In this document: positions 1 to 64,000 of the stretch, piece after piece | Layout: every line of letters begins with the position of its first letter | Numbering within the stretch: position 1 is the first letter of the stretch | Assembly (NCBI GenBank): GCA_000092065.1 | Contig: CP000591.1 | Strand: one strand, 5' to 3' | DNA from: Ostreococcus lucimarinus | Lineage: Eukaryota | DNA length: 64,000 nucleotides | Position numbers and translations under genes: made by a program | Notes under the pieces: generated by a model | Told to the model about the DNA's origin: nothing | Seen by the model: the letters and a program-made list of their open reading frames with translations, nothing else | The model's database searches: none

Positions 1-3000
1 GCGGCGGCGATTGGTTCGAGCTCGGTGATCTTTGGTACCGCTTTGGCGCTGAAAGTGATTCCGAGGCCGATGATGCAAGTGTTGGCCATCTTGCTCGCGT
101 CGACGGTGGCGCCGCTGTTGGGCGTATACGTCGAAGAGTTGCGTTTGCACCGTACGTCGACGAGGCGTACGAGACTGATGATATTGTCGGACTGCTCGCT
201 TTACGGTTCGTGGGACGCCGTCGCCGGCACTGTGGCGTGGGCATGCGCCTTCAACCAGTCCGCTGACGCCTTCGGCCCCGCGCTAGCGCAGAGTTCATTT
301 GTCGCGTTTATCGTCGCCGCCGCGTGTCGTTGGATGCGAGCCATGTACGTATTGTACGTTATCGATCACTGGATCATTCAGACGGTCGCCGCGATGTCGC
401 AAGAGTTCACAGAGACGGTGTCGCGAGCGACCGTTGTCGTTATGGAAGAAGTTTCGCGAGCGCCGATCGTCGTTAAGGAAACAGTTTCGCGAGTTTCTGT
501 CGCGATTGCGGAAACGGTGACCCAAACGCCCGACGTGGTTTCGCACAATGACGAATCTCCGCAACCAGTCGCAGAGCCGAAGATGCACGAACGCTCGGAC
601 AATAACGAAGCCGCCGTCGCGAGCGTAAAAATGCGGGTTGCGAGAGAACCTCAGCCAGTTGTCATGGAGTCGGCGCCTTCATCCGACGCCGCGCCTGTAG
701 CAGGCGAAAGCGTGAGTGTCACTCAGCAGCCCGATGAACGGCGTATTGAGTACGCGCCTCCGTATACCGCGGTAATTCGTGAGCAGGATCCTCGTCCAGA
801 ACCGCCGCGTGTCGTATACGCGCCCGCGTTTGTCGTGGTGGAAGAGGCATCGACGTCGTCTTCTACGGAATCCGACGTCACTCAACCGCTCGAGTCAAAG
901 CGTCGCCGTCGACAGCGGAAGCGACAGTATCGCCGCCGTGAGTCGCTGGCGAAGAATACTATAGACATGAGCGAGATTGTGTCGAAAGAAGTTAACATAG
1001 CGCTGAACATGGGCGTTTCGATTGAGGCGGAGCTTCAGCGCATGTTGGATCGACGTCAATCGACGCTGAACGACATGAAAAACCAGCAAGCGAATCCAAT
1101 TTCTATCGCGCAAGTGGAAGCGGATATTGCCGCGCTGCGTGCTGAGCTGAGACGAGCCACGACATCACGCGAACAATTTCAACGAGCTCAAACGTCGTAT
1201 GAGAGCGATCTAGAGATGTGGATGGAATCGATACGCGCGGCGGCGGCGGTCTCGCGATTGGACTACGCAATCGATTCACTAAAAAACGCATCGGTCGCCG
1301 ACGACCCGCAGGTCAAGGAACTCATTGATCAAAGGGCTGTTTGGGGGTTGCGTTTGGTCAGCTCTCAAATATTTACGATTGTTGAATTGCAGGATTCACT
1401 TGACTCTGGGGAAGCACGTTCTTCCGCGCGCATAGCAGAATTACGAGGAGCTATAGAAAGTTTGGAGCTCAAATTGACTCGTTTGCAAGAAGAAAAGACG
1501 CAGAGCGTCGATAACCGTATTCTTTTGGAGGATCGTCTGCAGAAATTGAATCTTGAAATCGATTCTGTTCGGGAAAGAGAGCGCGTTGCGCAAGAAGACT
1601 GGCAAAGAGAGCGCCTGCGCCTGGAAGTTGAGCTCGAAGCTTCAGTCAAGGAACTTCAAACTGCCACGAGAACCGTCGACGACGCTCTCAAGGCGAAGTT
1701 AGAACTCCTTGCTAAGCTGCAGACCGCTCAAGATCAGAGCGACACTGATGCAGAGGCGATTCGGCGTCTCGAACATGAAACTGAAACTCTGCAAACGAAG
1801 CTCAAGTCCCTCACCGAGCAGCTATCTGTCGCAAATGCTAGTGTTGAACAAATCAATTCGCGTCGATTTGACTTAGAATCGCAACTGCGAGCAAAGGCAA
1901 CTGAGTTAGACTTGGCAAACGCCAATCGTGCCGATACTTCATTAGTTGAAGAGCTGAGGCGTCAAGTGAAGAATCTATCTACGGAGATCTGTTGGCTCAG
2001 AGATCAAAAATCGAGAGAAGGAAGCGAAGCAGAAGCAGTACTTCAAAAGCAACTCGCAGAGGCTCGTACGCAACTCGAAATCCAGCGAAATGAATTAGAA
2101 ATCGAAGCCAAGGCTGAAATTTCCGAATTGAAGCGATCCATGGATGTTATCCGCGAGGAGATGGAACGTCTAACGTCGGAGATGTCAGAGAAGACTGAAA
2201 AGAGTTTAGAGTATCAACGAATAGTTCAAGAGCGTCAAAAAGAGATTGAAAGTCTTACGAAAAACAAAGAGTTGGCCGCTCGCGCAATCGATGAGTCAAA
2301 GAAAAACTTGGCTCAGGCTCAGGAAGCGCTGGAGACGAAGCAAAAAGCACTAGATGACCGTGTTTCTCAGGTTGCAAGCTTATCTTTGGATCTTGCAGCG
2401 AGTGAGGAGAAAACGCTCACTCTTGAGCGCGAACTCTCAGCATCATGTCAACGCTCACAAGAGCTCGAAGAACTCATCTCCAGTCTTCGCTCGTACTCAG
2501 AATCACGCGATGCCTTGCTTGCTGACATAGATTTACTTCTCGGCAACGAAAACGACGAGCGCGAAGCGATGTTACGAGGCAGTAAGAACGCATCTGACCT
2601 CGTTGAGCGCATACAGAAACGTCTTCGAAGAGAAGTTGTCCTCGAGAAGAAGCTTGACCAAGCTCAGCTGCTCGAACAGGTAGGTCTCACAGTCGAAGAA
2701 TTGAAAACACGTGAAGCCGCATCACTTTGGTGGAAGGATCTAGTTCAAATTGGTTCTAAGGCTCTGGAAACGATTCAGAGCACCGCAGTGGATCTATCTA
2801 AGGGGACAGTCACGGCTTCATTGTTAGAGCGATCGATCAGTCTACGAGCGAAAGAGCTGCAGAATATCACCAGCGAACCGCAATACCAGAGATTGCAAAA
2901 AAGCTTCAATGATCTGAAGCGTCTTTCCGAAGCCGCAGAGCGAAAGTTGCAAGAAAAAGAGCGAAAGATAAAATCATTGAAGGCCGATAGCAAAGAGTCA

Positions 3001-6000
3001 GCTGCGGAATTGAAGGCGCTTACCTCAGAATTGGCCTCCGTGAAAGAAGATCTTAAATACATCAGAGATATTGCAAAAGAAGAGCGTGATGAACAGATTC
3101 AGCGCATAGAATCTCTCATGTTAGAGGTTGATTCATTCGAAAACGCCAAATTTGATGGTGAAGAGGCAGTACGCTTTAGAAACGAAGCAGCGAAGCTTCG
3201 AGGGATGAAAATTCGGTTGGAAGCTGAGCTCAAGTTGAGTCAAGATCTCGCAGAGACAGCGAGCAGCGAACTGGCTCGAGCTCGCGAAGAGCACGATGTC
3301 GTCATCACGCAGTTGAGTGAAGAAATAGCAGCTCTTGAACTCGACATCACAGTTAAATCTGAAGCGATCGAAAAGTTGGAGTCAAAGACGAATAATATTG
3401 AGGTCAAGTTGGGCTCCGATCTTGAGAGCGCGTTAGCAAAACTGAACACCACGCTCGAAGAACTCGATAAAAAGTCCACGGATTTTGCATCTCTTGAAAG
3501 CGCATCGGTTGAACAAAAGCGAAACTTTGAGAAGCACGTGGACGAGCTTGAAAAGCGCCTGGGTGCTTCCGAGGCTGAAGTGCAAAGATTGATACAAGAT
3601 AGAGATCTGGCTATTGAGGCCAAAGACAACGAAATGGTTTCGAAAATTCTTTCGCAGTCCGCTATCGTGTCCGATCTCGAGTCTGAGCGCGACGCGCTGC
3701 GTTCGCAGCTCGCCGACCTTTCGTCCGCTCGCGACTCTGAGCTGGCGTCTGTGCGCGCGGATCTTGAGTCCCAGCTTCGCGAGCGCGAGGAGGACATCGA
3801 GCGCGTGCGTTCTGAGCTCGACGAGTCCAAGGCGGCACTTGAGTCTGAGCGCGACGCGCTGCAGTCGGAGCTCGAGCGCGTGCTTTCTCAGGTGCCCGAG
3901 GTTGACGCGTCGCAGTCCGCTATCGTGTCCGATCTCGAGTCTGAGCGCGACGCGCTGCGTTCGCAGCTCGCCGACCTTTCGTCCGCTCGCGACTCTGAGT
4001 TGGCGTCTGTGCGCGCGGATCTTGAGTCCCAGCTTCGCGAGCGCGAGGAGGACATCGAGCGCGTGCGTTCTGAGCTCGACGAGTCCAAGGCGGCACTTGA
4101 GTCTGAGCGCGACGCGCTGCAGTCGGAGCTCGAGCGCGTGCTTTCTCAGGTGCCCGAGGTTGACGCGTCGCAGTCCGCTGCCGTGTCCGATCTCGAGTCT
4201 GAGCGCGACGCGCTGCGTTCGCAGCTCGCCGACCTTTCGTCCGCTCGCGACTCTGAGTTGGCGTCTGTGCGCGCGGATCTTGAGTCCCAGCTTCGCGAGC
4301 GCGAGGAGGACATCGAGCGCGTGCGTTCTGAGCTCGACGAGTCCAAGGCGGCACTTGAGTCTGAGCGCGACGCGCTGCAGTCGGAGCTCGAGCGCGTGCT
4401 TTCTCAGGTGCCCGAGGTTGACGCGTCGCAGTCCGCTATCGTGTCCGATCTCGAGTCTGAGCGCGACGCGCTGCGTTCGCAGCTCGCCGACCTTTCGTCC
4501 GCTCGCGACTCTGAGTTGGCGTCTGTGCGCGCGGATCTTGAGTCCCAGCTTCGCGAGCGCGAGGAGGACATCGAGCGCGTGCGTTCTGAGCTCGACGAGT
4601 CCAAGGCGGCACTTGAGTCTGAGCGCGACGCGCTGCAGTCGGAGCTCGAGCGCGTGCTTTCTCAGGTGCCCGAGGTTGACGCGTCGCAGTCCGCTGCCGT
4701 GTCCGATCTCGAGTCTGAGCGCGACGCGCTGCGTTCGCAGCTCGCCGACCTTTCGTCCGCTCGCGACTCTGAGTTGGCGTCTGTGCGCGCGGATCTTGAG
4801 TCCCAGCTTCGCGAGCGCGAGGAGGACATCGAGCGCGTGCGTTCTGAGCTCGACGAGTCCAAGGCGGCACTTGAGTCTGAGCGCGACGCGCTGCAGTCGG
4901 AGCTCGAGCGCGTGCTTTCTCAGGTGCCCGAGGTTGACGCGTCGCAGTCCGCTATCGTGTCCGATCTCGAGTCTGAGCGCGACGCGCTGCGTTCGCAGCT
5001 CGCCGACCTTTCGTCCGCTCGCGACTCTGAGTTGGCGTCTGTGCGCGCGGATCTTGAGTCCCAGCTTCGCGAGCGCGAGGAGGACATCGAGCGCGTGCGT
5101 TCTGAGCTCGACGAGTCCAAGGCGGCACTTGAGTCTGAGCGCGACGCGCTGCAGTCGGAGCTCGAGCGCGTGCTTTCTCAGGTGCCCGAGGTTGACGCGT
5201 CGCAGTCCGCTGCCGTGTCCGATCTCGAGTCTGAGCGCGACGCGCTGCGTTCGCAGCTCGCCGACCTTTCGTCCGCTCGCGACTCTGAGTTGGCGTCTGT
5301 GCGCGCGGATCTTGAGTCCCAGCTTCGCGAGCGCGAGGAGGACATCGAGCGCGTGCGTTCTGAGCTCGACGAGTCCAAGGCGGCACTTGAGTCTGAGCGC
5401 GACGCGCTGCAGTCGGAGCTCGAGCGCGTGCTTTCTCAGGTGCCCGAGGTTGACGCGTCGCAGTCCGCTGCCGTGTCCGATCTCGAGTCTGAGCGCGACG
5501 CGCTGCGTTCGCAGCTCGCCGACCTTTCGTCCGCTCGCGACTCTGAGTTGGCGTCTGTGCGCGCGGATCTTGAGTCCCAGCTTCGCGAGCGCGAGGAGGA
5601 CATCGAGCGCGTGCGTTCTGAGCTCGACGAGTCCAAGGCGGCACTTGAGTCTGAGCGCGACGCGCTGCAGTCGGAGCTCGAGCGCGTGCTTTCTCAGGTG
5701 CCCGAGGTTGACGCGTCGCAGTCCGCTGCCGTGTCCGATCTCGAGTCTGAGCGCGACGCGCTGCGTTCGCAGCTCGCCGACCTTTCGTCCGCTCGCGACT
5801 CTGAGTTGGCGTCTGTGCGCGCGGATCTTGAGTCCCAGCTTCGCGAGCGCGAGGAGGACATCGAGCGCGTGCGTTCTGAGCTCGACGAGTCCAAGGCGGC
5901 ACTTGAGTCTGAGCGCGACGCGCTGCAGTCGGAGCTCGAGCGCGTGCTTTCTCAGGTGCCCGAGGTTGACGCGTCGCAGTCCGCTGCCATGTCCGATCTC

Positions 6001-9000
6001 GAGTCTGAGCGCGACGCGCTGCGTTCGCAGCTCTCTGAGCTTCGTCAAATGTCCTCCGAATCCATCGCAGGACTCCAGCAGCAATTAGTCGCATTTTCGG
6101 CGGAGGCGGACTCTGCGGCTTCCTTGAGAAAAACAGTTAAAGAGTTGAAGGCAACTATCAGACAGCGCGAAAATTTGCTTTCTGAAACGGTGTTCGATCC
6201 GATGTTGAATGATGACTTGGACCGTATGAACGATGAGCTTGCATCGAAGAGTGCGGAACTAGATTCTGCACGGACGAAGTTGCAGTCGACTCTTAATAAG
6301 TTAAAAGAACGCGAGGAGCAGGCTGAATCTTCGCAAGCTGTTGCAAGTGCTGTCATAGATGAGATCCGCGCCGAGCTTTTGAATGCAAACGAAAAGTTGG
6401 CTGCTCGTGAGTCATACGCCAACGCTGTTGAGTTGGCGCTGCGGTCAGAACTCACAGAAAGAGAGAAAGAAATTGCGCTTTTGCGTGTCAAGGTAGCTAA
6501 AATTCTCGATGACAGCACGAACAAGCAGACAAGTCTCACCACTGCGCTCGATTCTGCGCAGTCTGAGATTGAGCGCCTCACTCGCGAGCTCGAGGATGTT
6601 GAGCAGAGCAAGCAAGTGGCCATGAAGGAGTCATTTGAGCGCAACGAATCGCAGATTGCGTCTCTGAACGCCGCGCACCGCGAGTTGGATCAGCGCCTGC
6701 GAGACGAGCTCGACGCGGCGCTCAAAGCGAAGGCAAGTCTTGAGAAGGAGCTCAGCGACCGCGCGGAATCCACCGCTGCTACCGAAACAGCGAAGCGCAA
6801 CGCCGAAGCACTGAGCGAAAGCTTGCAATCGCAGCTTGATGCACTGTCCACGCAGCGTGCTGAGCTCGAGCAGCGGCTGGTCAAGCGCGAGGAGGAGCTC
6901 GTCGCTGAGCTTGACGCAGCCAAGCATGAAGCCACAGCGCAGGCCGCACGTTTTGCACAACTTGGCGAGGCGGCCTCAGATCACGCACACGACGAGGTTG
7001 ATAAACTTAAGTCCGAAGTGGAACGACTCGAGTTTGAGCTCGGCGCTGTGAAAAACGAGCTGACAAGCGCGACGTCGACTGCGAAAGCGGACATTGCGAG
7101 GCTTACGGATGAACTTGCAAGCGCCAGCGCCGCGCGAGACGCCGTGGCTGAAACCGCTCATCCAGAAGAAGACGGGTCATCGGAGTCCGCATCGGCGTTC
7201 GAAGCCATGAGACGCGACATGACTCGTCTCGAGTCGGAGCTTGCCGCCGCTCTCGCGGAGCTTGCGGAGCTCGAATCGCCTCGCGAGTCAGAGTCCTCAG
7301 ATACTGAAGCTATTCGCGAGTTCACCACTGCGCTCGATTCTGCGCAGTCTGAGATTGAGCGCCTCACTCGCGAGCTCGAGGATGTTGAGCAGAGCAAGCA
7401 AGTGGCCATGAAGGAGTCATTTGAGCGCAACGAATCGCAGATTGCGTCTCTGAACGCCGCGCACCGCGAGTTGGATCAGCGCCTGCGAGACGAGCTCGAC
7501 GCGGCGCTCAAAGCGAAGGCAAGTCTTGAGGAGCGCAGCGACCGCGCGGAATCCACCGCTGCTACCGAAACAGCGAAGCGCAACGCCGAAGCACTGAGCG
7601 AAAGCTTGCAATCGCAGCTTGATGCACTGTCCACGCAGCGTGCTGAGCTCGAGCAGCGGCTAGTCAAGCGCGAGGAGGAGCTCGTCGCTGAGCTTGACGC
7701 AGCCAAGCATGAAGCCACAGCGCAGGCCGCACGTTTTGCACAACTTGGCGAGGCGGCCTCAGATCACGCACACGACGAGGTTGATAAACTTAAGTCCGAA
7801 GTGGAACGACTCGAGTTTGAGCTCGGCGCTGTGAAAAACGAGCTGACAAGCGCGACGTCGACTGCGAAAGCGGACATTGCGAGGCTTACGGATGAACTTG
7901 CAAGCGCCAGCGCCGCGCGAGACGCCGTGGCTGAAACCGCTCATCCAGAAGAAGACGGGTCATCGGAGTCCGCATCGGCGTTCGAAGCCATGAGACGCGA
8001 CATGACTCGTCTCGAGTCGGAGCTTGCCGCCGCTCTCGCGGAGCTTGCGGAGCTCGAATCGCCTCGCGAGTCAGAGTCCTCAGATACTGAAGCTATTCGC
8101 GAGTTCACCACTGCGCTCGATTCTGCGCAGTCTGAGATTGAGCGCCTCACTCGCGAGCTCGAGGATGTTGAGCAGAGCAAGCAAGTGGCCATGAAGGAGT
8201 CATTTGAGCGCAACGAATCGCAGATTGCGTCTCTGAACGCCGCGCACCGCGAGTTGGATCAGCGCCTGCGAGACGAGCTCGACGCGGCGCTCAAAGCGAA
8301 GGCAAGTCTTGAGAAGGAGCGCAGCGACCGCGCGGAATCCACCGCTGCTACCGAAACAGCGAAGCGCAACGCCGAAGCACTGAGCGAAAGCTTGCAATCG
8401 CAGCTTGATGCACTGTCCACGCAGCGTGCTGAGCTCGAGCAGCGGCTAGTCAAGCGCGAGGAGGAGCTCGTCGCTGAGCTTGACGCAGCCAAGCATGAAG
8501 CCACAGCGCAGGCCGCACGTTTTGCACAACTTGGCGAGGCGGCCTCAGATCACGCACACGACGAGGTTGATAAACTTAAGTCCGAAGTGGAACGACTCGA
8601 GTTTGAGCTCGGCGCTGTGAAAAACGAGCTGACAAGCGCGACGTCGACTGCGAAAGCGGACATTGCGAGGCTTACGGATGAACTTGCAAGCGCCAGCGCC
8701 GCGCGAGACGCCGTGGCTGAAACCGCTCATCCAGAAGAAGACGGGTCATCGGAGTCTGCATCGGCGTTCGAAGCCATGAGACGCGACATGACTCGTCTCG
8801 AGTCGGAGCTTGCCGCCGCTCTCGCGGAGCTTGCGGAGCTCGAATCGCCTCGCGAGTCAGAGTCCTCAGATACTGAAGCTATTCGCGAGTTCACCACTGC
8901 GCTCGATTCTGCGCAGTCTGAGATTGAGCGCCTCACTCGCGAGCTCGAGGATGTTGAGCAGAGCAAGCAAGTGGCCATGAAGGAGTCATTTGAGCGCAAC

Positions 9001-10632
9001 GAATCGCAGATTGCGTCTCTGAACGCCGCGCACCGCGAGTTGGATCAGCGCCTGCGAGACGAGCTCGACGCGGCGCTCAAAGCGAAGGCAAGTCTTGAGA
9101 AGGAGCTCAGCGACCGCGCGGAATCCACCGCTGCTACCGAAATAGCGAAGCGCAACGCCGAAGCACTGAGCGAAAGCTTGCAATCGCAGCTTGATGCTTC
9201 TCGCGCTGAAGAGGCGAAGCTCCGTGATGAGCTCAATCATTTTCAGGAGCTTGCACGAGAGGAGATTTCAGCACTCCATAATGAAATTACCGAAATAAAA
9301 TTCACGTCGCAAGAAAGTCAAGCGTCGCTTGGAGAATCACCGTGGCCGAGTATCACAATTTCCACCCTTGCGGGTCTTAACGAGATGATGTCTCGGGGAT
9401 CTGAATTCGGGAGTGAAGGCTTAGATTGGCTTGAGCACGCCGCACACGAAGTACAAGCGCTTGAAAAGTCCGTGTTGGATGCGACGGCTGAGCTCGAGTT
9501 ACGAGAGAATGAATATGAACAAACTATTGCACAGTTGCAAGATAGTGTTCGTGACGCGGAAACTGACCTCAACTCGCAGAAGAGTCTGGCTAGCGCAGCT
9601 TTGAGCGACGTCGAGCATCTGAATGATAAATTGGCCGAACGCGATGAGGAGCTGGCATCACTCCGGCTCGAACTCGCGAACTTGGTTTCAGATGACGTCA
9701 CACGCGAGCTTGAATTAACGATCAGTAATTTGAGGATACAGCTGACCGCAAAAGATAACGAGTTGAATGGAGCTGTCGCGTCGTTGAATGATTTGGAAAA
9801 CGACAAGAGAGCTATAGAAGAAGCAATGTCCGAACTACAAGCTGCAGCTGACATGCAAGCAGCTCGAGTGCAAACATCGATTGAGCAAATATCAAGTTTG
9901 AATGTTGAGCTGGCCAAGCGCTCTGCAGCTCTTGATGCTAGTTGGGATAATCTTTCTCACGCTGAATCACGCGCACGTTTTGCCGAGCAAGAGCGAGACG
10001 ACGTTCGCCGGCTTTTTGAGGAGCGACTTGCTGTGAAAGAGCGAGCACTACGCGAGACACAAGGAGATGTTGAACATCTTCGTCAGACGGTGCGTAATCT
10101 TCAGGATAAATTGAAAGCACATAGATATGCACGTTCTGAGACCGAAGCTGGTCATCCAGAAGAAGACGGGTCATCGGAGTCTGCATCGGCGTTCGAAGCC
10201 ATGAGACGCGACATGACTCGTCTCGAGTCGGAGCTTGCCGCCGCTCTCGCGGAGCTTGCGGAGCTCGAATCGCCTCGCGAGTCAGAGTCCTCAGATACTG
10301 AAGCTATTCGCGAGTTCACCACTGCGCTCGATTCTGCGCAGTCTGAGATTGAGCGCCTCACTCGCGAGCTCGAGGATGTTGAGCAGAGCAAGCAAGTGGC
10401 CATGAAGGAGTCATTTGAGCGCAACGAATCGCAGATTGCGTCTCTGAACGCCGCGCACCGCGAGTTGGATCAGCGCCTGCGAGACGAGCTCGACGCGGCG
10501 CTCAAAGCGAAGGCAAGTCTTGAGAAGGAGCTCAGCGACCGCGCGGAATCCACCGCTGCTACCGAAACAGCGAAGCGCAACGCCGAAGCACTGAGCGAAA
10601 GCTTGCAATCGCAGCTTGATGGAAAAACTTGA
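1..10632 (+). CDS. Giant coiled-coil repeat protein, 5' portion. The frame-1 ORF is open from the window edge, so the gene is truncated at its 5' end. It carries N-terminal hydrophobic segments and long heptad-rich repeats, and ends at a 1-nt frame break that probably joins it to the 10619..17740 ORF.
   Basis: There is no stop in frame 1 from nt 1. The start at 25 in the ORF track is a GTG, so the ORF continues upstream. Translation is E/L/R/A/S/Q-rich with heptad periodicity, as expected for coiled coil. It contains the 258-bp and about 783-bp in-frame tandem repeat arrays. The same repeat units continue in frame in the downstream ORF. Confidence 0.8.
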   Translation, partial: AAAIGSSSVIFGTALALKVIPRPMMQVLAILLASTVAPLLGVYVEELRLHRTSTRRTRLMILSDCSLYGSWDAVAGTVAWACAFNQSADAFGPALAQSSFVAFIVAAACRWMRAMYVLYVIDHWIIQTVAAMSQEFTETVSRATVVVMEEVSRAPIVVKETVSRVSVAIAETVTQTPDVVSHNDESPQPVAEPKMHERSDNNEAAVASVKMRVAREPQPVVMESAPSSDAAPVAGESVSVTQQPDERRIEYAPPYTAVIREQDPRPEPPRVVYAPAFVVVEEASTSSSTESDVTQPLESKRRRRQRKRQYRRRESLAKNTIDMSEIVSKEVNIALNMGVSIEAELQRMLDRRQSTLNDMKNQQANPISIAQVEADIAALRAELRRATTSREQFQRAQTSYESDLEMWMESIRAAAAVSRLDYAIDSLKNASVADDPQVKELIDQRAVWGLRLVSSQIFTIVELQDSLDSGEARSSARIAELRGAIESLELKLTRLQEEKTQSVDNRILLEDRLQKLNLEIDSVRERERVAQEDWQRERLRLEVELEASVKELQTATRTVDDALKAKLELLAKLQTAQDQSDTDAEAIRRLEHETETLQTKLKSLTEQLSVANASVEQINSRRFDLESQLRAKATELDLANANRADTSLVEELRRQVKNLSTEICWLRDQKSREGSEAEAVLQKQLAEARTQLEIQRNELEIEAKAEISELKRSMDVIREEMERLTSEMSEKTEKSLEYQRIVQERQKEIESLTKNKELAARAIDESKKNLAQAQEALETKQKALDDRVSQVASLSLDLAASEEKTLTLERELSASCQRSQELEELISSLRSYSESRDALLADIDLLLGNENDEREAMLRGSKNASDLVERIQKRLRREVVLEKKLDQAQLLEQVGLTVEELKTREAASLWWKDLVQIGSKALETIQSTAVDLSKGTVTASLLERSISLRAKELQNITSEPQYQRLQKSFNDLKRLSEAAERKLQEKERKIKSLKADSKESAAELKALTSELASVKEDLKYIRDIAKEERDEQIQRIESLMLEVDSFENAKFDGEEAVRFRNEAAKLRGMKIRLEAELKLSQDLAETASSELARAREEHDVVITQLSEEIAALELDITVKSEAIEKLESKTNNIEVKLGSDLESALAKLNTTLEELDKKSTDFASLESASVEQKRNFEKHVDELEKRLGASEAEVQRLIQDRDLAIEAKDNEMVSKILSQSAIVSDLESERDALRSQLADLSSARDSELASVRADLESQLREREEDIERVRSELDESKAALESERDALQSELERVLSQVPEVDASQSAIVSDLESERDALRSQLADLSSARDSELASVRADLESQLREREEDIERVRSELDESKAALESERDALQSELERVLSQVPEVDASQSAAVSDLESERDALRSQLADLSSARDSELASVRADLESQLREREEDIERVRSELDESKAALESERDALQSELERVLSQVPEVDASQSAIVSDLESERDALRSQLADLSSARDSELASVRADLESQLREREEDIERVRSELDESKAALESERDALQSELERVLSQVPEVDASQSAAVSDLESERDALRSQLADLSSARDSELASVRADLESQLREREEDIERVRSELDESKAALESERDALQSELERVLSQVPEVDASQSAIVSDLESERDALRSQLADLSSARDSELASVRADLESQLREREEDIERVRSELDESKAALESERDALQSELERVLSQVPEVDASQSAAVSDLESERDALRSQLADLSSARDSELASVRADLESQLREREEDIERVRSELDESKAALESERDALQSELERVLSQVPEVDASQSAAVSDLESERDALRSQLADLSSARDSELASVRADLESQLREREEDIERVRSELDESKAALESERDALQSELERVLSQVPEVDASQSAAVSDLESERDALRSQLADLSSARDSELASVRADLESQLREREEDIERVRSELDESKAALESERDALQSELERVLSQVPEVDASQSAAMSDLESERDALRSQLSELRQMSSESIAGLQQQLVAFSAEADSAASLRKTVKELKATIRQRENLLSETVFDPMLNDDLDRMNDELASKSAELDSARTKLQSTLNKLKEREEQAESSQAVASAVIDEIRAELLNANEKLAARESYANAVELALRSELTEREKEIALLRVKVAKILDDSTNKQTSLTTALDSAQSEIERLTRELEDVEQSKQVAMKESFERNESQIASLNAAHRELDQRLRDELDAALKAKASLEKELSDRAESTAATETAKRNAEALSESLQSQLDALSTQRAELEQRLVKREEELVAELDAAKHEATAQAARFAQLGEAASDHAHDEVDKLKSEVERLEFELGAVKNELTSATSTAKADIARLTDELASASAARDAVAETAHPEEDGSSESASAFEAMRRDMTRLESELAAALAELAELESPRESESSDTEAIREFTTALDSAQSEIERLTRELEDVEQSKQVAMKESFERNESQIASLNAAHRELDQRLRDELDAALKAKASLEERSDRAESTAATETAKRNAEALSESLQSQLDALSTQRAELEQRLVKREEELVAELDAAKHEATAQAARFAQLGEAASDHAHDEVDKLKSEVERLEFELGAVKNELTSATSTAKADIARLTDELASASAARDAVAETAHPEEDGSSESASAFEAMRRDMTRLESELAAALAELAELESPRESESSDTEAIREFTTALDSAQSEIERLTRELEDVEQSKQVAMKESFERNESQIASLNAAHRELDQRLRDELDAALKAKASLEKERSDRAESTAATETAKRNAEALSESLQSQLDALSTQRAELEQRLVKREEELVAELDAAKHEATAQAARFAQLGEAASDHAHDEVDKLKSEVERLEFELGAVKNELTSATSTAKADIARLTDELASASAARDAVAETAHPEEDGSSESASAFEAMRRDMTRLESELAAALAELAELESPRESESSDTEAIREFTTALDSAQSEIERLTRELEDVEQSKQVAMKESFERNESQIASLNAAHRELDQRLRDELDAALKAKASLEKELSDRAESTAATEIAKRNAEALSESLQSQLDASRAEEAKLRDELNHFQELAREEISALHNEITEIKFTSQESQASLGESPWPSITISTLAGLNEMMSRGSEFGSEGLDWLEHAAHEVQALEKSVLDATAELELRENEYEQTIAQLQDSVRDAETDLNSQKSLASAALSDVEHLNDKLAERDEELASLRLELANLVSDDVTRELELTISNLRIQLTAKDNELNGAVASLNDLENDKRAIEEAMSELQAAADMQAARVQTSIEQISSLNVELAKRSAALDASWDNLSHAESRARFAEQERDDVRRLFEERLAVKERALRETQGDVEHLRQTVRNLQDKLKAHRYARSETEAGHPEEDGSSESASAFEAMRRDMTRLESELAAALAELAELESPRESESSDTEAIREFTTALDSAQSEIERLTRELEDVEQSKQVAMKESFERNESQIASLNAAHRELDQRLRDELDAALKAKASLEKELSDRAESTAATETAKRNAEALSESLQSQLDGKT
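408..545 (+). repeat. Imperfect 33-39 bp coding mini-repeats encoding E(T/E)VSRA.(V/I)VV, about 4 units
   Basis: Direct reading shows acagagacggtgtcgcgagcgaccgttgtcgtt / gaagtttcgcgagcgccgatcgtcgtt / acagtttcgcgagtttctgtcgcgatt. Translation shows ETVSRATVVV / EEVSRAPIVV / ETVSRVSVAI. Confidence 0.5.
3652..6033 (+). repeat. Tandem array of about 9.2 copies of a 258-bp (86-aa) in-frame coding repeat, here called repeat A. Copies are more than 99% identical.
   Basis: The period of 258 nt was read directly; for example tccgct(a/g)(t/c)cgtgtccgatctcgagtctgagcgcgacgcgctgcg recurs at 3659, 3917, 4175, 4433 and so on. Each unit encodes SQSA(I/A)VSDLESERDALRSQLADLSSARDSELASVRADLESQLREREEDIERVRSELDESKAALESERDALQSELERVLSQVPEVDA. 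Copies differ only by an atc/gcc (I/A) codon, and the last copy has A->M. Confidence 0.9.
6538..9190 (+). repeat. Tandem array of about 3.4 copies of a 783-786 bp (261/262-aa) in-frame coding repeat, here called repeat B
   Basis: Unit starts (accactgcgctcgattctgcgcagtctgagattgagcgc) lie at about 6538, 7324, 8107 and 8893. Copies are near-identical apart from an in-frame 3-nt indel (KELSDR versus EERSDR/KERSDR) and T/I substitutions. The array ends where the sequence diverges after cagcttgatgc at about 9190. Confidence 0.85.
10150..10619 (+). repeat. Partial copy of repeat B (about 470 bp, the 3' 60% of a unit), separated from the main B array by about 960 bp of unique coding sequence
   Basis: catccagaagaagacgggtcatcggagtc ... 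gcttgcaatcgcagcttgatg is nearly identical to 7157-7626, 7940-8409 and 8723-9192. Confidence 0.8.
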
Positions 10633-13600
10633 GTCATTGCGCCGTGAGCACGAAACAAAACTGAACGACATGCGTGAGTCTGCAACACAACAACGCGCGG
10701 ATCTTGAGTCCCAGCTTCGCGAGCGCGAGGAGGACATCGAGCGCGTGCGTTCTGAGCTCGACGAGTCCAAGGCGGCACTTGAGTCTGAGCGCGACGCGCT
10801 GCAGTCGGAGCTCGAGCGCGTGCTTTCTCAGGTGTCTGAGTCTGAGTCTCTGCAGTCCGCTGCCGTGTCCGATCTCGAGTCTGAGCGCGACGCGCTGCGT
10901 TCGCAGCTCGCCGACCTTTCGTCCGCTCGCGACTCTGAGTTGGCGTCTGTGCGCGCGGATCTTGAGTCCCAGCTTCGCGAGCGCGAGGAGGACATCGAGC
11001 GCGTGCGTTCTGAGCTCGACGAGTCCAAGGCGGCACTTGAGTCTGAGCGCGACGCGCTGCAGTCGGAGCTCGAGCGCGTGCTTTCTCAGGTGTCTGAGTC
11101 TGAGTCTCTGCAGTCCGCTGCCGTGTCCGATCTCGAGTCTGAGCGCGACGCGCTGCGTTCGCAGCTCGCCGACCTTTCGTCCGCTCGCGACTCTGAGTTG
11201 GCGTCTGTGCGCGCGGATCTTGAGTCCCAGCTTCGCGAGCGCGAGGAGGACATCGAGCGCGTGCGTTCTGAGCTCGACGAGTCCAAGGCGGCACTTGAGT
11301 CTGAGCGCGACGCGCTGCAGTCGGAGCTCGAGCGCGTGCTTTCTCAGGTGTCTGAGTCTGAGTCTCTGCAGTCCGCTGCCGTGTCCGATCTCGAGTCTGA
11401 GCGCGACGCGCTGCGTTCGCAGCTCGCCGACCTTTCGTCCGCTCGCGACTCTGAGTTGGCGTCTGTGCGCGCGGATCTTGAGTCCCAGCTTCGCGAGCGC
11501 GAGGAGGACATCGAGCGCGTGCGTTCTGAGCTCGACGAGTCCAAGGCGGCACTTGAGTCTGAGCGCGACGCGCTGCAGTCGGAGCTCGAGCGCGTGCTTT
11601 CTCAGGTGTCTGAGTCTGAGTCTCTGCAGTCCGCTGCCGTGTCCGATCTCGAGTCTGAGCGCGACGCGCTGCGTTCGCAGCTCGCCGACCTTTCGTCCGC
11701 TCGCGACTCTGAGTTGGCGTCTGTGCGCGCGGATCTTGAGTCCCAGCTTCGCGAGCGCGAGGACGACATCGAGCGCGTGCGTTCTGAGCTCGACGAGTCC
11801 AAGGCGGCACTTGAGTCTGAGCGCGACGCGCTGCAGTCGGAGCTCGAGCGCGTGCTTTCTCAGGTGCCCGAGGTTGACGCGTCGCAGTCCGCTGCCGTGT
11901 CCGATCTCGAGTCTGAGCGCGACGCGCTGCGTTCGCAGCTCGCCGACCTTTCGTCCGCTCGCGACTCTGAGTTGGCGTCTGTGCGCGCGGATCTTGAGTC
12001 CCAGCTTCGCGAGCGCGAGGAGGACATCGAGCGCGTGCGTTCTGAGCTCGACGAGTCCAAGGCGGCACTTGAGTCTGAGCGCGACGCGCTGCAGTCGGAG
12101 CTCGAGCGCGTGCTTTCTCAGGTGCCCGAGGTTGACGCGTCGCAGTCCGCTGCCGTGTCCGATCTCGAGTCTGAGCGCGACGCGCTGCGTTCGCAGCTCG
12201 CCGACCTTTCGTCCGCTCGCGACTCTGAGTTGGCGTCTGTGCGCGCGGATCTTGAGTCCCAGCTTCGCGAGCGCGAGGAGGACATCGAGCGCGTGCGTTC
12301 TGAGCTCGACGAGTCCAAGGCGGCACTTGAGTCTGAGCGCGACGCGCTGCAGTCGGAGCTCGAGCGCGTGCTTTCTCAGGTGCCCGAGGTTGACGCGTCG
12401 CAGTCCGCTGCCGTGTCCGATCTCGAGTCTGAGCGCGACGCGCTGCGTTCGCAGCTCGCCGACCTTTCGTCCGCTCGCGACTCTGAGTTGGCGTCTGTGC
12501 GCGCGGATCTTGAGTCCCAGCTTCGCGAGCGCGAGGAGGACATCGAGCGCGTGCGTTCTGAGCTCGACGAGTCCAAGGCGGCACTTGAGTCTGAGCGCGA
12601 CGCGCTGCAGTCGGAGCTCGAGCGCGTGCTTTCTCAGGTGCCCGAGGTTGACGCGTCGCAGTCCGCTGCCGTGTCCGATCTCGAGTCTGAGCGCGACGCG
12701 CTGCGTTCGCAGCTCGCCGACCTTTCGTCCGCTCGCGACTCTGAGTTGGCGTCTGTGCGCGCGGATCTTGAGTCCCAGCTTCGCGAGCGCGAGGAGGACA
12801 TCGAGCGCGTGCGTTCTGAGCTCGACGAGTCCAAGGCGGCACTTGAGTCTGAGCGCGACGCGCTGCAGTCGGAGCTCGAGCGCGTGCTGGGAGAGTTGAG
12901 TCAGTCGACTTCGGCGCTTCGGCGCGTTGAGGAGGATCTCAATGCCGCTTTAAGCGACCGCGATGAGTTCGAAGAAGAGAGTGATCGTTTGCGTCGGCGT
13001 CTACCACGACTTGAACGAGAGCATAACGAGTTGGAGGATGCAATGCGCTTGGAAATGGACGAATTGGCTTCAAAGCTTGCAGCGATGTCAAAAGCGCGCG
13101 ATGATCTCGAGAAGGACATGATTGAGCAGAGTGATGGTCTGTACAAGGCACTTGGCAGTAGCCGCGAGGATCTGCAGCGAGAACTAAACGAGGGCAAGAA
13201 GTTACTTGCTCAACGTGAGGCCGAGCTAAAGCGTTTAACTGCCGATTTTTCGTTGAAAGAGCACGCAATTGAGTCTGAGCGAGAAGCACTTGCGACCGAA
13301 TTGGATCGACTGATACACAAGGTGCCAGCCTTGGAGTTGACTACGGCTGAACTAGAGGCTGAACGCGCGGAGTTGCGCGAAAAGCTTGATGATTTGATAG
13401 CAAATCGTGATCAGCTGGCGGCCAATCTGCGAACCGAGAACGATTCGATGTCAGCAGAACTGTCCATGACTCGAGAAGCTCTTGATGAACAATTCAATGC
13501 CGTTACAACACAGCTCCTTGAAACCGATGAGATCATCGACAAGATGCGCAAGGATAACGAAGCTGCAAAGGAAGCAGCAGAGAACGACCGCTTAGCGCTA

Positions 13601-16600
13601 CAAGGTGAGCTTGAGCGCGTGGTGTCGGAATCAAATAAGCTGCGGGCAGCTCAAGCCACGGCCGAGTCTCTTCTACGCGCAGAGCGTGATGATCTCGAAG
13701 ACAAGGTCGAAAAACTTGAGTCATTGCGCCGTGAGCACGAAACAAAACTGAACGACATGCGTGAGTCTGCAACACAACAACGCGCGGATCTTGAGTCCCA
13801 GCTTCGCGAGCGCGAGGAGGACATCGAGCGCGTGCGTTCTGAGCTCGACGAGTCCAAGGCGGCACTTGAGTCTGAGCGCGACGCGCTGCAGTCGGAGCTC
13901 GAGCGCGTGCTTTCTCAGGTGTCTGAGTCTGAGTCTCTGCAGTCCGCTGCCGTGTCCGATCTCGAGTCTGAGCGCGACGCGCTGCGTTCGCAGCTCGCCG
14001 ACCTTTCGTCCGCTCGCGACTCTGAGTTGGCGTCTGTGCGCGCGGATCTTGAGTCCCAGCTTCGCGAGCGCGAGGAGGACATCGAGCGCGTGCGTTCTGA
14101 GCTCGACGAGTCCAAGGCGGCACTTGAGTCTGAGCGCGACGCGCTGCAGTCGGAGCTCGAGCGCGTGCTTTCTCAGGTGCCCGAGGTTGACGCGTCGCAG
14201 TCCGCTGCCGTGTCCGATCTCGAGTCTGAGCGCGACGCGCTGCGTTCGCAGCTCGCCGACCTTTCGTCCGCTCGCGACTCTGAGTTGGCGTCTGTGCGCG
14301 CGGATCTTGAGTCCCAGCTTCGCGAGCGCGAGGAGGACATCGAGCGCGTGCGTTCTGAGCTCGACGAGTCCAAGGCGGCACTTGAGTCTGAGCGCGACGC
14401 GCTGCAGTCGGAGCTCGAGCGCGTGCTGGGAGAGTTGAGTCAGTCGACTTCGGCGCTTCGGCGCGTTGAGGAGGATCTCAATGCCGCTTTAAGCGACCGC
14501 GATGAGTTCGAAGAAGAGAGTGATCGTTTGCGTCGGCGTCTACCACGACTTGAACGAGAGCATAACGAGTTGGAGGATGCAATGCGCTTGGAAATGGACG
14601 AATTGGCTTCAAAGCTTGCAGCGATGTCAAAAGCGCGCGATGATCTCGAGAAGGACATGATTGAGCAGAGTGATGGTCTGTACAAGGCACTTGGCAGTAG
14701 CCGCGAGGATCTGCAGCGAGAACTAAACGAGGGCAAGAAGTTACTTGCTCAACGTGAGGCCGAGCTAAAGCGTTTAACTGCCGATTTTTCGTTGAAAGAG
14801 CACGCACTTGAGTCTGAGCGAGAAGCACTTGCGACCGAATTGGATCGACTGATACACAAGGTGCCAGCCTTGGAGTTGACTGCGGCTGAACTAGAGGCTG
14901 AACGCGCGGAGTTGCGCGAAAAGCTTGATGATTTGATAGCAAATCGTGATCAGCTGGCGGCCAATCTGCGAACCGAGAACGATTCGATGTCAGCAGAACT
15001 GTCCATGACTCGAGAAGCTCTTGATGAACAATTCAATGCCGTTACAACACAGCTCCTTGAAACCGATGAGATCATCGACAAGATGCGCAAGGATAACGAA
15101 GCTGCAAAGGAAGCAGCAGAGAACGACCGCTTAGCGCTACAAGGTGAGCTTGAGCGCGTGGTGTCGGAATCAAATAAGCTGCGGGCAGCTCAAGCCACGG
15201 CCGAGTCTCTTCTACGCGCAGAGCGTGATGATCTCGAAGACAAGGTCGAAAAACTTGAGTCATTGCGCCGTGAGCACGAAACAAAACTGAACGACGTGCG
15301 TGAGTCTGCAACACAACAACGCGCGGATCTTGAGTCCCAGCTTCGCGAGCGCGAGGAGGACATCGAGCGCGTGCGTTCTGAGCTCGACGAGTCCAAGGCG
15401 GCACTTGAGTCTGAGCGCGACGCGCTGCAGTCGGAGCTCGAGCGCGTGCTTTCTCAGGTGTCTGAGTCTGAGTCTCTGCAGTCCGCTGCCGTGTCCGATC
15501 TCGAGTCTGAGCGCGACGCGCTGCGTTCGCAGCTCGCCGACCTTTCGTCCGCTCGCGACTCTGAGTTGGCGTCTGTGCGCGCGGATCTTGAGTCCCAGCT
15601 TCGCGAGCGCGAGGAGGACATCGAGCGCGTGCGTTCTGAGCTCGACGAGTCCAAGGCGGCACTTGAGTCTGAGCGCGACGCGCTGCAGTCGGAGCTCGAG
15701 CGCGTGCTTTCTCAGGTGTCTGAGTCTGAGTCTCTGCAGTCCGCTGCCGTGTCCGATCTCGAGTCTGAGCGCGACGCGCTGCGTTCGCAGCTCGCCGACC
15801 TTTCGTCCGCTCGCGACTCTGAGTTGGCGTCTGTGCGCGCGGATCTTGAGTCCCAGCTTCGCGAGCGCGAGGAGGACATCGAGCGCGTGCGTTCTGAGCT
15901 CGACGAGTCCAAGGCGGCACTTGAGTCTGAGCGCGACGCGCTGCAGTCGGAGCTCGAGCGCGTCATGGACGACGTTCTGAACGCAGAAGCGCTTGCGGAG
16001 CAAGCTGAGCTTATACGCTCGCAGATGCAGGCGGACATGGAGCAACTTGTTGAAGCGCGACAAAGTGTTGAGCAGCGTTTGCAGGATGTGGACAGTGCTC
16101 TTCAGATTTCTTTGAACAAGGTTGCCACGCTTGAGATTGAGCAAGAAAGATTGCGACTCGAACTCTCCGCTTCCGAGAAAGCCTTAGCCGAAAGTGAACG
16201 TGCTAGGTCAGAATCAGACGCAGAAATTCTGGCGCTTAGCGACGAGCTGTCGGACGCTTTGAATGCACGGTTACTTATTGAGCAACGACTTCGTGCGCGC
16301 GACGAGGAACTGGAGACCGCGCGCATCAAACAATCTGAATTAATTACGGAGAATTCAAAGCTCCGAGCTGAACTCATGGATGCCAAAGCAATGGCAGACG
16401 ATTACACTCGGCAGTTGTCTTCAGGGCTATTCGGCGATGAAAAGCGTGTCGAGGCTGGAATTCAACGATTTGACTCTTTCGAGGCGTCGGACACTGGTAT
16501 ATTTGCCACAGACGAAGCAGACGAAGCTTTCGTGACCGCCTGCAATATGGTGCAACGAATTGAAATCTTAGTTCGTCGACAAAAGCAAACGGGCGAAGAA

Positions 16601-17740
16601 TTAAAGCGACTAGATGACACTGGCGCGGCTGAATCAGACGATGCGCGCTTATTGCGCTCCGAGCTCGCCGCTATGGGTTCTCAACTCGACTCGTGCAGAG
16701 AAACTCTCGCTGCGTGCTCGCACGGTCTCAGCGTGCTTGAATCGCGCATGGCCGAAGAATTCGCGGCGATGGGCAAGTCGCCAATGTTCGCAGAAGGCAT
16801 GGACACTACTCGCAGTCGCGTACGCGATCTAGAAAAGTCACTCGCGGCGGCGAATGCCCAGTCCGACGTCACCTTCAAGAATCTGCAAATCGCGCTCGAC
16901 GCATCGACGATGGATGTCGGAAGGGATATTCCTGTCGAGTTTAAAATCCCGTTTCAATCAATCCCAGGACAACGTATTTTAGTCGTTGGTACTTGGTGCG
17001 ATTGGATCACTCAAAACGGCTTGCAGTTGACGTGGACCGAGGGGAACATATGGAAAGGCACGATGACACTGCACACAGGCTCAAATTACGAGTACAAGTA
17101 CGTCGTTGTGGAGGAAGTCCTCGGCGGAGTGCCTGGGGAAGCACCGCCGTACTTTCCGCCCTGGGGCACAACCGAGCCAAAGATTGAGCAGATGTTCGAC
17201 GGACGGGCGTACATGCTCGTCTGGCAGCCAGGAAACAACAAGGCGATGGCGCTCGACAACATTCACACGGATGGCGTCGCGCAAATTAAAGTTTCAGACG
17301 ACTGGATCGCCAATCCCAAGAAATCACCGATCACACTCTTCGCCGCGGATGGAGAAGTGCTTGAGATCGTCGGCTCGACGGCACTGCTCGGTGAAACGGT
17401 CGATCGCGCCGATCACGCCCTCGCCGAGGCTCGAAAGCAAGTCCAAATGATGGCCGACTTGGCGAGCGCCGCGTTGGCTGAAGTCGATACCCAGCTCGCG
17501 AGACGAATCGCCACGCAACTGGACGATATTCGTCACAAAGGAACTTTGTCTACCGACAGCGACGGTAAGCATCACCGTGGAACAAAGGCGCTTCCCTCGA
17601 GCGTTGAGGCCGGCTCGCCAAGGTCTAATCTTAACTGGATGAATATTGGATTCGGGTTGGAAGCCCAAGACGATGGCGAAGATTCAACATCGGCTTCGAC
17701 TGACGCGGAAGACGCCGGCGATGGCATCGACTACGCGTAA
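10619..17740 (+). CDS. Giant coiled-coil repeat protein, 3' portion. It contains more repeat-A arrays, two 1539-bp higher-order repeats, unique coiled-coil sequence and a C-terminal CBM20-like starch-binding domain. It is probably the same gene as 1..10632.
   Basis: The ORF is in frame 2 to a TAA at 17738-17740. Its first codons (gaaaaacttgagtcattgcgccgtgagcacgaa) are homologous to 13710-13745 and 15249-15284, which are internal to the repeat. The C-terminus has a CBM20-like motif. Convergent 3' ends follow. Confidence 0.8.
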   Translation: MEKLESLRREHETKLNDMRESATQQRADLESQLREREEDIERVRSELDESKAALESERDALQSELERVLSQVSESESLQSAAVSDLESERDALRSQLADLSSARDSELASVRADLESQLREREEDIERVRSELDESKAALESERDALQSELERVLSQVSESESLQSAAVSDLESERDALRSQLADLSSARDSELASVRADLESQLREREEDIERVRSELDESKAALESERDALQSELERVLSQVSESESLQSAAVSDLESERDALRSQLADLSSARDSELASVRADLESQLREREEDIERVRSELDESKAALESERDALQSELERVLSQVSESESLQSAAVSDLESERDALRSQLADLSSARDSELASVRADLESQLREREDDIERVRSELDESKAALESERDALQSELERVLSQVPEVDASQSAAVSDLESERDALRSQLADLSSARDSELASVRADLESQLREREEDIERVRSELDESKAALESERDALQSELERVLSQVPEVDASQSAAVSDLESERDALRSQLADLSSARDSELASVRADLESQLREREEDIERVRSELDESKAALESERDALQSELERVLSQVPEVDASQSAAVSDLESERDALRSQLADLSSARDSELASVRADLESQLREREEDIERVRSELDESKAALESERDALQSELERVLSQVPEVDASQSAAVSDLESERDALRSQLADLSSARDSELASVRADLESQLREREEDIERVRSELDESKAALESERDALQSELERVLGELSQSTSALRRVEEDLNAALSDRDEFEEESDRLRRRLPRLEREHNELEDAMRLEMDELASKLAAMSKARDDLEKDMIEQSDGLYKALGSSREDLQRELNEGKKLLAQREAELKRLTADFSLKEHAIESEREALATELDRLIHKVPALELTTAELEAERAELREKLDDLIANRDQLAANLRTENDSMSAELSMTREALDEQFNAVTTQLLETDEIIDKMRKDNEAAKEAAENDRLALQGELERVVSESNKLRAAQATAESLLRAERDDLEDKVEKLESLRREHETKLNDMRESATQQRADLESQLREREEDIERVRSELDESKAALESERDALQSELERVLSQVSESESLQSAAVSDLESERDALRSQLADLSSARDSELASVRADLESQLREREEDIERVRSELDESKAALESERDALQSELERVLSQVPEVDASQSAAVSDLESERDALRSQLADLSSARDSELASVRADLESQLREREEDIERVRSELDESKAALESERDALQSELERVLGELSQSTSALRRVEEDLNAALSDRDEFEEESDRLRRRLPRLEREHNELEDAMRLEMDELASKLAAMSKARDDLEKDMIEQSDGLYKALGSSREDLQRELNEGKKLLAQREAELKRLTADFSLKEHALESEREALATELDRLIHKVPALELTAAELEAERAELREKLDDLIANRDQLAANLRTENDSMSAELSMTREALDEQFNAVTTQLLETDEIIDKMRKDNEAAKEAAENDRLALQGELERVVSESNKLRAAQATAESLLRAERDDLEDKVEKLESLRREHETKLNDVRESATQQRADLESQLREREEDIERVRSELDESKAALESERDALQSELERVLSQVSESESLQSAAVSDLESERDALRSQLADLSSARDSELASVRADLESQLREREEDIERVRSELDESKAALESERDALQSELERVLSQVSESESLQSAAVSDLESERDALRSQLADLSSARDSELASVRADLESQLREREEDIERVRSELDESKAALESERDALQSELERVMDDVLNAEALAEQAELIRSQMQADMEQLVEARQSVEQRLQDVDSALQISLNKVATLEIEQERLRLELSASEKALAESERARSESDAEILALSDELSDALNARLLIEQRLRARDEELETARIKQSELITENSKLRAELMDAKAMADDYTRQLSSGLFGDEKRVEAGIQRFDSFEASDTGIFATDEADEAFVTACNMVQRIEILVRRQKQTGEELKRLDDTGAAESDDARLLRSELAAMGSQLDSCRETLAACSHGLSVLESRMAEEFAAMGKSPMFAEGMDTTRSRVRDLEKSLAAANAQSDVTFKNLQIALDASTMDVGRDIPVEFKIPFQSIPGQRILVVGTWCDWITQNGLQLTWTEGNIWKGTMTLHTGSNYEYKYVVVEEVLGGVPGEAPPYFPPWGTTEPKIEQMFDGRAYMLVWQPGNNKAMALDNIHTDGVAQIKVSDDWIANPKKSPITLFAADGEVLEIVGSTALLGETVDRADHALAEARKQVQMMADLASAALAEVDTQLARRIATQLDDIRHKGTLSTDSDGKHHRGTKALPSSVEAGSPRSNLNWMNIGFGLEAQDDGEDSTSASTDAEDAGDGIDYA
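10690..12886 (+). repeat. Second repeat-A array, about 8.5 copies of the 258-bp unit: four copies of a SQVSESESLQSAAVSD variant followed by four or five copies of the SQVPEVDASQSAAVSD variant
   Basis: The same 258-bp period is present. Variant-specific tgtctgagtctgagtctctgcag appears at 10833, 11091, 11349 and 11607. The gtgcccgaggttgacgcgtcgcag variant appears at 11865, 12123, 12381 and 12639. One copy has a gaggacgac (E->D) change at about 11761. Confidence 0.9.
12887..15963 (+). repeat. Two tandem copies of a 1539-bp (513-aa) higher-order coding repeat, here called repeat C. Each copy is about 900 bp of unique coiled-coil sequence plus 2.5 repeat-A units.
   Basis: ctgggagagttgagtcagtcgacttcggcgcttcggcgcgttgaggag occurs at 12887 and 14426, a spacing of 1539. 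The copies differ by only a few substitutions (T/A, I/L, M/V). A partial third copy (the 3' end of the unique part plus a repeat-A array) begins at 10620. Confidence 0.9.
16927..17250 (+). other. CBM20-like (CBM20/48-superfamily) starch- or glucan-binding domain at the C-terminus of the giant coiled-coil protein
   Basis: Translation reads IPVEFKIPFQSIPGQRILVVGTWCDWITQNGLQLTWTEGNIWKGTMTLHTGSNYEYKYVVVEE. It carries the conserved CBM20 pattern V.F.....GQ.v.vvG....W......L.W....W...l.l..g...EYKyv. Confidence 0.6.
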
Positions 17741-17820
17741 GGAATGCATGCGATCACGGCAAACGATCGCCATAGCGCGCACCATAGCATTTAGATGTAC
17801 ACGATGAATGTGTCTAGAAA

Positions 17821-18552
17821 TCAAATCGCGCCCGATTCGCCGACGTGAAATTTCTTCGCCCCCAACTCCCTCGCCGCCACGCGCTGTTCCACGGCTCGCG
17901 CGTCACTGACGGGCGGTACCGCGCGCGCGTAATGTCGCATCGCGCGTCCAATATCACGCTCCTCTTCTTCCGCGTCGTCCCCCACCCCATAAAAACCCAC
18001 GAGCTCTAACAAACGATCCGGCTGCTTCGCCACCGCGTCTCTCGCCTCCGCCGCGCCGAGCGTCTCCTCCAACCCGCGCATCGCTTCTTCCAGCGCTCGC
18101 CCATCGCACAGCAGCAGTCCCGGTGCGAGCGTTATCTGCCGCCCTGAGATCCCCGCCACGCATCGTTTCACCATCAACACGCGCTTTACGAATTCGTCCT
18201 CGCGCAGCGCCAACAGCCTCGGCTCTCGCGCCGCGGACGCCGGCACGTCCAACCCGTGCGAGCCGCAATTTCCGTCGCCATCCACCGGGAACACGCGCAA
18301 CAGCGCGCGCACTTTCGATTCCAATCGCGCTGGATCGCGATACAGCGATTCGCGCGATGATTTCGTGACGATTTGTCGGCAGTGCGCGGCGCCCGTCCAA
18401 TTTCTCCAAAACTTTTCAACCGCGCGGTCGTTCGCGTCGGTGAACGCGCACTCGCCGTCGCCCGCGCTGCGCGCGCGCGCCGCGCGACTCGCCGCGCCCG
18501 AAGTCGACGTCGACGGCCCGCGCGACGGCGCGCGCGTGAAGTTTGCGCGCAT
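17821..18552 (-). CDS. Hypothetical protein (243 aa). It contains a VDGDGNC motif; any OTU-like cysteine protease relationship is speculative.
   Basis: The ATG at 18552 was verified (plus-strand cat at 18550-18552). The gene is convergent with the giant gene. Amino-acid composition looks like a real protein in the C-terminal two-thirds, but I recognise no confident homology. Confidence 0.35.
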   Translation of the reverse strand: MRANFTRAPSRGPSTSTSGAASRAARARSAGDGECAFTDANDRAVEKFWRNWTGAAHCRQIVTKSSRESLYRDPARLESKVRALLRVFPVDGDGNCGSHGLDVPASAAREPRLLALREDEFVKRVLMVKRCVAGISGRQITLAPGLLLCDGRALEEAMRGLEETLGAAEARDAVAKQPDRLLELVGFYGVGDDAEEEERDIGRAMRHYARAVPPVSDARAVEQRVAARELGAKKFHVGESGAI

Positions 18553-18578
18553 CTGAATGACGGCGTAACGTCTTCGCG

Positions 18579-19766
18579 ATGGCGCCGGTCGCGGTCGCCG
18601 CGAACGTTGAAATCGCGGCGCCGCTCGCGGTGGAAGACACGGCCACGCTTTGCGACCTCGTGCGCGGCGCGCTGTGCTTCTGGCGGTGCGAGAGGGATTA
18701 TTTCTTCGCGGAAGGGTCGAAGTGCGCGAGGGCGCGAGACGCGTGCGCGGCGGCGTGTCGCCTGCCGCCGGAATGGGTCACGCGAGCGCTCGGCACGACG
18801 CGAGAACGAGAAATCGCGAAGCACACGGACCCTTTGGAACGGAAAGAATATTTGGGGACGCTCACGGAGGAGGAGGCGCGGACGTTGAGGCGGAGACGGG
18901 CGGAGGCGGCGCGCTTCGTGAGACGAAGAGCGATGGCCGCGGCGCCGGAGAGACAGAGCATGACGAAGCGGGCGGGGGAACGACGGAGACGGGAGCGAGC
19001 GTGGACCTCGTCAAAGTTGAGAAAGGATGGGGACGACGCGTCGGTGAGCGCGAGCGATGAGTTCGGGAAGGCGGAGGCGCTCGAGGCCGAGCTAGCGGAG
19101 GCGAACGCTCGGCGGTATCGCCGCGCCTACGACGGCGCCGATGAATCGGGGTATTCGTCGCGATCGTCGTCGTATTACTCGGACGAATCGTCGTATTCGT
19201 CGTACACCGGGTCGTCGTATTCGTCGTACACCGGGTCGTCGTATTCGTCGTACGCCTCGGACGCAGACGCCGAGCGGGAGCGTCGGCGCGCGTTGGCGCT
19301 CGACGCAATGAAGCCCCCGAACGACGCCACGGCGATGACCGTCTCGCGCAAGGATGCGCTCGGCAAACCATTAATCGTCGGCAAGCACTTGGCGTTCGCC
19401 ACCGAAGGTTTACTCCCCGAAGGCTTGACGCGCTGGGAGGCGTACATCGCCGAAGCCGAACGCGCCGGCGAGCTTCGCGACGCCAAAATGCGTCGCCGCG
19501 CCGAGCGTCGCGATCGATCCCTCCACCGCGAGCTCGATGCTCTGAAACTCTACGCCGACAGGGTCAAGCTCAGCGAGCAAGACGTGCAAATCCGTCGTCA
19601 AGCGTTGATCGACGCGCACGACGCGCGCGTTCGCGAATCCGTCGAGCGCGAAGTCAAAATAGCCGCCCGCGCGCGTCGCAAGCGCAACGTCCTGCTCAAT
19701 CTCGACCACGACGCGCGCTCTAGATTATTAAAGCGCTGGGCTCTCCGCCCCAGCGCTCAGAAATAG
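18579..19766 (+). CDS. Hypothetical protein (395 aa) with an SSYSSYTG/SSYSSYAS low-complexity repeat and a C-terminal charged coiled-coil
   Basis: The ATG at 18579 was verified. Repeated tcgtcgta(t/c)tcgtcgtacaccgggtcg occurs around 19170-19260. No homology recognised. Confidence 0.4.
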   Translation: MAPVAVAANVEIAAPLAVEDTATLCDLVRGALCFWRCERDYFFAEGSKCARARDACAAACRLPPEWVTRALGTTREREIAKHTDPLERKEYLGTLTEEEARTLRRRRAEAARFVRRRAMAAAPERQSMTKRAGERRRRERAWTSSKLRKDGDDASVSASDEFGKAEALEAELAEANARRYRRAYDGADESGYSSRSSSYYSDESSYSSYTGSSYSSYTGSSYSSYASDADAERERRRALALDAMKPPNDATAMTVSRKDALGKPLIVGKHLAFATEGLLPEGLTRWEAYIAEAERAGELRDAKMRRRAERRDRSLHRELDALKLYADRVKLSEQDVQIRRQALIDAHDARVRESVEREVKIAARARRKRNVLLNLDHDARSRLLKRWALRPSAQK

Positions 19767-19879
19767 CACCGATTCAGAGTCGTGCCGCGCGTCCGGCGCG
19801 CTCGTTCGCGCGCCGTCGCCGCCTCGCCAGTCTCACACCGCGCCGCGCCGCTTCGCGTCGCCGCCGCCGCGCGCGCGTC

Positions 19880-20656
19880 ATGTCTCGCGCCGGACTCACG
19901 CCCGCCGCGCGCCGCGCGATGGACCGCGCGCTCGACGGCGCGCCCGACGCCGTCGAGCGCGTCGCGCAGAAACCGCCCGCGCCCGCGACGCGCCGCCGCG
20001 CGCGCGGTCGCTCGCTCGCGCGCGCCGTCCCGCTCGTCGCGTTCCTCGACGACCGACCGCGATTGAAACACTTCTCGCTCGGCTTCCTCGCGGGCGCGTG
20101 CGCGATGGCGGCGATCGCGATGGAGGAGGTGAAGAGGATGGTGGCGGCGCGCGACGACGAGCGGCGGCGCGAGCGAGACGCGAGACGACGCGCGAGGATT
20201 GAGAAAAAGGCGGTGAATAAATTGAACTCGGTGCCGATAATCGTGGAGATGAGCGATGAAGAGGCGGGCGACGGGATCGGGGGGGACGTCGGGACGAGGG
20301 ACGAAGAGCACAAGATGGCGCTGCTGGTGCGAGAGGACGTGGCGATGGGGGCGGGGAAGTTGGCGGCGCAGGCGGGACACGCGGCGGTTGGCGCGGCGAT
20401 GGCGACGCGGGATCGATCGCCGATGCTGATGGGAAGATGGGAGTGCGATGGGCAAAAGAAGGTGACGCTGGGGGTGAAGAATCTGAGGGTGATGAATGAA
20501 CTGTTGGGAGAGGCGAAGACGGCGCGGTTGACGACGTTTGTCGTGGAGGACGCCGGCCGCACGGAGGTGGAACCGGGCACGGTGACGGTCGCCGCCATCG
20601 GACCGGCGGCGGCGTCCGACATTGATAAAATCACGGGACACCTGCGTTTGTACTAG
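19880..20656 (+). CDS. PTH2: Peptidyl-tRNA hydrolase 2 (PTH2 family) with an N-terminal hydrophobic anchor
   Basis: The ATG at 19880 was verified. The C-terminal domain reads ALLVREDVAMGAGKLAAQAGHAAVGA ... VTVAAIGP ... KITGHLRLY, which matches the conserved PTH2 core (GK.AAQ..HA) and C-terminal KLY/RLY ending. The N-terminal segment FLAGACAMAAIAM is TM-like. Confidence 0.8.
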   Translation: MSRAGLTPAARRAMDRALDGAPDAVERVAQKPPAPATRRRARGRSLARAVPLVAFLDDRPRLKHFSLGFLAGACAMAAIAMEEVKRMVAARDDERRRERDARRRARIEKKAVNKLNSVPIIVEMSDEEAGDGIGGDVGTRDEEHKMALLVREDVAMGAGKLAAQAGHAAVGAAMATRDRSPMLMGRWECDGQKKVTLGVKNLRVMNELLGEAKTARLTTFVVEDAGRTEVEPGTVTVAAIGPAAASDIDKITGHLRLY

Positions 20657-20753
20657 CGTTTCGTCGATCGTTCCGGGACTAGATTATCATCAATGAGAAA
20701 TTCAATTATTGTTTTACAAATCTTTCGTCGTCGGACGGTCTTGTAAGTCTCGA

Positions 20754-22386
20754 TCAAGAAAAGACGTCTTCCCGATCCATCGGTGCCGTTTCTTCCGGTT
20801 TCTCCGCCTCGAGCGCGGCGAACTCGAGGAAGTGCGTCGGTCTGTGTCGCTCGTGGTAAAATTCGAGCGGATTCCCGAGCTTGAGTGCGTACTTCATGCC
20901 CGCCGAGTGCTTGACGCCTTGGAAAGAATAGTTCCACGACCCGCCGTCGGGAACCATGTAGTAACCCAAGAAACGATCGGAGAGTAACATTTGAACCTTT
21001 TCGAAATGTCCGGGTCCATATCCTTGCGGATTTGTGCTCGTCATGTCCTTGTTCGCGCGGCCCCATTCGTACCCTGCGGGCGTGATCTTGTACGCCGTCA
21101 ACGAGCACGAACCCGGGGTGAACGAGCACGTCAAGATGATGCTCTTTTCTCCATCCCAGGACGAATTTTGCTCGAGAATCTTGGCGTGCTGCGTGCAATC
21201 CTGCGGTTGCAATTGAGAGCTCTCGTTCGGTTGCGTGTGAATCCACCCCAACGGCTCGAGATCGCTCAAGTAGTCGTGCTCCGGGAGCGTCGACGGTAAA
21301 TTCACCGAGCTGTGGTTGCCCCACTGAGGCGGCATCACGACGCAACGGATCTCCTTCACTTGAGGGTTGTCCGGCGGCGAAACGCCGTACATGTAACCCG
21401 CAATCTGCGTACGCAAATCGGCGATAGTGATGAACTTTTTCAACACGTTCTTGGGCATGATGTATGTGTATCCAGTCTCCTTCAAGTCGTCGCTGTTGAC
21501 GTAAATGTGGTTCACGCGCAAATGTAAATTTGTCGCGCTGATGGCTCGAATACGCCAATCGGTCTTACTACCGAACGTTGATTGTTCGTACGGACTCGTA
21601 GTGGTGACGATGAGCTCGTCTCCGTGCACATTCGTAGTCTTGGTCGTGACGGCAATCTGCTGGTTGGCATCTTGCCCACGTTTTTCGATTTCGGCAATCT
21701 CTTGTCGCTGCACAGACGGCGGCGTGATTTCAGCGCCAAGAATGATGTCGCGAACCTCGCTTTGCGTCAACGCCGAGACGTTGACGTTGTTCTTCGCAGA
21801 ATAATCCGCCAAGATCAAGTCTTTCAAAGCGATTTCAACCTTGATCCATTGCTCATCGGTGAGATCTGGCCACACGTGATGCGGTAGCGTCACGACACTC
21901 TTGTCAGGACGCAACATCATCTTTGCCTTTTCGTTGTTGACGTGCAACGCTCGTAAAATCAAAATCAAACGACTAAAGGCTGTGTAACTCGAAATTGTCT
22001 TCAACCAATCGTCGTAGATGTTGAACAACACCATTTGCGGCTCAGTGGCTTTCAAGATGAGATCGCCAAACTTTTCGATCTTCATGCACGCTTGGAACGG
22101 CAGTTGCAACTCGCTTCCCTTGATGACGATGTTCGGGTAATCGAGCATGTGCGTCTCCAACGGGTCGAGCATACCCTTTCTCGTCACGATGATTTGTTTG
22201 GGTTGCTCTTCGATCGGGAGAGAGCGAATCAAGGCCGCGACTTCTTCTGCTGTCTTCCACTTGGCCAACTGCGCGAGACGCTTCTGCCCAGCCCACACGC
22301 TCGTGTGAATGATCTTCAAAAAGAGTTGACCAGTGCGCGGGTTGAAGATGAAAATAGCACCGTTGATTGGTTTTGTCACCAAGTTA

Positions 22387-22427
<41 letters not shown>

Positions 22428-25400
22428 ATCGTCCACGAACCAAATTGTTTGGTTGCTGAACAACTCGCCGTAGTTTTGAGAGTTGAGATACGGTTCGGTG
22501 GGCTCAGAGGAGTACAACTGCAAACCCTTACGAATGCGCTCGCGCAATACGTAAAGCGCCGGGTTAGCTTTCATGATCTTCGCCATCGCTTGTTGCACCA
22601 AAGGTTTGCACCCAGGGAACCAGTTACCGTAGGCTGAGTGCAAGTTGTACGCCAAGTCGATGCCTATCATCACCCCAGTCGGCGACGGGTAAATGGACAT
22701 GTTGTCCGTGGTGTAATCCAAAAACTTTGCGCGCGTGTAACGCTCAATGTCATGAGAATCAAAGTCACCCCAGCGAAGCTGCACGTCGACCCAGAACTTG
22801 TTCGAACTCTTTTGATCGAAAGAATCGTTTGTCTCGCCCATGAGCGACGGCTTGCAAATCGACCACTTGTACGCGGCGAAGAGCAAAATGTCGGCGCAAG
22901 AGCTGTTCATCTTGTACGACTTTCTCGGGTGAATCGTTTCCTTTTGAACCGTTTCAATCTCTAGCGCGTCGAGTTCTTGGTCGAAAACGTTGCACATATC
23001 CATGACGACGGACTCGTGGATCTTTTGCCACAAGTGCGCTCGGAAGATTTGAATCAACGAAATCTTCAGCGTAGGAATTTTACCGTGCATGAAGATGCCT
23101 GTCAAGTCAAGTTGGACTTGGAATCCGACGTAGACATTAGCGCGGTTGATCGTAGGCGACCACCAGAGCGTGAATCGACGATTCGGAATTTGGTTTAAGC
23201 CACTGCGCTGCGCGTTCGTCAATTTCTTGTACTGCATCGATTGCTCGAATCCACTTGCTTTCTCCCAGAACAAACCTTCCCAAGTGGGAAAGTACGTTCC
23301 CTTGAAGAGCGTGTGCTCGAGGATACCCTCGACGCCACCGAGCGCCTGAATGACGTCGGTGCGGTAGTTGTTCAAGTTCCAGAGTTTGCCGTCGTGTCGC
23401 TGATGCGTCCACCAGAACGGATTTTGTCTGGTGAGATTGTACTCTTTGAAAGTCAATCGCACGCGCCAACCCTTATCGTACGCGAGCGTGTGTCGATCCT
23501 TTTGGAACAAGGTGTTGATGCGCGGAATACCGCGATCCCACGAGTCTTCCAAGTCCTCCAATGTGAGACGACGATTCTGCGCCTGCGCTTCTTGACGCTT
23601 CAACGCGTACTCAGCCCACACGCGTTGGGAATCGTTAAATTCAGCCTCCCAAGGTTGGATGTAGCGGAACAGGTTCGGAATGAGTTGATCTTCTTCGTGC
23701 GTCATTCCCGAGCGGAAGTGCGTGATGCCAGAGTCGGTCTGCACGCTGTACCGCAAGTCGCTCTGGGGGATGAGAATGTGACCCATCGAGAGCATACCCA
23801 AACCACCGATTTCTTTCGGTGCGGCGAACACGCACGGCGGGAAACGGCTCGGCATCTTCGAATTCAAACCAATTTTCACGCGAGTCTGAATCTTATTCTC
23901 ACACTTCACCAACAAATCAAGCAACTCCGAGGTGTGAATTGTTGCCTCTCGGTAGTACGTCATCAAGCCGATGAGTGCCGTGTTCCACTTGTTGACAATC
24001 TTGGAAAACGTCGTCGCACCGGATGACATGAGCACTTGCCGGATACGGTTTTCGAATGACTTAAGCGCTTCATCATCGACACGCAAGAATGCCTGCGCCG
24101 TTCGCTCCTTGGTTTGCTCGTTGTGCAAGTTCCAGACGCCGTCCTTGTTGGCAAAGTACTCAGTCGCCATGCGAATCTTTGGCAAAATACGCACTTCAAA
24201 GCCGCTCATGGCAAAGAGCAAGTTGGGGTTGTCGCGAGAGTACACGCTGACGAAACCATTATCCCATTCCAACGTCGTTAACGAGCGCGGAAGACGGTTT
24301 TTGATATCCCAGAATACTGCGCGACCCAAGTTGACGTCGTGCTTCATCAAGCGCATGCGCGCATCGCGAGGCCAGCACTTCTTGTTGTTGTAACCAACCA
24401 TGTTTTCGTTGTTTGGATCGGGATGCTCGGTGAGATAACGCTGAATCAAGTCTTTTGACTCATCAGCGGTGAATCTGAACAGAACGTGCACTCGATCGAT
24501 GTAACGAGAGTACAAACGAATCGGGTGTCGCGTCTCTGTCTCCACGTCTCGATATGAAATGAATTCATTCGGCATGTTCGCCGGACCAGCAATCTCTGAG
24601 GCGCGAGTTAAGCCGAGCAGCAACAAATCTAAAACTAAACCGTAGTACTGCGTCATGAACGATGCGAATTGCAAGCCACGGATCATACCGTAGCTGTTCG
24701 TGTGACTCATGTCCTTGTATGAAATCACCACGTTGTTCTTTGCCGTGCAATAATCAGCGATGTTGTGATCGACAATCAAACGCATCAAACGGTTGAGCAG
24801 GGTGAGGTCAACCTTTTCAAACATTTTCTCGAAGCGCGTTTGCAACATTACCACACATTCGCCCTCGTTCGTGTCCCAAACATCCGTCAAGTTGTTGATG
24901 CCTTGGCACCACTTGTACACCAAGAGCGGCGCCGGCTCGGTGTCTGAAGGCTTGATCCAGTTGGGGAACAGTTGGCGTTTGTCCGCTTCGTACCAGATGT
25001 ACTGATCGAGATACGCGTCAGAAATCTTTTCCAAAGGTTCGATTTCGTACACCGGTATCAAGTGAGAGTACAAATCCATGAACTCGATGTTCACCTCCTT
25101 GAACGCGCGTTGAGTTAGCAAGTGACGCTTGATTCGGCTGAGCGCCTCGTGCGGGTTGTCGAAGGCTTGCTCAATTAAGCCGAGCTCTTCACGCTGATTT
25201 TGATTCAAGCGAGCGTTCACTGAGTAGTTCTCTTTCAAACGCTCGAGCGCCAAGATGAGCAGCTTGCGATCGTGCTTGTACGACAACGGCGGGAAAGGAA
25301 TCGGCGAGAATCTGCGAGATTCAAGCCAGTGCACCGTGGTGGTGTAAATGGCGACTGCTTCTTCTGGAGTGACGTAAGGACCGTCTTTCAGGTAGTTGTG

Positions 25401-27746
25401 CTGTCGCTCTTGTTCCGCTTTCAAGTATAAACGCGTCAAACGGCCGAGATTCTTGCGGCACACCGTCTTGTCCACTGTCGCGCCGCGGCGAATGCGCTCG
25501 CGGTTGTAGTGCGCGACGTTGGTCCACCAATCAGCTTTGCTCTTGACGTATCTCAAGATCATGTTTTCTATAGGTGTCGGCATGCCCGGAACCTTCCACG
25601 GGATGTTCGCCTTGAAGCATCTCCACGCCTCTGAAAGATGCGCGAGAATCGTGCGAGCTTTGTTTTGCTTGACGCCCTCTGGCATGGAATCTAAGATGTC
25701 GTGCATCACGGCTGCGCGTAATTCAAGATCAAAGTGCGACTCGATGCGTTGCTTCGTCACAGTCTTGGCGATGCCCTTGTTGTTACGACCTTCAAATTGA
25801 CGCGCGAGCAAGTTGCCGAGCCATCGTTCGAGTAAAGGCACAATGCCGCGCAAGAAGAAGAGCCACACGCGCCACATGGGGGCCCAGAAGCCCACGCCCG
25901 GCCCTTTACCCACCGGACCCGTATTGAAACGATAGTAAATCAGGTGCTTGAGATCCTTGCACATTCTAATCTGACGCATGAGCTTGTATTTGTATCTGTA
26001 CATCCCAGTCAATTGACCGACGTGCGAGAACACGTATTGCAATCCATCGGCGAGTTGATACGCGTCGATGTTACCGAGACGGAACTGCACGTTGGAATCC
26101 ACCACGAGCTTGGTGAGACGCAAGACTTCGCGGCAGAGGTGGAACGCGTTCCCAAATCGACTCTTCTTACGCTCCTTTGTCGTCAGCGTTTTCACGGGCT
26201 TCAAGTTGAAGTTGTAGTCCAAGTGCAAGTAGTTCAAGTTCTTTCGATGAATCAAGAGATTGAGCATGTTGTAACCTTGCCTACACACTTGCAAACCGAC
26301 TTCGACCCAGTCGAGCTCGGTGCACTGGAAGAATTTCGTCTTCTTCAGCGCGACGAACAAGTTTCGGCGCTTCATCGGCTTCGGCGGGCGCTTATGCAAT
26401 TGGTTCAACACGAAACCTTTCAACAGCTTTTGATACGACACGCGAACCTTGACCGGGTAGCCCGACGGGCAGTGCTCGTGAAACCAGTTGTTCACCAAGG
26501 GCACGTCCATCGCGCGACGCGTCTTCCCGCTCCTCAGGTTGAACGGTCGAGGTGCATAGAGAAGTGCGATCCCACCCGCAGTGTTGTCCGTGTAAAGCGG
26601 GGTGTCTTCTAAAAACGGCTCGATACCATCCGGCAACTGAAAGTCGTCCTCGCCGTCGTCTTCTTCTCGCGGCGTCGTCTTCTGCTTGTTTGACCTATAA
26701 AACGCAATCGGATGAATCAATGGGTCGTAGTAATACGCCGGTAAATCGGGATCTTCCGTCTTGATGAACATCACCATGGGCGTGTGATACACCGCGAGCG
26801 ACACTTTGCGCGGCCGGTTGTTGTACAAGTACGGAAACGCCACCTTGTACTCGGTGCGCAGCGCGCTGCGAATGATGAGCTTGTTGATGTCGTTGAACTC
26901 ATTCCAATCCTCGTCCGCGCGATCCATGTCTCGAAATAACGGCTCAAACTTTGGTCCACCCGGGATGCACATGCCCAAAGCCTTGGCGGTGAAGAAAGAT
27001 TTGTGATCAAAGAGGTAAAAGTAATTTTTATCCGTCAAGTCGCTCAGGAGCTGCGACGACAGTCTGTGCAGGTTCGCCATCACCGGTAGCGGCAACTGCC
27101 ACTTGCGGTAACTCGGTCCGTTGACGAATTTCGTCCACTTCAGCGGGTTATGATCGTAGAACCACTCCGCCACCGCGCCGTCTTCCTCTTCGTCTAACTC
27201 CAGCGCGATCGCCTCCAGCGGGTCCACGTCGAGCAAGTTGTCGGCGTAATCCAACGGCGGTTCTTCGTCGTCAAACGGTGGAAACCGCATGCGCTTAAAA
27301 TGTTTCCTATCCCTCTTCTCCCGTCGCATCATGATCCACATCGTCCCCCACTGCGCGATGAACACCGGCTCGATCACCCTCGGCGTCTCGTTCACAAACG
27401 TAATCGCCCCCGTGATGTGGTAAATCACCTCGCAGTGCCGCACCTGTTCCCACGGCATCGGCATGTTCTCCAACAGTTTATACACCGCGTGCGGCACGAA
27501 TTTCAACGCTCCCAAGTACACCCTCTTATCGTGTCGAAACTTTCGGCTCGACATGTCGCCGTGATCCTTGATAATCTTCCGCACGTGCTCCGGCGGCATC
27601 TCCTCCTTCGGCGGTTCCTGGTACCCAAACTTGCGCCGCGCGCCGTACCGCTTCGCGTTCAGCGCTCGCCACTTCCGCGCCTTCTCCATCACTTCCTCCG
27701 ACACACCGACGTCCATATCATCCCGCGCCGTCGTTTCCTCGTCCAT
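20754..27746 (-). CDS. PRP8: Pre-mRNA-processing-splicing factor 8 (PRP8), 2330 aa, in a single uninterrupted ORF
   Basis: The ATG at 27746 was verified. The N-terminus has [20 protein letters not shown]...[28 protein letters not shown]. Length is about 2330 aa and there is a C-terminal MPN/JAB-type domain. These are hallmark PRP8 sequences. Confidence 0.95.
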
Positions 27747-28194
27747 CGTCTCCGCGTCGTCGTCGCGTCGTCCCGCGCGCGTCGTCGTCGTCGCGATCGT
27801 CCCGCCGCCGCCCTCGCCGGTCGTCGTCTCGCGCGTCGCGTCTCGCGCGCGTCGCGCGCGCGCGTCCGGTCGACGGTTCGCGTCTCACGCGCGTCGCGCG
27901 CGCGTCGCTCGCGTCGCGTCGTCCCGCGCGCGCGCGTCGACGACCGCGCGTCGCGGATTGCGGCGCGGGACGGGACGGAATGCGACGTGGCGCCCGACAA
28001 AGTGGTGCCTCACTGAATGCCCATACGAAGCATCGATGCACTCGTCGACGCGACGACGACGACGCGCGAGACGACATGGGCGATCTCGAGGGACGAAAAG
28101 AACGCGAACGACGCGCGGGACGTCGCGGGCGGGCGCGGGGGGGGTCGGCGCGCGCGGTTCGGGTCGTCGCGGCGTGGAGCCTCGTCGCGGCGGC

Positions 28195-28199
28195 GCGCG

Positions 28200-28243
<44 letters not shown>

Positions 28244-28251
28244 TGTCGAGA
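28195..28251. repeat. (GAC)19 trinucleotide microsatellite
   Basis: A perfect gacgac... run was read directly at 28195-28251. Confidence 0.9.
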
Positions 28252-28770
28252 ATGCCTGGCGGAGGGCGGCGAACGGGTGGGGAGAGTTTGGTGCGCGAGC
28301 ACGCAGACGTGCGAGTCGTTGGAGTTCGCGGGAGGGTGCGACGCGGCGGCGCGAGACGCGAGCGCGTGCGCGACGACGCGAGAACGACTGGCGCGCGCCG
28401 CGGCGCTGGGAGTGCCGAAGATTCGGGTTTTATACGACGCGTACGGGAGAATGAGACGAATTTTGGACGATGCGCTGGCGTTCATGGCGCGGCGACGCGA
28501 GGCGAGGCGCGCGAAGAGGGACGAGATGCGTTAGGGCGTCTTCGCGTCGCGTCGGAACTCTCGGCGACGACGTCGCGATTCCTTGTACGCGGCGGCGCAA
28601 GTACAGATTGTGTGTATATTCAAAGTACGTGTACGGGTGAGTAACTAAGATGCTTAATGCCGCGGGCCGATCGTGTTCGCGTCAACTGAAGGTGAGCTGA
28701 CTTCGAGACGAATTTTATGAGAGCGCGCGCGCGCCAGGTGGAATCGTCAACGGGTGGCCGGTCGCATCGC

Positions 28771-31707
28771 TCACTTTCTTTCCGGAACAGTGCACGGCTT
28801 AATGCCCCAAATCTCCTTCGCGTACTGGTCGATGGTACGATCGGAGTTGAACTTACCGCTGAACGCGGTGGAGATGATGGAGGACTCGGTCCAGCCCATG
28901 GAATCGGCGTACGCCACGTCGACGCGCTCTTGCGCTTCGAGGTAAGACGCGAAATCCTTACCGACGAGGAAGTAGTCACCGCGACCGAAGCCCTCGTTGC
29001 CTTCGAGAGAGCCCAACAACTCCTCGAACTTGTCGCCGAAGACGCCAGATCGAACGTATTCCAACGTTTCCGTGAAGCGCGCATCCGGAACAAACTTACC
29101 CGCGGCGCGCTCGGCTCTCGCCGGTTCGACTTCGGGATCGGTGATACCGAACAAGAAGAAGTTGTCGTCGCCGACGCACTCACGAATTTCGACGTTAGCA
29201 CCATCGAGAGTACCGATGATCAAGCAACCATTCATTTGGAACTTCATGTTGGAAGTACCAGACGCCTCGGTACCGGCGGTGGAGATGTGCTGAGACAACT
29301 CGGACGCCGGGATCAAGGTTTCAGCCAAAGAAACGTTGTAATCCGGAACGAAGACGACCTTGAGCAGATCACCGATCTCCGGATCGTTGTTCACGACGCT
29401 ACCGACGTTGTTGATGAGACGAACGATGCGCTTGGCTTGCGTGTAGGTCGCGTACGCCTTGCCGCCAAAGATGCACACGCGCGGCACGCACTTGGCGCGC
29501 TCCTCCGGAGTCATCGCCTTCATCTGCTTGTATCGGTAAATAATGCCTAAGATGTTCAAGAACTGACGCTTGTACTCGTGGATGCGCTTGACTTGGATGT
29601 CAAACATGGAATCGATGGGAACGTCGATGTCCGTAACCTTCTTGATGTAGTCCTTGCAAATTTTCTTGCGAGCCAACTTCGCCGCTTTCCATTCGGCTTG
29701 GAGCTCCGGGTTAGTGGCGTGTTCGGCCAGCTTGCGGAGCTCGTCGGTATCCGTGACCCACTTGTCGTTACCCACCCATTTGGTGATCACCGCAGAGAGT
29801 TGCGGGTTGCAGAACGCCAACCAACGGCGCGGCGTGACGCCGTTCGTCTTGTTTTGGAACTTCTCCGGGAAGAGCTTGTAAAAGTCGTTGAAGGTGAAAT
29901 CCTTGACGATTTCAGAGTGAATGGCGGCGACGCCGTTGATGGCCATGCCAGAGATGCAGCATAAGTTGGCCATGCGAACCATCGCGGGCTTTTCTTCTTC
30001 CGACTCCTTCTTCTTCTTGTCATCCTTCTTCTTGTCATCCTTCTTGGCCGCCTTGGCCGCCTTGGCCTTGGCCGCCTTTTCTTCCGGAGACACGTAGTTT
30101 TCGAGGATGCTCATCACGCCGATGGAGCGCTCGAGCTCGGCCGCCGGCATGTCGGCGTACTTGGCTCGAACAGACGCGATGAATTCTTCGTCGATGCGCT
30201 TGATGATTTCCATGTGGCGCGGGAGGAGCTCCTCGACCAAATCGAGCGGCCACTTTTCGAGCGCCTCCGGCATGACGGTGTGGTTCGTGTACGCCACGGT
30301 CTTCTTCGTGACGGCCCACGCGTCGTCCCAGCTCAAGCCTTCGTCATCCATCAAGATGCGCATGAGTTCCGGCGCGGCAAGCGTCGGGTGCGTGTCGTTC
30401 ATTTGAATCGCAACCTTTTCGTGGAGCTTGCTCCAGTCAGAGTTGCCACGCTCCTTCCAGCGCGCCAAAATGTCTTGCACGGACGCGGAGCAGAGCATGT
30501 ATTGTTGGCTCAAGCGCAACGCCTTACCTTCGCGCGTGCCATCACCCGGGTAAAGCACGGCGCACAACATGGATGCCAAGTTCGTCGGCCCCATGGAGGT
30601 TTCGTAGTCGCTCGCGTTGAACGCGGCCAAATCGAATTCCACGGCGGACGGTTGAGCGTCCCACATGCGAAGAGAGATGCAGTTGCGCGTCTTGTAACCC
30701 GGAATCGGGGAATCGTACGCGACCGCGCGCACTTGCTTGCCCGGCGCCCACTTGCCGTTGACAACCTTACCGTAGAAAGAAATCGGGTAGCTCACTTGCG
30801 GGCGAGCGACTTCCCACGGGTTGCCGACTTCGAGCCAGTCATCAGCGTACTCGAGCTGCTCCCCGGTCGCCTTGTCGACACCTTGCTTGAACAAACCGTA
30901 CTTGTAACGCAAACCGTAGCCCCAAGCCGGAAGGTCGAGGGTGGCGATGGAGTCCAAAAAACACGACGCCAAGCGACCCAAACCGCCGTTGCCGAGACCG
31001 GCATTGCGTTCGACGCTCATGACGTCTTCCAACGTGTAACCGAGCGAGCGAAGCGCCTCAGAGTACTCGCCGGTGAGACCCATGTTACCGATGGCGTTCG
31101 TCAACGCGCGCCCTTGCAAGTACTCCATGGAAAGGTAGTACGCCTGCTTCGGGTTCTCCTTGTGGAAGTGCGCGTACGTGTCGTTCCATCGCTCCACCAA
31201 CCCTTCGCGAACGCTTTGAGCGGTGGCTTGGTACATTTCCGGCACGCCAAACTCAATCGGAAGCGCGCTCGTGGACTTCGCCGCGTGGTACTGCACGTTC
31301 TCCTTGACCGACTCGGACGTCTTACCGACGTCGGCGGCGACGGCGCGAATCGTCGGCTTGTTCGCCGAAGCTATTAGAGCGTTCAAAATCAACAGTCTCG
31401 TCAGTCTCGCGTTCGTCGCGTTCGAAACCCAAACCTCCGCGTCGGCGGCCGCCGCCAGATCGTCGATCGCCCGCCGTCCACGCCGTCGCGTCGCGTCCCT
31501 CGAGCGCCGAGCCTCGCCCAACGCCGTCGCGCCGTCCCGCCGTCGCCTCCGCCGTCGCGTCCGTCGCGCTCGCGTCGTCCTCGTCGCTCGATCGTCAAAA
31601 AGATGTCCGCCTCGACCGCCAGGCCATGCGGACGGTTGCCCATCGGACGATGACGACGGCGACGTCGCGTCGTCGCGCGGTCGCGCGCACCGTTCGTTCG
31701 CGCGCAT
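28771..31707 (-). CDS. Alpha-1,4-glucan (starch/glycogen) phosphorylase, GT35, plastid-type with a lysine-rich internal insertion. The 5' end is uncertain.
   Basis: The C-terminus ends ...IDQYAKEIWGIKPCTVPERK. Core motifs are MANLCCISGMAINGVAAIHSEIVK, TNGVTPRRWL and EASGTSNMKFQMNGCLIIGTLDGANVEI, the last being the PLP-lysine region. An insertion KAAKAKAAKAAKKDDKKKDDKKKKESEEEKP sits at the position of the plant Pho1 L80 insert. The ORF start at 31977 in the track is GTG, so the first in-frame ATG (31707) was used. The N-terminal extension is basic. Confidence 0.85.
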   Translation of the reverse strand: MRANERCARPRDDATSPSSSSDGQPSAWPGGRGGHLFDDRATRTTRARRTRRRRRRRDGATALGEARRSRDATRRRGRRAIDDLAAAADAEVWVSNATNARLTRLLILNALIASANKPTIRAVAADVGKTSESVKENVQYHAAKSTSALPIEFGVPEMYQATAQSVREGLVERWNDTYAHFHKENPKQAYYLSMEYLQGRALTNAIGNMGLTGEYSEALRSLGYTLEDVMSVERNAGLGNGGLGRLASCFLDSIATLDLPAWGYGLRYKYGLFKQGVDKATGEQLEYADDWLEVGNPWEVARPQVSYPISFYGKVVNGKWAPGKQVRAVAYDSPIPGYKTRNCISLRMWDAQPSAVEFDLAAFNASDYETSMGPTNLASMLCAVLYPGDGTREGKALRLSQQYMLCSASVQDILARWKERGNSDWSKLHEKVAIQMNDTHPTLAAPELMRILMDDEGLSWDDAWAVTKKTVAYTNHTVMPEALEKWPLDLVEELLPRHMEIIKRIDEEFIASVRAKYADMPAAELERSIGVMSILENYVSPEEKAAKAKAAKAAKKDDKKKDDKKKKESEEEKPAMVRMANLCCISGMAINGVAAIHSEIVKDFTFNDFYKLFPEKFQNKTNGVTPRRWLAFCNPQLSAVITKWVGNDKWVTDTDELRKLAEHATNPELQAEWKAAKLARKKICKDYIKKVTDIDVPIDSMFDIQVKRIHEYKRQFLNILGIIYRYKQMKAMTPEERAKCVPRVCIFGGKAYATYTQAKRIVRLINNVGSVVNNDPEIGDLLKVVFVPDYNVSLAETLIPASELSQHISTAGTEASGTSNMKFQMNGCLIIGTLDGANVEIRECVGDDNFFLFGITDPEVEPARAERAAGKFVPDARFTETLEYVRSGVFGDKFEELLGSLEGNEGFGRGDYFLVGKDFASYLEAQERVDVAYADSMGWTESSIISTAFSGKFNSDRTIDQYAKEIWGIKPCTVPERK

Positions 31708-31973
31708 CGCGCGTTCGCGCGTCGCGCCGTCGCTCCCGCGGGCGCTCGCGCGCGCATCGTCACCACGCGCGTCGTGCGCGCGGACATGGTCGATCGGTCG
31801 GCGCGTTCTGCGGGCGCGCGGCGGCGTCGCGCGCAACGAGTGGCGCGCGCTCGCGCGTCGCTCGATGGGGTTCGACGTGTGCGGAATACGACGTTTGTGA
31901 AATGTTTGGTTTTTTATGCGCAACGCGATATTTTTGAAACGCGACGCCGCGGCGGCGGCGGCGGAGGCGACGA

Positions 31974-33179
31974 TCACTTGACCACGGCCTCGAAAGCGTC
32001 GCCCGCGATCGCGTCGTCGTCGGAGGAGACGTTGATGACTTCGTAACGCCAGACGACGGCGGGACCGTAGGCGGCGAAGACGTGGCGGCAGTGATCGACG
32101 ACGGCGGCGGCGTGCACGACGCCAACGACGCGGAGGGGCTGGAGTTCGACGATGTTTTCGCCTGTGCGGGCGTCGTAGACGTAGACGACGCCAGAATCCG
32201 TGCCGTCACCGCACGCGAGGAACTTGCCGTCGCTGGAGACGCCGAATCGGCACGCGGGACCGGTGTACTTGTGGTCGCGATACTTTTCGTTCGGCAGCGT
32301 CCAACTGGCGATGGATTCGTTTCGCTTCAAATCGCACGTCTCGATTCGCCCGTCTCGCGTTTTGGCGAACAACACGTCGTCGACGATGCGCACGCATTCC
32401 ACGGCGAAACGCGGCTTGAACGTGGCCAGCGGTAACGCCTTGGACTTTTGCGAGACGGCGCCCGAGAGATTCCACCTTCGCGCGACGCCGTCGGCGTGAC
32501 CGGTGACGGCGAACGCGCCGTTCGCGTCGCACGCCACCGAACGCGCGTTCGTACCGACGTCAAACGTCCCTACGCACTCTCCCTCGCCGTCGGGCCCACC
32601 GAAAACGTCCCAAGCCTTTAAAAATCCATCCTCGCCCACGGAGACGACGAATCCGTCTCGCGCGCACGCGCCGTCCGCGTCGACGACGCGCGATCCTGGA
32701 TGCGCGTTCAATCGCCCCACCACGCGATTTTCCGCCACGCTAATCACACTTATCCACCCATGTTCATCTCCCGCGGTCACGATCGCGTCCCCGAACTCGT
32801 GCCCCCCCCCCCTCGTCGTCGCCGTCTCGTTTTCCTTCTCGTCGTCCTCGCCCCGCGCGAAGCACACGCACGTAATCTCCCCCCCCGTCTGATGCGCCGT
32901 CGTCTCGTGCGCGTACTGCGCCACGATCGCCGTGTGATCGCCGAAGTGCGCGTCATCGTACACCGTCACCGCGCTCCCGCCGCACGTCGCGTACAGATTC
33001 GACGTCCTCGCGCTTCCGCGCGCGAACTCCACGCGCGTCGTCCGCGCCGCGCCGTGGTTTTCGCGAATCACCGTCTTGAGTCGCAGCGCCCGGAGCGCGT
33101 CTCGCTTCGCGGCGTCGCGCGCGGCCTCGGTGAGGTCGTCGCCCTCGAGCGCCGCGCGCCGCTTCTTCAGCGAGTGCAT
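31974..33179 (-). CDS. WD40-repeat protein, WDR82/Swd2-like (401 aa)
   Basis: The ATG at 33179 was verified. VIRENHGAARTTRVEF...LYATCGGSAVTVYD and the C-terminal FLACGDGTDSGVVYVYDARTGENIVEL...AAYGPAVVW align in pattern with WDR82 (VFRENSDKINCFDF... / FIMIGSEDGKIHVW...). The upstream 340-aa extension of the long ORF is low-complexity antisense of SF1 and was rejected. Confidence 0.55.
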   Translation of the reverse strand: MHSLKKRRAALEGDDLTEAARDAAKRDALRALRLKTVIRENHGAARTTRVEFARGSARTSNLYATCGGSAVTVYDDAHFGDHTAIVAQYAHETTAHQTGGEITCVCFARGEDDEKENETATTRGGGHEFGDAIVTAGDEHGWISVISVAENRVVGRLNAHPGSRVVDADGACARDGFVVSVGEDGFLKAWDVFGGPDGEGECVGTFDVGTNARSVACDANGAFAVTGHADGVARRWNLSGAVSQKSKALPLATFKPRFAVECVRIVDDVLFAKTRDGRIETCDLKRNESIASWTLPNEKYRDHKYTGPACRFGVSSDGKFLACGDGTDSGVVYVYDARTGENIVELQPLRVVGVVHAAAVVDHCRHVFAAYGPAVVWRYEVINVSSDDDAIAGDAFEAVVK

Positions 33180-33503
33180 CGCGGGCGTCGCGCGTCGCCG
33201 TGCGCGGCGTCGCGACAGCTCGGCGATTTGAATCGATCGGCGGGGCGAAGACCCGGTCGGTGCCGTCGAGTCATGACTCGTGACGTATGCGTAAACAGTG
33301 CGGTGTATGAAAAGGGACCGAATCGCGCGGCGCGCCGCGCCGTTCGACGGCCGACGCGCCGGCGCGCGACTCGGAGACGCGCGCGCGAAGGGCCGTCGCG
33401 CGTGAATCCCGATCGCGCGCGGGCGTCGTCGAGACGCGACGCCGGGCGTCGCGAGACGAACGCGGCGACGCTCGGAAAAGGATTCGCGAAGGCGGCGATC
33501 GGC
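33180..33503. promoter_or_regulatory. Putative bidirectional promoter region between the divergent WD40 and SF1 genes
   Basis: The 324-bp spacer between divergent ATGs is inferred from gene arrangement only. Confidence 0.3.
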
Positions 33504-35189
33504 ATGGGCGACGGCGGCGGCGACGACGACGACGCGCGGGGACGGAAGCGCGCGCGAAAGTCGCGATGGGACACGACGGAGAGCGATGGTGGCGCGGACG
33601 CGGCGAACGCGAGCGCGAGGTTCGGGACGGGGAGCGGGGTGGTGCTGCCGGACGCGGCGGCGATTCACGCGCACCTGGCGTCCAAGGGCGTGGTGACGGC
33701 GAACGCGTTTCGAGCGCTGGAGACGGATGATCCGGAGACGGCGCGGAGGTACGCGAAATATCAAGACGTGCAGCAAAGGCTGACGATGCGGGATTTCGTG
33801 GATGAACGGCCGGAGAGCGATCGGAGTCCGTCGCCGCCGCCGAAGTATAACCGGTTCGGCGTCAAGGTGAACACGCGCGAGGCGCGGATGAAGGATAAGT
33901 TGTATCGCGAGCGCGACGAGCTCATCGAGTGGTTGATGGCGAACACGAAACCCGGGCAGTTTCAACCGCCGCACGATTGGCGGCCGAGGAAAAAGGAGAG
34001 AAAGTTGTACGTGCCAGAGGACGAGTATCCGGGGTATAACTTTATCGGGCTGATTTTGGGGCCGCGCGGGAACACGCAAAAGCGCATGGAACGAGAGACG
34101 AACACGCGCATCATGTTGCGAGGGAAAGGAAGCGTTAAACCGGGCGCGCATCGCGACCATAAGACGGATTATAAAGAGGATGAACCCCTGCACGTGGTGA
34201 TTTTAGGCGAGACGTGGGAAGGCGTGGACGCCGCGGCGGAGATGGTCGGACACATCTTGCGTCCGATCGACGAAGAGGCAAACGTGCACAAGCGCATGCA
34301 GCTTCGAGAATTGGCTTCGATCAACGGTACTTTCGTTGAGACGTTCGGGGCATGCAGATTCTGCGGCGTGCAAGGGCACGTGCAAGCGAACTGCCCCGAG
34401 TACGAAAAAGCCGTTTCCGAGGGCTATCGCGCGCCCGTGGAGCTCGTGACGTGTAAGATATGCGGTAACGGCGGGCACCCGACGCGAGATTGCCCGCTCG
34501 CCGGAAATACCGAGGCCGTGGGCGCGGCGAAGCAGGAAATGAATGAGGAGTACTCCGCATTTTTGAATGAAATTGGCGTGAGCAAGGACGACCTTCGCCA
34601 AGGCGGCGGCGCCGCGGGCGCTCCACCGATGCAACACCAGGGCGTTGGCGCACCGCAACGTGGAAACTACAACGCGCGACCGGGTGATTGGACGTGTGAA
34701 CCGTGTGGATACTCAAACTACGCATCGAGACAGTTTTGCAAACGGTGCAACGAGACGCGACCAGGCGTCGGCGGAGGCGGAGCGCCGCCGCTGCACGGGG
34801 GCGGGCATCACGGTCAACAAAACTACGGCGGCGCGCCGCCGCAATTCGGAGGTGGGTATCAACAACAAGCACCGCCGCCGCGCCGCGCGCCGCCGCCCCC
34901 GCCTCCGATCCCGGCCGGCATGCAGGTGCAAGGTGGATACGTGGTGCCCGCGGATGTGCCGCCTCCGCCTCCGGAGGACGGCTCCGCGGGCATGCCTCCG
35001 CCTCCGCCACCCGAGGATGGCTCCGCGGGCGTACCACCGCCCGCGATGGTGATGCAAGTGCCGCCACCGCCGGTGCAAAACGTCGCGGCGGTACCGGCAC
35101 CTCGAGCGGTCGCCGTTCCGCGGCCGCACGCCCCGATCGAAGAACCAGAGGAGGGCGAAGTCGGCGAGGTGCCTCCGCCGCCGCCATGA
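33504..35189 (+). CDS. SF1: Splicing factor 1 / branchpoint-binding protein (KH domain, two CCHC zinc knuckles, RanBP2-like ZnF, Pro-rich C-terminus)
   Basis: The ATG at 33504 was verified. The KH domain reads YVPEDEYPGYNFIGLILGPRGNTQKRMERETNTRIMLRGKGS. Zinc knuckles are CRFCGVQGHVQANCP and CKICGNGGHPTRDCP. The N-terminal RKRARKSRWD matches the conserved basic motif of SF1. Confidence 0.85.
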   Translation: MGDGGGDDDDARGRKRARKSRWDTTESDGGADAANASARFGTGSGVVLPDAAAIHAHLASKGVVTANAFRALETDDPETARRYAKYQDVQQRLTMRDFVDERPESDRSPSPPPKYNRFGVKVNTREARMKDKLYRERDELIEWLMANTKPGQFQPPHDWRPRKKERKLYVPEDEYPGYNFIGLILGPRGNTQKRMERETNTRIMLRGKGSVKPGAHRDHKTDYKEDEPLHVVILGETWEGVDAAAEMVGHILRPIDEEANVHKRMQLRELASINGTFVETFGACRFCGVQGHVQANCPEYEKAVSEGYRAPVELVTCKICGNGGHPTRDCPLAGNTEAVGAAKQEMNEEYSAFLNEIGVSKDDLRQGGGAAGAPPMQHQGVGAPQRGNYNARPGDWTCEPCGYSNYASRQFCKRCNETRPGVGGGGAPPLHGGGHHGQQNYGGAPPQFGGGYQQQAPPPRRAPPPPPPIPAGMQVQGGYVVPADVPPPPPEDGSAGMPPPPPPEDGSAGVPPPAMVMQVPPPPVQNVAAVPAPRAVAVPRPHAPIEEPEEGEVGEVPPPPP

Positions 35190-35310
35190 ACAACCTTTAG
35201 TTTCGCCTAGTTAAGTTTGTCATTGGATTGTTTAGCGTCATGCTTGTTACATCACCCGTTCTCACACGTCTATGAGCTACATCTAAAGTGCCTAGGCCTA
35301 TCTATCTATC

Positions 35311-36455
35311 TTATCTCCCTCGCCGCATCTCGGCGTATTCGTCTTCGCTCGCGCGAAGCAGCGTTAGCATTCTCTTCGCGTTTTCGCCGCCGTCGTTGTT
35401 GACGTGCGGGAAAATGAACTTTGGGTTCATGAAGCGCACAAACTCGCGTAACTCGTTCAGGCTCGAGTGTTCGGAGTACGGCAAACCGTATTGAATCAGC
35501 CTCCCGCGCTGCCTTCGCGACGTTGCTCTCGCCGTTTTCTTCTGCGCGCTAAACGTCCAACCCGTCGGACGAAACGCGATAACGGTGTCGAATCGACTTT
35601 TATAATACTTCAAAATGGACGCCATCTTCATGAAACTCGTCGAGCCCATCGGAACGACGTGCAAGTTTGTTTTCGAGTCGTCGTGCGTCATGGCGCTTCT
35701 CTCCTCGGGATCGAGCGCTATGGCGTCCATGACGCTTCGCTTCGCCTTTCCGATGTACACCTTGCGATTCAACACCTTTGCAGCTTCTAAAAACACTTTC
35801 TCTTTTCCGATCGTGTACGTCCCGAACAAGAACAACTTGCGCGTCGAGAGCAAGTCCTCGTGCACCACGGCGTCGCGAACGGCTTTCAACACGCGCTCTT
35901 GCGTCGGAAAATCGTCGTGTTCGAGCGAACAATACGTCGTGTCGAGGATCAATATCGGCCTCGGCGCCGAAGGATCGCTCGTGATCCGCAAAAGCGTCGG
36001 ATCGTTCCGCATGCCGTCGTGAAATCTAAAATCTCCCGTGTGCAACACCGGCGACGCGTCGCGCCGATGCGGAAACTCGAAACAAATCATCGCCGCTCCC
36101 GGGCAATGATTCGCGCGCAAGAACGTCACGTCCACGCCATCCACGCGCACGACGACGCCGAACTCAACCACGCGCAACCGTTCGCGCGGCACCCCGATCT
36201 TCGTTCGCACCAACTCCGTCGTCGTCCGCGTTCCGTACACGACGCCGCGATCGAACGTTCGCGTCAACCCGCGGTGATGATCCGCGTGAAAGTGCGTCAG
36301 AAACCAGTGTTCGCACCGCGCTTCGCTCGACGCCGCGTACTCGAACCCATCGACGATGAACATCGTTCCCGGCGGCCGTATCCACGCCGGCGGTTTCGCC
36401 TTCGCCTTCGCCTTCGCCGGCGGTTTCGGTTTCGGTTTCGGTTTCGGTTTCGCCT

Positions 36456-36495
<40 letters not shown>

Positions 36496-36756
36496 GCCCG
36501 TCTCGCGCGCCGTCCCCGACGCGAACACCGGCGCGACGCGCGTCGCCTCGTCTCGCGCCTCCGATCGCGCCTCGCGCGCGATCCGAACCCGCGCGCCGAG
36601 CGTCTTCCCCCAACCGATCGCGCCCAGCGTCGTCGTCGCGTCCTTCGCGCGCAGCGCGTCCATCGTCGCTCGCGCGTCGCGCAGTCGCCCTCGAACGAGC
36701 TCGGTCGCGCCGCGCGCGCGCGCGAACGCGACGCACCGCGCGACGTCGTCGTCCAT
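35311..36756 (-). CDS. SNM1/PSO2/Artemis-family DNA cross-link repair nuclease (metallo-beta-lactamase plus DRMBL), with a poly-Thr and (KP/AK)n low-complexity insert
   Basis: The motifs are HFHADHHRGL, MBL-type HxHxDH, and the downstream DRMBL region ...VIAFRPTGWTF...YGLPYSEHSSLNEL. The start was set at the ATG at 36756 (verified) to avoid overlap with the inhibitor-2 gene. The ORF extends to 36906. Confidence 0.75.
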
Positions 36757-36904
36757 CACGGCGCGCGCGTCGACGCGATCATCGACGATTCGGCGTCGCG
36801 GAGTGCCACACGCCGACGCGCCGTTTGAAAGCGCCCGCGCGCGCTCGGCCCGCCGCGCGACGCGAAAAAACGGTCGACGAACCGACGCGATCGAGCGCGA
36901 GGGC

Positions 36905-37399
36905 ATGACGCCGCGCCGCGACGACGCGGCGTCGCCGAAGCGCGCGAAACGCGCGGTGGAGTGGGACGAGGCGAACCTGGCGAAAAACTTTGCCGAGCGG
37001 AGCGCGACGATGAAGATCGAGGAGATCGAGACGCCGTGGCACAGCCCGCCGAGGGAACTGTTTCATGACCTGCGCGCGGAGGACGAGGGGGAGGTGGCGC
37101 GGCGGGAGCGGGCGCACGAGGAGGTGATGCGGCGACTCGAGGCGTTGATTCGAGCGGACGCGCGAGGCGAGACGTCGACGCCGCCGACGACGAAGGATGC
37201 GGACGCGACGATGGGGGACGAGGGAAGCGAGGATGGGACGTCGAGGGTGGCGTTTCACGATCCGGACGCGAGGGACGAGGATTTCGAGGACGACGCGGAG
37301 GAGGTGGTGAAGAAGAGACTGTTCGACGCGAAGCGAAAGGCGTTTCAGTGCAAGGGACGGGCGACGGCGAGGTTTCTCGCGGACGAGGCGGGCGATTGA
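36905..37399 (+). CDS. Protein phosphatase 1 inhibitor-2 (IPP-2) homologue, 164 aa
   Basis: The ATG at 36905 was verified. VEWDEANLAKNFAERSATMKIEEIETPWHSPP matches the I-2 signature WDEMNILATYH...MKIDEPSTPYHS. The C-terminus is acidic. Confidence 0.6.
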   Translation: MTPRRDDAASPKRAKRAVEWDEANLAKNFAERSATMKIEEIETPWHSPPRELFHDLRAEDEGEVARRERAHEEVMRRLEALIRADARGETSTPPTTKDADATMGDEGSEDGTSRVAFHDPDARDEDFEDDAEEVVKKRLFDAKRKAFQCKGRATARFLADEAGD

Positions 37400-37450
37400 T
37401 CGCGCGGGGCGCGAGCGTTGTAATGATGAAAATTTTACTGCTAGTAATTC

Positions 37451-40400
37451 TTAGGCGGAGGCGCGCGCGGCGAGGTCGACGAGATCGGCGTCGTCGCCGG
37501 CGCTGACGACGACGCCCGAGCCGAAGTCGGATTTGACAACCTTGTCAACGACGTCGAATAAGTGCGCGGTCGCGCTGTCGGCTTGACTCGTGAGTAATAC
37601 CGTACGCTTAGGGAGCGCGCGGAGGAGGGATGTGACTCGCGCGATGCCCTCGGCGTCGAGGTGCTGGAGAACTTCGTCGAGGACGAGGGCGTCGCACGCG
37701 ACGCCGCATCGCTCCGAGGCGAGATCGGCGTACGCCAAAGCGAGCGCCAAAGCGGCGCGTCGGCGTTCTCCGCCAGATAATTGTCGAAGCGAACGGGCGA
37801 TCAAACTGCCGTCGGGGCGACGGGCGTGGATCACGCGCTCGATGCGTTCGGCGGCGCTCGCGCTCGCGGGCGCCTTGGCCGATTTGCTCTTCGTCTTTCT
37901 CGTCGCCGTCTCGTCCGCGTCGACGTCGCTCTGCACGACGTCGTTATCGTCCCCGGTGAACGCCGCTCCCGCGGGACGAAGCTCGAGCGTCAAGGCACCG
38001 CCGGTGAGGGCGTCCATGTATTGACCCACGCGCGCGCTCAAATCTCCGAGCGCGCCTTCAAACAGATAACTCTGAATGCCCTTCGTGCTAAACGCTGTGT
38101 CTGCGGCTTGAGCGACGCCAAGGAGCTCTTTTGCGCCATTCAAGGATTCGATTCTCGCGCCGAGAGATTCGCTTTCACCCGCGAGTTGCGCGTCGAGCTC
38201 TTCGAGCGCGCTCGTGTGTGGATTTGAACGCGCCGAACGCGAGAACTCATTCAGCTCTTGCAAGCGTCGTGCCGCGTCACGCCCGGCGCGTTCGCCATCC
38301 ATGATGGCGTCTTCTGCACCTTTGACCAACTGTCGAACGAAATCCGCGTCGGCGACGTTCATTTGTTCGTCGCGAAGGAGCTGGATTTGCGGAGAGGCGT
38401 TCGACAAAGACGCAGACGACATCGATCCTCGCGTCAAGTCGGGATCGAGGCCCGCAAGCACGTTCGAGGACGCGCCGGATATACTGATCGTCGACTCGCT
38501 CATCGCAAATGCATCATCGATTGACATTGTCAGCGCTTCGTGGACGACGTCCTCGGGCGCTGAGTTTAACAACATTTCCGCCCTCGCCACCGCATTGCCG
38601 ATGAGGCTCAACGACCTCTGAGAATGTCGCAACTGATCTGTCGCGTTTGCGGAAGCTGTCGCGGTGGTTTCCGCGCGCATGCGTTCGGCTTTGCGTGCAA
38701 GCGCGGCTGCTTCGGTGAGATTGCGTCTATCATCCATTGCCTTGTTCAGAGCCGCCGTGGCGCGCTTGAGTTGCTCGATGGCGTTCCCGTGCTCAATCGC
38801 CGTCTTTCGCGCTTCATCCTTCAATTTTATGAGCGTTTCTTTGTGATGCGTCGGGTCGATGGCTTGTAAGCAACGATCGCACGTACCGACACCATCTGGA
38901 TGCGAGTGTGTGCCTCCAGCGCCCGCGAACATACCGACTGCGGCGTGACTTTGACGTCCGATGGCGCCCGCGCTCGCCTCCTTGGATTGCCACTCGCGTA
39001 CGACACCGTTAAGTCGTTCGATTTCGCCTTCGATGACGGACGTTTTGTGCTCGAACTCGGATTCTTTCACTTCAAAGCGACGTGCCGCATCATCAGAGTC
39101 ATTTCGTGACGAGTCTAGCACGCGTTCGGCGTGACTCGACGTCACTTCAAGTGCCTCGCTCGCGCGACTCAATCGTTGGAGGAAATGATTTGTCCTCGCT
39201 AAATACTTCGTGAAGGTTGTTGAAACCGCGCTCGAGCTCGTCTCAAGCTCGCTCACGCGGCGCCTGTACTCGAATTCCCACTTCTCACTCTCCACGTGCG
39301 CTTGATCGCGTCGAAGGCGCGTTCGAGCGATGTACTCTTCCCGCGCCTTGACTTCGGCGGCGATGGCGTTGACGTTTCCTCTCGCCTCGGTAACTCGCTT
39401 GCGAGAAATGTCCTTCGCCTTCGTCCACGTGTCCGCCTCGACGAGTTTACCCAGCGCCGCTTTCAACGAAGCGTCGTTCGCGTCGAGCAAAGCTCCTACA
39501 GTGTGCTGACCGTGAAACGTCGTGTTCGCGATGACGTCGGCGCCGAGATCATCGTTCAAGCCTTGCTGCGTCAGTTTTGACTCAGCCATCGTCTTTTCTT
39601 CGCCATCAATGGCGTACTTTAAGCTCACTAATTTCGTTCTGTTCACTTTACGTTCCACCCAAAACGGCGTGCCACCGTTCAAGAACCCTTCTAAGCGAAC
39701 GCGGCCGAATTTCGACGAATCGTTGACGACGTCCGACTTTGTGAGCGACTTGCCCGATCCCGCGCCGTCGATTCGCAAATCACTCTGTCCCGTAAGCGCC
39801 CACATCGGGGACATCACTAACGTCGTCTTCCCCGCACCATTAGAATCCGAACACGTGTCGGATTTGTTCTCTCCCACGACCACGCACACTCCTCTGGCGC
39901 CGAGCGGGTAACGCGTCGCCGACTGAAACGTTCCAAATCCCTCTACTTCCACCGTCTCAAAAGAAACGCTCACACCTTTCGATTGTCGGCGCGTTTCGGG
40001 CGCATCATCAGACGCGGCGACTTCTTGTAAAACTTTGCGCCCGAAAGCGCTGACGCTCGGTGCCATCTCGCTGGCGACGGCGTATGCATCGAACAGTCCC
40101 GCGGGCCCGAGCTCCTCCGCCTTTGGTATGCGCGCCGTGAGATCCTTGGTGACGTAGCACACCTCTACGATGAACCCCTGGTCCCGAGCTTTCTGCACCA
40201 CTGACGGTACGGCGTCGGAAACCGCATCCATGGCTTCGATCGGAAGCGTCCAGCGGATGATGTCTCCCGGACGCGCCGTCGGCGGCGCGCTCGCATCGAC
40301 GCCCTCGACGGCGAAATGTTTCGGCCCGATGTCCAAACTCACGCGCGCATTCGCGCCTTCGACCCACGTCTGCGAGTCAAGAACGATGAACTCTTTCTTT

Positions 40401-41452
40401 TGTCCAGCTTCAGACCGCGAGACTTCGTATGGCGACCCGACGTACGTAATGTTTGTGTTCGGAACGACGTGCGGTTTGTGATAGTGTCCCGTGTACGTGT
40501 TCGCGCCGCCGAAGAGCGCGGGGTCTAATCCATCTCGCGCTTGGAACGTCTCGTTCATGCTAGCTCCGACGACATCGGCGTGACAAAATATCGCGTTGAA
40601 CTCGCCTCGCGTGTCCTCGATCGCGCGCTTGAGTTCATCCGAGTTTCGGCGATACGGCAACCACAACGCGCCGCCGTAAAGCGTCGGCCCGTCAAAGACG
40701 ACGATGTTCGGATTAGCCTTCGCCAGCGGCGTGAGCGCGTGAGATAACCCTCCGGCGGTGACTTGATCGTGGTTCCCCGGAATCATGATCGTCGGCGCCG
40801 TCCACTTCGCGCTCGACATCAACGCCAGCGCCTCGTTGAGCGGTTCGACTGGAATCGCTCCGCGCGCGTGCCAAAAGTCTCCCAAAAATACCACTCCCGC
40901 CTCGCGTTTCAGCGCCTCTGCGTGCACGCGCTCGAGCACCCGTCGACACGTTTCCATGGTGCGTTTACTGACGTGCAAGTCACTGAACACGATCCATCGC
41001 TCGACGCTCGAGTGCGCCGGCGACAGCTCGCTCGCGCGAATCGTCGCGCCCCCACCCTCGCCGCCGACGTCCGCCACCGCGCGCGCAGGCGCCGCCCGCA
41101 CGACGCGCGGATCGATCACACGCCCGCGTCCGCCTCGCGCGGGCGTCGTCAACGCGCGCGCGCGCGCCGCACGCGCGATGGCAGTTTTCCCGCCAGAATG
41201 ATTGTTAGCGATCGATGACGACAGTTTCCTCGCGCCCTGCGTCGTCGTCATCGATGCCGCCCACGCGCGCGCGCCGAGCGTCACGAAACGCGTGTACGTA
41301 TCACTCGACGACGCGGTCGTGGACGCGAGGCGCAGCGCGTGCGTCACGCCGCGTCGCATTCTGATGTTGTCTTGACTTTTAAGCGTGCGGACGCGCCATC
41401 TTGCGCCGCGACGCGGCGCGGCGCGCGTCGTCGCGACCGCGCGCGCTGCCAT
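37451..41452 (-). CDS. Fused Mre11/SbcD-like metallophosphoesterase plus Rad50/SbcC-like ABC ATPase (coiled-coil with CxxC zinc hook) in one polypeptide, with a roughly 150-aa A/R/S/T-rich presequence-like N-terminus
   Basis: The ATG at 41452 was verified; the ORF runs upstream to 41965 through low-complexity sequence. Phosphoesterase motifs are IVFSDLHV, LGDFWHARG, GNHDQ, CHADVVG and GHYHKPH. Walker A is VVVGENKSDTCSDSNGAGKTTL. The hook is GTCDRCLQAI. The signature is LSGGERRRAALALALAY and Walker B/D-loop is LVLDEVLQHLD. Confidence 0.75.
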   Translation of the reverse strand: MAARAVATTRAAPRRGARWRVRTLKSQDNIRMRRGVTHALRLASTTASSSDTYTRFVTLGARAWAASMTTTQGARKLSSSIANNHSGGKTAIARAARARALTTPARGGRGRVIDPRVVRAAPARAVADVGGEGGGATIRASELSPAHSSVERWIVFSDLHVSKRTMETCRRVLERVHAEALKREAGVVFLGDFWHARGAIPVEPLNEALALMSSAKWTAPTIMIPGNHDQVTAGGLSHALTPLAKANPNIVVFDGPTLYGGALWLPYRRNSDELKRAIEDTRGEFNAIFCHADVVGASMNETFQARDGLDPALFGGANTYTGHYHKPHVVPNTNITYVGSPYEVSRSEAGQKKEFIVLDSQTWVEGANARVSLDIGPKHFAVEGVDASAPPTARPGDIIRWTLPIEAMDAVSDAVPSVVQKARDQGFIVEVCYVTKDLTARIPKAEELGPAGLFDAYAVASEMAPSVSAFGRKVLQEVAASDDAPETRRQSKGVSVSFETVEVEGFGTFQSATRYPLGARGVCVVVGENKSDTCSDSNGAGKTTLVMSPMWALTGQSDLRIDGAGSGKSLTKSDVVNDSSKFGRVRLEGFLNGGTPFWVERKVNRTKLVSLKYAIDGEEKTMAESKLTQQGLNDDLGADVIANTTFHGQHTVGALLDANDASLKAALGKLVEADTWTKAKDISRKRVTEARGNVNAIAAEVKAREEYIARTRLRRDQAHVESEKWEFEYRRRVSELETSSSAVSTTFTKYLARTNHFLQRLSRASEALEVTSSHAERVLDSSRNDSDDAARRFEVKESEFEHKTSVIEGEIERLNGVVREWQSKEASAGAIGRQSHAAVGMFAGAGGTHSHPDGVGTCDRCLQAIDPTHHKETLIKLKDEARKTAIEHGNAIEQLKRATAALNKAMDDRRNLTEAAALARKAERMRAETTATASANATDQLRHSQRSLSLIGNAVARAEMLLNSAPEDVVHEALTMSIDDAFAMSESTISISGASSNVLAGLDPDLTRGSMSSASLSNASPQIQLLRDEQMNVADADFVRQLVKGAEDAIMDGERAGRDAARRLQELNEFSRSARSNPHTSALEELDAQLAGESESLGARIESLNGAKELLGVAQAADTAFSTKGIQSYLFEGALGDLSARVGQYMDALTGGALTLELRPAGAAFTGDDNDVVQSDVDADETATRKTKSKSAKAPASASAAERIERVIHARRPDGSLIARSLRQLSGGERRRAALALALAYADLASERCGVACDALVLDEVLQHLDAEGIARVTSLLRALPKRTVLLTSQADSATAHLFDVVDKVVKSDFGSGVVVSAGDDADLVDLAARASA

Positions 41453-42440
41453 GGCGTCGATGCGACCGCTAGAAGCGCGCTCGCCGGACGTCGATCGCGC
41501 GAACGCGGCGCTGGAGCGGGAAATCGCGGCGCTGCAAAGACAGTCCGCGACGGCGACGACGCCGTCGTCGAAAGCGACGCCGTCGAACGACGCCGTCGTC
41601 GAGCGATCGCGCGCGAGGGTGCGCGCGCTCGAACGCGAGCTCGCGCTGGCGAACGAAGAGCGCGAGCGCGAGCGGGAGATGTGGATTTCGAGGTGCGAAC
41701 GGCAGGCGACGGAGCTTCGAGCGCTCGCGGCGAGCGCGGAGTCGCGAGCGCGAATCGCGAGCGAGGACGCCGAGGCGGCGATGCTCGAGCGAGATGAGAT
41801 TTTGAGAGAATTGAAAGCGTTGCGCGCGGAGGCGGCGAGACGGGCGATGCAGGACGCGGAGATTGAGCTGGAACGAGCGGCGTTCGCGAACGCGAAACGT
41901 TTCGCGGACGCGCGAACGATGAGACGCGCGCTCGTTCGGTGGATCGAAGGGTGCGTGTTCAACATCGCGGCTCGGCATGTGATTCAAAAGATGGACGTGA
42001 GACGAAAGCGAGATACGCTGATGGAGTGGCGCGATGCGGCGGCGTTTGAGCGACGCCTCCGCGAGACGCGTGCGCGCGGCGACCTTCGTCTCGCCGCGCG
42101 CGTGTTTCGACATTGGAGTTTGTTCGTGGAGGTCAGTGGAATGTGTGAGCGCTCTCGTCTCGCGCGCGCGCTAGCGCGGTGGAAATCATACGACGCGACG
42201 GATGAGGGTACATTAGATGACGTCGAGATACCGTCGATGCGAGAAAAGTATCTCGCGCTAGTCAATCGCGTCCGGCGGAGAGAAATCATGCGCGGCGCCT
42301 TCACCGCGTGGATAGTCGTGTTAGCGAACGCGAAGAGCGCGCGCGCACTGGCGATGGAAATTCTGCGCGATCGTGAGCGCGGCGAGGTGCGGTCGTCGCT
42401 CGCGAAATTAAAGGCGCGTCGCGTGGGCGCGATAGAATAG
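41451..42440 (+). CDS. Coiled-coil protein (329 aa) with regularly spaced Trp-containing repeats, possibly Sfi1-like
   Basis: The first ATG is at 41451; the track start at 41385 is GTG. There is an N-terminal charged coiled-coil. Repeats are ALVRWIEGCVF, LMEWRDAAAFERR, VFRHWSLFVEV, ALARWKSYDA and AFTAWIVVLANAK, spaced about 23-33 aa apart. Confidence 0.45.
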   Translation: MASMRPLEARSPDVDRANAALEREIAALQRQSATATTPSSKATPSNDAVVERSRARVRALERELALANEEREREREMWISRCERQATELRALAASAESRARIASEDAEAAMLERDEILRELKALRAEAARRAMQDAEIELERAAFANAKRFADARTMRRALVRWIEGCVFNIAARHVIQKMDVRRKRDTLMEWRDAAAFERRLRETRARGDLRLAARVFRHWSLFVEVSGMCERSRLARALARWKSYDATDEGTLDDVEIPSMREKYLALVNRVRRREIMRGAFTAWIVVLANAKSARALAMEILRDRERGEVRSSLAKLKARRVGAIE

Positions 42441-42522
42441 CCGATTAGTCGCGACGGAACTGCTTGTCGTTTATTTAACATAAGAATTGTTGCTCTACTG
42501 CGCAGCTTTCACGTGCGGCACC

Positions 42523-43521
42523 TCACGCGCGCGAGAAACCGCCGGCCGTTTCAATGAGACGCTTGGGTCTGTTCAACGTGCACTTCGTGCCGCAGGCGGA
42601 GCACTTGTGTTCAAACGTCTCCGCGGGCGACTCGCCGCCAAAGAATTGCTTGATCGGCATCTCGCAGCACGGGCATGCCCCGATCAAGATTTCAGCGTTT
42701 TGCAGGTTGGTGTAGTTGACTAACTTGTACGTCAAGCCCGCGCAAAGCGTCGCCGCGAACCCGAGCGAAAGGCCCGAGGGAACGTGCACGCCGAAAAAGC
42801 CGAGCAAGATGCTCGGAGACAATCCGAGCAACAACGGGACCGTGGCGAGCGCGGCGTACATGGTAAAGACCCCACTCGTGTCGGAGATGAGTTCCGTGCT
42901 CGTCTGCGACAACGTGCACGTCGCACCCTTCATGCCCACCTCGATTCCTAACTTTTTCATCTCCGCTCCCAAGAGTTCAAACTCCGCCTCGTCGAGGAGT
43001 TCCTTCCCCTTGGTGTAGAGCAACAGCGCAGTCACGTCCGTGCGCTTGCCTTCCGCCTTCACTCGTCGCTTCAACTCTTCGTACTTGTCGTCGTCCACGA
43101 CCGATTCCCCTCGCGAGTAAGAAATCGCCGCTTGCACGAATTCAATCTCATACCTTCGCAGCGTCGGGAACCCGCTCCCTTGCCAATTCAACTCCTCTCT
43201 CAATCGATCGTAATCCTCGTCGCTCAGCGTGAACTTACCACCGTTATAGTAATTCCACAGCGCGTCGACGTACATGAGCTCGAGATCGGCCAGCGAGCAC
43301 GAGCTCGGGTCGTCGATCGAGCACGAGACGCCGATGTCGGGGTTCACGTTGCTCCCTTCGCTCTTCATCACGATCTTTTGCGCCCGCGCACCGCCTTCGC
43401 GTCCGCCTCTGCGCATCACCACCGCGACGCGCGTTTCACGCATAGTCGCGCCGCGTCGCAAGCGCGTTTGACGCGCTGAAGCGCGCGTCAGCGTCGGCAT
43501 CTTGCTCGACGTCGTCATCAT
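42523..43521 (-). CDS. PGRL1: PGR5-like protein 1 (PGRL1), a cyclic electron flow component, with a transit-peptide-like N-terminus
   Basis: SDEDYDRLREELNWQGSG...SYSRGESVVDDDKYEELKRRVK matches the PGRL1 pattern DEEYDKLKEEL.WEGS...YV.G.P.LSDEEYDKLK. It has two TM-like segments and the C-terminal cysteine pairs GACPCCEM and CSACGTKC. The start was set at the ATG at 43521; the ORF extends to 43707. Confidence 0.75.
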   Translation of the reverse strand: MMTTSSKMPTLTRASARQTRLRRGATMRETRVAVVMRRGGREGGARAQKIVMKSEGSNVNPDIGVSCSIDDPSSCSLADLELMYVDALWNYYNGGKFTLSDEDYDRLREELNWQGSGFPTLRRYEIEFVQAAISYSRGESVVDDDKYEELKRRVKAEGKRTDVTALLLYTKGKELLDEAEFELLGAEMKKLGIEVGMKGATCTLSQTSTELISDTSGVFTMYAALATVPLLLGLSPSILLGFFGVHVPSGLSLGFAATLCAGLTYKLVNYTNLQNAEILIGACPCCEMPIKQFFGGESPAETFEHKCSACGTKCTLNRPKRLIETAGGFSRA

Positions 43522-43897
43522 GGCGTCGGATCTCGTCGCGCGACTTTTCGTCGTTCGCGTCGCTCGCGCGCGTCGATTCGCGCGTCGGTTCGCGGCGTCG
43601 AGGCGTTCGGGCGCGTGCGCGTTCGATCGCGCGCGTCGTGCGTGCGCGCGCGCGTCGCGTCGGCGTGTGCGGGACAGATCGCGACGGCCGGATAAACAAG
43701 CCCCCACGTGCCCGTAGGGTTTGGGCGCGCGAAGGCGGACGGCGTGAAGCGCGACGAGCGCGTCGCGTTACAACTGGAAACTAAACGTGATTGGGAGCGA
43801 AACGCTCGATGGAACGAATGCGGATCATGCGACGACGACGACGTCGCGCGAGGGCGGGCGAACGGGCGGAGACGGGGGACGAGCGGCGGCGAGGAGG

Positions 43898-44596
43898 TCA
43901 CGCGCCGCCGTCGGCGGGATCGGCCGGCGGCGGCGCCGGCGGCGGCGCGCCCAGGACGTTTGGAAACCCCGGAACGCCCGGAAATCCCGGGAACACGGGA
44001 GGCATGGCGATCGCGGCGCCGAGCGCGGGCATATGATCCGCGTCGCCGCCGTCGCCGGGCTCTCGCGGGACTATGTCGACGAGAAAGTCGAAAATATCTG
44101 TCTTCGTGATCGCCGCCGCGACGTCGCTGCGTTGTAAAGTCCGCCGCTTATTCTCCTGCGCGTGCGCCCACGCGCGAGTGGTGAGCTCTAGAACGAACAT
44201 CTCGCACGCCTTGGCGAAGAGCACGGGCGCCTCGCTCGAAATCATCCGCACGTCCTCGTCGCTCTTCATAATCTTTTTAATCCTCGCCAGCGGTAACAAA
44301 TGATTCTTAAAATCGTTCGTCTGTTGAATCTCGATCATCATTTCCCTCCAGAACTGTCTCAACGCCACCTGTTGCGCCGCGTACGCGGGATTCGCCGCCG
44401 CCTGTGCCGCGTTCATCGCCACCGCGTGCGCGATTTGCGCTTGATGTTGCCGCAACTGCGCGCCGTACTGCTCTTGAAACTGTTCCGGCGTCAGCACCGG
44501 CGCCCCCGGCGGCGGTGCGAACGGCAGCGCCACGCCAGGGATTCCATGATACGTCGGCACGTTCGGGTGTTCGTTCGATCCGGGCGCGCCGCTCAT
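43898..44596 (-). CDS. NFYC: Nuclear transcription factor Y subunit C (NF-YC/HAP5), histone-fold
   Basis: The ATG at 44596 was verified. [79 protein letters not shown] is the canonical NF-YC histone-fold core. The N-terminus is Gln/Ala-rich. Confidence 0.9.
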
Positions 44597-45053
44597 CTGC
44601 GTCGTCGTTTCGCCCGCGTTCGCGTCGTCGTCAGTCTCGCGCCTAACCGCCGCGGTCGATCATCATCTCCGCGTCCCTCACGCGCCCGTCCGAGCGCCGC
44701 TCGCGCCGCCGCTTCCCTCACCGCGCGCGCGCGAAACCTTACGCCTTCGCCTTTCGCGCGCGCGCGCCTCGCGCGCGTCGAATCGCGCGTCGAATCGCGT
44801 CACTCTCCCTCGCGCGCGACGATTCTCGTTCGAACGCGCGACGACCGCGTTCGTCTCGTCGCGCGTCGTCGCGCGTCGCGCGCGCGCGACCGCGCGACGC
44901 ACCTCGCGGACCGTCGCTCGCGCGCGTCGCTCGCGTGCGCGAGGCGATCGTTCGCGCGCCCGCGACGCGCGTCGTCGAGTGCGGCGCGGCGCGGTCGACC
45001 GAGGGCGACGACGCGGCGCGCGCGTCGAGACGAACGCGCTCGCGACGCGCGCG

Positions 45054-45488
45054 ATGCGGTGGACGATTTTATTCGTCGCGATCGCGGCGCGCGCGATCGG
45101 CGCGGGCGCGAGCGCGGACGGACGGTTCGAGGCGGCGCTCGCGCTCGCGCGGCGGTTGGCGCGAAGCGTCGGCGGCGGCGACGACGAGAGGATCGCGCCG
45201 GTGAACGGACGCCTGTACGACGTGTTCGGCGTCGTCGCGGTGCCGAAGTGCTTTCCGAGATGCGCGGCGGCGGACGCGCCGAGGCCGGAGGTTCGAGAGA
45301 CGTGGGCGGCGACGCGCGACGATTTGCTCGCGTCGGCGCCGAACGAAATCGAGGCGGCCGTCGAACGATTTTTGTCGCGCTTCGAGACGGCGAAGGAACC
45401 GACGGGCGCGCACGGGGACGCGCTGTTGGTGAACGACGAGCGCGTGCGCGCGTTTTTTGCCGACGCGGTGGACGTTGAGAGTGTCTAG
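45054..45488 (+). CDS. Possible small secreted or organellar protein (144 aa) with a hydrophobic N-terminus
   Basis: The first ATG is at 45054. The N-terminus is MRWTILFVAIAARAIGAGASADG. No homology recognised. It could also be GC-driven noise. Confidence 0.25.
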   Translation: MRWTILFVAIAARAIGAGASADGRFEAALALARRLARSVGGGDDERIAPVNGRLYDVFGVVAVPKCFPRCAAADAPRPEVRETWAATRDDLLASAPNEIEAAVERFLSRFETAKEPTGAHGDALLVNDERVRAFFADAVDVESV

Positions 45489-45498
45489 AGGGTGCGAA

Positions 45499-47316
45499 TT
45501 AAATTTCTCCGTTTCGCGCGTCCTTGGGCGCGCGCCTCGAGCGATTTTTTCTGCCGCCGGAGCCCGACGCGCGCGAGGCGTGCCGCTGAACGCGCGGGTG
45601 TCCACCGCCGGCGACGGGAGCGTTCGCGACCGACGACAAGTCTTCGGTGGAGCCGAATTCGGCGCCTAGACTGGATGGTAAATCTCCCAAGCGTTCCGCC
45701 AGGTGCGAGACGTCCGCCGCCGCGCCGTACGTACCCGTGGCGTTTATGTCAAACGGCGCGTTCGCGGGAACGGTGACCGGCGCTTGATACGGATACGATG
45801 CGGCCGCGGACGCCGACGCGTCGGAGGCGGCCGACGCGGCTTCTTGCGTCCACGTCGCCGACGGCGGCGCGCTCGCGTAGCCGTAGTATCCGCTGTAACC
45901 GGCGGGATACCCCGCCGCGAACGTCGGGAACAATCCCGAGCCGTCGGCGAACGCCATTCCATACGCCGGCACGGCGCCTTCGACCGACGCGCCGTAGCCT
46001 CCGCCGTACTGTGAGCCGACCCAGTCGTTGTAGTTTGCCGCGGGCGGCGGCGCGTTTTTCATCCGCGACGCCGCCGTTTTATCCGAATCATTTTTCGACG
46101 ATCGCAGCACCCGGCGCTCTTCGCGCTCGCGAACGCGACGCCCACCGCGCTTTTTCCGCGCCTTATCTTCGCTCTCGGTCTCGTCCATTCGCTCGTCCGA
46201 CTCCGCGTCCTCGACCGGCGGCGGCGGTTTCCTGCGCAACACCATCGGCGCGGTGGCGCCGCGCGATTGCAACCAATCGCTCCCCGGCGTGTCGACCACG
46301 CGCGCGTCCTTCTCGCTCACGCTCTCATCCGGGGCGTTTCTCGCGGCGAGCAACGCCGACGATGGCAAAATCTTCGGCGGCGCGCGAGGATCGAATTTCT
46401 CGCGTCTCGCCGACGCCGTCGGCGGCGCCGCTTTCGCCCCCCCGCGCGTCTCGCGCACCGTTTCGCCGCGCGATCGCGCCCTTTCCGCCATCACGCGCGC
46501 GATTTCATCCTCGTACGCCGCGCGCGCTTCCGCGCTCGCGTCGTCGTCGTCTTCGTCTTCGCCGTCGTCCGCGCCCGCGCCTTCGTCTCGCCGCGGCGTC
46601 ATCCCCGGAATCGTCCCATCGCTCCCGATCCCTCCCTCGCGCGGCCGCGCGAGCACGCGCGGCGCGTACCCCTCTGCTCCTTTCCTCTGCCCTCGCCGCG
46701 CCGTCCCCGCCGCGCCTCCGAGCCCTCGTCCGCGTTCGTCCTCCGCCGGCGACGGCCCGACGTACCGCTCGTCCTCATCCTCCCGCGTCGTCCCCGCGCG
46801 TCGCCGCGCGCTCGCGTCGCCGTCCACGTACCGTCGCACCGCGCCCACGACCTCTCGCGCCACCCCTCGCGCGTCGTCGTCGTCGTCGTCTCGCGCTCGC
46901 GTCGTCCGTCCCCACGTCGCGCCCGCCGCGCGCAGCGTCTCCCGTTCGCCGTCGCTCTCCCGCGCCTCGCGCGCGTCGTCGCCCCACGTCCGCGCGCTCG
47001 CGAACGTCGTCGTCGTCGTCGTCGCGCTCGCGCCGGTCTCCTTGCGCACGCTCGGCAGCGCGACGGGCGCGAACACGGCGACGCGCTGCCGATGATGATT
47101 CGTCGTCGTCGCGCGCGCGCCCGCGCCGCGCGCGCCGCGCCCGCGCGCGCCCGCGACGCCGGCGCCGCGCCCGCGCGCGCTCGTTCGCGCGCGATCGTCG
47201 CGCTCGCGCGACATGACGCGACGAAGCGCGCGACGACGACGCGACGACGCGATGTGCCGCACATCGCGATGCGCGACGACGACGACGACGACGCGTGGAG
47301 CGACGACGACGCGCAT
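45499..47316 (-). CDS. Low-complexity protein (605 aa), Arg/Asp/Gly-rich with a Tyr/Gly/Ala/Ser-rich C-terminal region
   Basis: The ATG at 47316 was verified. The C-terminal half (YNDWVGSQYGGGYGAS..., DTPGSDWLQSRGATAPMVLRRKPPPP) has protein-like composition, while the overlapping plus-strand ORFs are Arg/Ser/Pro-rich noise. No confident homology. Confidence 0.4.
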   Translation of the reverse strand: MRVVVAPRVVVVVVAHRDVRHIASSRRRRALRRVMSRERDDRARTSARGRGAGVAGARGRGARGAGARATTTNHHRQRVAVFAPVALPSVRKETGASATTTTTTFASARTWGDDAREARESDGERETLRAAGATWGRTTRARDDDDDDARGVAREVVGAVRRYVDGDASARRRAGTTREDEDERYVGPSPAEDERGRGLGGAAGTARRGQRKGAEGYAPRVLARPREGGIGSDGTIPGMTPRRDEGAGADDGEDEDDDDASAEARAAYEDEIARVMAERARSRGETVRETRGGAKAAPPTASARREKFDPRAPPKILPSSALLAARNAPDESVSEKDARVVDTPGSDWLQSRGATAPMVLRRKPPPPVEDAESDERMDETESEDKARKKRGGRRVREREERRVLRSSKNDSDKTAASRMKNAPPPAANYNDWVGSQYGGGYGASVEGAVPAYGMAFADGSGLFPTFAAGYPAGYSGYYGYASAPPSATWTQEAASAASDASASAAASYPYQAPVTVPANAPFDINATGTYGAAADVSHLAERLGDLPSSLGAEFGSTEDLSSVANAPVAGGGHPRVQRHASRASGSGGRKNRSRRAPKDARNGEI

Positions 47317-47499
47317 CGCGCGACGCTCGACGACGGCGACGACGGGTGGGGACGCGCGGGCGCGCGCGCGTCGACGCGCGATTCGTGGGACGACGACGAC
47401 GACGACGACGACGAAGACGACGGGACGACGACGACGACGACGCGGGACGCGGCGCGGTGCTCGAGCGAGGACGACGACGACGACGACGACGACGAATTG

Positions 47500-48138
47500 A
47501 TGGACGACGATGCGTTGGCGCGACCGGCGGTGTTCGTGGAGGCGGAGCGACGGGCGAGCGCGGAGGCGGAGCGACGCGCGCGCGAGGCGCGCGCTCGACG
47601 AGAAGAAGCAGAAGCGGAAGAAGAAGCAGAAGCAGAAGACGACGACGAGATAGATTCAGACGCGACGGACGACGAGGAAGCGTTCGATTGGCGCGCGGTG
47701 CGCGCGAACGGGGACGGGAACGACGGGACGACGGCGCGCGAGGTCGAGGCGGACGCGGAGGCGAGCGCGCGGCGGTCGGCGACGCTCCCGACGCGAAACC
47801 TCGCGAAGACGCAGCCGTGGCGCGCGCGGTTGCCGAATTTCACGCCCGTGCGCGAGCTTCCGCCGCAGAGTTTTCACGACGGCGAGCTCGTGTTCGTGGA
47901 TTACGAGGCCCAGTTCGGCGGGCCGCGGAGCGCGGCGTCGAAGGCGTTCGCGAGGCGCGAGGCGAGGGCGTTCGGCGGCGTCGGCGCGCGAGACCGCGCG
48001 GCGGCGTCGACCGCGCCGACCGCCGCCGTCCCGCGCTGGTTCACGGACGAGCGCGGTCGCAAAACCTTCGTCGACGCGCGCGGGAAATCGCTCGTGGGCA
48101 AAGCCGCGTACGCGGCGTCGCAAAGGCTTCGCGCGTGA
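47500..48138 (+). CDS. Hypothetical protein (about 212 aa) with an acidic N-terminus. The C-terminal 3' part of the long + ORF 46267..48138 looks coding.
   Basis: The ATG at 47500 begins MDDDALARPAVFVEAERRA.... The C-terminus FTPVRELPPQSFHDGELVFVDYEAQFGGP...PRWFTDERGRKTFVDARGKSLVGKAAYAASQRL has ordinary protein composition. Upstream of 47500 the ORF is antisense to the minus-strand gene. Confidence 0.35.
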   Translation: MDDDALARPAVFVEAERRASAEAERRAREARARREEAEAEEEAEAEDDDEIDSDATDDEEAFDWRAVRANGDGNDGTTAREVEADAEASARRSATLPTRNLAKTQPWRARLPNFTPVRELPPQSFHDGELVFVDYEAQFGGPRSAASKAFARREARAFGGVGARDRAAASTAPTAAVPRWFTDERGRKTFVDARGKSLVGKAAYAASQRLRA

Positions 48139-48366
48139 CGCCGCGAGCCGAGCGTTCGACCGATCGACGCGCGCCGTCGTCGCGCGAGCGCAAACCTCCG
48201 CGCGCGCGTTCTCGTCTCGTCTCGTCTCGTCTCGTCTCTCATTCATTCATTCAATATTCACACGCAAAAGTATTCCTACTAAAAACCCGCGCGTCGACCG
48301 CGCCGCGCTCGCCCCGCGCCCTAACGCGTCTCTTCGGTCTCTCGGTCGCCCGACGACTTCCGGCCC

Positions 48367-48582
48367 TCACGCGTCGTCCACGCGCTCGAGCGTGTTATAC
48401 CTCAGCAATTTCTCGATCAGATCGACGTGACACATCACCATTCGTCGACAGCAGTACCGATTCAGCCCGAGCGCGTCCAGCGCGTCGCGCTCGCTGTAGT
48501 CCGCCTGCAGCAGGTCGAGGTACGTGTCCCACTTGTTCCCGATCACCTTCCCGCACGTGAAGCATCGCACGGGAATGATCAT
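48367..48582 (-). CDS. RPB10: DNA-directed RNA polymerases I/II/III subunit RPABC5 (RPB10), 71 aa
   Basis: [63 protein letters not shown] is the canonical RPB10 sequence including the CxxC...CC zinc-bundle. The ATG at 48582 was verified (plus-strand gggaatgatcat). Confidence 0.95.
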
Positions 48583-48944
48583 CGCGCGTCGTCGCGGCGC
48601 GACGGACGGCGACCGCGCGCGCGACGACGCGTCGCGAAGTGCGATCGAGCGCGAGGCGGCGCGAATCGTCGACGACGCGATTCGCCCGCGCGTCGCCTCG
48701 CCGATGCGGGACGAGCGCGGGACGACGCGCGGGACCGAGCCCGCGCGCGTCGCGCGACCGGCGACGCGCTTGAGCGCGCGCGCGCGACCGCTGACGAAGG
48801 TTTTGAGGATCGAATTGATCAAGAGGCTCGATCGGTCGACGCGCGCGGTCGACGACGCGTTCGCGCGGTACGCGCGAAAGCTCGGGCGGTTGTTCGACGC
48901 GCCGGCGAACGGGAAGTGAGCGGACCGCGGCTCGACGACGTGCG

Positions 48945-50189
48945 ATGGAGGCGGACGACGCGGCGGCGGCGCGACGGCGAGGCGACGACGACGAAGCCGC
49001 GCGGCTGTACGCGGCGCGGCTGGGAGACGCGCGCGCGTCGTCGACGACGCACGTGCGGTACGCGCTCGCGGCGAAGGCGTGCGGACGCGCGGCGAGCGAC
49101 GCGGCGGCGTTCGAGGCGACGCTTCGTCAGGGACTCGAGCGAGCGATGCGCGAGGCGGCGGAGGACGGCGTCGAAGACGTCGGCCGGGACGCGCGCGCGC
49201 GCGCGATCGGAGGGCAGTTGGCGCTGAGTCTGTGTCAACGAGGGGCGAACGAAGACGCGAGCGATCTGTTGGAGTTTTTGGGGTACTCGCGAAGGCTTTC
49301 CGAGGAGGTGTTGAGGTACGCGGAGGAGGGCGCGCGCGAGCGAGCGCCGGAGGACGTCGCGCGCGTCTACGACGACGCGCTGGACGCGCGCGCGCTGCGG
49401 TTTCTCGGCGACGCGTTCGCGAGACGCGGCGCGTCGACGTTTTGGATCGAGCACGATTACTACGCGCCGGAGACTGGATTCTTTTCGTACGTGCACGACG
49501 TGCCGTCGCGGAGAGAGAATAAGATGGACGCCGTCGTGGACATGGTCAAAGACGTCGCGTCGCGCGCGTTTCCGGGCGTGAAACGCGCGAGGTACGCCGA
49601 GTGGTGGGCGCACTCGCGTCCGCACACCGACGGGCACCAACTCCACTTCGATTCGCACGACGAAGGGCTGGGCGAGGTGAGGCATCCGATTTGTTCCGCC
49701 GTCGTCTTCGTCGACGGATGTTGCGGCGGGCCGACGCTCGTGACGAATCAAAAGGACACGAGCGCCGAGCTCGCGAGCCGCGCGTGGCTCGTGTACCCCA
49801 AAACCGGGAGAGTCGCCGTTTTTAACGGCGACTATCTTCACGGCGTGGTTCCGGGACGCGTCGCGGACGACGGGTTCGATCCCGAGTTCGCGTCGCGCCG
49901 GCGAATCACGCTCATGATTTCGTTTTGGGAAGACACGGACGTGCACCACTCTTGGACGCCCGCGGGAAGCGCGCGACCGTTCCCTCCGCGAGACGCCCCG
50001 GGCGTCTCGTGGCGTTCGCGTTTCGATTTCGCCGCCGACGACGACTTCGCCGCCGAAGCCGCCGTCGGCGTGGAGGTCCTCCCCGTCGTCGTCGAGCGCC
50101 CGTGGGATCGCGTGCGCCGCGACGACGGCGACGACGACGACGACGCGTCCGCGCTCCCCGCCTACGACGACTGTTTTCAAGGCTTTTGA
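48945..50189 (+). CDS. 2-oxoglutarate/Fe(II)-dependent oxygenase-like protein (414 aa)
   Basis: The ATG at 48945 was verified. It has a putative HxD...H triad context ([14 protein letters not shown] ... [14 protein letters not shown]) with a beta-strand-rich core. Homology assignment is tentative. Confidence 0.4.
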
Positions 50190-50265
50190 TTCGCTCGCGT
50201 TGTAACAAAAATCAAACCAGCGCGCGAGCCGCCGCTCGACGTCACATCGCCCCGCGAGCGTCGAC

Positions 50266-52215
50266 ATGCCGGACGACGACGGCGACGGCGACGACGACGG
50301 CGACGTGATAATAGTGCGCTCGAAATATTTCGCCTCCACCGCGTCGGCGTCCCCGCGCGAGCGCACCGACGCGAAAACAGTCGCGATTACCGGAACAGAC
50401 GATGACTACAAACTGTCGACGCGACACGCGACGCTGCTCGACGCCGTGGACGCGGCGTCGGTCGCGTTGGAATCCTTCTTCGCGACCGCAAAGGTGAAGA
50501 ACGCGCACGAGGCGCACGAGCGCGCGGCGCACGAGGTGTTGCGGCATTTCAGAGGGACGCTCGGGACGCTCGGGACGCCGCGAGAAGAGACGACGGACGC
50601 TTTCGATGATCCACCGGAGAAACGAACGAAGACGGAGGACGGAGAGGCGGGGAAAAAGAAAAAGGACGAAGAGATGGACGCGGAGGCGCGCGAGGACGCG
50701 ATCGGACGGGCGGGAGATGTGTTGCAAAACATGTTGCGAGAGACGCATCGTTTGCACGTCAACGCGAGCTGTCGGGTGAACACGCGAGCGCCCGAGGTGA
50801 AGCGCGCGCGGGATAATTTGACGCGCATACGACGAGAGGCGAGGGAATTGTATAAGAAGATTGATCCGCGAGGGTACGAGCGCGATCGCGAACGAGTGCG
50901 GATGATGGCTGAGGAGACGCAGGCGGCGCTGGATTTTAAAATTACGCGATTCGAGACGCCGCCGAAGGATTTGGCCGAGCTTCGCGCGAAATGCCCGGTA
51001 ATGTCCAGCACCGGATCACCGCATCACTTGTGCGCACACTTGTGCTATTACCGCGAGTACGAGCCCGCGCGGCAGATGTACGTGTTGCGATGCCGCGCCG
51101 CCGAGGCAAACGGCAACGCCGCGGCGCTAGACGGTTGGCGCGCCGAGCTCGCGGTGCGGCCCGCGGAAGATATTCCCGCCTTCAATCGCTCTCGCGCAGA
51201 CACGCGCGGCACGGCGTCGGGAGCTTGCTCGCTCAAACACTTACCGTGGATGGTGGAGTTCATAGGCCCGGGCGGCGAGCGGTTCAAGGATGGCATGGAC
51301 GTGTTGAACTTTGTCGCCGTCGAGTGCGACAAGCTTTCGTGGCCACGGGCCAGTCACGGTGGTAACGGCGTTCGTGAGGCAAGAGTGAGCGAAGACGGGT
51401 TGAACGACCAGACCGAGCTCCTACGCGCGGCGTTGTGGGACGAAGACACCGACGGTACGGCCGGAACGACGCCCGTGCGTCGAAGCTTCACGCGCATCGC
51501 GCGATGCGTCGATGAGACGCGCACGCCGTTGCGTCTCGCTCCCGATCCGCTCGCGAACGAAAACGACGAGAACGATGACGGCGAGAAAATAAATGAGTCC
51601 GTCGTTCTTGCGGCGGCAAACGCGTTCGACGACGAAACGCCGGGGCAAACGCCGACGAAAACGCCGCTCAAAGACCAACAAGGCGGCGACGCCGCCGCGT
51701 CGCCGCCCGGAAGCGGCCCCGAACCCGTCCGTCATTGGTGGGCGCCGCCATTATCGCCATTCGGTTTACTAGAAGAAATTCTCTGGCAGGACGAGTGGAA
51801 ACTTCTCGTGTCGTGCATGATGCTCAACTGTACGACGCGTTTGCAAGTCGATCGCGTGCTTTGGCGTCTCTTCCTCCTGGCGCCCACGGCGGCGGCCGCC
51901 GTCGAGCTCGGCGACACGCACGAAGGACTCGAAGCCCTCGAGCGCATCATCGCCCCGCTCGGATTACACCGCAAACGCACGAATGCGTTCGTCAAGCTCT
52001 CGCGAGACGTCGAGGCACAGCGCGCAAAGTACGGAGGTCGCATTAAAAACGTCTCCGCGTGTCACGGCGTCGGCGTCTACGCCGCCGACGCCCACGCCCT
52101 CTTCGTCGACGGCGTCCTCGCCGGTCCACCGCGCGACCACGCGCTGCGTTGGTATCACGCCTGGGCGCACGAACGTCGCGAGAACGCGGCGAAAAGCGCC
52201 CCAAAGCGCACTTAG
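50266..52215 (+). CDS. MBD4-like HhH DNA glycosylase (C-terminal domain) with a roughly 450-aa N-terminal extension
   Basis: The ATG at 50266 was verified. The C-terminus WKLLVSCMMLNCTTRLQVDRVLWRLF...LGLHRKRTNAFVKLSRDV...GGRIKNVSACHGVGVYAADAHALFVDGVL...HALRWYHAW parallels the MBD4 glycosylase domain ([26 protein letters not shown]...LGLYDLRAKTIVKFS...LHGIGKYGNDSYRIFC...HKLNKYHDW). Confidence 0.65.
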   Translation: MPDDDGDGDDDGDVIIVRSKYFASTASASPRERTDAKTVAITGTDDDYKLSTRHATLLDAVDAASVALESFFATAKVKNAHEAHERAAHEVLRHFRGTLGTLGTPREETTDAFDDPPEKRTKTEDGEAGKKKKDEEMDAEAREDAIGRAGDVLQNMLRETHRLHVNASCRVNTRAPEVKRARDNLTRIRREARELYKKIDPRGYERDRERVRMMAEETQAALDFKITRFETPPKDLAELRAKCPVMSSTGSPHHLCAHLCYYREYEPARQMYVLRCRAAEANGNAAALDGWRAELAVRPAEDIPAFNRSRADTRGTASGACSLKHLPWMVEFIGPGGERFKDGMDVLNFVAVECDKLSWPRASHGGNGVREARVSEDGLNDQTELLRAALWDEDTDGTAGTTPVRRSFTRIARCVDETRTPLRLAPDPLANENDENDDGEKINESVVLAAANAFDDETPGQTPTKTPLKDQQGGDAAASPPGSGPEPVRHWWAPPLSPFGLLEEILWQDEWKLLVSCMMLNCTTRLQVDRVLWRLFLLAPTAAAAVELGDTHEGLEALERIIAPLGLHRKRTNAFVKLSRDVEAQRAKYGGRIKNVSACHGVGVYAADAHALFVDGVLAGPPRDHALRWYHAWAHERRENAAKSAPKRT

Positions 52216-52541
52216 CACCGTTAGTCGATAGAAATGTAGAACGCGCGCCGCGCGCCGAATGTCGGCGCGAGCGACGAAGCCGAACCACTCAACGCGTCCC
52301 AATAATCCACCTCACACGACGACTCGCGCGCGCCGCGCCCGCCGCGCGACGCGCCGAGCGCTCGACGCGAAGCGAACGCACCGCGCGATCGACAGCGGTA
52401 GCTCTCTCTCCCGCGCGCGACCGCGTCGACGTTCCGCGGCGCGTGAAAGTCGCGCCAAAAATAGTTGCGCGCGACACAGAAGACGCGCTCGCGGCGCGCG
52501 CCGACGCGCGCTCGGCTCGAGATCGCGAACAGACGCTCGTG

Positions 52542-55500
52542 ATGGACGCCTCGACGCGGGCGTACGCGCCGGGAGACGACGCGATCGCGGCGGCGAGCGC
52601 GCTGAGCGAACGGTTTCAGTTGGACTCGAGGACGAGCGGCGGGCGGGGAGGATTCTTCTCGCGCGTCGCGTCGAACGTGAAACGATCGCCGGGAGGGACG
52701 TCGAGTGGGGCGTCGAGTCCCGCGAGCTCGCCCGCGGGTGGATCAGGGCGAGGGATGACGATGGCGGACGCGCTATCGGTGGACGGCGCGCTGACGACGT
52801 CGCTGTTACGTTTGACGTCGGATCAAACGAATAAAAGCGTCAAGCTGCACGCGCTGCTCGTGGTGCTCGTGAGCGATACGGATGATGTGACTGGGGAGAC
52901 GTTCGCAGCGGGGGTGCAAAAGATTGCGAAGGAGGTGATCAAACGAGAGGAGTTGGCGGACGAGATGTACTTGCAGATTATTCGGGCGACGCGCTCGGCT
53001 GCTTCGGATCGCGGGCGTCGAAAGGCGTGGGAACTCGTGCGCGTGATCGCGGCATTGTTTGCGCCGTCGCGTGATTTCATTGGCTTCGTGTCAGAGTACA
53101 TAAACGAAGTCGCCGCGCGTGGTTCGAGTGACATTCAGCCCCTCGCGCGGAGCGCCTTGCAAACGATGAAGCGAACGAGCAAGAGCGCAATGCGCCGTCA
53201 CGAACCAACGGCTGAGGAAATCATCGCGTTTGCGCGTGGTGAAAAGCTCAGAGTGGTGATAACTTTCCTCGACGGCACGTTCGAAGATTTACCGTACGAC
53301 ATGTCGACCACGGCGAAGGAAGCTGTCGTTGCGCTCGCCACGTCGATCAATCTGCAAAACTACAGCACATTTTCGTTGTTCACGGTGCGCAAGTTCTTCG
53401 GTAAAGTCGCCCCGCTCATCAAGGAAGGATTACTTTCGGAAGAACACCATGAACTAGGCGATGTCTCGTTTCTCAGCGACGCCCTCGGCGATATTCGGGC
53501 GATGAAAACGGAGTCGACGCCGAGCAAGGCGACGTCGATGCAAACTGGATTGTTGTTCAAAAAGCGTATGTTCAGAGATGCAGATGAAACCATCGACGAG
53601 ACGACCTTCGTGCTTTTGTCGTACGTACAGGCGAAGCACGATTTTATGATGGGTAATTACCCAATCTCGCGTGACGACGCGGCGTTGCTCGCGGCATTGC
53701 AAGTGCAGGCGGAGGAGGGCCCGAGACTCGGTGAAGATCAAGCCGCGCTTGGCCTTGTGTTGGCGAAGTATCTGCCGCGCACAATGTGTAATACGCGCCC
53801 CACAAAGGAGTGGACCGAACACATCGCTGGGCAACACGCCTCGATACGCGGGTTGAGTGGCGACGAAGCGCGTCAGGCGTTGTTGCGCATGATTCGATCG
53901 CTTCCATACGGCAACTCCGCGTTTTTCCGCGCCAAACGCGTCGACGATCCAATCGGTTTGCTTCCTGGCAAGCTCATGATTGGAGTCAATAAGCGAGGCG
54001 TGCACTTTTTCCGCGAGACGCCGATGGAGTACTTATACACTGCAGATTTACGGGACATCATGCAGTTTGGTTCGGCACCGCACGCCATCTTTTTTAAGAT
54101 GCGCGTCTCGGGTGCGCTCCACGTCTTTCAATTCGAAACGAGCGACGGGGAGAATATTTGCATGGCGCTTCAAACGCACATCAACGATGTGATGATGAAG
54201 AAAATGGCGGATAAGAAGGCGGCGATGATGGCGGTGGAAGCGGTGACGCCGAGCAAAAAACCCGTGAGTTCGTCGTCTGACGCAGAGCTCGCAAACGCTT
54301 CAAACAAAGCCTTTGCGAACCAGACGAAACGCGGCGACATAGATGCCTCCGACGCGCAGAAAGAAATCAAAACGCTGAATGAAAAGTTGGCCAATATGAG
54401 GAACGAGCGTGCGGAATTGCGCGCGCAACTGGACCAAGCAAACGAGGCGTTTCACGAAGCGAACGATCGATTGGAAAGCGAAAGAGCGAGTAAAGCCGAC
54501 ATCGTGGATACCATTCAGATGCTCGAGCGACAGCTCAAGGAGTCGAAAGAAGCAGCAATCGCGAGCGACAACGCGACGACAGACAAGCTCGACGACTTGA
54601 CCGCGATTCAGTTGCAAGAGCTACGAGACGAGTTGGTGATTGAAACAGAACGCGCGAGATCGACAGAGGCACAGACGCACGAGTTGCAGCAGCAAGTGGT
54701 GGTTTTGGAGCAAAAACTCAAACGCGCGGAAGCGGCGCACGCGGAAGAGTTGAAAGAAACGGCGGAGCAAAATGGTGCCGACATTAGCGAATGGCAAAAC
54801 AAATTGCACGAAGCGGACTCAAGAGCTGGCGAGCTTGAGGCGGAAATTAGGGCGCTTCGGCTTGAGTACGAAGAGCAAAAGGCGATGGTGACGAAGGAGA
54901 TGCTCGACGAGCTCGAGCAATTGCGCGAGATGAAAAACACGTTTGAGGGACAGCAAGCAACAGCTCGCGAACTCATGGCGGGCCAGACGCAAAAGATCAA
55001 AGAGTTGGAAGAAAAGTACACTTCCGAGGTGACGCTGCGTCGACGCTACTTCAACATGCTGGAGGATCTGAAGGGTAAGATTCGAGTCTACGCCAGAACG
55101 CGTCCGCTGACGGAAATCGAAACGAGTCAAAATCAACAAGCTATACTCGCGACTCCGGATGAGTTCACGTGTTCGCATCCTTGGCGAGGAGAAAAGAAGG
55201 ATCGCTCGTACGAATTTGATGAAGTTTTTCCGGCAAACTCGACGCAAGAACAAGTCTTCGAAGACACCAAGTATCTCGTTCAAAGCGCCATGGACGGATA
55301 TAACGTGTGTATTTTCGCATACGGACAAACGGGGAGTGGGAAAACGTTCACGATTTACGGCGACGATGCGAACCCGGGATTGACGCCGCGCGCTATCGCC
55401 GAAGTGATGCGGTGCGTGCATCGCGACTCAAACAAGTCCTCGGTGAAGATGGAGTGTTACATGCTCGAATTGTACAGGGACGATTTGATTGATTTACTCC

Positions 55501-56204
55501 TGCCGGTCGGAACGTCTGATGCGCCTCGCCTGGACATCAAAAAGGACAAGAAAGGGTGGGTAACGGTGCCTAACGCTACTATCGTGCCGGTGACGTCTGA
55601 AGATGAGATCATCGAGGTCATTCACACGGGTTTGAAGGTTCGCAAAACCGCCGGGACGAAGATGAATGTCGAATCGAGTCGATCGCACTTGATCTTCTCG
55701 CTCGTCATGGAGACGACAGATTTGCAAACTGGGGCTTTGACGAAAGGAAAACTATCTTTCGTGGATTTAGCCGGAAGTGAGCGCGTGAAAAAGTCGGGTG
55801 CGGAAGGCGATACGCTCAAGGAGGCGCAAGCAATCAACAAATCGCTTTCCGCGCTCGGCGACGTCATTTCCGCCTTGGCGTCCGAACAACAGCACATTCC
55901 GTACAGAAATCACAAGCTGACGATGCTCATGAGCGATTCCCTGGGTGGTAACGCAAAGACGCTGATGTTTGTGAACGTCTCCCCGACGGACGGTAACGTT
56001 GAAGAAACACAAAACTCCTTGACGTACGCCACACGTGTTCGCACCATTAAGAACGACAACGGTAAGAGCGTGGAGAGTAAGGAAGTACAACATCTGAAGC
56101 AGCAAGTCGCGCATTGGCGTCAAAAAGCGGGCGAGGTAGAAGAATCGCACGTTGACATTGAAGATGAGCGCGTGGGCTTGGACCAGTTGAGCCTCAACCA
56201 GTGA
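52542..56204 (+). CDS. KCBP: Kinesin-14 of the KCBP type (kinesin-like calmodulin-binding protein): N-terminal MyTH4 plus FERM, central coiled-coil, C-terminal motor
   Basis: The first ATG is at 52542; the track start at 52059 overlaps the previous gene. The motor motifs IRVYARTRP, FAYGQTGSGKTFTIYG, SSRSHLIF and VDLAGSE lie at the C-terminus. An N-terminal MyTH4-like block (LQIIRATRSAASDRGRRKAWELVRVIAALFAPS) is followed by a FERM-like region. Confidence 0.85.
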   Translation: MDASTRAYAPGDDAIAAASALSERFQLDSRTSGGRGGFFSRVASNVKRSPGGTSSGASSPASSPAGGSGRGMTMADALSVDGALTTSLLRLTSDQTNKSVKLHALLVVLVSDTDDVTGETFAAGVQKIAKEVIKREELADEMYLQIIRATRSAASDRGRRKAWELVRVIAALFAPSRDFIGFVSEYINEVAARGSSDIQPLARSALQTMKRTSKSAMRRHEPTAEEIIAFARGEKLRVVITFLDGTFEDLPYDMSTTAKEAVVALATSINLQNYSTFSLFTVRKFFGKVAPLIKEGLLSEEHHELGDVSFLSDALGDIRAMKTESTPSKATSMQTGLLFKKRMFRDADETIDETTFVLLSYVQAKHDFMMGNYPISRDDAALLAALQVQAEEGPRLGEDQAALGLVLAKYLPRTMCNTRPTKEWTEHIAGQHASIRGLSGDEARQALLRMIRSLPYGNSAFFRAKRVDDPIGLLPGKLMIGVNKRGVHFFRETPMEYLYTADLRDIMQFGSAPHAIFFKMRVSGALHVFQFETSDGENICMALQTHINDVMMKKMADKKAAMMAVEAVTPSKKPVSSSSDAELANASNKAFANQTKRGDIDASDAQKEIKTLNEKLANMRNERAELRAQLDQANEAFHEANDRLESERASKADIVDTIQMLERQLKESKEAAIASDNATTDKLDDLTAIQLQELRDELVIETERARSTEAQTHELQQQVVVLEQKLKRAEAAHAEELKETAEQNGADISEWQNKLHEADSRAGELEAEIRALRLEYEEQKAMVTKEMLDELEQLREMKNTFEGQQATARELMAGQTQKIKELEEKYTSEVTLRRRYFNMLEDLKGKIRVYARTRPLTEIETSQNQQAILATPDEFTCSHPWRGEKKDRSYEFDEVFPANSTQEQVFEDTKYLVQSAMDGYNVCIFAYGQTGSGKTFTIYGDDANPGLTPRAIAEVMRCVHRDSNKSSVKMECYMLELYRDDLIDLLLPVGTSDAPRLDIKKDKKGWVTVPNATIVPVTSEDEIIEVIHTGLKVRKTAGTKMNVESSRSHLIFSLVMETTDLQTGALTKGKLSFVDLAGSERVKKSGAEGDTLKEAQAINKSLSALGDVISALASEQQHIPYRNHKLTMLMSDSLGGNAKTLMFVNVSPTDGNVEETQNSLTYATRVRTIKNDNGKSVESKEVQHLKQQVAHWRQKAGEVEESHVDIEDERVGLDQLSLNQ

Positions 56205-56248
56205 TCGTCTTTGTGTTTTATAGCCCGTTCCTTGGGGAGCGTTGCAAT

Positions 56249-59053
56249 CTAATCAAACGTGAGCACGCGCGTATTATAGCTTCTACAGTGCGCGCACGCG
56301 TGGTATACAAAATGAAACTTTGCATCCGAATCCTTCGCACAGTCGTTGCACGACACCTTTTGCGTCTTTCCCCGCAGCGCCTCTGGAACGCTGTCGTCGC
56401 TCTCATCCGCTAGGATGGCGTCGAGCATTCTAAAGTACATGGAAAAGTCGCCGAGCGATTTCCGACACAAAGGACACGTGTAGTAGTGCCGCGTATACGT
56501 GGTAAAGCACGTGGCGTGCATGATATGCCCGCACGGAAGCTCCTTAACCGGTGTCTCCGACTCGGCAAGAAATTCTTTGCACACTGGACATTCGCTATCC
56601 ATGCCTCGTTCTGAGCACTCATGCTTGCCGTGCTGTAAGCTCACGCACGCGTTACACTTCATGCAATGGAAGAAGTCAACGCCCAGACCTTTACCGCGTC
56701 GACAGACGTTGCAAAACGGGCAATGATAGATGGCTTCGCTCGAGTCGTCAAACAAGTTGCACACGTTGCAGTGATACTTTGCCATCGACGTCGAGCACCC
56801 CACGCATACCTCGTTCACGGGTTGACGCTTCTTGCACTCGTTACACACCATTTCTTTCACCGCGTAGCGATTCACGGTGTGATCACTCGCGTCGTCGTGA
56901 CAAAATCTGCACGTGAAAGCTTGGTCGCAGCACGGCGCGACGATTTTGCACCGACGCTTGTAATGCTTGCAACCGTCTTTGCCGTTCTCCTCGTCTTCGT
57001 CGACGGGCTGGCACAGAATCGCAGGCGCACCCGATTTTTGTGCGCTACCCACGCTTGACAGCTCCGTCGTCTTATCTTTTTGCGCTTGCAATTGATTTCC
57101 CACGATCCATCGCGACGCGAGCAAGTTTTGAATCAAGTATGCCTTCTTCGTCGGCGCGAGCGTGTCGTCGCGATTCACCGTGCGCACGGCGTCTTCGAGC
57201 TGGATCTGATTCATGCGAAAAATATCTTCCCAACCGGGCTTGAATGTTTCCTTATCCACATCGCCAGATCGACGGCTGAGGTACGCGTGTACCTGTCGCA
57301 TGCCGTCTTGGGACGAAACCGCGGCGGTATCGGCGGCGTTCGTCTTCGTCGTCGTCGCGGACGCGTCGTCGTCGTCCATCGCCGTAGACTTCACCCAATC
57401 GTCTCCGATCGTCTGTAAGTCTTCCACCTTTCCGCTGTACCACGTGTTCATCCACTGCGCGAACCTCGTGTTTTGCGTGGCGTGTCGCATCGATGAAATC
57501 ATCCCCTCGCGCTCGTCTTCGTTGAGCGCGTTTCGCACCCAAATCAACATCGACCGTAAAACTTCCGCCCCCGTGCGTCCGATGATTTGTCCGACAATCT
57601 TTTCTTGCTCTTCAAAACTAAAGTGTTTCTCGAACAAAGGCCAAAGCTCAGCTTCTTCTTTCGCGACGTGCGTCTCCATGGACACGCGCATCGCCACGCA
57701 CGCCTGCTGAATATCGTTGACTAAACCTTCGCGAAACCCGGAATGCGCCTTCTTGTTGTTACCACCCTTTTCCTTCCCTTGACCTTCTCCCGCCGTGGAG
57801 ACGGACGAACGCATCTCCGCGATGAGCTCGACGACGTATTTCATCAGCTCCGCCTCTTGCTTGTGATCGAGCGTGTAAGAGTGCGACACGTTGTGCAACG
57901 CGCTCTTCGCCTCGAGCGCGGGAAATACGATGTCGTCTTCCGACATCGAGTGCGCCTCGTACACGCCTCGCAAGAAGACGAACCGACCGTCAATCATGCG
58001 CACCAAGCGTGCGTCCTCTTCGTCCGTTCCCGTGCTCGAAATGGCCAAGATATCGTGCTCCAACCGACGAAGCTCGTGGCGCAGCGCGTTGTGAAACTGA
58101 AAAATGTGATCGATGGGTAACTTTTGTTGCGTCGTCGTCGTCGACGTCCCCGCGCCTCCGTTCGCAGCTTGTCGTCGTCGCTTCCGCGCGGGCTCCGAAT
58201 CGTTTCGTCGCGCGTTTGACGTCGTCGCGAGTTCGCCGTCATCGTCGTCGTCGTCGCCGCCGCCCGCGCCGTCGACGAAGAGCGCTCGCAAAATCGGCGT
58301 CGATTCCGCGCGTTTCCGATGCGCCCCCCTCAGCGACCGACGCAGCGCGATCGCGGCTTCAGAATCCACCGCGCTCGCCGCCATCGCGCGTTCGAGGTCA
58401 TCGTTCACGCTCGCATCGCTGCACGTCGCCGCCCAGGCGAGCATATCGCACGCCTCCTCCGCCGACAGCGCGCCCACGAATCGCCACACCAACTCCCGCT
58501 GTTCGTCCGCGCCGACCCGCGCCTCCAACATCGGCAGCACGTGTTCGCTCTCCTTCGCCAGGTGCGCCTTCAGCGTCGTCCGCGTCGCGTGCACGATCCT
58601 CGCCGCCTTCGCCGCCGCCCCAGATTCCCCGTCTCCCGCCGCCAGCGTCTCCAGGCATCCCGTCACCTCCTCGAACAACCACTCCTCCGCCTCGTGCTCG
58701 AATTCGTACGCGTACGCCACGTTCTCGATCCTCGACGCGACGAACGGAAACAGCACCTCGTCCTCCGCGCGCGTGTGCGCCGCGTACCGCTTCGCGAACG
58801 CGCGCCACGTCCCGCACAGCGCCATCGCGTCGCCGTCCTCCGCGCGCGCGCTCGCGCCGCCGCCCTCCGCCGCGTCGTCGCGTCGCCGCGCCAACCTCGC
58901 GCACGCGTTCGCGATCGCGTCGATCGATCCCTCGAACGCGCGTCGAAACACGGTGTGAAACTTGGACGCCGCCCCCGTCGCCGGCGCGACGTCGTCCGTC
59001 GCGCGCGCGCGCGCGCGCGTCGTCGGCACCCTTCGATCGCGCGGTTTCGTCAT
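56249..59053 (-). CDS. BTS: BRUTUS/HRZ-like iron-sensing E3 ubiquitin ligase: N-terminal hemerythrin (HHE) domains plus C-terminal CHY zinc finger, CTCHY, RING-H2 and zinc ribbon
   Basis: The C-terminus CKHYKRRCKIVAPCCDQAFTCRFCHD...CNECKKRQ...YHCNVCNLFDD...YHCPFCNVCRRGKG...FHCMKCNACV...CPVCKEFL...PCGHIMHATCF...YTCPLCRKS is the CHY/RING/Zn-ribbon cassette of Pirh2/BRUTUS. Upstream hemerythrin-like segments include HFSFEEQEKIVGQIIGRTGAEVLRSMLIWV and FHTVFRRAFEGSIDAIA. The start was set at the ATG at 59053 (verified); the ORF extends to 59392. Confidence 0.75.
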   Translation of the reverse strand: MTKPRDRRVPTTRARARATDDVAPATGAASKFHTVFRRAFEGSIDAIANACARLARRRDDAAEGGGASARAEDGDAMALCGTWRAFAKRYAAHTRAEDEVLFPFVASRIENVAYAYEFEHEAEEWLFEEVTGCLETLAAGDGESGAAAKAARIVHATRTTLKAHLAKESEHVLPMLEARVGADEQRELVWRFVGALSAEEACDMLAWAATCSDASVNDDLERAMAASAVDSEAAIALRRSLRGAHRKRAESTPILRALFVDGAGGGDDDDDDGELATTSNARRNDSEPARKRRRQAANGGAGTSTTTTQQKLPIDHIFQFHNALRHELRRLEHDILAISSTGTDEEDARLVRMIDGRFVFLRGVYEAHSMSEDDIVFPALEAKSALHNVSHSYTLDHKQEAELMKYVVELIAEMRSSVSTAGEGQGKEKGGNNKKAHSGFREGLVNDIQQACVAMRVSMETHVAKEEAELWPLFEKHFSFEEQEKIVGQIIGRTGAEVLRSMLIWVRNALNEDEREGMISSMRHATQNTRFAQWMNTWYSGKVEDLQTIGDDWVKSTAMDDDDASATTTKTNAADTAAVSSQDGMRQVHAYLSRRSGDVDKETFKPGWEDIFRMNQIQLEDAVRTVNRDDTLAPTKKAYLIQNLLASRWIVGNQLQAQKDKTTELSSVGSAQKSGAPAILCQPVDEDEENGKDGCKHYKRRCKIVAPCCDQAFTCRFCHDDASDHTVNRYAVKEMVCNECKKRQPVNEVCVGCSTSMAKYHCNVCNLFDDSSEAIYHCPFCNVCRRGKGLGVDFFHCMKCNACVSLQHGKHECSERGMDSECPVCKEFLAESETPVKELPCGHIMHATCFTTYTRHYYTCPLCRKSLGDFSMYFRMLDAILADESDDSVPEALRGKTQKVSCNDCAKDSDAKFHFVYHACAHCRSYNTRVLTFD

Positions 59054-59289
59054 CGATTCGATTCGTTTCGTTTCGGCTTTTTCGCGAGTCCCGCGCGCGA
59101 TCGAGCGCTGGGCGCGATGAACGCGATGGACGCGTCGTCGTCGAGCGCGCGCCGGACGCGATGGACGCGCGCGCCGATCGGCGTCGCGCTCTGACACCGC
59201 GACCGCGTCGATGAGTGAATGATTTCGCGTCACGATTTCGCGCCGCCGACGACACACCGCGCCGCGTCGCGCGCCGCGCCGTCGCTCGC
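59054..59289. promoter_or_regulatory. Putative bidirectional promoter region between the divergent BRUTUS-like and helicase genes
   Basis: The 236-bp spacer between divergent first ATGs is inferred from gene arrangement. Confidence 0.3.
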
Positions 59290-62200
59290 ATGTCCGCGAC
59301 GCGTTCGGTCGTCGCGTCCGCGACGCCGCGCCGTCGCGCGTCGCGTCCTCGAGCGACGAATCGTCGTCGACGGCTTCGCGCGCGCGCTTCATCCATCGCG
59401 ACGCGCGACGACGACGACGACGACGACGCGCGATCGAGGACGCGACGCCGACGACGAGGCGACGGCGCCGGACACCAGAGCGACCGCGAGGCGTCCGCGC
59501 GTCCCGACCGCGCGGACGCGTCGGCGCGATGGCGAAGGCTCGAGCGGGACGCGACGACGACGCTCGGGACGCGCGACGCGCTGAGCAAAAGGACGCTGGG
59601 CGCGGACGACGGAGGGTACGAGTGGCTCAGACGCGCGTGCGATGACGTGGCGGAGGACGTCGTGCGAGGGGTGATCGAAGGCGGCGGCGAATGGTCGAGG
59701 GAGGACGGGATGGTGGGGTTCGATTTGACGGCGGCGACGACGGCGGCGGCGAGGCGCGGCGGCGAGGCGCCGAACGCGACGTGCGGCGCGGCGATAGCGC
59801 ATCGAGCGACGACGAATCCGATGTTTTTGCGAGCGGCGTTCGAGCGGTTGGTGAGAGATGGGTTCGACGGGGACGAGGCGCGGGCGAAGGAGAGCGCGGC
59901 GTGGGGGTGGATTCGAGGGGCGATTGCGAAGCGGTCGAGCGGCGGCGATCGCGCGGACGCGGCGCGGGCGAAGAGGATGGCGAAGACGGAGGACGATGGG
60001 ACCGCGGACGTCGCCGAGCGCGCGCGGGAGGCGACGCGTGTGCGTGTGTCGACGTTCGTCGAGCGCGGACGGGAGTTGTTGGCGATAGAGCGCGCGAGGG
60101 AGATGGAGATGGCGGCGGAGACGGCGGTGGATCGCGAAGACGTCGAAGACGTCGACGACGAATCGTCTGGATTCGTTTCCGAAGAGTCGAGCGAGTTCGG
60201 CGCCGCGGTTTCTGGTTTGCGCTTAGTCGGCGCTACGCGCGGGTCGGACGGCAAAGCGCTGGTGGTGTTGCGCGCCGCGGACGGCGAGGCCATCGCGGTG
60301 AACTCGCTCACCGTGGGCGATCGAGTGACGATTTCGGCGTACGGCGACGAATTCGCGAGCGCGGACGAGTCCGCGGATGGGAGCGCGGCGACGTTTTCGA
60401 GCGAGGCCACGGTTCGGTTTATGGGTGACGCTCTGAATGCGACGGCGAAAGGGCGTTACGGAGACGCGTCGTCGATTTCATTAGAGTACGCCGACGACGA
60501 GCAGGCGCTCGTGCGCGCGCTCTCGGGTCTCGAGATTTGTCTCTCGCGGGCGCCGGACGAGACGACGTACGAACGTCAGGCACGCGCCCTGGACATTCTC
60601 GAATCTATTCCAGCGGTGAAACGTTCAAAACCGGCGTGTCTGCGCGTCGTGAAGACGATTTTCAGTGAAGACCGGCCAGCGATGTGGCGCGACGCGCGCG
60701 ATTTTTACGGAGGCGACGGCGCCGGTTTCGCCGCCGTGCCGACGAAGTCGCTCAAACGCGTCGACGCTCAATCGCTCGCGACGAAGACGTCGTTCGACGA
60801 ATCTCAGGTTCTCGCGCTGCGCGCGGCGGCTTCGACAAACTACCCCGTGGTGTGCATTCAAGGCCCACCGGGGACTGGTAAAACGAGCGTGGTGGTGGAA
60901 ATCATCGCCCAAGCCGCGGCGAGGGGCGAGCGCGTACTCGCGTGCGCGCCGAGCAATTTAGCGGTGGATAACCTGGTCGAGCGCCTGGACGGCGTCACCG
61001 ACGTTCGAGCGGTACGTTTCGGCGCACCCGAACGCATCAGCGCCGCCGCGCTCTCGTGCTCGCTCGACGCCAAAGTTTCCGAGGCGACCGAGTTGTTTTT
61101 CCAAACGCAACGCGTGGAATCGAGCGAGACGTCTACGAAACTTCGCGCGTTGATGGACCGCTATCAAAAGGCGACCAACGTGCCGAAAAAGCAAAGGGAA
61201 AAGCTTCAGAGCGAAATAGAGGCGCTGAAAAAGAAGCTCAAAACCACGGTGAGCGCTGGTACGAAGCATCGTAAGGCGTCGCAGGCAAAGATTTTGCGAG
61301 AAGCCAACGTGGTGTTGGCGACGAACGCGGGCGCGGGAATGGACACGGTGCAACAGCTGCCGCCCTTTGATCTCGTCGTCGTAGACGAGGCGGCGCAAGC
61401 GAGCGAACCTTTGAGTTGGATTCCACTCGTGCGCGGCAGACGCGCTGTTTTGATCGGTGATCCGTGCCAGTTGGCGCCCGTCGTGCGCTCGCTCGAAGCC
61501 GTCGAGGCGGGATTGGCTCGCTCGCTCATGTCGAGATTGATGCCCGCACCAGAAAATTTAGACGACGAAGACGACGGATGGAACGCGCGTGCATATGCCT
61601 CATCGGGCGTGCTCACCCTGACGCTCTCGACGCAGTACCGCTCACACGAAACCATTAGCTCGTGGTCGAGTCGTGAGGCGTACGGGGGACGCCTGCGCGC
61701 CGCCGAAAGCGTTCGCGGCGCCTTGCTTCGCGACTTGCCCGGAGTGCAAGATACGCAAATCACGCGCATACCCATGCTCATGATTACTGCTCGTTCGCCT
61801 TACGGGCGCATTCCAGCAGAGTGTAACGAACGTCGCGTTGGTGGCTCCTACATCAACGAAGGCGAGGCGACGACGGCGGCGGCGCACGTACTGATGATGC
61901 TCAAGGCGGGCGTGCGCGCGTCAGACATTGCGGTGATTTCTCCCTACGCCGCCCAAGTTCGCTTGCTTCGAAGCGTTCTCGCGGTCGCGCTCGAGGACGT
62001 TGAAGGCGCTGATGCTGTGGAGATTTCCTCGATCGATTCGTTTCAAGGGCGCGAGGCGGAGTGCGTCATCATCAGCACGGTGCGCTCGAATGCTCGCCGC
62101 GGCGTCGGTTTCTTGTCCGATAACCGACGCATGAACGTAGCGGTGACGCGCGGAAAACGACACGTGACAATCATAGGAGACGACAAGACAATCATGGGAG

Positions 62201-62295
62201 ATGCGTTTTTGCGACGACTCGTCGAGCACATCGAAGCCACCGCCGCCGCCGTAATTCCTCGCGTCGATCTATTCGCGCCGGTTGCCGCGACGTAG
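59290..62295 (+). CDS. Superfamily-1 (UPF1/SMUBP2/DNA2-like) DNA/RNA helicase with a long N-terminal extension
   Basis: The first ATG is at 59290; the track start at 59215 is GTG. Helicase motifs are VVCIQGPPGTGKTSVVVEII, VLACAPSNLAVDNL, LVVVDEAAQASEP, TQYRSHETI, SFQGREAECVIISTVRS and MNVAVTRGKRHVTIIGD. The N-terminus is presequence-like (MSATRSVVASATPRRRASRPR). Confidence 0.8.
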   Translation: MSATRSVVASATPRRRASRPRATNRRRRLRARASSIATRDDDDDDDARSRTRRRRRGDGAGHQSDREASARPDRADASARWRRLERDATTTLGTRDALSKRTLGADDGGYEWLRRACDDVAEDVVRGVIEGGGEWSREDGMVGFDLTAATTAAARRGGEAPNATCGAAIAHRATTNPMFLRAAFERLVRDGFDGDEARAKESAAWGWIRGAIAKRSSGGDRADAARAKRMAKTEDDGTADVAERAREATRVRVSTFVERGRELLAIERAREMEMAAETAVDREDVEDVDDESSGFVSEESSEFGAAVSGLRLVGATRGSDGKALVVLRAADGEAIAVNSLTVGDRVTISAYGDEFASADESADGSAATFSSEATVRFMGDALNATAKGRYGDASSISLEYADDEQALVRALSGLEICLSRAPDETTYERQARALDILESIPAVKRSKPACLRVVKTIFSEDRPAMWRDARDFYGGDGAGFAAVPTKSLKRVDAQSLATKTSFDESQVLALRAAASTNYPVVCIQGPPGTGKTSVVVEIIAQAAARGERVLACAPSNLAVDNLVERLDGVTDVRAVRFGAPERISAAALSCSLDAKVSEATELFFQTQRVESSETSTKLRALMDRYQKATNVPKKQREKLQSEIEALKKKLKTTVSAGTKHRKASQAKILREANVVLATNAGAGMDTVQQLPPFDLVVVDEAAQASEPLSWIPLVRGRRAVLIGDPCQLAPVVRSLEAVEAGLARSLMSRLMPAPENLDDEDDGWNARAYASSGVLTLTLSTQYRSHETISSWSSREAYGGRLRAAESVRGALLRDLPGVQDTQITRIPMLMITARSPYGRIPAECNERRVGGSYINEGEATTAAAHVLMMLKAGVRASDIAVISPYAAQVRLLRSVLAVALEDVEGADAVEISSIDSFQGREAECVIISTVRSNARRGVGFLSDNRRMNVAVTRGKRHVTIIGDDKTIMGDAFLRRLVEHIEATAAAVIPRVDLFAPVAAT

Positions 62296-62398
62296 CACCG
62301 CAATATTATTAGCATGACTAGCTCACACGATGCACGCAACTTAGTGAAAGATTCACTCATCGTAGCTCATTACATGGTGCGCTAATCGTGAATCGCTC

Positions 62399-63643
62399 TT
62401 AAAACTTTCGCGAGAATTCCTGCTCGGCGATTTTCGCTCGCGCGATGACGTCGCCCGTGACGCGCGAAATGGCCACGCGCGCTTCGCGTTGCGTCGTCAC
62501 CAACTTTTCGCGTAAATCCTCGTTTTCGCGCCGCAACTCTCGAAGTGCCTTGCGCATGGCTTCCATGTCACTTCCATGGATCGCAGCGTCGACATCCACA
62601 CTCGACGCGCTCAGCGGCGAGTCAAACTTGAGCTGCGTGCCGCCCATGCGCGGCGAGTTGGAATCAATCGCCGCCAAATTTGCCATCTTTGAAGGCGCTG
62701 GGGACATGGACAGACGCCTGATCGCCTGCTGCACCTTTAAAATCGAATTCGTCACGCTCTCAGCCGTGTCTTCGCTCTTCGTGGGCTCGGGAGATTTCTC
62801 TGGCGCGCGCTTCGTTCCAGGAGGCGGCATGACGTCCCCAGATTTTCGCTTAGCCTTGCTCTTTGCCGCCACGACCGCGGGCGGCGCCGGTGCCGGCGCC
62901 GCGGCCGCCATACCGGGGAGGTTGGCAAACAAGTATCCACCGCCACCGCCGCCGAATCCGTTCAACGCAGCGCCGGACATCGTGGCGAGCGACGCTTGCT
63001 GCTTCGCCGCCTCGTCGAGCTTGGCCTTGTTCGCCGCCGCCGCCGCGTCGTTGGCACCTTGGTGTAATCGCTGCATGTGCGGCGGTCGTTGATTCGGTCG
63101 CGCGGGCGACGGTGACGCCATCTGCGCCATCAATCGCGCGTAGTATCCTTTCCCTTGCCACGACTCTTGCAGTTGCTCGCGCAAGCTCTTGGCGTGCAGC
63201 GATTTCGCCGGCGACGGCGCGTAGTCGGGCAACATTTCATCCGCCGCCTTCATGAGTTCCGCCACGCGACTGTGCACGTCGCTCACCGTGTCTTCGACCG
63301 CATGTCCGTTCGCCTTACGCTCGGCGAGCTCTTCTTCGTACCGAGCCTTGGCGTACGCCTCGAGGTACGCCTGGCGTTGCCTGGGATTCCCGACAAACGC
63401 CGGCGACGGCGGCACTTCATCCGCCGCCACGGATTCCCAGCTCTGAAACTCCCCGAACCGCGTCACGCCTTTGTGCGTCCTCCGGGATGATCTACGCTTG
63501 TTATTATTTCCTCCATCCACCCCCTCCTCGCTCGAATTCGTCATGTGCGAGCTCGTGCTATCGTTAAACGACGCGTCCGCGCGATTTCCCGGCGGCGTGC
63601 GTCCGCTCGACGAAGACCCCGCGCTCAGCTTTCTCCCCACCAT
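62399..63643 (-). CDS. Hypothetical protein (about 414 aa). The N-terminal part is S/G/A/P-rich low-complexity and the C-terminal part is charged coiled-coil.
   Basis: The track start at 63805 is GTG, so the first ATG at 63643 (verified) was used. The C-terminus is MEAMRKALRELRRENEDLREKLVTTQREARVAISRVTGDVIARAKIAEQEFSRKF. The 5' end may lie outside the window or upstream via an unseen intron. Confidence 0.4.
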   Translation of the reverse strand: MVGRKLSAGSSSSGRTPPGNRADASFNDSTSSHMTNSSEEGVDGGNNNKRRSSRRTHKGVTRFGEFQSWESVAADEVPPSPAFVGNPRQRQAYLEAYAKARYEEELAERKANGHAVEDTVSDVHSRVAELMKAADEMLPDYAPSPAKSLHAKSLREQLQESWQGKGYYARLMAQMASPSPARPNQRPPHMQRLHQGANDAAAAANKAKLDEAAKQQASLATMSGAALNGFGGGGGGYLFANLPGMAAAAPAPAPPAVVAAKSKAKRKSGDVMPPPGTKRAPEKSPEPTKSEDTAESVTNSILKVQQAIRRLSMSPAPSKMANLAAIDSNSPRMGGTQLKFDSPLSASSVDVDAAIHGSDMEAMRKALRELRRENEDLREKLVTTQREARVAISRVTGDVIARAKIAEQEFSRKF

Positions 63644-64000
63644 CGACGCCGGCGTCGGCTCCAATCCGGGCGGTGAGTTCGACGCCCCCGAAAATGACGC
63701 ATTCTTGCTCACATCCGGTATCGAGCTAAACGACAGATCCGCCGCGTCTCCCGACGCGCGTCCGCTCGACCGCCGTCTCGGCGCGTCGTCCCCCTTTTGC
63801 GTCACGTCCGAGTTCCGTTTCGCGTTCCCGCGCGTCGCGCGCCCGCTCGACGTCGACGATTTTCCCTGCGCGCGCGCGCGTCAGTCACCGCGTCGCGCGC
63901 GCGCGTCGAGGTTCGAAAACGTTCGTCGCGGGGGAACGTCATCGCGATGCGTCGTCGCGCGCGCATCGTCGCGCGCGCGCGATCCAGCCGTCCGCGCGCG

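What the first reader, a model, noticed from the sequence alone, without database searches (positions are those of the whole stretch)
12887..15963. 1539-bp higher-order repeat: a unit that itself contains a short tandem array
Two near-identical 1539-bp units (12887-14425 and 14426-15963) each consist of about 900 bp of unique coiled-coil sequence plus 2.5 copies of the 258-bp repeat. The 3' 70 bp of the unique part plus an expanded 8.5-copy A array form a partial third unit starting at 10620. Three-level nesting in a protein-coding gene is unusual: 258 bp within 1539 bp within the gene. It implies repeated rounds of tandem duplication at different scales.
Basis: seen in the sequence. Interest (0 to 1): 0.55.

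Follow-up and report, generated by a model that had tools for sequence, protein, structure and literature searches.

The report
Nested repeats in giant algal gene
Two almost identical 1.5-kb blocks, each holding its own short repeat array, lie inside a giant helical starch-binding protein gene of the tiny marine alga Ostreococcus lucimarinus; block number differs between wild strains, so the pattern is real and dynamic, but it belongs to a known kind of repeat.

Summary
Window 12887-14425 and 14426-15963 differ at 12 of 1538 bases. Each unit is an 892-bp unique segment (C) plus 2.5 copies of a 258-bp repeat (A). A 72-bp C-tail plus 8.5 A copies at 10622-12888 is a truncated third unit.

The window is Ostreococcus lucimarinus CCE9901. 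The repeats lie in a gene of more than 17.7 kb encoding hydrophobic N-terminal segments, about 5,000 residues of alpha-helical rod and a C-terminal CBM20 starch-binding domain.

Independent large contigs from near-identical wild strains reproduce the two units, one of them at 4853 of 4854 bases. Across assemblies there are 1, 2, 3 or at least 4 C units, carrying 1.5 to 6.5 A copies each. A sister species has a 2517-bp unit of the same design. The A-to-C and C-to-A junctions are identical in the window-lineage assemblies read. This fits unequal recombination between the A arrays that flank each C.

New caveat: in this sequence the reading frame breaks at 10621|10622, the start of the partial unit. 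Two relatives carry one long open frame. The break is either a reference-specific lesion or an assembly error.

Composite coding repeats are already known, for example in Balbiani ring genes. Interest is moderate.

The parts
1..3651 (+). N-terminal unique part of the giant gene. The window starts about 327 nt inside it. Hydrophobic, transmembrane-like segments fall at about nt 1-141 and 268-363.
   Evidence: Frame-1 ORF. L026 and L008 extend upstream. Kyte-Doolittle segments. dN/dS 0.29 against the ~93% clade.
3652..6046 (+). A array 1: 9.3 copies of the 258-bp (86-aa) repeat, all P-type. AIV and AAV haplotypes alternate through the first six copies.
6047..10151 (+). Module U2 (6047-6531), B array (6532-9197, 3.4 x 786 bp) and D (9198-10151). 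It is present in the reference and in clades L027 and L028, and absent in strain L026.
   Evidence: dN/dS 0.23-0.26.
10152..10621 (+). Copy of the last 470 bp of the B array (partial 1425-bp duplication). It ends at the out-of-frame junction.
10622..10693 (+). C-tail: the last 72 bp of a C segment, a remnant of a truncated third unit. The frame-1 stop TGA lies at 10630-10632 and an ATG in frame 2 at 10619.
10694..12888 (+). A array 2: 8.5 copies, haplotype order S S S S P P P P plus a half copy.
12889..13780 (+). C copy 1: 892-bp unique helical segment.
13781..14427 (+). A array 3: S, P, half copy.
14428..15319 (+). C copy 2. It differs from copy 1 at 3 sites.
15320..15963 (+). A array 4: S, S, half copy.
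15964..17740 (+). C-terminal unique region with the CBM20 starch-binding domain (Pfam match about 16928-17116; beta-sandwich about 16925-17374), a conserved helix and an acidic tail. Stop codon at 17738-17740.

Best explanation
The finding is a genuine composite tandem repeat in the coding sequence of a giant protein of Ostreococcus lucimarinus. The protein has N-terminal hydrophobic, transmembrane-like segments, about 5,000 residues of alpha-helical (coiled-coil-like) rod and a C-terminal CBM20 starch-binding domain.

DNA level. Each 892-bp C segment is embedded between arrays of virtually identical 258-bp A repeats. C always enters at A position 131 and exits at A position 1, and 131+892 = 1023 bp is in frame. 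Unequal homologous recombination between the A arrays on either side of a C therefore duplicates or deletes whole [C + n.5 A] cassettes. Slippage or unequal exchange inside an array changes n. Gene conversion keeps the copies alike. The 1539-bp period is just the n = 2 case, fixed in the last two cassettes of this lineage. This mechanism is inferred from the anatomy and the strain comparison.

Protein level (inferred). Each A adds 86 residues of helix, about 13 nm if extended, and each 1539-bp cassette adds 513 residues, about 76 nm. Cassette copy number thus sets the length of a rod that probably links a membrane to the starch granule.
For: Reality and coordinates.

Organism: the 395-aa neighbour is an exact match to XP_001420240.1 of O. 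lucimarinus CCE9901.

Independent assemblies of near-identical strains show these 3' architectures:
- L021: ...A|C A6.5|C A2.5|C A2.5|Cterm, gene call of 5509 aa, open through the 9.2 kb read.
- L019: at least 4 C units, ORF of at least 4988 aa.
- L020: 2 C units.
- L026: N-term|A16.9|C A3.5|C A3.5|Cterm.
- L028: a single C unit.

The junction phase is identical in all of these.

Diagnostic sites (column 870 A against G, column 456) separate the last and second-last C copies in the same way in the reference, L020 and L021. L019 shares the column-870 split only. So the duplication predates the strain divergence. The two L026 copies share strain-specific variants, which indicates homogenisation.

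The sister-species contig L007 has about 3 copies of a 2517-bp unit, made of a 917-bp C-like segment plus 5.1 x 315 bp. That unit aligns to the window unit at 48% amino-acid identity, E = 3e-117, while copies within each species are 98-99% identical.

Coding evidence: all periods are multiples of 3, and dN/dS is 0.23-0.29 in unique parts against a ~93% clade.

The unit is predicted 97% helical, with breaks at KVPALE and at the P-type QVPEVDAS. Hydrophobic periodicity is 3.55 residues.

CBM20: Pfam 28.9 bits against a cutoff of 23.3. Foldseek best hits are CBM20 domains of GDE5, STBD1 and glucoamylase, E down to 4e-6. W, W and K aligned with the glucoamylase starch-binding domain are invariant in the family.
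Against: In the reference sequence itself the frame is broken at 10621|10622, so here the cassettes are not contiguous with the N-terminal 3,650 residues.

No RNA, protein or localisation data were available.

Plastid targeting, membrane anchoring and starch tethering are inferred from domain content only.

No recombination event was observed directly. Repeated independent duplications could give similar patterns.

The 11 variable sites among C copies are mostly non-synonymous (8 of 11), so constraint on the exact sequence is weak.

Some comparison contigs carry indel noise (L020, L026, L028, L007).
Confidence: 0.8

Rival explanations
1. The frame break at 10621|10622 is an error of the reference assembly, such as a mis-join or collapsed clone in a region of 100%-identical repeats. 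Under this reading the real CCE9901 gene is one ORF of about 5,500-6,000 codons, and the cassettes are translated as part of it.
For: L021 (5509-aa gene call) and L019 (at least 4988 aa) are open through the 9.2 kb read, and L021 is identical to the window at 4853 of 4854 bases downstream.

The junction joins a B repeat to a C-tail with no homology and shifts the frame by +1.

In L028 the B/D module continues through a unique segment E into an A array, and in L027 it continues into E before the contig ends; E is missing from the window.

Short-read assemblers demonstrably mis-join this gene.
Against: The reference is a finished genome (my own knowledge, not tested). A mis-join normally follows shared sequence, and none is present at the junction. 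No read data could be examined. The exact junction could not be searched informatively.
Confidence: 0.45
2. The frame break is real in strain CCE9901. A deletion from inside a B repeat to 72 bp before the end of a C segment left a truncated allele. The protein would stop after about 3,650 residues and lack the cassettes and CBM20. The 1539-bp units would then be untranslated relics in this strain, or be expressed only from the internal ATG at 10619.
For: Sequence as given. Relatives show large structural differences in this gene, for example loss of the whole U2-B-D module in L026, so big rearrangements do occur. There is no GT dinucleotide in the 110 nt before the stop, and only poor intron candidates exist.
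Against: The downstream 7.1 kb keeps a perfect open frame and is base-identical to intact wild alleles, so any lesion must be very recent. Purifying selection acts on the gene elsewhere.
Confidence: 0.35
3. The two units are an assembly artefact: one unit written twice.
For: Near-identity and flanking perfect repeats are the classic setting for such errors.
Against: Four independent assemblies contain at least 2 units with the same copy-specific variants. A short-read contig links the unit-2 variants to the unique C-terminus.
Confidence: 0.03
4. One reading: the 258-bp array formed first, then a fixed 1539-bp block was duplicated in tandem in discrete rounds, with no special role for the flanking arrays.
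For: Two units of exactly equal length in the reference, L019 and L021. Copy-specific variants are shared across strains.
Against: Unit length is not fixed across strains (1281, 1539, 1797 and 2571 bp, with n = 1.5 to 6.5). Unit number varies from 1 to at least 4. The L026 copies are homogenised. These point to continuing exchange, not a few discrete rounds.
Confidence: 0.15

Closest known systems
Balbiani ring (BR1/BR2) secretory protein genes of Chironomus
   Same: Giant coding genes built of tandem units, each made of a non-repeating (constant) part plus an internal sub-repeat array. See the titles of Case & Byers 1983 and Jaeckle et al. 1982, listed.
   Different: BR units are about 200-300 bp and occur in a hundred or more copies (my own knowledge). 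Here the units are 1.3-2.6 kb in 1-4 copies, the product is an intracellular helical rod rather than a secreted silk-like protein, and there is no sequence relation.
Higher-order repeats of centromeric alpha satellite
   Same: A long period superimposed on a short one, with long units about 99% alike, maintained by unequal exchange.
   Different: In satellite higher-order repeats the monomers within a unit are diverged (my own knowledge). Here the A monomers are as alike as the units (97-100%), and the unit also contains 892 bp that is not made of A. This repeat is coding.
SAGA1 / SAGA2 (Chlamydomonas): CBM20 plus long helical region, localising starch to the pyrenoid
   Same: A green-algal protein combining CBM20 with a long coiled-coil-like region. 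The CBM20 domains of SAGA1 and SAGA2 bind starch and maltoheptaose (PMC13167743).
   Different: The SAGA proteins carry Rubisco-binding motifs and are restricted to Volvocales. No convincing W[RK]xx[LIVAM] motif occurs here. This protein has hydrophobic N-terminal segments and a C-terminal CBM20. Homology beyond CBM20 was not tested.
STBD1 (mammalian starch-binding domain protein 1)
   Same: The CBM20 fold match is among the best (8x8k, target TM-score 0.80). The overall logic of an N-terminal hydrophobic anchor plus a C-terminal CBM20 tethering a polyglucan to a membrane is the same (anchor and function from my own knowledge).
   Different: STBD1 is small, about 360 aa, with no giant repetitive rod. 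It is an animal glycogen protein. Only the CBM20 is comparable.
MFP1 + PTST2 (Arabidopsis starch granule initiation)
   Same: A thylakoid-bound coiled-coil protein (MFP1) and a coiled-coil CBM protein (PTST2) together position starch granules (summarised in PMC13167743). The Ostreococcus protein unites anchor, rod and CBM in one chain.
   Different: PTST2 has CBM48 rather than CBM20 (my own knowledge). No sequence homology was tested. The two are far smaller and not repetitive.

Membership tests
Composite (hierarchical) coding tandem repeat | At least two head-to-tail copies of a long unit | tested here: met
   12887-14425 and 14426-15963, 99.2% identical, plus a truncated third copy at 10622.
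Composite (hierarchical) coding tandem repeat | Each long unit contains a non-repeating part and an internal short tandem array | tested here: met
   892-bp C plus 2.5 x 258-bp A.
Composite (hierarchical) coding tandem repeat | All periods keep the reading frame and the sequence is translated | tested here: inconclusive
   258, 1023 and 1539 are multiples of 3. The ORF is intact across the 9.2 kb of L019 and L021 that was read, with gene calls of 4988+ and 5509 aa. In the window the frame is broken upstream at 10621|10622, and no expression data exist.
Satellite-type higher-order repeat (alpha-satellite sense) | Monomers within a unit are diverged while whole units are near-identical | tested here: not met
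   A copies within and between units are 97-100% identical.
CBM20 starch-binding domain (Pfam PF00686) | Score above Pfam's gathering threshold | tested here: met
   28.9 bits against 23.3, E = 9.9e-7. Precomputed PF00686 on homologues.
CBM20 starch-binding domain (Pfam PF00686) | Beta-sandwich fold matching solved CBM20 structures | tested here: met
   Foldseek top hits 2z0b, 8x8k, 2vn4 and 1kul, probability 1.00. The model's pLDDT is 74-89 over most of the domain's strands, lower in its inter-strand loop.
CBM20 starch-binding domain (Pfam PF00686) | Conserved aromatic and lysine ligand-binding residues | tested here: met
   W102, W118, K133 and W175 of the 346-aa query are invariant in 10 homologues. 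The first three align to the glucoamylase starch-binding domain. Assignment to binding sites 1 and 2 is from my own knowledge.
CBM20 starch-binding domain (Pfam PF00686) | Actual binding of starch or malto-oligosaccharide | not testable with these tools
   Needs a binding assay.
SAGA1/SAGA2 family | Rubisco-binding motif copies | tested here: not met
   Only two generic W[RK]xx[LIVAM] matches, one of them inside the CBM20.
SAGA1/SAGA2 family | Sequence homology outside the CBM20; taxonomic range Volvocales | not tested
The paper states the family is confined to Volvocales.
Coiled-coil rod protein | Long uninterrupted alpha-helices with about 3.5-residue hydrophobic periodicity | tested here: met
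   Helices 2-144, 153-429 and 439-512 of the 513-aa unit. Periodicity peak at 3.55 residues. Oligomeric state was not tested.
Membrane-anchored tether (STBD1-like logic) | Transmembrane anchor at the end opposite the CBM | tested here: inconclusive
   Several 19-residue windows with Kyte-Doolittle above 1.5 in the first ~230 residues. No dedicated TM or transit-peptide predictor was run.

The most novel reading that the evidence does not exclude
The gene encodes a plastid membrane-to-starch tether or ruler found only in Mamiellales. Its rod length, about 0.65-0.9 micrometre if fully extended, is comparable with the diameter of the cell. That length is tuned in nature by gain and loss of [C + A-array] cassettes, so wild Ostreococcus strains differ by hundreds of residues. 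The Micromonas-like homologue is only about 1,000 aa. Cassette number would then affect the positioning, size or partition of the single starch granule. The reference strain CCE9901 may be a natural truncation mutant.
Probability: 0.15. Interest if true: 0.7.

Novelty: new member of a known kind. Interest (0 to 1): 0.45.

Why it matters
The repeat shows that even one of the most compact eukaryotic genomes keeps a gene of more than 16 kb whose length changes between closely related wild strains by whole 1.3-2.6-kb cassettes.

It has a practical consequence. Short-read metagenome assemblies collapse this gene into plausible but false in-frame proteins of about 2,000 aa, and these now sit in protein catalogues.

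It flags a possible error or a natural truncation in the O. lucimarinus reference sequence.

It points to an uncharacterised family with the layout anchor + rod + CBM20. This family is a reasonable candidate for organising the single starch granule of these algae.

Tried and rejected
(1) I scanned JGI metagenome contigs for the frame-breaking junction, allowing 0-3 extra bases. It gave 0 hits. A control 35-mer from the unique D segment also gave 0 hits, so the collection does not cover this region and the negative result is uninformative.

(2) A protein search with D plus the B-tail gave 0 hits. Yet P0093/L027 contains D. The database holds only cluster representatives, so this null is also uninformative.

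(3) Exact look-ups of ORF2 (ATG or TTG start) and of the 395-aa neighbour in the gene-position index were not on record. The first cluster look-up used wrong minus-strand coordinates.

The 5' part of the 5509-aa allele therefore stays unseen.

(5) Intron rescue of the frame break: only 3 GT dinucleotides lie in the 190 nt before the stop, and the frame-compatible donors lie inside sequence that is coding in the other B copies. I judged this unlikely but could not exclude it.

(6) Pfam hits to FBF1, OpcA, Baculo_PEP_C, Tektin, Rootletin and Myosin_tail are treated as compositional coiled-coil or repeat matches, not homology.

(7) ORFs on the minus strand and in other frames across the arrays are by-products of GC-rich repeats. 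The frame-2 reading is the one conserved across species.

(8) No U2, B, D or E-like sequence occurs elsewhere in the window or in the other loci.


Full report
**Observation.**
Window 12887-14425 and 14426-15963 differ at 12 of 1538 aligned bases. Three differences are isolated substitutions in the unique part, all non-synonymous: I/L, T/A and M/V. Nine sit within 17 bp and are a swap between two haplotypes of the short repeat, P-type QVPEVDAS and S-type QVSESESL.

Tandem Repeats Finder reports 258-bp arrays at 10694-12888 (8.5 copies), 13781-14427 (2.5) and 15320-15963 (2.5). Self-BLAST gives a single HSP at offset 1539, from 12242-14424 to 13781-15963. It also shows that 10622-10693 equals the last 72 bp of the unique segment. 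I call the 892-bp unique segment C and the 258-bp repeat A.

**Context.**
The window is eukaryotic. It encodes PRP8, glycogen phosphorylase and a kinesin with MyTH4 and FERM domains. The 395-aa ORF next to the repeat gene is an exact match to XP_001420240.1 of Ostreococcus lucimarinus CCE9901.

The repeats belong to a gene that starts about 327 nt before the window and ends at 17740. Its layout is as follows:
- an N-terminal unique part with hydrophobic segments (1-3651)
- A array 1 (3652-6046, 9.3 copies)
- unique segment U2
- a 786-bp B array (6532-9197)
- unique segment D
- a 470-bp B-tail copy (10152-10621)
- the C-tail and A array 2
- two C+A units
- a unique C-terminus

The C-terminus has a CBM20 starch-binding domain. 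Pfam scores it above threshold. The predicted fold matches solved CBM20 domains of GDE5, STBD1 and glucoamylase. The ligand-contact W, W and K are conserved in the family. One 513-aa unit is predicted as three long helices, broken at KVPALE and at the P-type QVPEVDAS. Its hydrophobic periodicity is 3.55 residues.

The frame-1 ORF stops at TGA 10630-10632. The repeats are read in frame 2, with a TTG at 10616 and an ATG at 10619. The shift happens at 10621|10622. There a B repeat (CAG CTT GAT G) is joined to the C-tail (GAA AAA CTT), with no shared bases and a +1 phase. So the 'partial third unit' begins at a frame-breaking junction.

**Independent assemblies.**
Short-read metagenome contigs stop at, or collapse, the arrays. 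Five large contigs resolve them, and a sixth (L027) ends before reaching them:
- L021 (JGI 3300047157, 620 kb)...A|C A6.5|C A2.5|C A2.5|C-terminus, within a gene call of 5509 aa. The 9.2 kb read is open. Its last 4854 bases differ from the window at one base.
- L019: at least four C units, with 1.5, 6.5, 2.5 and 2.5 A copies, in an ORF open for at least 4988 aa.
- L020: two C units, with indels.
- L026 (N-terminus 99.86% identical): N-terminus|A16.9|C A3.5|C A3.5|C-terminus. It lacks U2-B-D altogether.
- L028: ...B|D|B|E|A13.7|C A3.5|C-terminus, with a single C.
- L027 (~93% clade): N-terminus|A9.3|U2|B|D|B-tail|E, then the contig ends.

In each of these assemblies that reaches a C, C is entered after A position 131 and followed by A position 1. 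The sum 131+892 = 1023 is in frame.

Copy-specific sites distinguish the last from the second-last C. Column 870 does so identically in the reference, L019, L020 and L021, and column 456 in all of these except L019. The two L026 copies share strain-specific variants.

**Sister species.**
Contig L007 is 84% identical to the window in PRP8 DNA and syntenic with it. It has about three copies of a 2517-bp unit. Each unit is a 917-bp C-like segment plus 5.1 copies of a 315-bp repeat, itself 153+162 bp. The unit aligns to the window unit over C and the array at 48% amino-acid identity, E = 3e-117. Copies within each species are 98-99% identical.

The design is therefore old. The copies are either young or continually homogenised.

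**Mechanism.**
The steps shown are these: the arrays flank every C, the junction phase is constant, and n and unit number vary between strains. Also shown are positional orthology of the last two units in one lineage and homogenisation in another.

From this I infer unequal homologous recombination between flanking A arrays, which adds or removes [C + n.5 A] cassettes. I also infer intra-array exchange, which changes n, and gene conversion. The absence of U2-B-D in L026, which instead has one long all-P-type array of a length similar to arrays 1 and 2 combined (4361 against 4590 bp), fits the same process acting between arrays 1 and 2.

At protein level, each cassette lengthens a helical rod that sits between hydrophobic N-terminal segments and a starch-binding domain. 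A Micromonas-like homologue of 997 aa has the same ends without the expansions. A role as a membrane-to-starch tether is inference only.

**The frame break.**
Relatives with the B/D module continue after the B-tail through a unique segment E into an A array. E is absent from the window. The reference junction therefore looks like a deletion from B into a C unit. I could not decide between a real lesion in CCE9901 and a finishing error. The searches that might have settled it were uninformative. Intron rescue is unlikely.

**Comparison and verdict.**
Units built of a non-repeating part plus a sub-repeating part are classic in Balbiani ring genes. The pattern is not a satellite-type higher-order repeat, because the A monomers are as similar as the units. 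Functionally, the nearest known proteins are those that combine a CBM with a coiled coil, or a CBM with a membrane anchor: SAGA1/2, PTST2 with MFP1, and STBD1. Membership in those families is not supported or was not tested.

Literature searches found no description of this gene. I rate it a new member of a known kind, real and well supported, of moderate interest.

Noticed in passing
window 10621-10632: The reading frame of the giant gene breaks at a B-repeat|C-tail junction with no microhomology, and the frame-1 stop follows at 10630-10632. L021 (gene call 5509 aa) and L019 (ORF at least 4988 aa) are open through the 9.2 kb read.
   Followed up: partly
window 6047-10621: A 4.6-kb in-frame module (U2, 786-bp B array, D, B-tail) is absent from strain L026, which is 99.86% identical in the N-terminus. 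It is present in clades L027 and L028, where it continues into a segment E that the window lacks. dN/dS is about 0.23-0.26.
   Followed up: partly
window 3652-6046: A array 1: its first six copies alternate between two haplotypes (AIV and AAV), giving a 516-bp dimer pattern.
   Followed up: no
window 19188-19253 (in ORF 18579-19766): A 24-bp coding tandem repeat (2.8 copies). Metagenome contigs carry 395-aa and 387-aa versions of this protein, a difference of exactly one unit.
   Followed up: partly
L008, L009, L010, L012; proteins P0072, P0078, P0080, P0087, P0090: Short-read metagenome assemblies collapse the giant gene into false in-frame ORFs of 1994-2421 aa, or into scaffolds with N gaps. 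These artefacts sit in protein catalogues as cluster representatives.
   Followed up: yes
L028:4635-9832 compared with window: A and C copies are 99.3-100% identical to the reference, while the neighbouring unique parts (D 94%, C-terminus 97.5%) are diverged. The repeats appear more conserved, or more exchanged, across clades than the unique sequence. Contig noise was not excluded.
   Followed up: no
window 37451-41965 (-): A 1504-aa ORF combines a Metallophos nuclease-like domain with AAA_23, SMC_N and SbcC Walker B domains. It looks like an SbcD/Mre11-like plus SbcC/Rad50-like fusion.
   Followed up: no
L007:9400-9900: The sister-species long contig has dense indel noise in the last C-like segment, splitting the gene into two called ORFs. 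This is probably failed polishing inside repeats.
   Followed up: partly

What the first reader, a model, noticed from the sequence alone, without database searches (positions are those of the whole stretch)
37451..41452. Single-polypeptide Mre11/SbcD plus Rad50/SbcC fusion with organelle-presequence-like N-terminus
In both eukaryotes (Mre11, Rad50) and bacteria (SbcD, SbcC) the phosphoesterase and the SMC-like ABC ATPase are separate polypeptides. Here one 1333-aa ORF carries all five calcineurin-like phosphoesterase motifs, followed by Walker A, a short SbcC-length coiled coil with a CDRC zinc hook, and the LSGGE signature plus Walker B. It is preceded by a roughly 150-aa A/R/S/T-rich, acid-poor N-terminal extension typical of plastid or mitochondrial presequences. 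That suggests a bacterial-type DSB-processing machine fused into one protein and targeted to an organelle, which is not part of the canonical plant or algal organelle repair toolkit.
Basis: partly seen in the sequence, partly recalled or inferred. Interest (0 to 1): 0.75.

Follow-up and report, generated by a model that had tools for sequence, protein, structure and literature searches.

The report
Fused SbcD-SbcC nuclease, probably plastid-targeted
A nuclear gene of an Ostreococcus-like green alga encodes, in one 1302-residue protein, both halves of the DNA-break-processing machine that is normally two proteins; this fusion family was described in 2011 in the sister genus Micromonas, but its close kinship with phage enzymes and its likely delivery to the chloroplast remain untested.

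Summary
A single minus-strand ORF carries an N-terminal Mre11/SbcD-type phosphoesterase, a helix-loop-helix and a 13-residue linker. These are followed by a Rad50/SbcC-type ABC ATPase with a CxxC zinc hook. Every catalytic motif is invariant across 23 relatives, 21 eukaryotic and two phage. The start is most likely ATG 41359 (1302 aa), not 41452.

The fusion is not new. The 90%-identity cluster of hit P0016 contains Micromonas pusilla C1N0B1. That is one of the 'moss-diatom-prasinophyte' Mre11/Rad50 fusions published by Yoshida, Claverie and Ogata in 2011.

I add three points.
- The family is phage-type rather than cyanobacterial. Uncultured phage proteins, both split and fused, are about 41% identical over the trimmed conserved columns. 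They group with the eukaryotic proteins at 99.5% bootstrap. E. coli SbcCD is 22% identical.
- All named eukaryotic hits are plastid-bearing: green and red algae, bryophytes, a lycophyte, diatoms, brown algae, Chromera and Euglena.
- Only the eukaryotic versions have an acid-poor N-terminal extension. In ochrophytes it is a signal peptide followed by a small|Phe site, the complex-plastid import signature.

Plastid targeting and a role in end resection or hairpin cleavage are inferred, not shown. Interest is moderate.

The parts
37451..41359 (-). Whole CDS (1302 aa + stop) of the fused SbcD/SbcC-type protein, with the most likely start at ATG 41359.
   Evidence: ORF list. P0001 is 100% identical with the same start. 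'MRR' starts in sister species. AT-rich patch upstream. CDS GC 0.609 equals window GC 0.607.
41009..41359 (-). N-terminal extension, residues 1-117. It is acid-poor, A/S/T/R-rich and not conserved in sequence. It contains 'VVRA|AP' (residues 86-91, 41087-41104), which is shared with O. tauri. Putative organelle (plastid) targeting peptide.
   Evidence: Composition and comparison with phage versions, which have only 16-20 residues here. Alignment. Not tested experimentally.
40121..41008 (-). Mre11/SbcD-type phosphoesterase plus capping domain, residues 118-413. Motifs I-V lie at 40973-40987, 40868-40885, 40763-40777, 40571-40588 and 40469-40489.
   Evidence: Pfam Metallophos. phrog_100 at 97 bits. 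Invariant motifs. AF2 block-mean pLDDT mostly above 85. Foldseek hits to SbcD 7dog_B (TMt 0.65) and 4lty, and to Mre11 4tug.
40013..40120 (-). Two-helix (helix-loop-helix) segment, residues 414-449. It corresponds in position to the Rad50-binding HLH at the C-terminus of Mre11/SbcD.
   Evidence: AF2 helices 297-312 and 317-332 of the model, which are residues 414-429 and 434-449. Conserved 'RI..AE.L.P..LF..YA'. The role is inferred from the T. maritima complex as discussed in PMC3175470.
39974..40012 (-). 13-residue linker, residues 450-462. This is the fusion junction. In split phage relatives the SbcD stop and the SbcC start overlap at this point.
   Evidence: AF2 coil. In L004 the ORFs 5965-6993 and 6990-9071 overlap by 4 nt. 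The length fits the 9-12-residue expectation in PMC3175470.
39437..39973 (-). Rad50/SbcC ATPase N-lobe, residues 463-641. Walker A lies at 39821-39844 and the Q-loop at 39503-39517.
   Evidence: Pfam AAA_23 and SMC_N. phrog_77. Alignment. PDB profile hits to Rad50.
38093..39436 (-). Antiparallel coiled coil, with an ascending arm at residues 642-813 and a descending arm at 836-1089. The CxxC zinc hook (CDRC 827-830, 38870-38881) sits at the apex. The descending arm carries a disordered low-complexity insertion at residues 952-1004 (38348-38506).
   Evidence: AF2 long helices 525-696 and 719-972, with a loop at the hook and pLDDT below 50 in the insertion. C827, C830 and Q832 are invariant. Top Foldseek hit is Rad50 7zr1.
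37454..38092 (-). Rad50/SbcC ATPase C-lobe, residues 1090-1302. Signature LSGGE lies at 37766-37780, Walker B at 37673-37687 and the D-loop at 37646-37666. The H-loop position is Gln1259 (37583-37597) instead of His.
   Evidence: Pfam SbcC_Walker_B. PDB profile hits to Rad50 3aux (1e-19) and 3qf7. H-to-Q substitution shown.

Best explanation
Shown:
- This is a native nuclear gene of an Ostreococcus-like prasinophyte.
- It encodes a one-chain version of the SbcD/SbcC (Mre11/Rad50) nuclease-ATPase.
- It is an orthologue of the published 'moss-diatom-prasinophyte' Mre11/Rad50 fusion group.
- Its nearest non-eukaryotic relatives are uncultured bacteriophage proteins, some split into two adjacent genes and some fused. 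They are not cyanobacterial or other cellular SbcCD.

Inferred:
- The roughly 90-120-residue N-terminal extension is a transit peptide that delivers the protein to the plastid.
- There, two chains dimerise through the nuclease domains and the zinc hooks.
- ATP binding closes the two ABC heads on DNA.
- The Mn-dependent nuclease then cuts hairpins or cruciforms and trims blocked or broken ends. This would produce substrates for RecA-type recombination repair and recombination-dependent replication of plastid DNA, as T4 gp46/gp47 does for phage DNA.
- The covalent link replaces the non-covalent contact between the HLH and the coiled coil, guaranteeing 1:1 stoichiometry after import.
- The gene would have entered the plastid-bearing lineage from a phage and then travelled with plastids through secondary endosymbioses.
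For: Architecture and motifs.

Fold:
- AF2 mean pLDDT 81.
- Foldseek hits to Rad50 7zr1 (3e-17), SbcD 7dog, 4lty and 7yzo, and Mre11 4tug.
- PDB profile hits to Rad50 3aux (1e-19) and SbcD 7dog (2e-9).

Orthology with the published family:
- P0016 (E = 1.5e-272; 47% identity over 57% of the query) shares a 90% cluster with UniRef100_C1N0B1, Micromonas pusilla.
- C1N0B1 is listed in PMC3175470.

Native gene: CDS GC equals window GC, and the neighbours are SF1, SNM1, IPP-2 and NF-YC.

Phage affinity:
- 57 viral loci against 3 weak prokaryotic ones.
- The L004 SbcD-like protein is 42% identical over 313 aa. It sits in a module of DnaB, primase, SSB and UvsX genes.
- P0074 and P0087 are fused proteins on phage-like contigs that carry SSB, MT-A70, RNase_T and endolysin genes.
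- In the NJ tree the clade {eukaryotes + L004 + P0074 + P0087} has 99.5% bootstrap. Its sister groups are all viral, and E. coli SbcCD is only 22% identical.
- PHROG scores far exceed the NCBIfam scores.
- In the exhaustive search, extension-less proteins of about 340 aa and about 1040 aa rank among the algal orthologues.

Plastid link:
- Every named hit is plastid-bearing, including Chromera and Euglena.
- The N-terminal extension occurs in eukaryotes only.
- 13 of 27 ochrophyte orthologues have a hydrophobic h-region followed by a small|F/W/Y site, for example 'IASS|FQ', 'IPRS|FQFS' and 'SMLS|FV'. Only 1 of 27 green or red orthologues does. From background knowledge, this is the ER-signal + ASAFAP-type motif used for diatom plastid import and is not used for mitochondria.
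Against: - I found no experimental localisation or biochemistry for any member.
- For the Ostreococcus protein itself, the presequence cannot separate chloroplast from mitochondrion. TargetP and PredAlgo were not available.
- The H-loop His-to-Gln change in green and ochrophyte members may slow or alter ATP hydrolysis.
- Monophyly of the eukaryotic sequences is unresolved (9.5% bootstrap, NJ only). The direction and number of transfers between phages and eukaryotes are therefore not settled.
- The hosts of the closest phages are unknown.
- Absence from seed plants and from plastid-less relatives rests on which names appeared in the hit lists and on the 2011 survey, not on an exhaustive test.
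Confidence: 0.6

Rival explanations
1. Same enzyme, but imported into mitochondria, or dually into mitochondria and plastids, in the green lineage.
For: The Ostreococcus extension is Arg-rich and acid-poor, and has Arg at -2 of the conserved 'VVRA|A'. This is also compatible with a mitochondrial presequence. From background knowledge, dual targeting is common for organellar DNA-maintenance proteins, and green-algal transit peptides resemble mitochondrial presequences.
Against: The taxonomic distribution follows plastids, not mitochondria. No named hit comes from a plastid-less eukaryote. Ochrophyte orthologues carry signal-peptide + small|Phe motifs, which direct proteins into complex plastids. 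Bryophyte extensions are Ser-rich with 'V-A-C|S'-type ends, typical of chloroplast transit peptides (direct reading).
Confidence: 0.2
2. A non-canonical nuclear or cytosolic paralogue of Mre11-Rad50. It would be a domesticated viral gene used in nuclear DNA repair or against viruses, and the N-terminal extension would be a disordered tail rather than a targeting signal.
For: Giant viruses of algae and amoebae encode fused homologues, for example Tetraselmis virus and Pyramimonas orientalis virus. The C-lobe hits the PADLOC defence model mad3 at 1.8e-20. Yoshida et al. proposed virus-to-cell transfers without invoking organelles.
Against: An extension that varies in sequence but keeps a constant composition, present in essentially all eukaryotic members and absent from all viral ones, is what import signals look like. 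The ochrophyte signal peptides argue against a nuclear or cytosolic location. The mad3 hit covers only the generic ABC C-lobe. The plastid-restricted distribution would be unexplained.
Confidence: 0.1
3. A recently integrated viral or phage gene, or assembly contamination, rather than a host gene with a host function.
For: The closest non-eukaryotic relatives are viral.
Against: CDS GC (0.609) matches the window (0.607). The gene lies between ordinary nuclear genes. Orthologues at 69-81% identity exist in sister Ostreococcus-clade genomes, and at 33-50% across green algae and bryophytes, in a pattern close to the species tree.
Confidence: 0.03
4. Two adjacent genes, nuclease and ATPase, wrongly read as one ORF.
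For: Most phage relatives are split at exactly this junction.
Against: The reading frame is uninterrupted across the junction. The linker is collinear in all orthologues. Complete transcripts from MMETSP and a Euglena transcript carry both Pfam domains. O. tauri is annotated as a single 1268-aa protein.
Confidence: 0.02

Closest known systems
Mre11/Rad50 (SbcD/SbcC) fusion proteins, 'moss-diatom-prasinophyte group' (Yoshida, Claverie and Ogata 2011, Virol J 8:427, PMC3175470): Micromonas C1N0B1 and C1FJU6, Physcomitrella A9RK34, Phaeodactylum B7FXD6
   Same: Orthologous family with the same order of parts: nuclease, HLH, short linker, then ABC ATPase with coiled coil. It lies outside the canonical Mre11/Rad50 and SbcCD clades and coexists with canonical separate genes. 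The Micromonas C1N0B1 protein sits in the 90% cluster of hit P0016.
   Different: Ostreococcus was not listed there. The paper explained the moss/diatom/green-alga distribution by lateral transfers 'via unidentified intermediates'. It never mentions plastids, organelles or targeting sequences. Function remains uncharacterised.
Bacteriophage SbcD-like/SbcC-like recombination nuclease pairs and fusions (PHROG 100 and 77; functional class of T4 gp47/gp46)
   Same: These are the best-scoring profiles, at 97 and 143 bits. Uncultured phage members are 40-42% identical over 643 conserved columns and fall in one 99.5% clade with the eukaryotic proteins. They share family-specific motifs: FLGDFW, PGNHDQV, TGHYHKPH, SNGAGKTT, GIQSY and LDEVLQxLD.
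   Different: Phage versions have no N-terminal extension (16-20 residues). They keep the H-loop His, have shorter coiled coils (the ATPase is about 640-700 aa) and are mostly two genes.
E. coli SbcCD (PDB 6s6v, 6s85, 7yzo)
   Same: All catalytic residues align. The nuclease + capping fold and the ABC head match. The presumed chemistry is the same: ATP-dependent cleavage of hairpins and DNA ends (background knowledge).
   Different: Only 22% identity over the conserved columns. The window protein is far below the NCBIfam sbcC and sbcD cut-offs. E. coli has separate subunits and an H-loop His. No close cyanobacterial or other prokaryotic counterpart was found.
Eukaryotic nuclear Mre11-Rad50(-Nbs1)
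   Same: Same superfamily and overall mechanism. The top Foldseek hit is Chaetomium Rad50, 7zr1.
   Different: Separate polypeptides, a much longer coiled coil, Nbs1/Xrs2 partners and a nuclear location. The fusion family is a distinct non-canonical lineage.
Giant-virus fusions (Mimivirus R555 family; Tupanvirus, Catovirus, Tetraselmis virus)
   Same: The same fused architecture is recovered structurally, at E = 1e-25 to 1e-33.
   Different: Only 11-13% identity in the structural alignments. In the 2011 tree this is a separate clade from the algal group.

Membership tests
Mre11/SbcD nuclease family (calcineurin-like phosphoesterase) | Five phosphoesterase motifs: DxH, GD, GNH(D/E), H and GHxH. 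| tested here: met
   D127/H129, G160/D161, G195-N-H-D198, H260 and G291-H-x-H294. They are invariant in 23 sequences and aligned to E. coli SbcD. Pfam Metallophos scores 26.7 bits, above the 21.5 cut-off.
Mre11/SbcD nuclease family (calcineurin-like phosphoesterase) | Nuclease + capping-domain fold, followed by a C-terminal helix-loop-helix that binds the Rad50/SbcC coiled coil. | tested here: met
   In the AF2 model the block-mean pLDDT is mostly above 85. Foldseek hits 7dog_B (SbcD nuclease + capping domain, TMt 0.65, rmsd 4.7) as well as 4lty and 4tug. Two helices lie at residues 414-449. The HLH-coiled-coil contact itself was not examined.
Canonical bacterial SbcD (NCBIfam TIGR00619) | Score above the curated cut-off. 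| tested here: not met
   18.1 bits against a cut-off of 77.65. It is not a canonical SbcD.
Rad50/SbcC ABC ATPase family | Walker A, Q-loop, ABC signature, Walker B and D-loop. | tested here: met
   K511, Q618, LSGGE 1194-1198, D1228/E1229 and D1235. Pfam AAA_23 scores 28.9 bits (cut-off 27) and SbcC_Walker_B 30.5 bits (cut-off 27). PDB profile hit to Rad50 3aux at 1e-19.
Rad50/SbcC ABC ATPase family | H-loop (switch) histidine. | tested here: not met
   Gln1259 occupies this position in the window protein, in every green-lineage sequence aligned at this column (13; a 14th, P0016, has a gap there) and in both diatoms. His is kept in red algae, all phage relatives and E. coli.
Rad50/SbcC ABC ATPase family | CxxC zinc hook at the apex of an antiparallel coiled coil that separates the two ATPase lobes. 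| tested here: met
   C827 and C830 are invariant. AF2 gives long helices on either side of a loop at the hook. Zinc binding itself is not testable here.
Canonical bacterial SbcC (NCBIfam TIGR00618) | Score above the curated cut-off. | tested here: not met
   30.5 bits against a cut-off of 478.5, and only the Walker B region matches.
Published Mre11/Rad50 fusion group (moss-diatom-prasinophyte; PMC3175470) | Both domains in a single ORF, in the order nuclease then ATPase, and orthology to the listed members. | tested here: met
   Single ORF. The P0016 cluster contains C1N0B1. Physcomitrium and diatom orthologues were recovered. The group forms one clade in the NJ tree.
Published Mre11/Rad50 fusion group (moss-diatom-prasinophyte; PMC3175470) | Coexistence with separate canonical Mre11 and Rad50 genes in the same genome. 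| not tested
   Reported for Micromonas in PMC3175470. The rest of this genome is not available in the window.
Plastid-targeted nuclear-encoded proteins | Cleavable N-terminal transit peptide. In complex plastids, an ER signal peptide followed by a transit peptide with aromatic +1. | tested here: inconclusive
   The composition fits and the extension is absent from viral homologues. The ochrophyte motif is present in 13 of 27 sequences against 1 of 27 controls. No dedicated predictor was run and there are no localisation data. For the window protein itself, plastid and mitochondrion are not separated.
Plastid-targeted nuclear-encoded proteins | Experimental localisation in the organelle. | not testable with these tools
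   No paper or proteome entry was found. No Chlamydomonas reinhardtii orthologue ID was recovered for checking the chloroplast atlas.

The most novel reading that the evidence does not exclude
A phage-derived, single-chain SbcD-SbcC machine is a previously unrecognised core component of plastid genome maintenance. On this reading it was acquired early in the plastid-bearing lineage and carried along through secondary endosymbioses into ochrophytes, Chromera and Euglena. It was then lost in seed plants. It would supply the missing end-resection and hairpin-cleaving activity for RecA-dependent repair and recombination-dependent replication of plastid DNA. It would join phage-type RNA polymerase, Twinkle and POP polymerases as another phage-like part of organelle DNA metabolism. 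It would also replace the multiple-lateral-transfer explanation of 2011 with plain endosymbiotic inheritance.
Probability: 0.45. Interest if true: 0.6.

Novelty: new member of a known kind. Interest (0 to 1): 0.35.

Why it matters
Plastid DNA is repaired and, in many models, replicated by recombination. The nuclease that prepares broken ends or removes hairpins at its large inverted repeats has not been identified in algae or early land plants. The reviews and papers retrieved in my searches surface no SbcCD-like organellar enzyme.

If this conserved fusion protein is imported into plastids, it is an obvious candidate for that step. It would be testable by knock-out in Physcomitrium, Marchantia, Phaeodactylum or Ostreococcus.

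It would also be another case of organelles running on phage-type DNA enzymes. It would explain, by ordinary endosymbiotic gene transfer, a taxonomic distribution that the only paper on the family attributed to unexplained lateral transfers. If seed plants have truly lost the gene, the question becomes what replaced it.

As a bare observation (a fused Mre11/Rad50 in a prasinophyte) it is already in the literature, so the finding itself is only moderately interesting.

Tried and rejected
- **Cyanobacterial or endosymbiont origin.** The scan of one genome per prokaryotic species gave only a Clostridiaceae MAG split pair and two Spirulina SbcC-like ORFs, at 24-25% identity. I rejected these as the source.
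- **Cultured phage relatives.** GenBank phages (Herelleviridae, Synechococcus phages and others) reach only 22-27% identity. The close relatives are uncultured. I could not identify hosts for L004 or for P0074 (locus L061). Searches with their SbcD, UvsX-like and SNF2 proteins found nothing close. A cyanophage origin is therefore neither supported nor excluded.
- **Literature on localisation or function.** Seven searches found only the 2011 paper. One search failed on syntax.
- **Chlamydomonas reinhardtii orthologue.** I looked for a gene ID to check against the chloroplast protein atlas. The search with Edaphochlamys P0102 returned no C. reinhardtii entry.
- **Anti-phage defence system reading.** PADLOC gave only a generic C-lobe hit to mad3. 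Rejected.
- **Pfam identity for the extra ochrophyte N-terminal module.** None found.
- **Biopython BLOSUM distance bootstrap.** It timed out. I replaced it with a numpy Kimura-distance NJ.
- **Clade support labels.** The labels printed after re-rooting are unreliable. The bipartition counts are the ones to use.
- **Context of a 1038-aa extension-less relative (P0328).** The contigs are too short to be informative.

Full report
**1. What is in the sequence**

The feature lies on the minus strand.

- a calcineurin-like phosphoesterase (Metallophos, residues 154-236, above the gathering score);
- AAA_23, residues 501-651;
- SbcC_Walker_B, residues 1212-1278;
- an SMC_N match spanning 499-1304.

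The NCBIfam models for bacterial sbcC and sbcD are hit only weakly and far below their cut-offs: 30.5 bits against 478.5, and 18.1 bits against 77.65. The protein therefore belongs to the SbcCD/Mre11-Rad50 superfamily but is not a canonical bacterial SbcC or SbcD.

These are DxH, GD, GNHD, H, GHxH, Walker A, the Q-loop, the CxxC hook, LSGG, Walker B and the D-loop. In a wider alignment they line up with E. coli SbcD and SbcC. Window coordinates of each motif are given.

One canonical feature is missing. The ABC H-loop histidine is glutamine (Q1259) in the window protein, in all the other green-lineage sequences aligned at that column (P0016 has a gap there) and in the two diatoms. Red algae, every phage relative and E. 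coli keep His.

**2. Gene model**

The start is most likely ATG 41359, giving 1302 aa. The evidence is as follows.
- P0001, a 100%-identical metagenome gene call, starts there.
- Three sister-species orthologues (P0002, P0003, P0006) begin 'MRR'.
- An AT-rich patch (CTTAAAAGTCAAGACAACATCAGA) directly precedes it, in a window that is 61% GC overall.

The frame is uninterrupted through the junction between the two domains.

The CDS has the same GC content as the window (0.609 and 0.607). It sits among ordinary nuclear genes: SF1/BBP, SNM1-type DRMBL, phosphatase inhibitor-2 and an NF-YC-like histone-fold protein. It is a resident nuclear gene, not a recent insertion.

**3. Structure**

I modelled residues 118-1302 with AlphaFold2 from a 71-sequence alignment. 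Mean pLDDT is 81 and pTM 0.65. The model shows, in order (model residue numbers; add 117 for protein numbering):
- a confidently folded nuclease + capping domain;
- two helices (model 297-312 and 317-332, which are residues 414-449), where Mre11/SbcD has its Rad50-binding helix-loop-helix;
- a 13-residue coil;
- the ABC N-lobe;
- a ~170-residue helix up to a loop containing the CxxC;
- a return helix interrupted by a disordered low-complexity insertion (residues 952-1004);
- the ABC C-lobe.

Foldseek against the PDB puts Chaetomium Rad50 (7zr1) first, at 3e-17. The N-terminal part matches S. aureus and E. coli SbcD and M. jannaschii Mre11, with TM up to 0.65 on the target. A sequence profile of the family hits Rad50 heads (3aux at 1e-19, and 3qf7), SbcD (7dog at 2e-9) and E. 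coli SbcCD.

The 13-residue linker agrees with the 9-12 residues that Yoshida et al. estimated are needed to bridge the C-terminus of Mre11 to the N-terminus of Rad50 in the Thermotoga complex.

**4. It is already described**

A full-text search found Yoshida, Claverie and Ogata 2011 (PMC3175470). They reported Mre11/Rad50 fusions in Mimivirus, in a few bacteria and plasmids, in a phage and in eukaryotes. The eukaryotes included a well-supported 'moss-diatom-prasinophyte group':
- Physcomitrella A9RK34;
- Phaeodactylum B7FXD6;
- Micromonas C1N0B1 and C1FJU6.

They also reported that these species retain separate canonical Mre11 and Rad50 genes.

My hit P0016 (E = 1.5e-272) shares a 90%-identity cluster with UniRef100_C1N0B1. 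The window protein is therefore an orthologue of a published fusion.

The paper does not mention Ostreococcus, plastids, organelles or targeting peptides. It attributes the moss/diatom/green-alga distribution to lateral transfers 'via unidentified intermediates'. Further searches, including one by accession, found no later work on the family.

**5. Relatives: phage-type rather than cellular-bacterial**

A pattern + tblastn scan of one genome for each of 185,579 prokaryotic species found only three weak relatives: a Clostridiaceae MAG and two Spirulina, at 24-25% identity. The same scan of IMG/VR found 57 loci. Most are adjacent SbcD-like (~330-400 aa) and SbcC-like (~640-700 aa) ORFs. At least eight are single fused ORFs of ~975-1180 aa.

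The best locus is L004.
- Its two ORFs overlap by 4 nt at exactly the position of the algal linker.
- They sit in a module of DnaB, primase, SSB and UvsX-like recombinase genes.
- Its nuclease is 42% identical to the window protein over 313 residues, including the HLH. Its ATPase lobes are 35% and 26% identical.

Two fused proteins from the first homologue search, P0074 and P0087, lie on 34-39 kb contigs. These have compact phage-like gene content: SSB, MT-A70, RNase_T, lytic transglycosylase and a peptidoglycan-binding endolysin.

Over 643 conserved columns the window protein shows the following identities:

| Compared with | Identity |
|---|---|
| The three closest phage sequences (L004, P0074, P0087) | 40-42% |
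| Red-algal orthologue | 37% |
| Diatom orthologue | 41% |
| Other viral clades | 25-29% |
| E. coli SbcCD | 22% |

In a neighbour-joining analysis with 200 bootstraps:
- the clade {all eukaryotic fusions + these three phage sequences} has 99.5% support;
- its successive sister groups are all viral;
- monophyly of the eukaryotes alone is unresolved, at 9.5%.

PHROG profiles for phage SbcC-like and SbcD-like proteins score 143 and 97 bits. An exhaustive HMMER search with the nuclease half finds 210 clusters at E <= 1e-30. Extension-less proteins of ~340 aa and ~1040 aa rank among the algal orthologues. Cultured phages are much more distant, at 22-27% identity. The hosts of the close uncultured phages could not be determined. 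Structurally, fused homologues are common in phages and giant viruses.

**6. Evidence bearing on organelle targeting**

(a) Distribution. Every named eukaryotic hit is a plastid-bearing phototroph or a close relative:
- Mamiellophyceae, Chloropicon, Trebouxiophyceae, Chlorophyceae and Bryopsis;
- streptophyte algae (Chlorokybus, Mesostigma, Closterium);
- mosses, liverworts and a lycophyte;
- red algae (Galdieria, Cyanidium, Rhodosorus);
- many diatoms, brown algae and Tribonema;
- Chromera velia and Euglena gracilis.

No seed plant and no plastid-less eukaryote appeared among the named hits. The 2011 UniProt survey likewise found only Physcomitrella among land plants. This is suggestive but not exhaustive.

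(b) The extension. Eukaryotic members have extensions of about 30-240 residues before the first nuclease strand. These are unalignable but uniformly acid-poor and rich in S/T/A/R. The phage members have 16-20 residues. In the window protein D+E is 5% in the extension and 14% in the rest. The sub-motif 'RVVRA|AP' is shared with O. tauri, and a 'VRA(A)' occurs in Micromonas. From background knowledge, this resembles the (V/I)-x-(A/C)|A stromal processing site, but it is also compatible with an R-2 mitochondrial site.

(c) The discriminating test. In ochrophytes, plastid proteins need an ER signal peptide followed by a transit peptide with an aromatic residue at +1. Mitochondrial proteins do not. 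Of 27 ochrophyte and Chromera orthologues, 13 have a strongly hydrophobic N-terminal segment followed within a few residues by small|F/W/Y. Only 1 of 27 green or red orthologues does. Examples are 'IIIASS|FQ', 'LIPRS|FQFS', 'TISNS|FH', 'SSMLS|FVGG' and 'LAHA|WK'. At least four of the sequences that fail begin directly at an internal domain and look 5'-truncated. For example, P0164 lacks the signal that its near-identical MMETSP transcript P0169 carries.

This supports plastid import for the ochrophyte branch. By orthology it makes the plastid the most likely destination in the green lineage, without excluding dual targeting.

**7. Mechanism**

Shown: all residues needed for metal-dependent phosphodiester cleavage and for ATP binding and head engagement are conserved. 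The fold is that of SbcD/Mre11 plus SbcC/Rad50 with a zinc hook.

Inferred from the E. coli SbcCD and Mre11-Rad50 structures and from phage genetics:
- two chains dimerise through the nuclease domains and hooks;
- ATP closes the heads around DNA;
- on binding an end or hairpin, the nuclease dimer is repositioned to cut;
- this yields clean ends or 3' tails for RecA-type strand invasion.

In T4 the homologous gp46/gp47 feeds recombination-dependent replication. A plastid enzyme of this kind would fit recombination-based repair and replication of multicopy plastid genomes rich in inverted repeats.

The fusion fixes the stoichiometry and removes the need to import two subunits. The H-loop Gln may mean slow hydrolysis and hence a long-lived closed state. 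This is speculation.

**8. Verdict**

- The fusion is real and non-canonical, but already published for the sister genus.
- It is phage-type rather than generically bacterial.
- Organelle targeting, most likely to the plastid, is a reasonable inference. It is not in the literature I could search and has not been tested.

I rate the feature a new member of a known kind, with moderate interest.

Noticed in passing
window 37583-37597 (-), residue Q1259: The ABC H-loop histidine is replaced by glutamine in every green-lineage sequence aligned at that position (14 including the window; P0016 has a gap there) and in both diatoms. By eye it is also Gln in brown algae and Tribonema ('VILQD'). Red algae, all phage relatives and E. 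coli keep His. That greens and ochrophytes share Q, while red algae do not, is odd for a red-derived plastid lineage.
   Followed up: partly
Proteins P0113, P0116, P0123, P0136, P0200, P0203, P0230 (ochrophyte orthologues), between the targeting signal and the nuclease domain: There is a conserved ~50-residue extra module, roughly 'F-x-(I/V)GD-x-V...G-x-(V/I)...GGWY(T/S)(I/V)-x-L...(V/I)K-x-R'. It is absent from green, red and phage versions. It has no Pfam match, and its pattern recalls small SH3/Tudor/KOW-like beta-barrels.
   Followed up: partly
The two genes are head-to-head, with only about 94 bp between their likely start codons.
   Followed up: partly
window 35314-36906 (-): The next gene but one downstream on the same strand is an SNM1/PSO2-type DNA cross-link repair nuclease (DRMBL domain, 4.5e-35). 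Its N-terminal region contains T- and (KP)n/(AK)n-rich low-complexity runs. Two DNA-repair nucleases thus lie within 5 kb, probably by coincidence.
   Followed up: no
window 38348-38506 (-), residues 952-1004: A low-complexity, Ser-rich insertion, predicted disordered (pLDDT below 50), interrupts the descending coiled-coil arm. It is present in the Ostreococcus clade and is variable or absent elsewhere. It makes the two arms unequal in length.
   Followed up: no
L011, L017, L018, L020-L024 (viral contigs): A distinct, 100%-supported clade of fused phage SbcDC proteins (~975-1030 aa) has Gly instead of Asp at the ABC D-loop position. Fusion has therefore arisen, or been kept, in at least two separate viral lineages.
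   Followed up: partly
P0119 (Galdieria phlegrea), P0047 (Elliptochloris), P0025/P0062 (Spirogloea-like SM000...): Several database gene models join this protein to unrelated domains (isocitrate dehydrogenase PF00180, a PTEN-like domain, fatty-acid desaturase) or are far too long (1700-1900 aa). These are most likely merged neighbouring genes in the annotations.
   Followed up: no
window protein residues 1006-1290: The PADLOC model mad3, a component of the MADS anti-phage system, matches the ATPase C-lobe at 1.8e-20. I read this as generic Rad50-like similarity rather than a defence function.
   Followed up: partly
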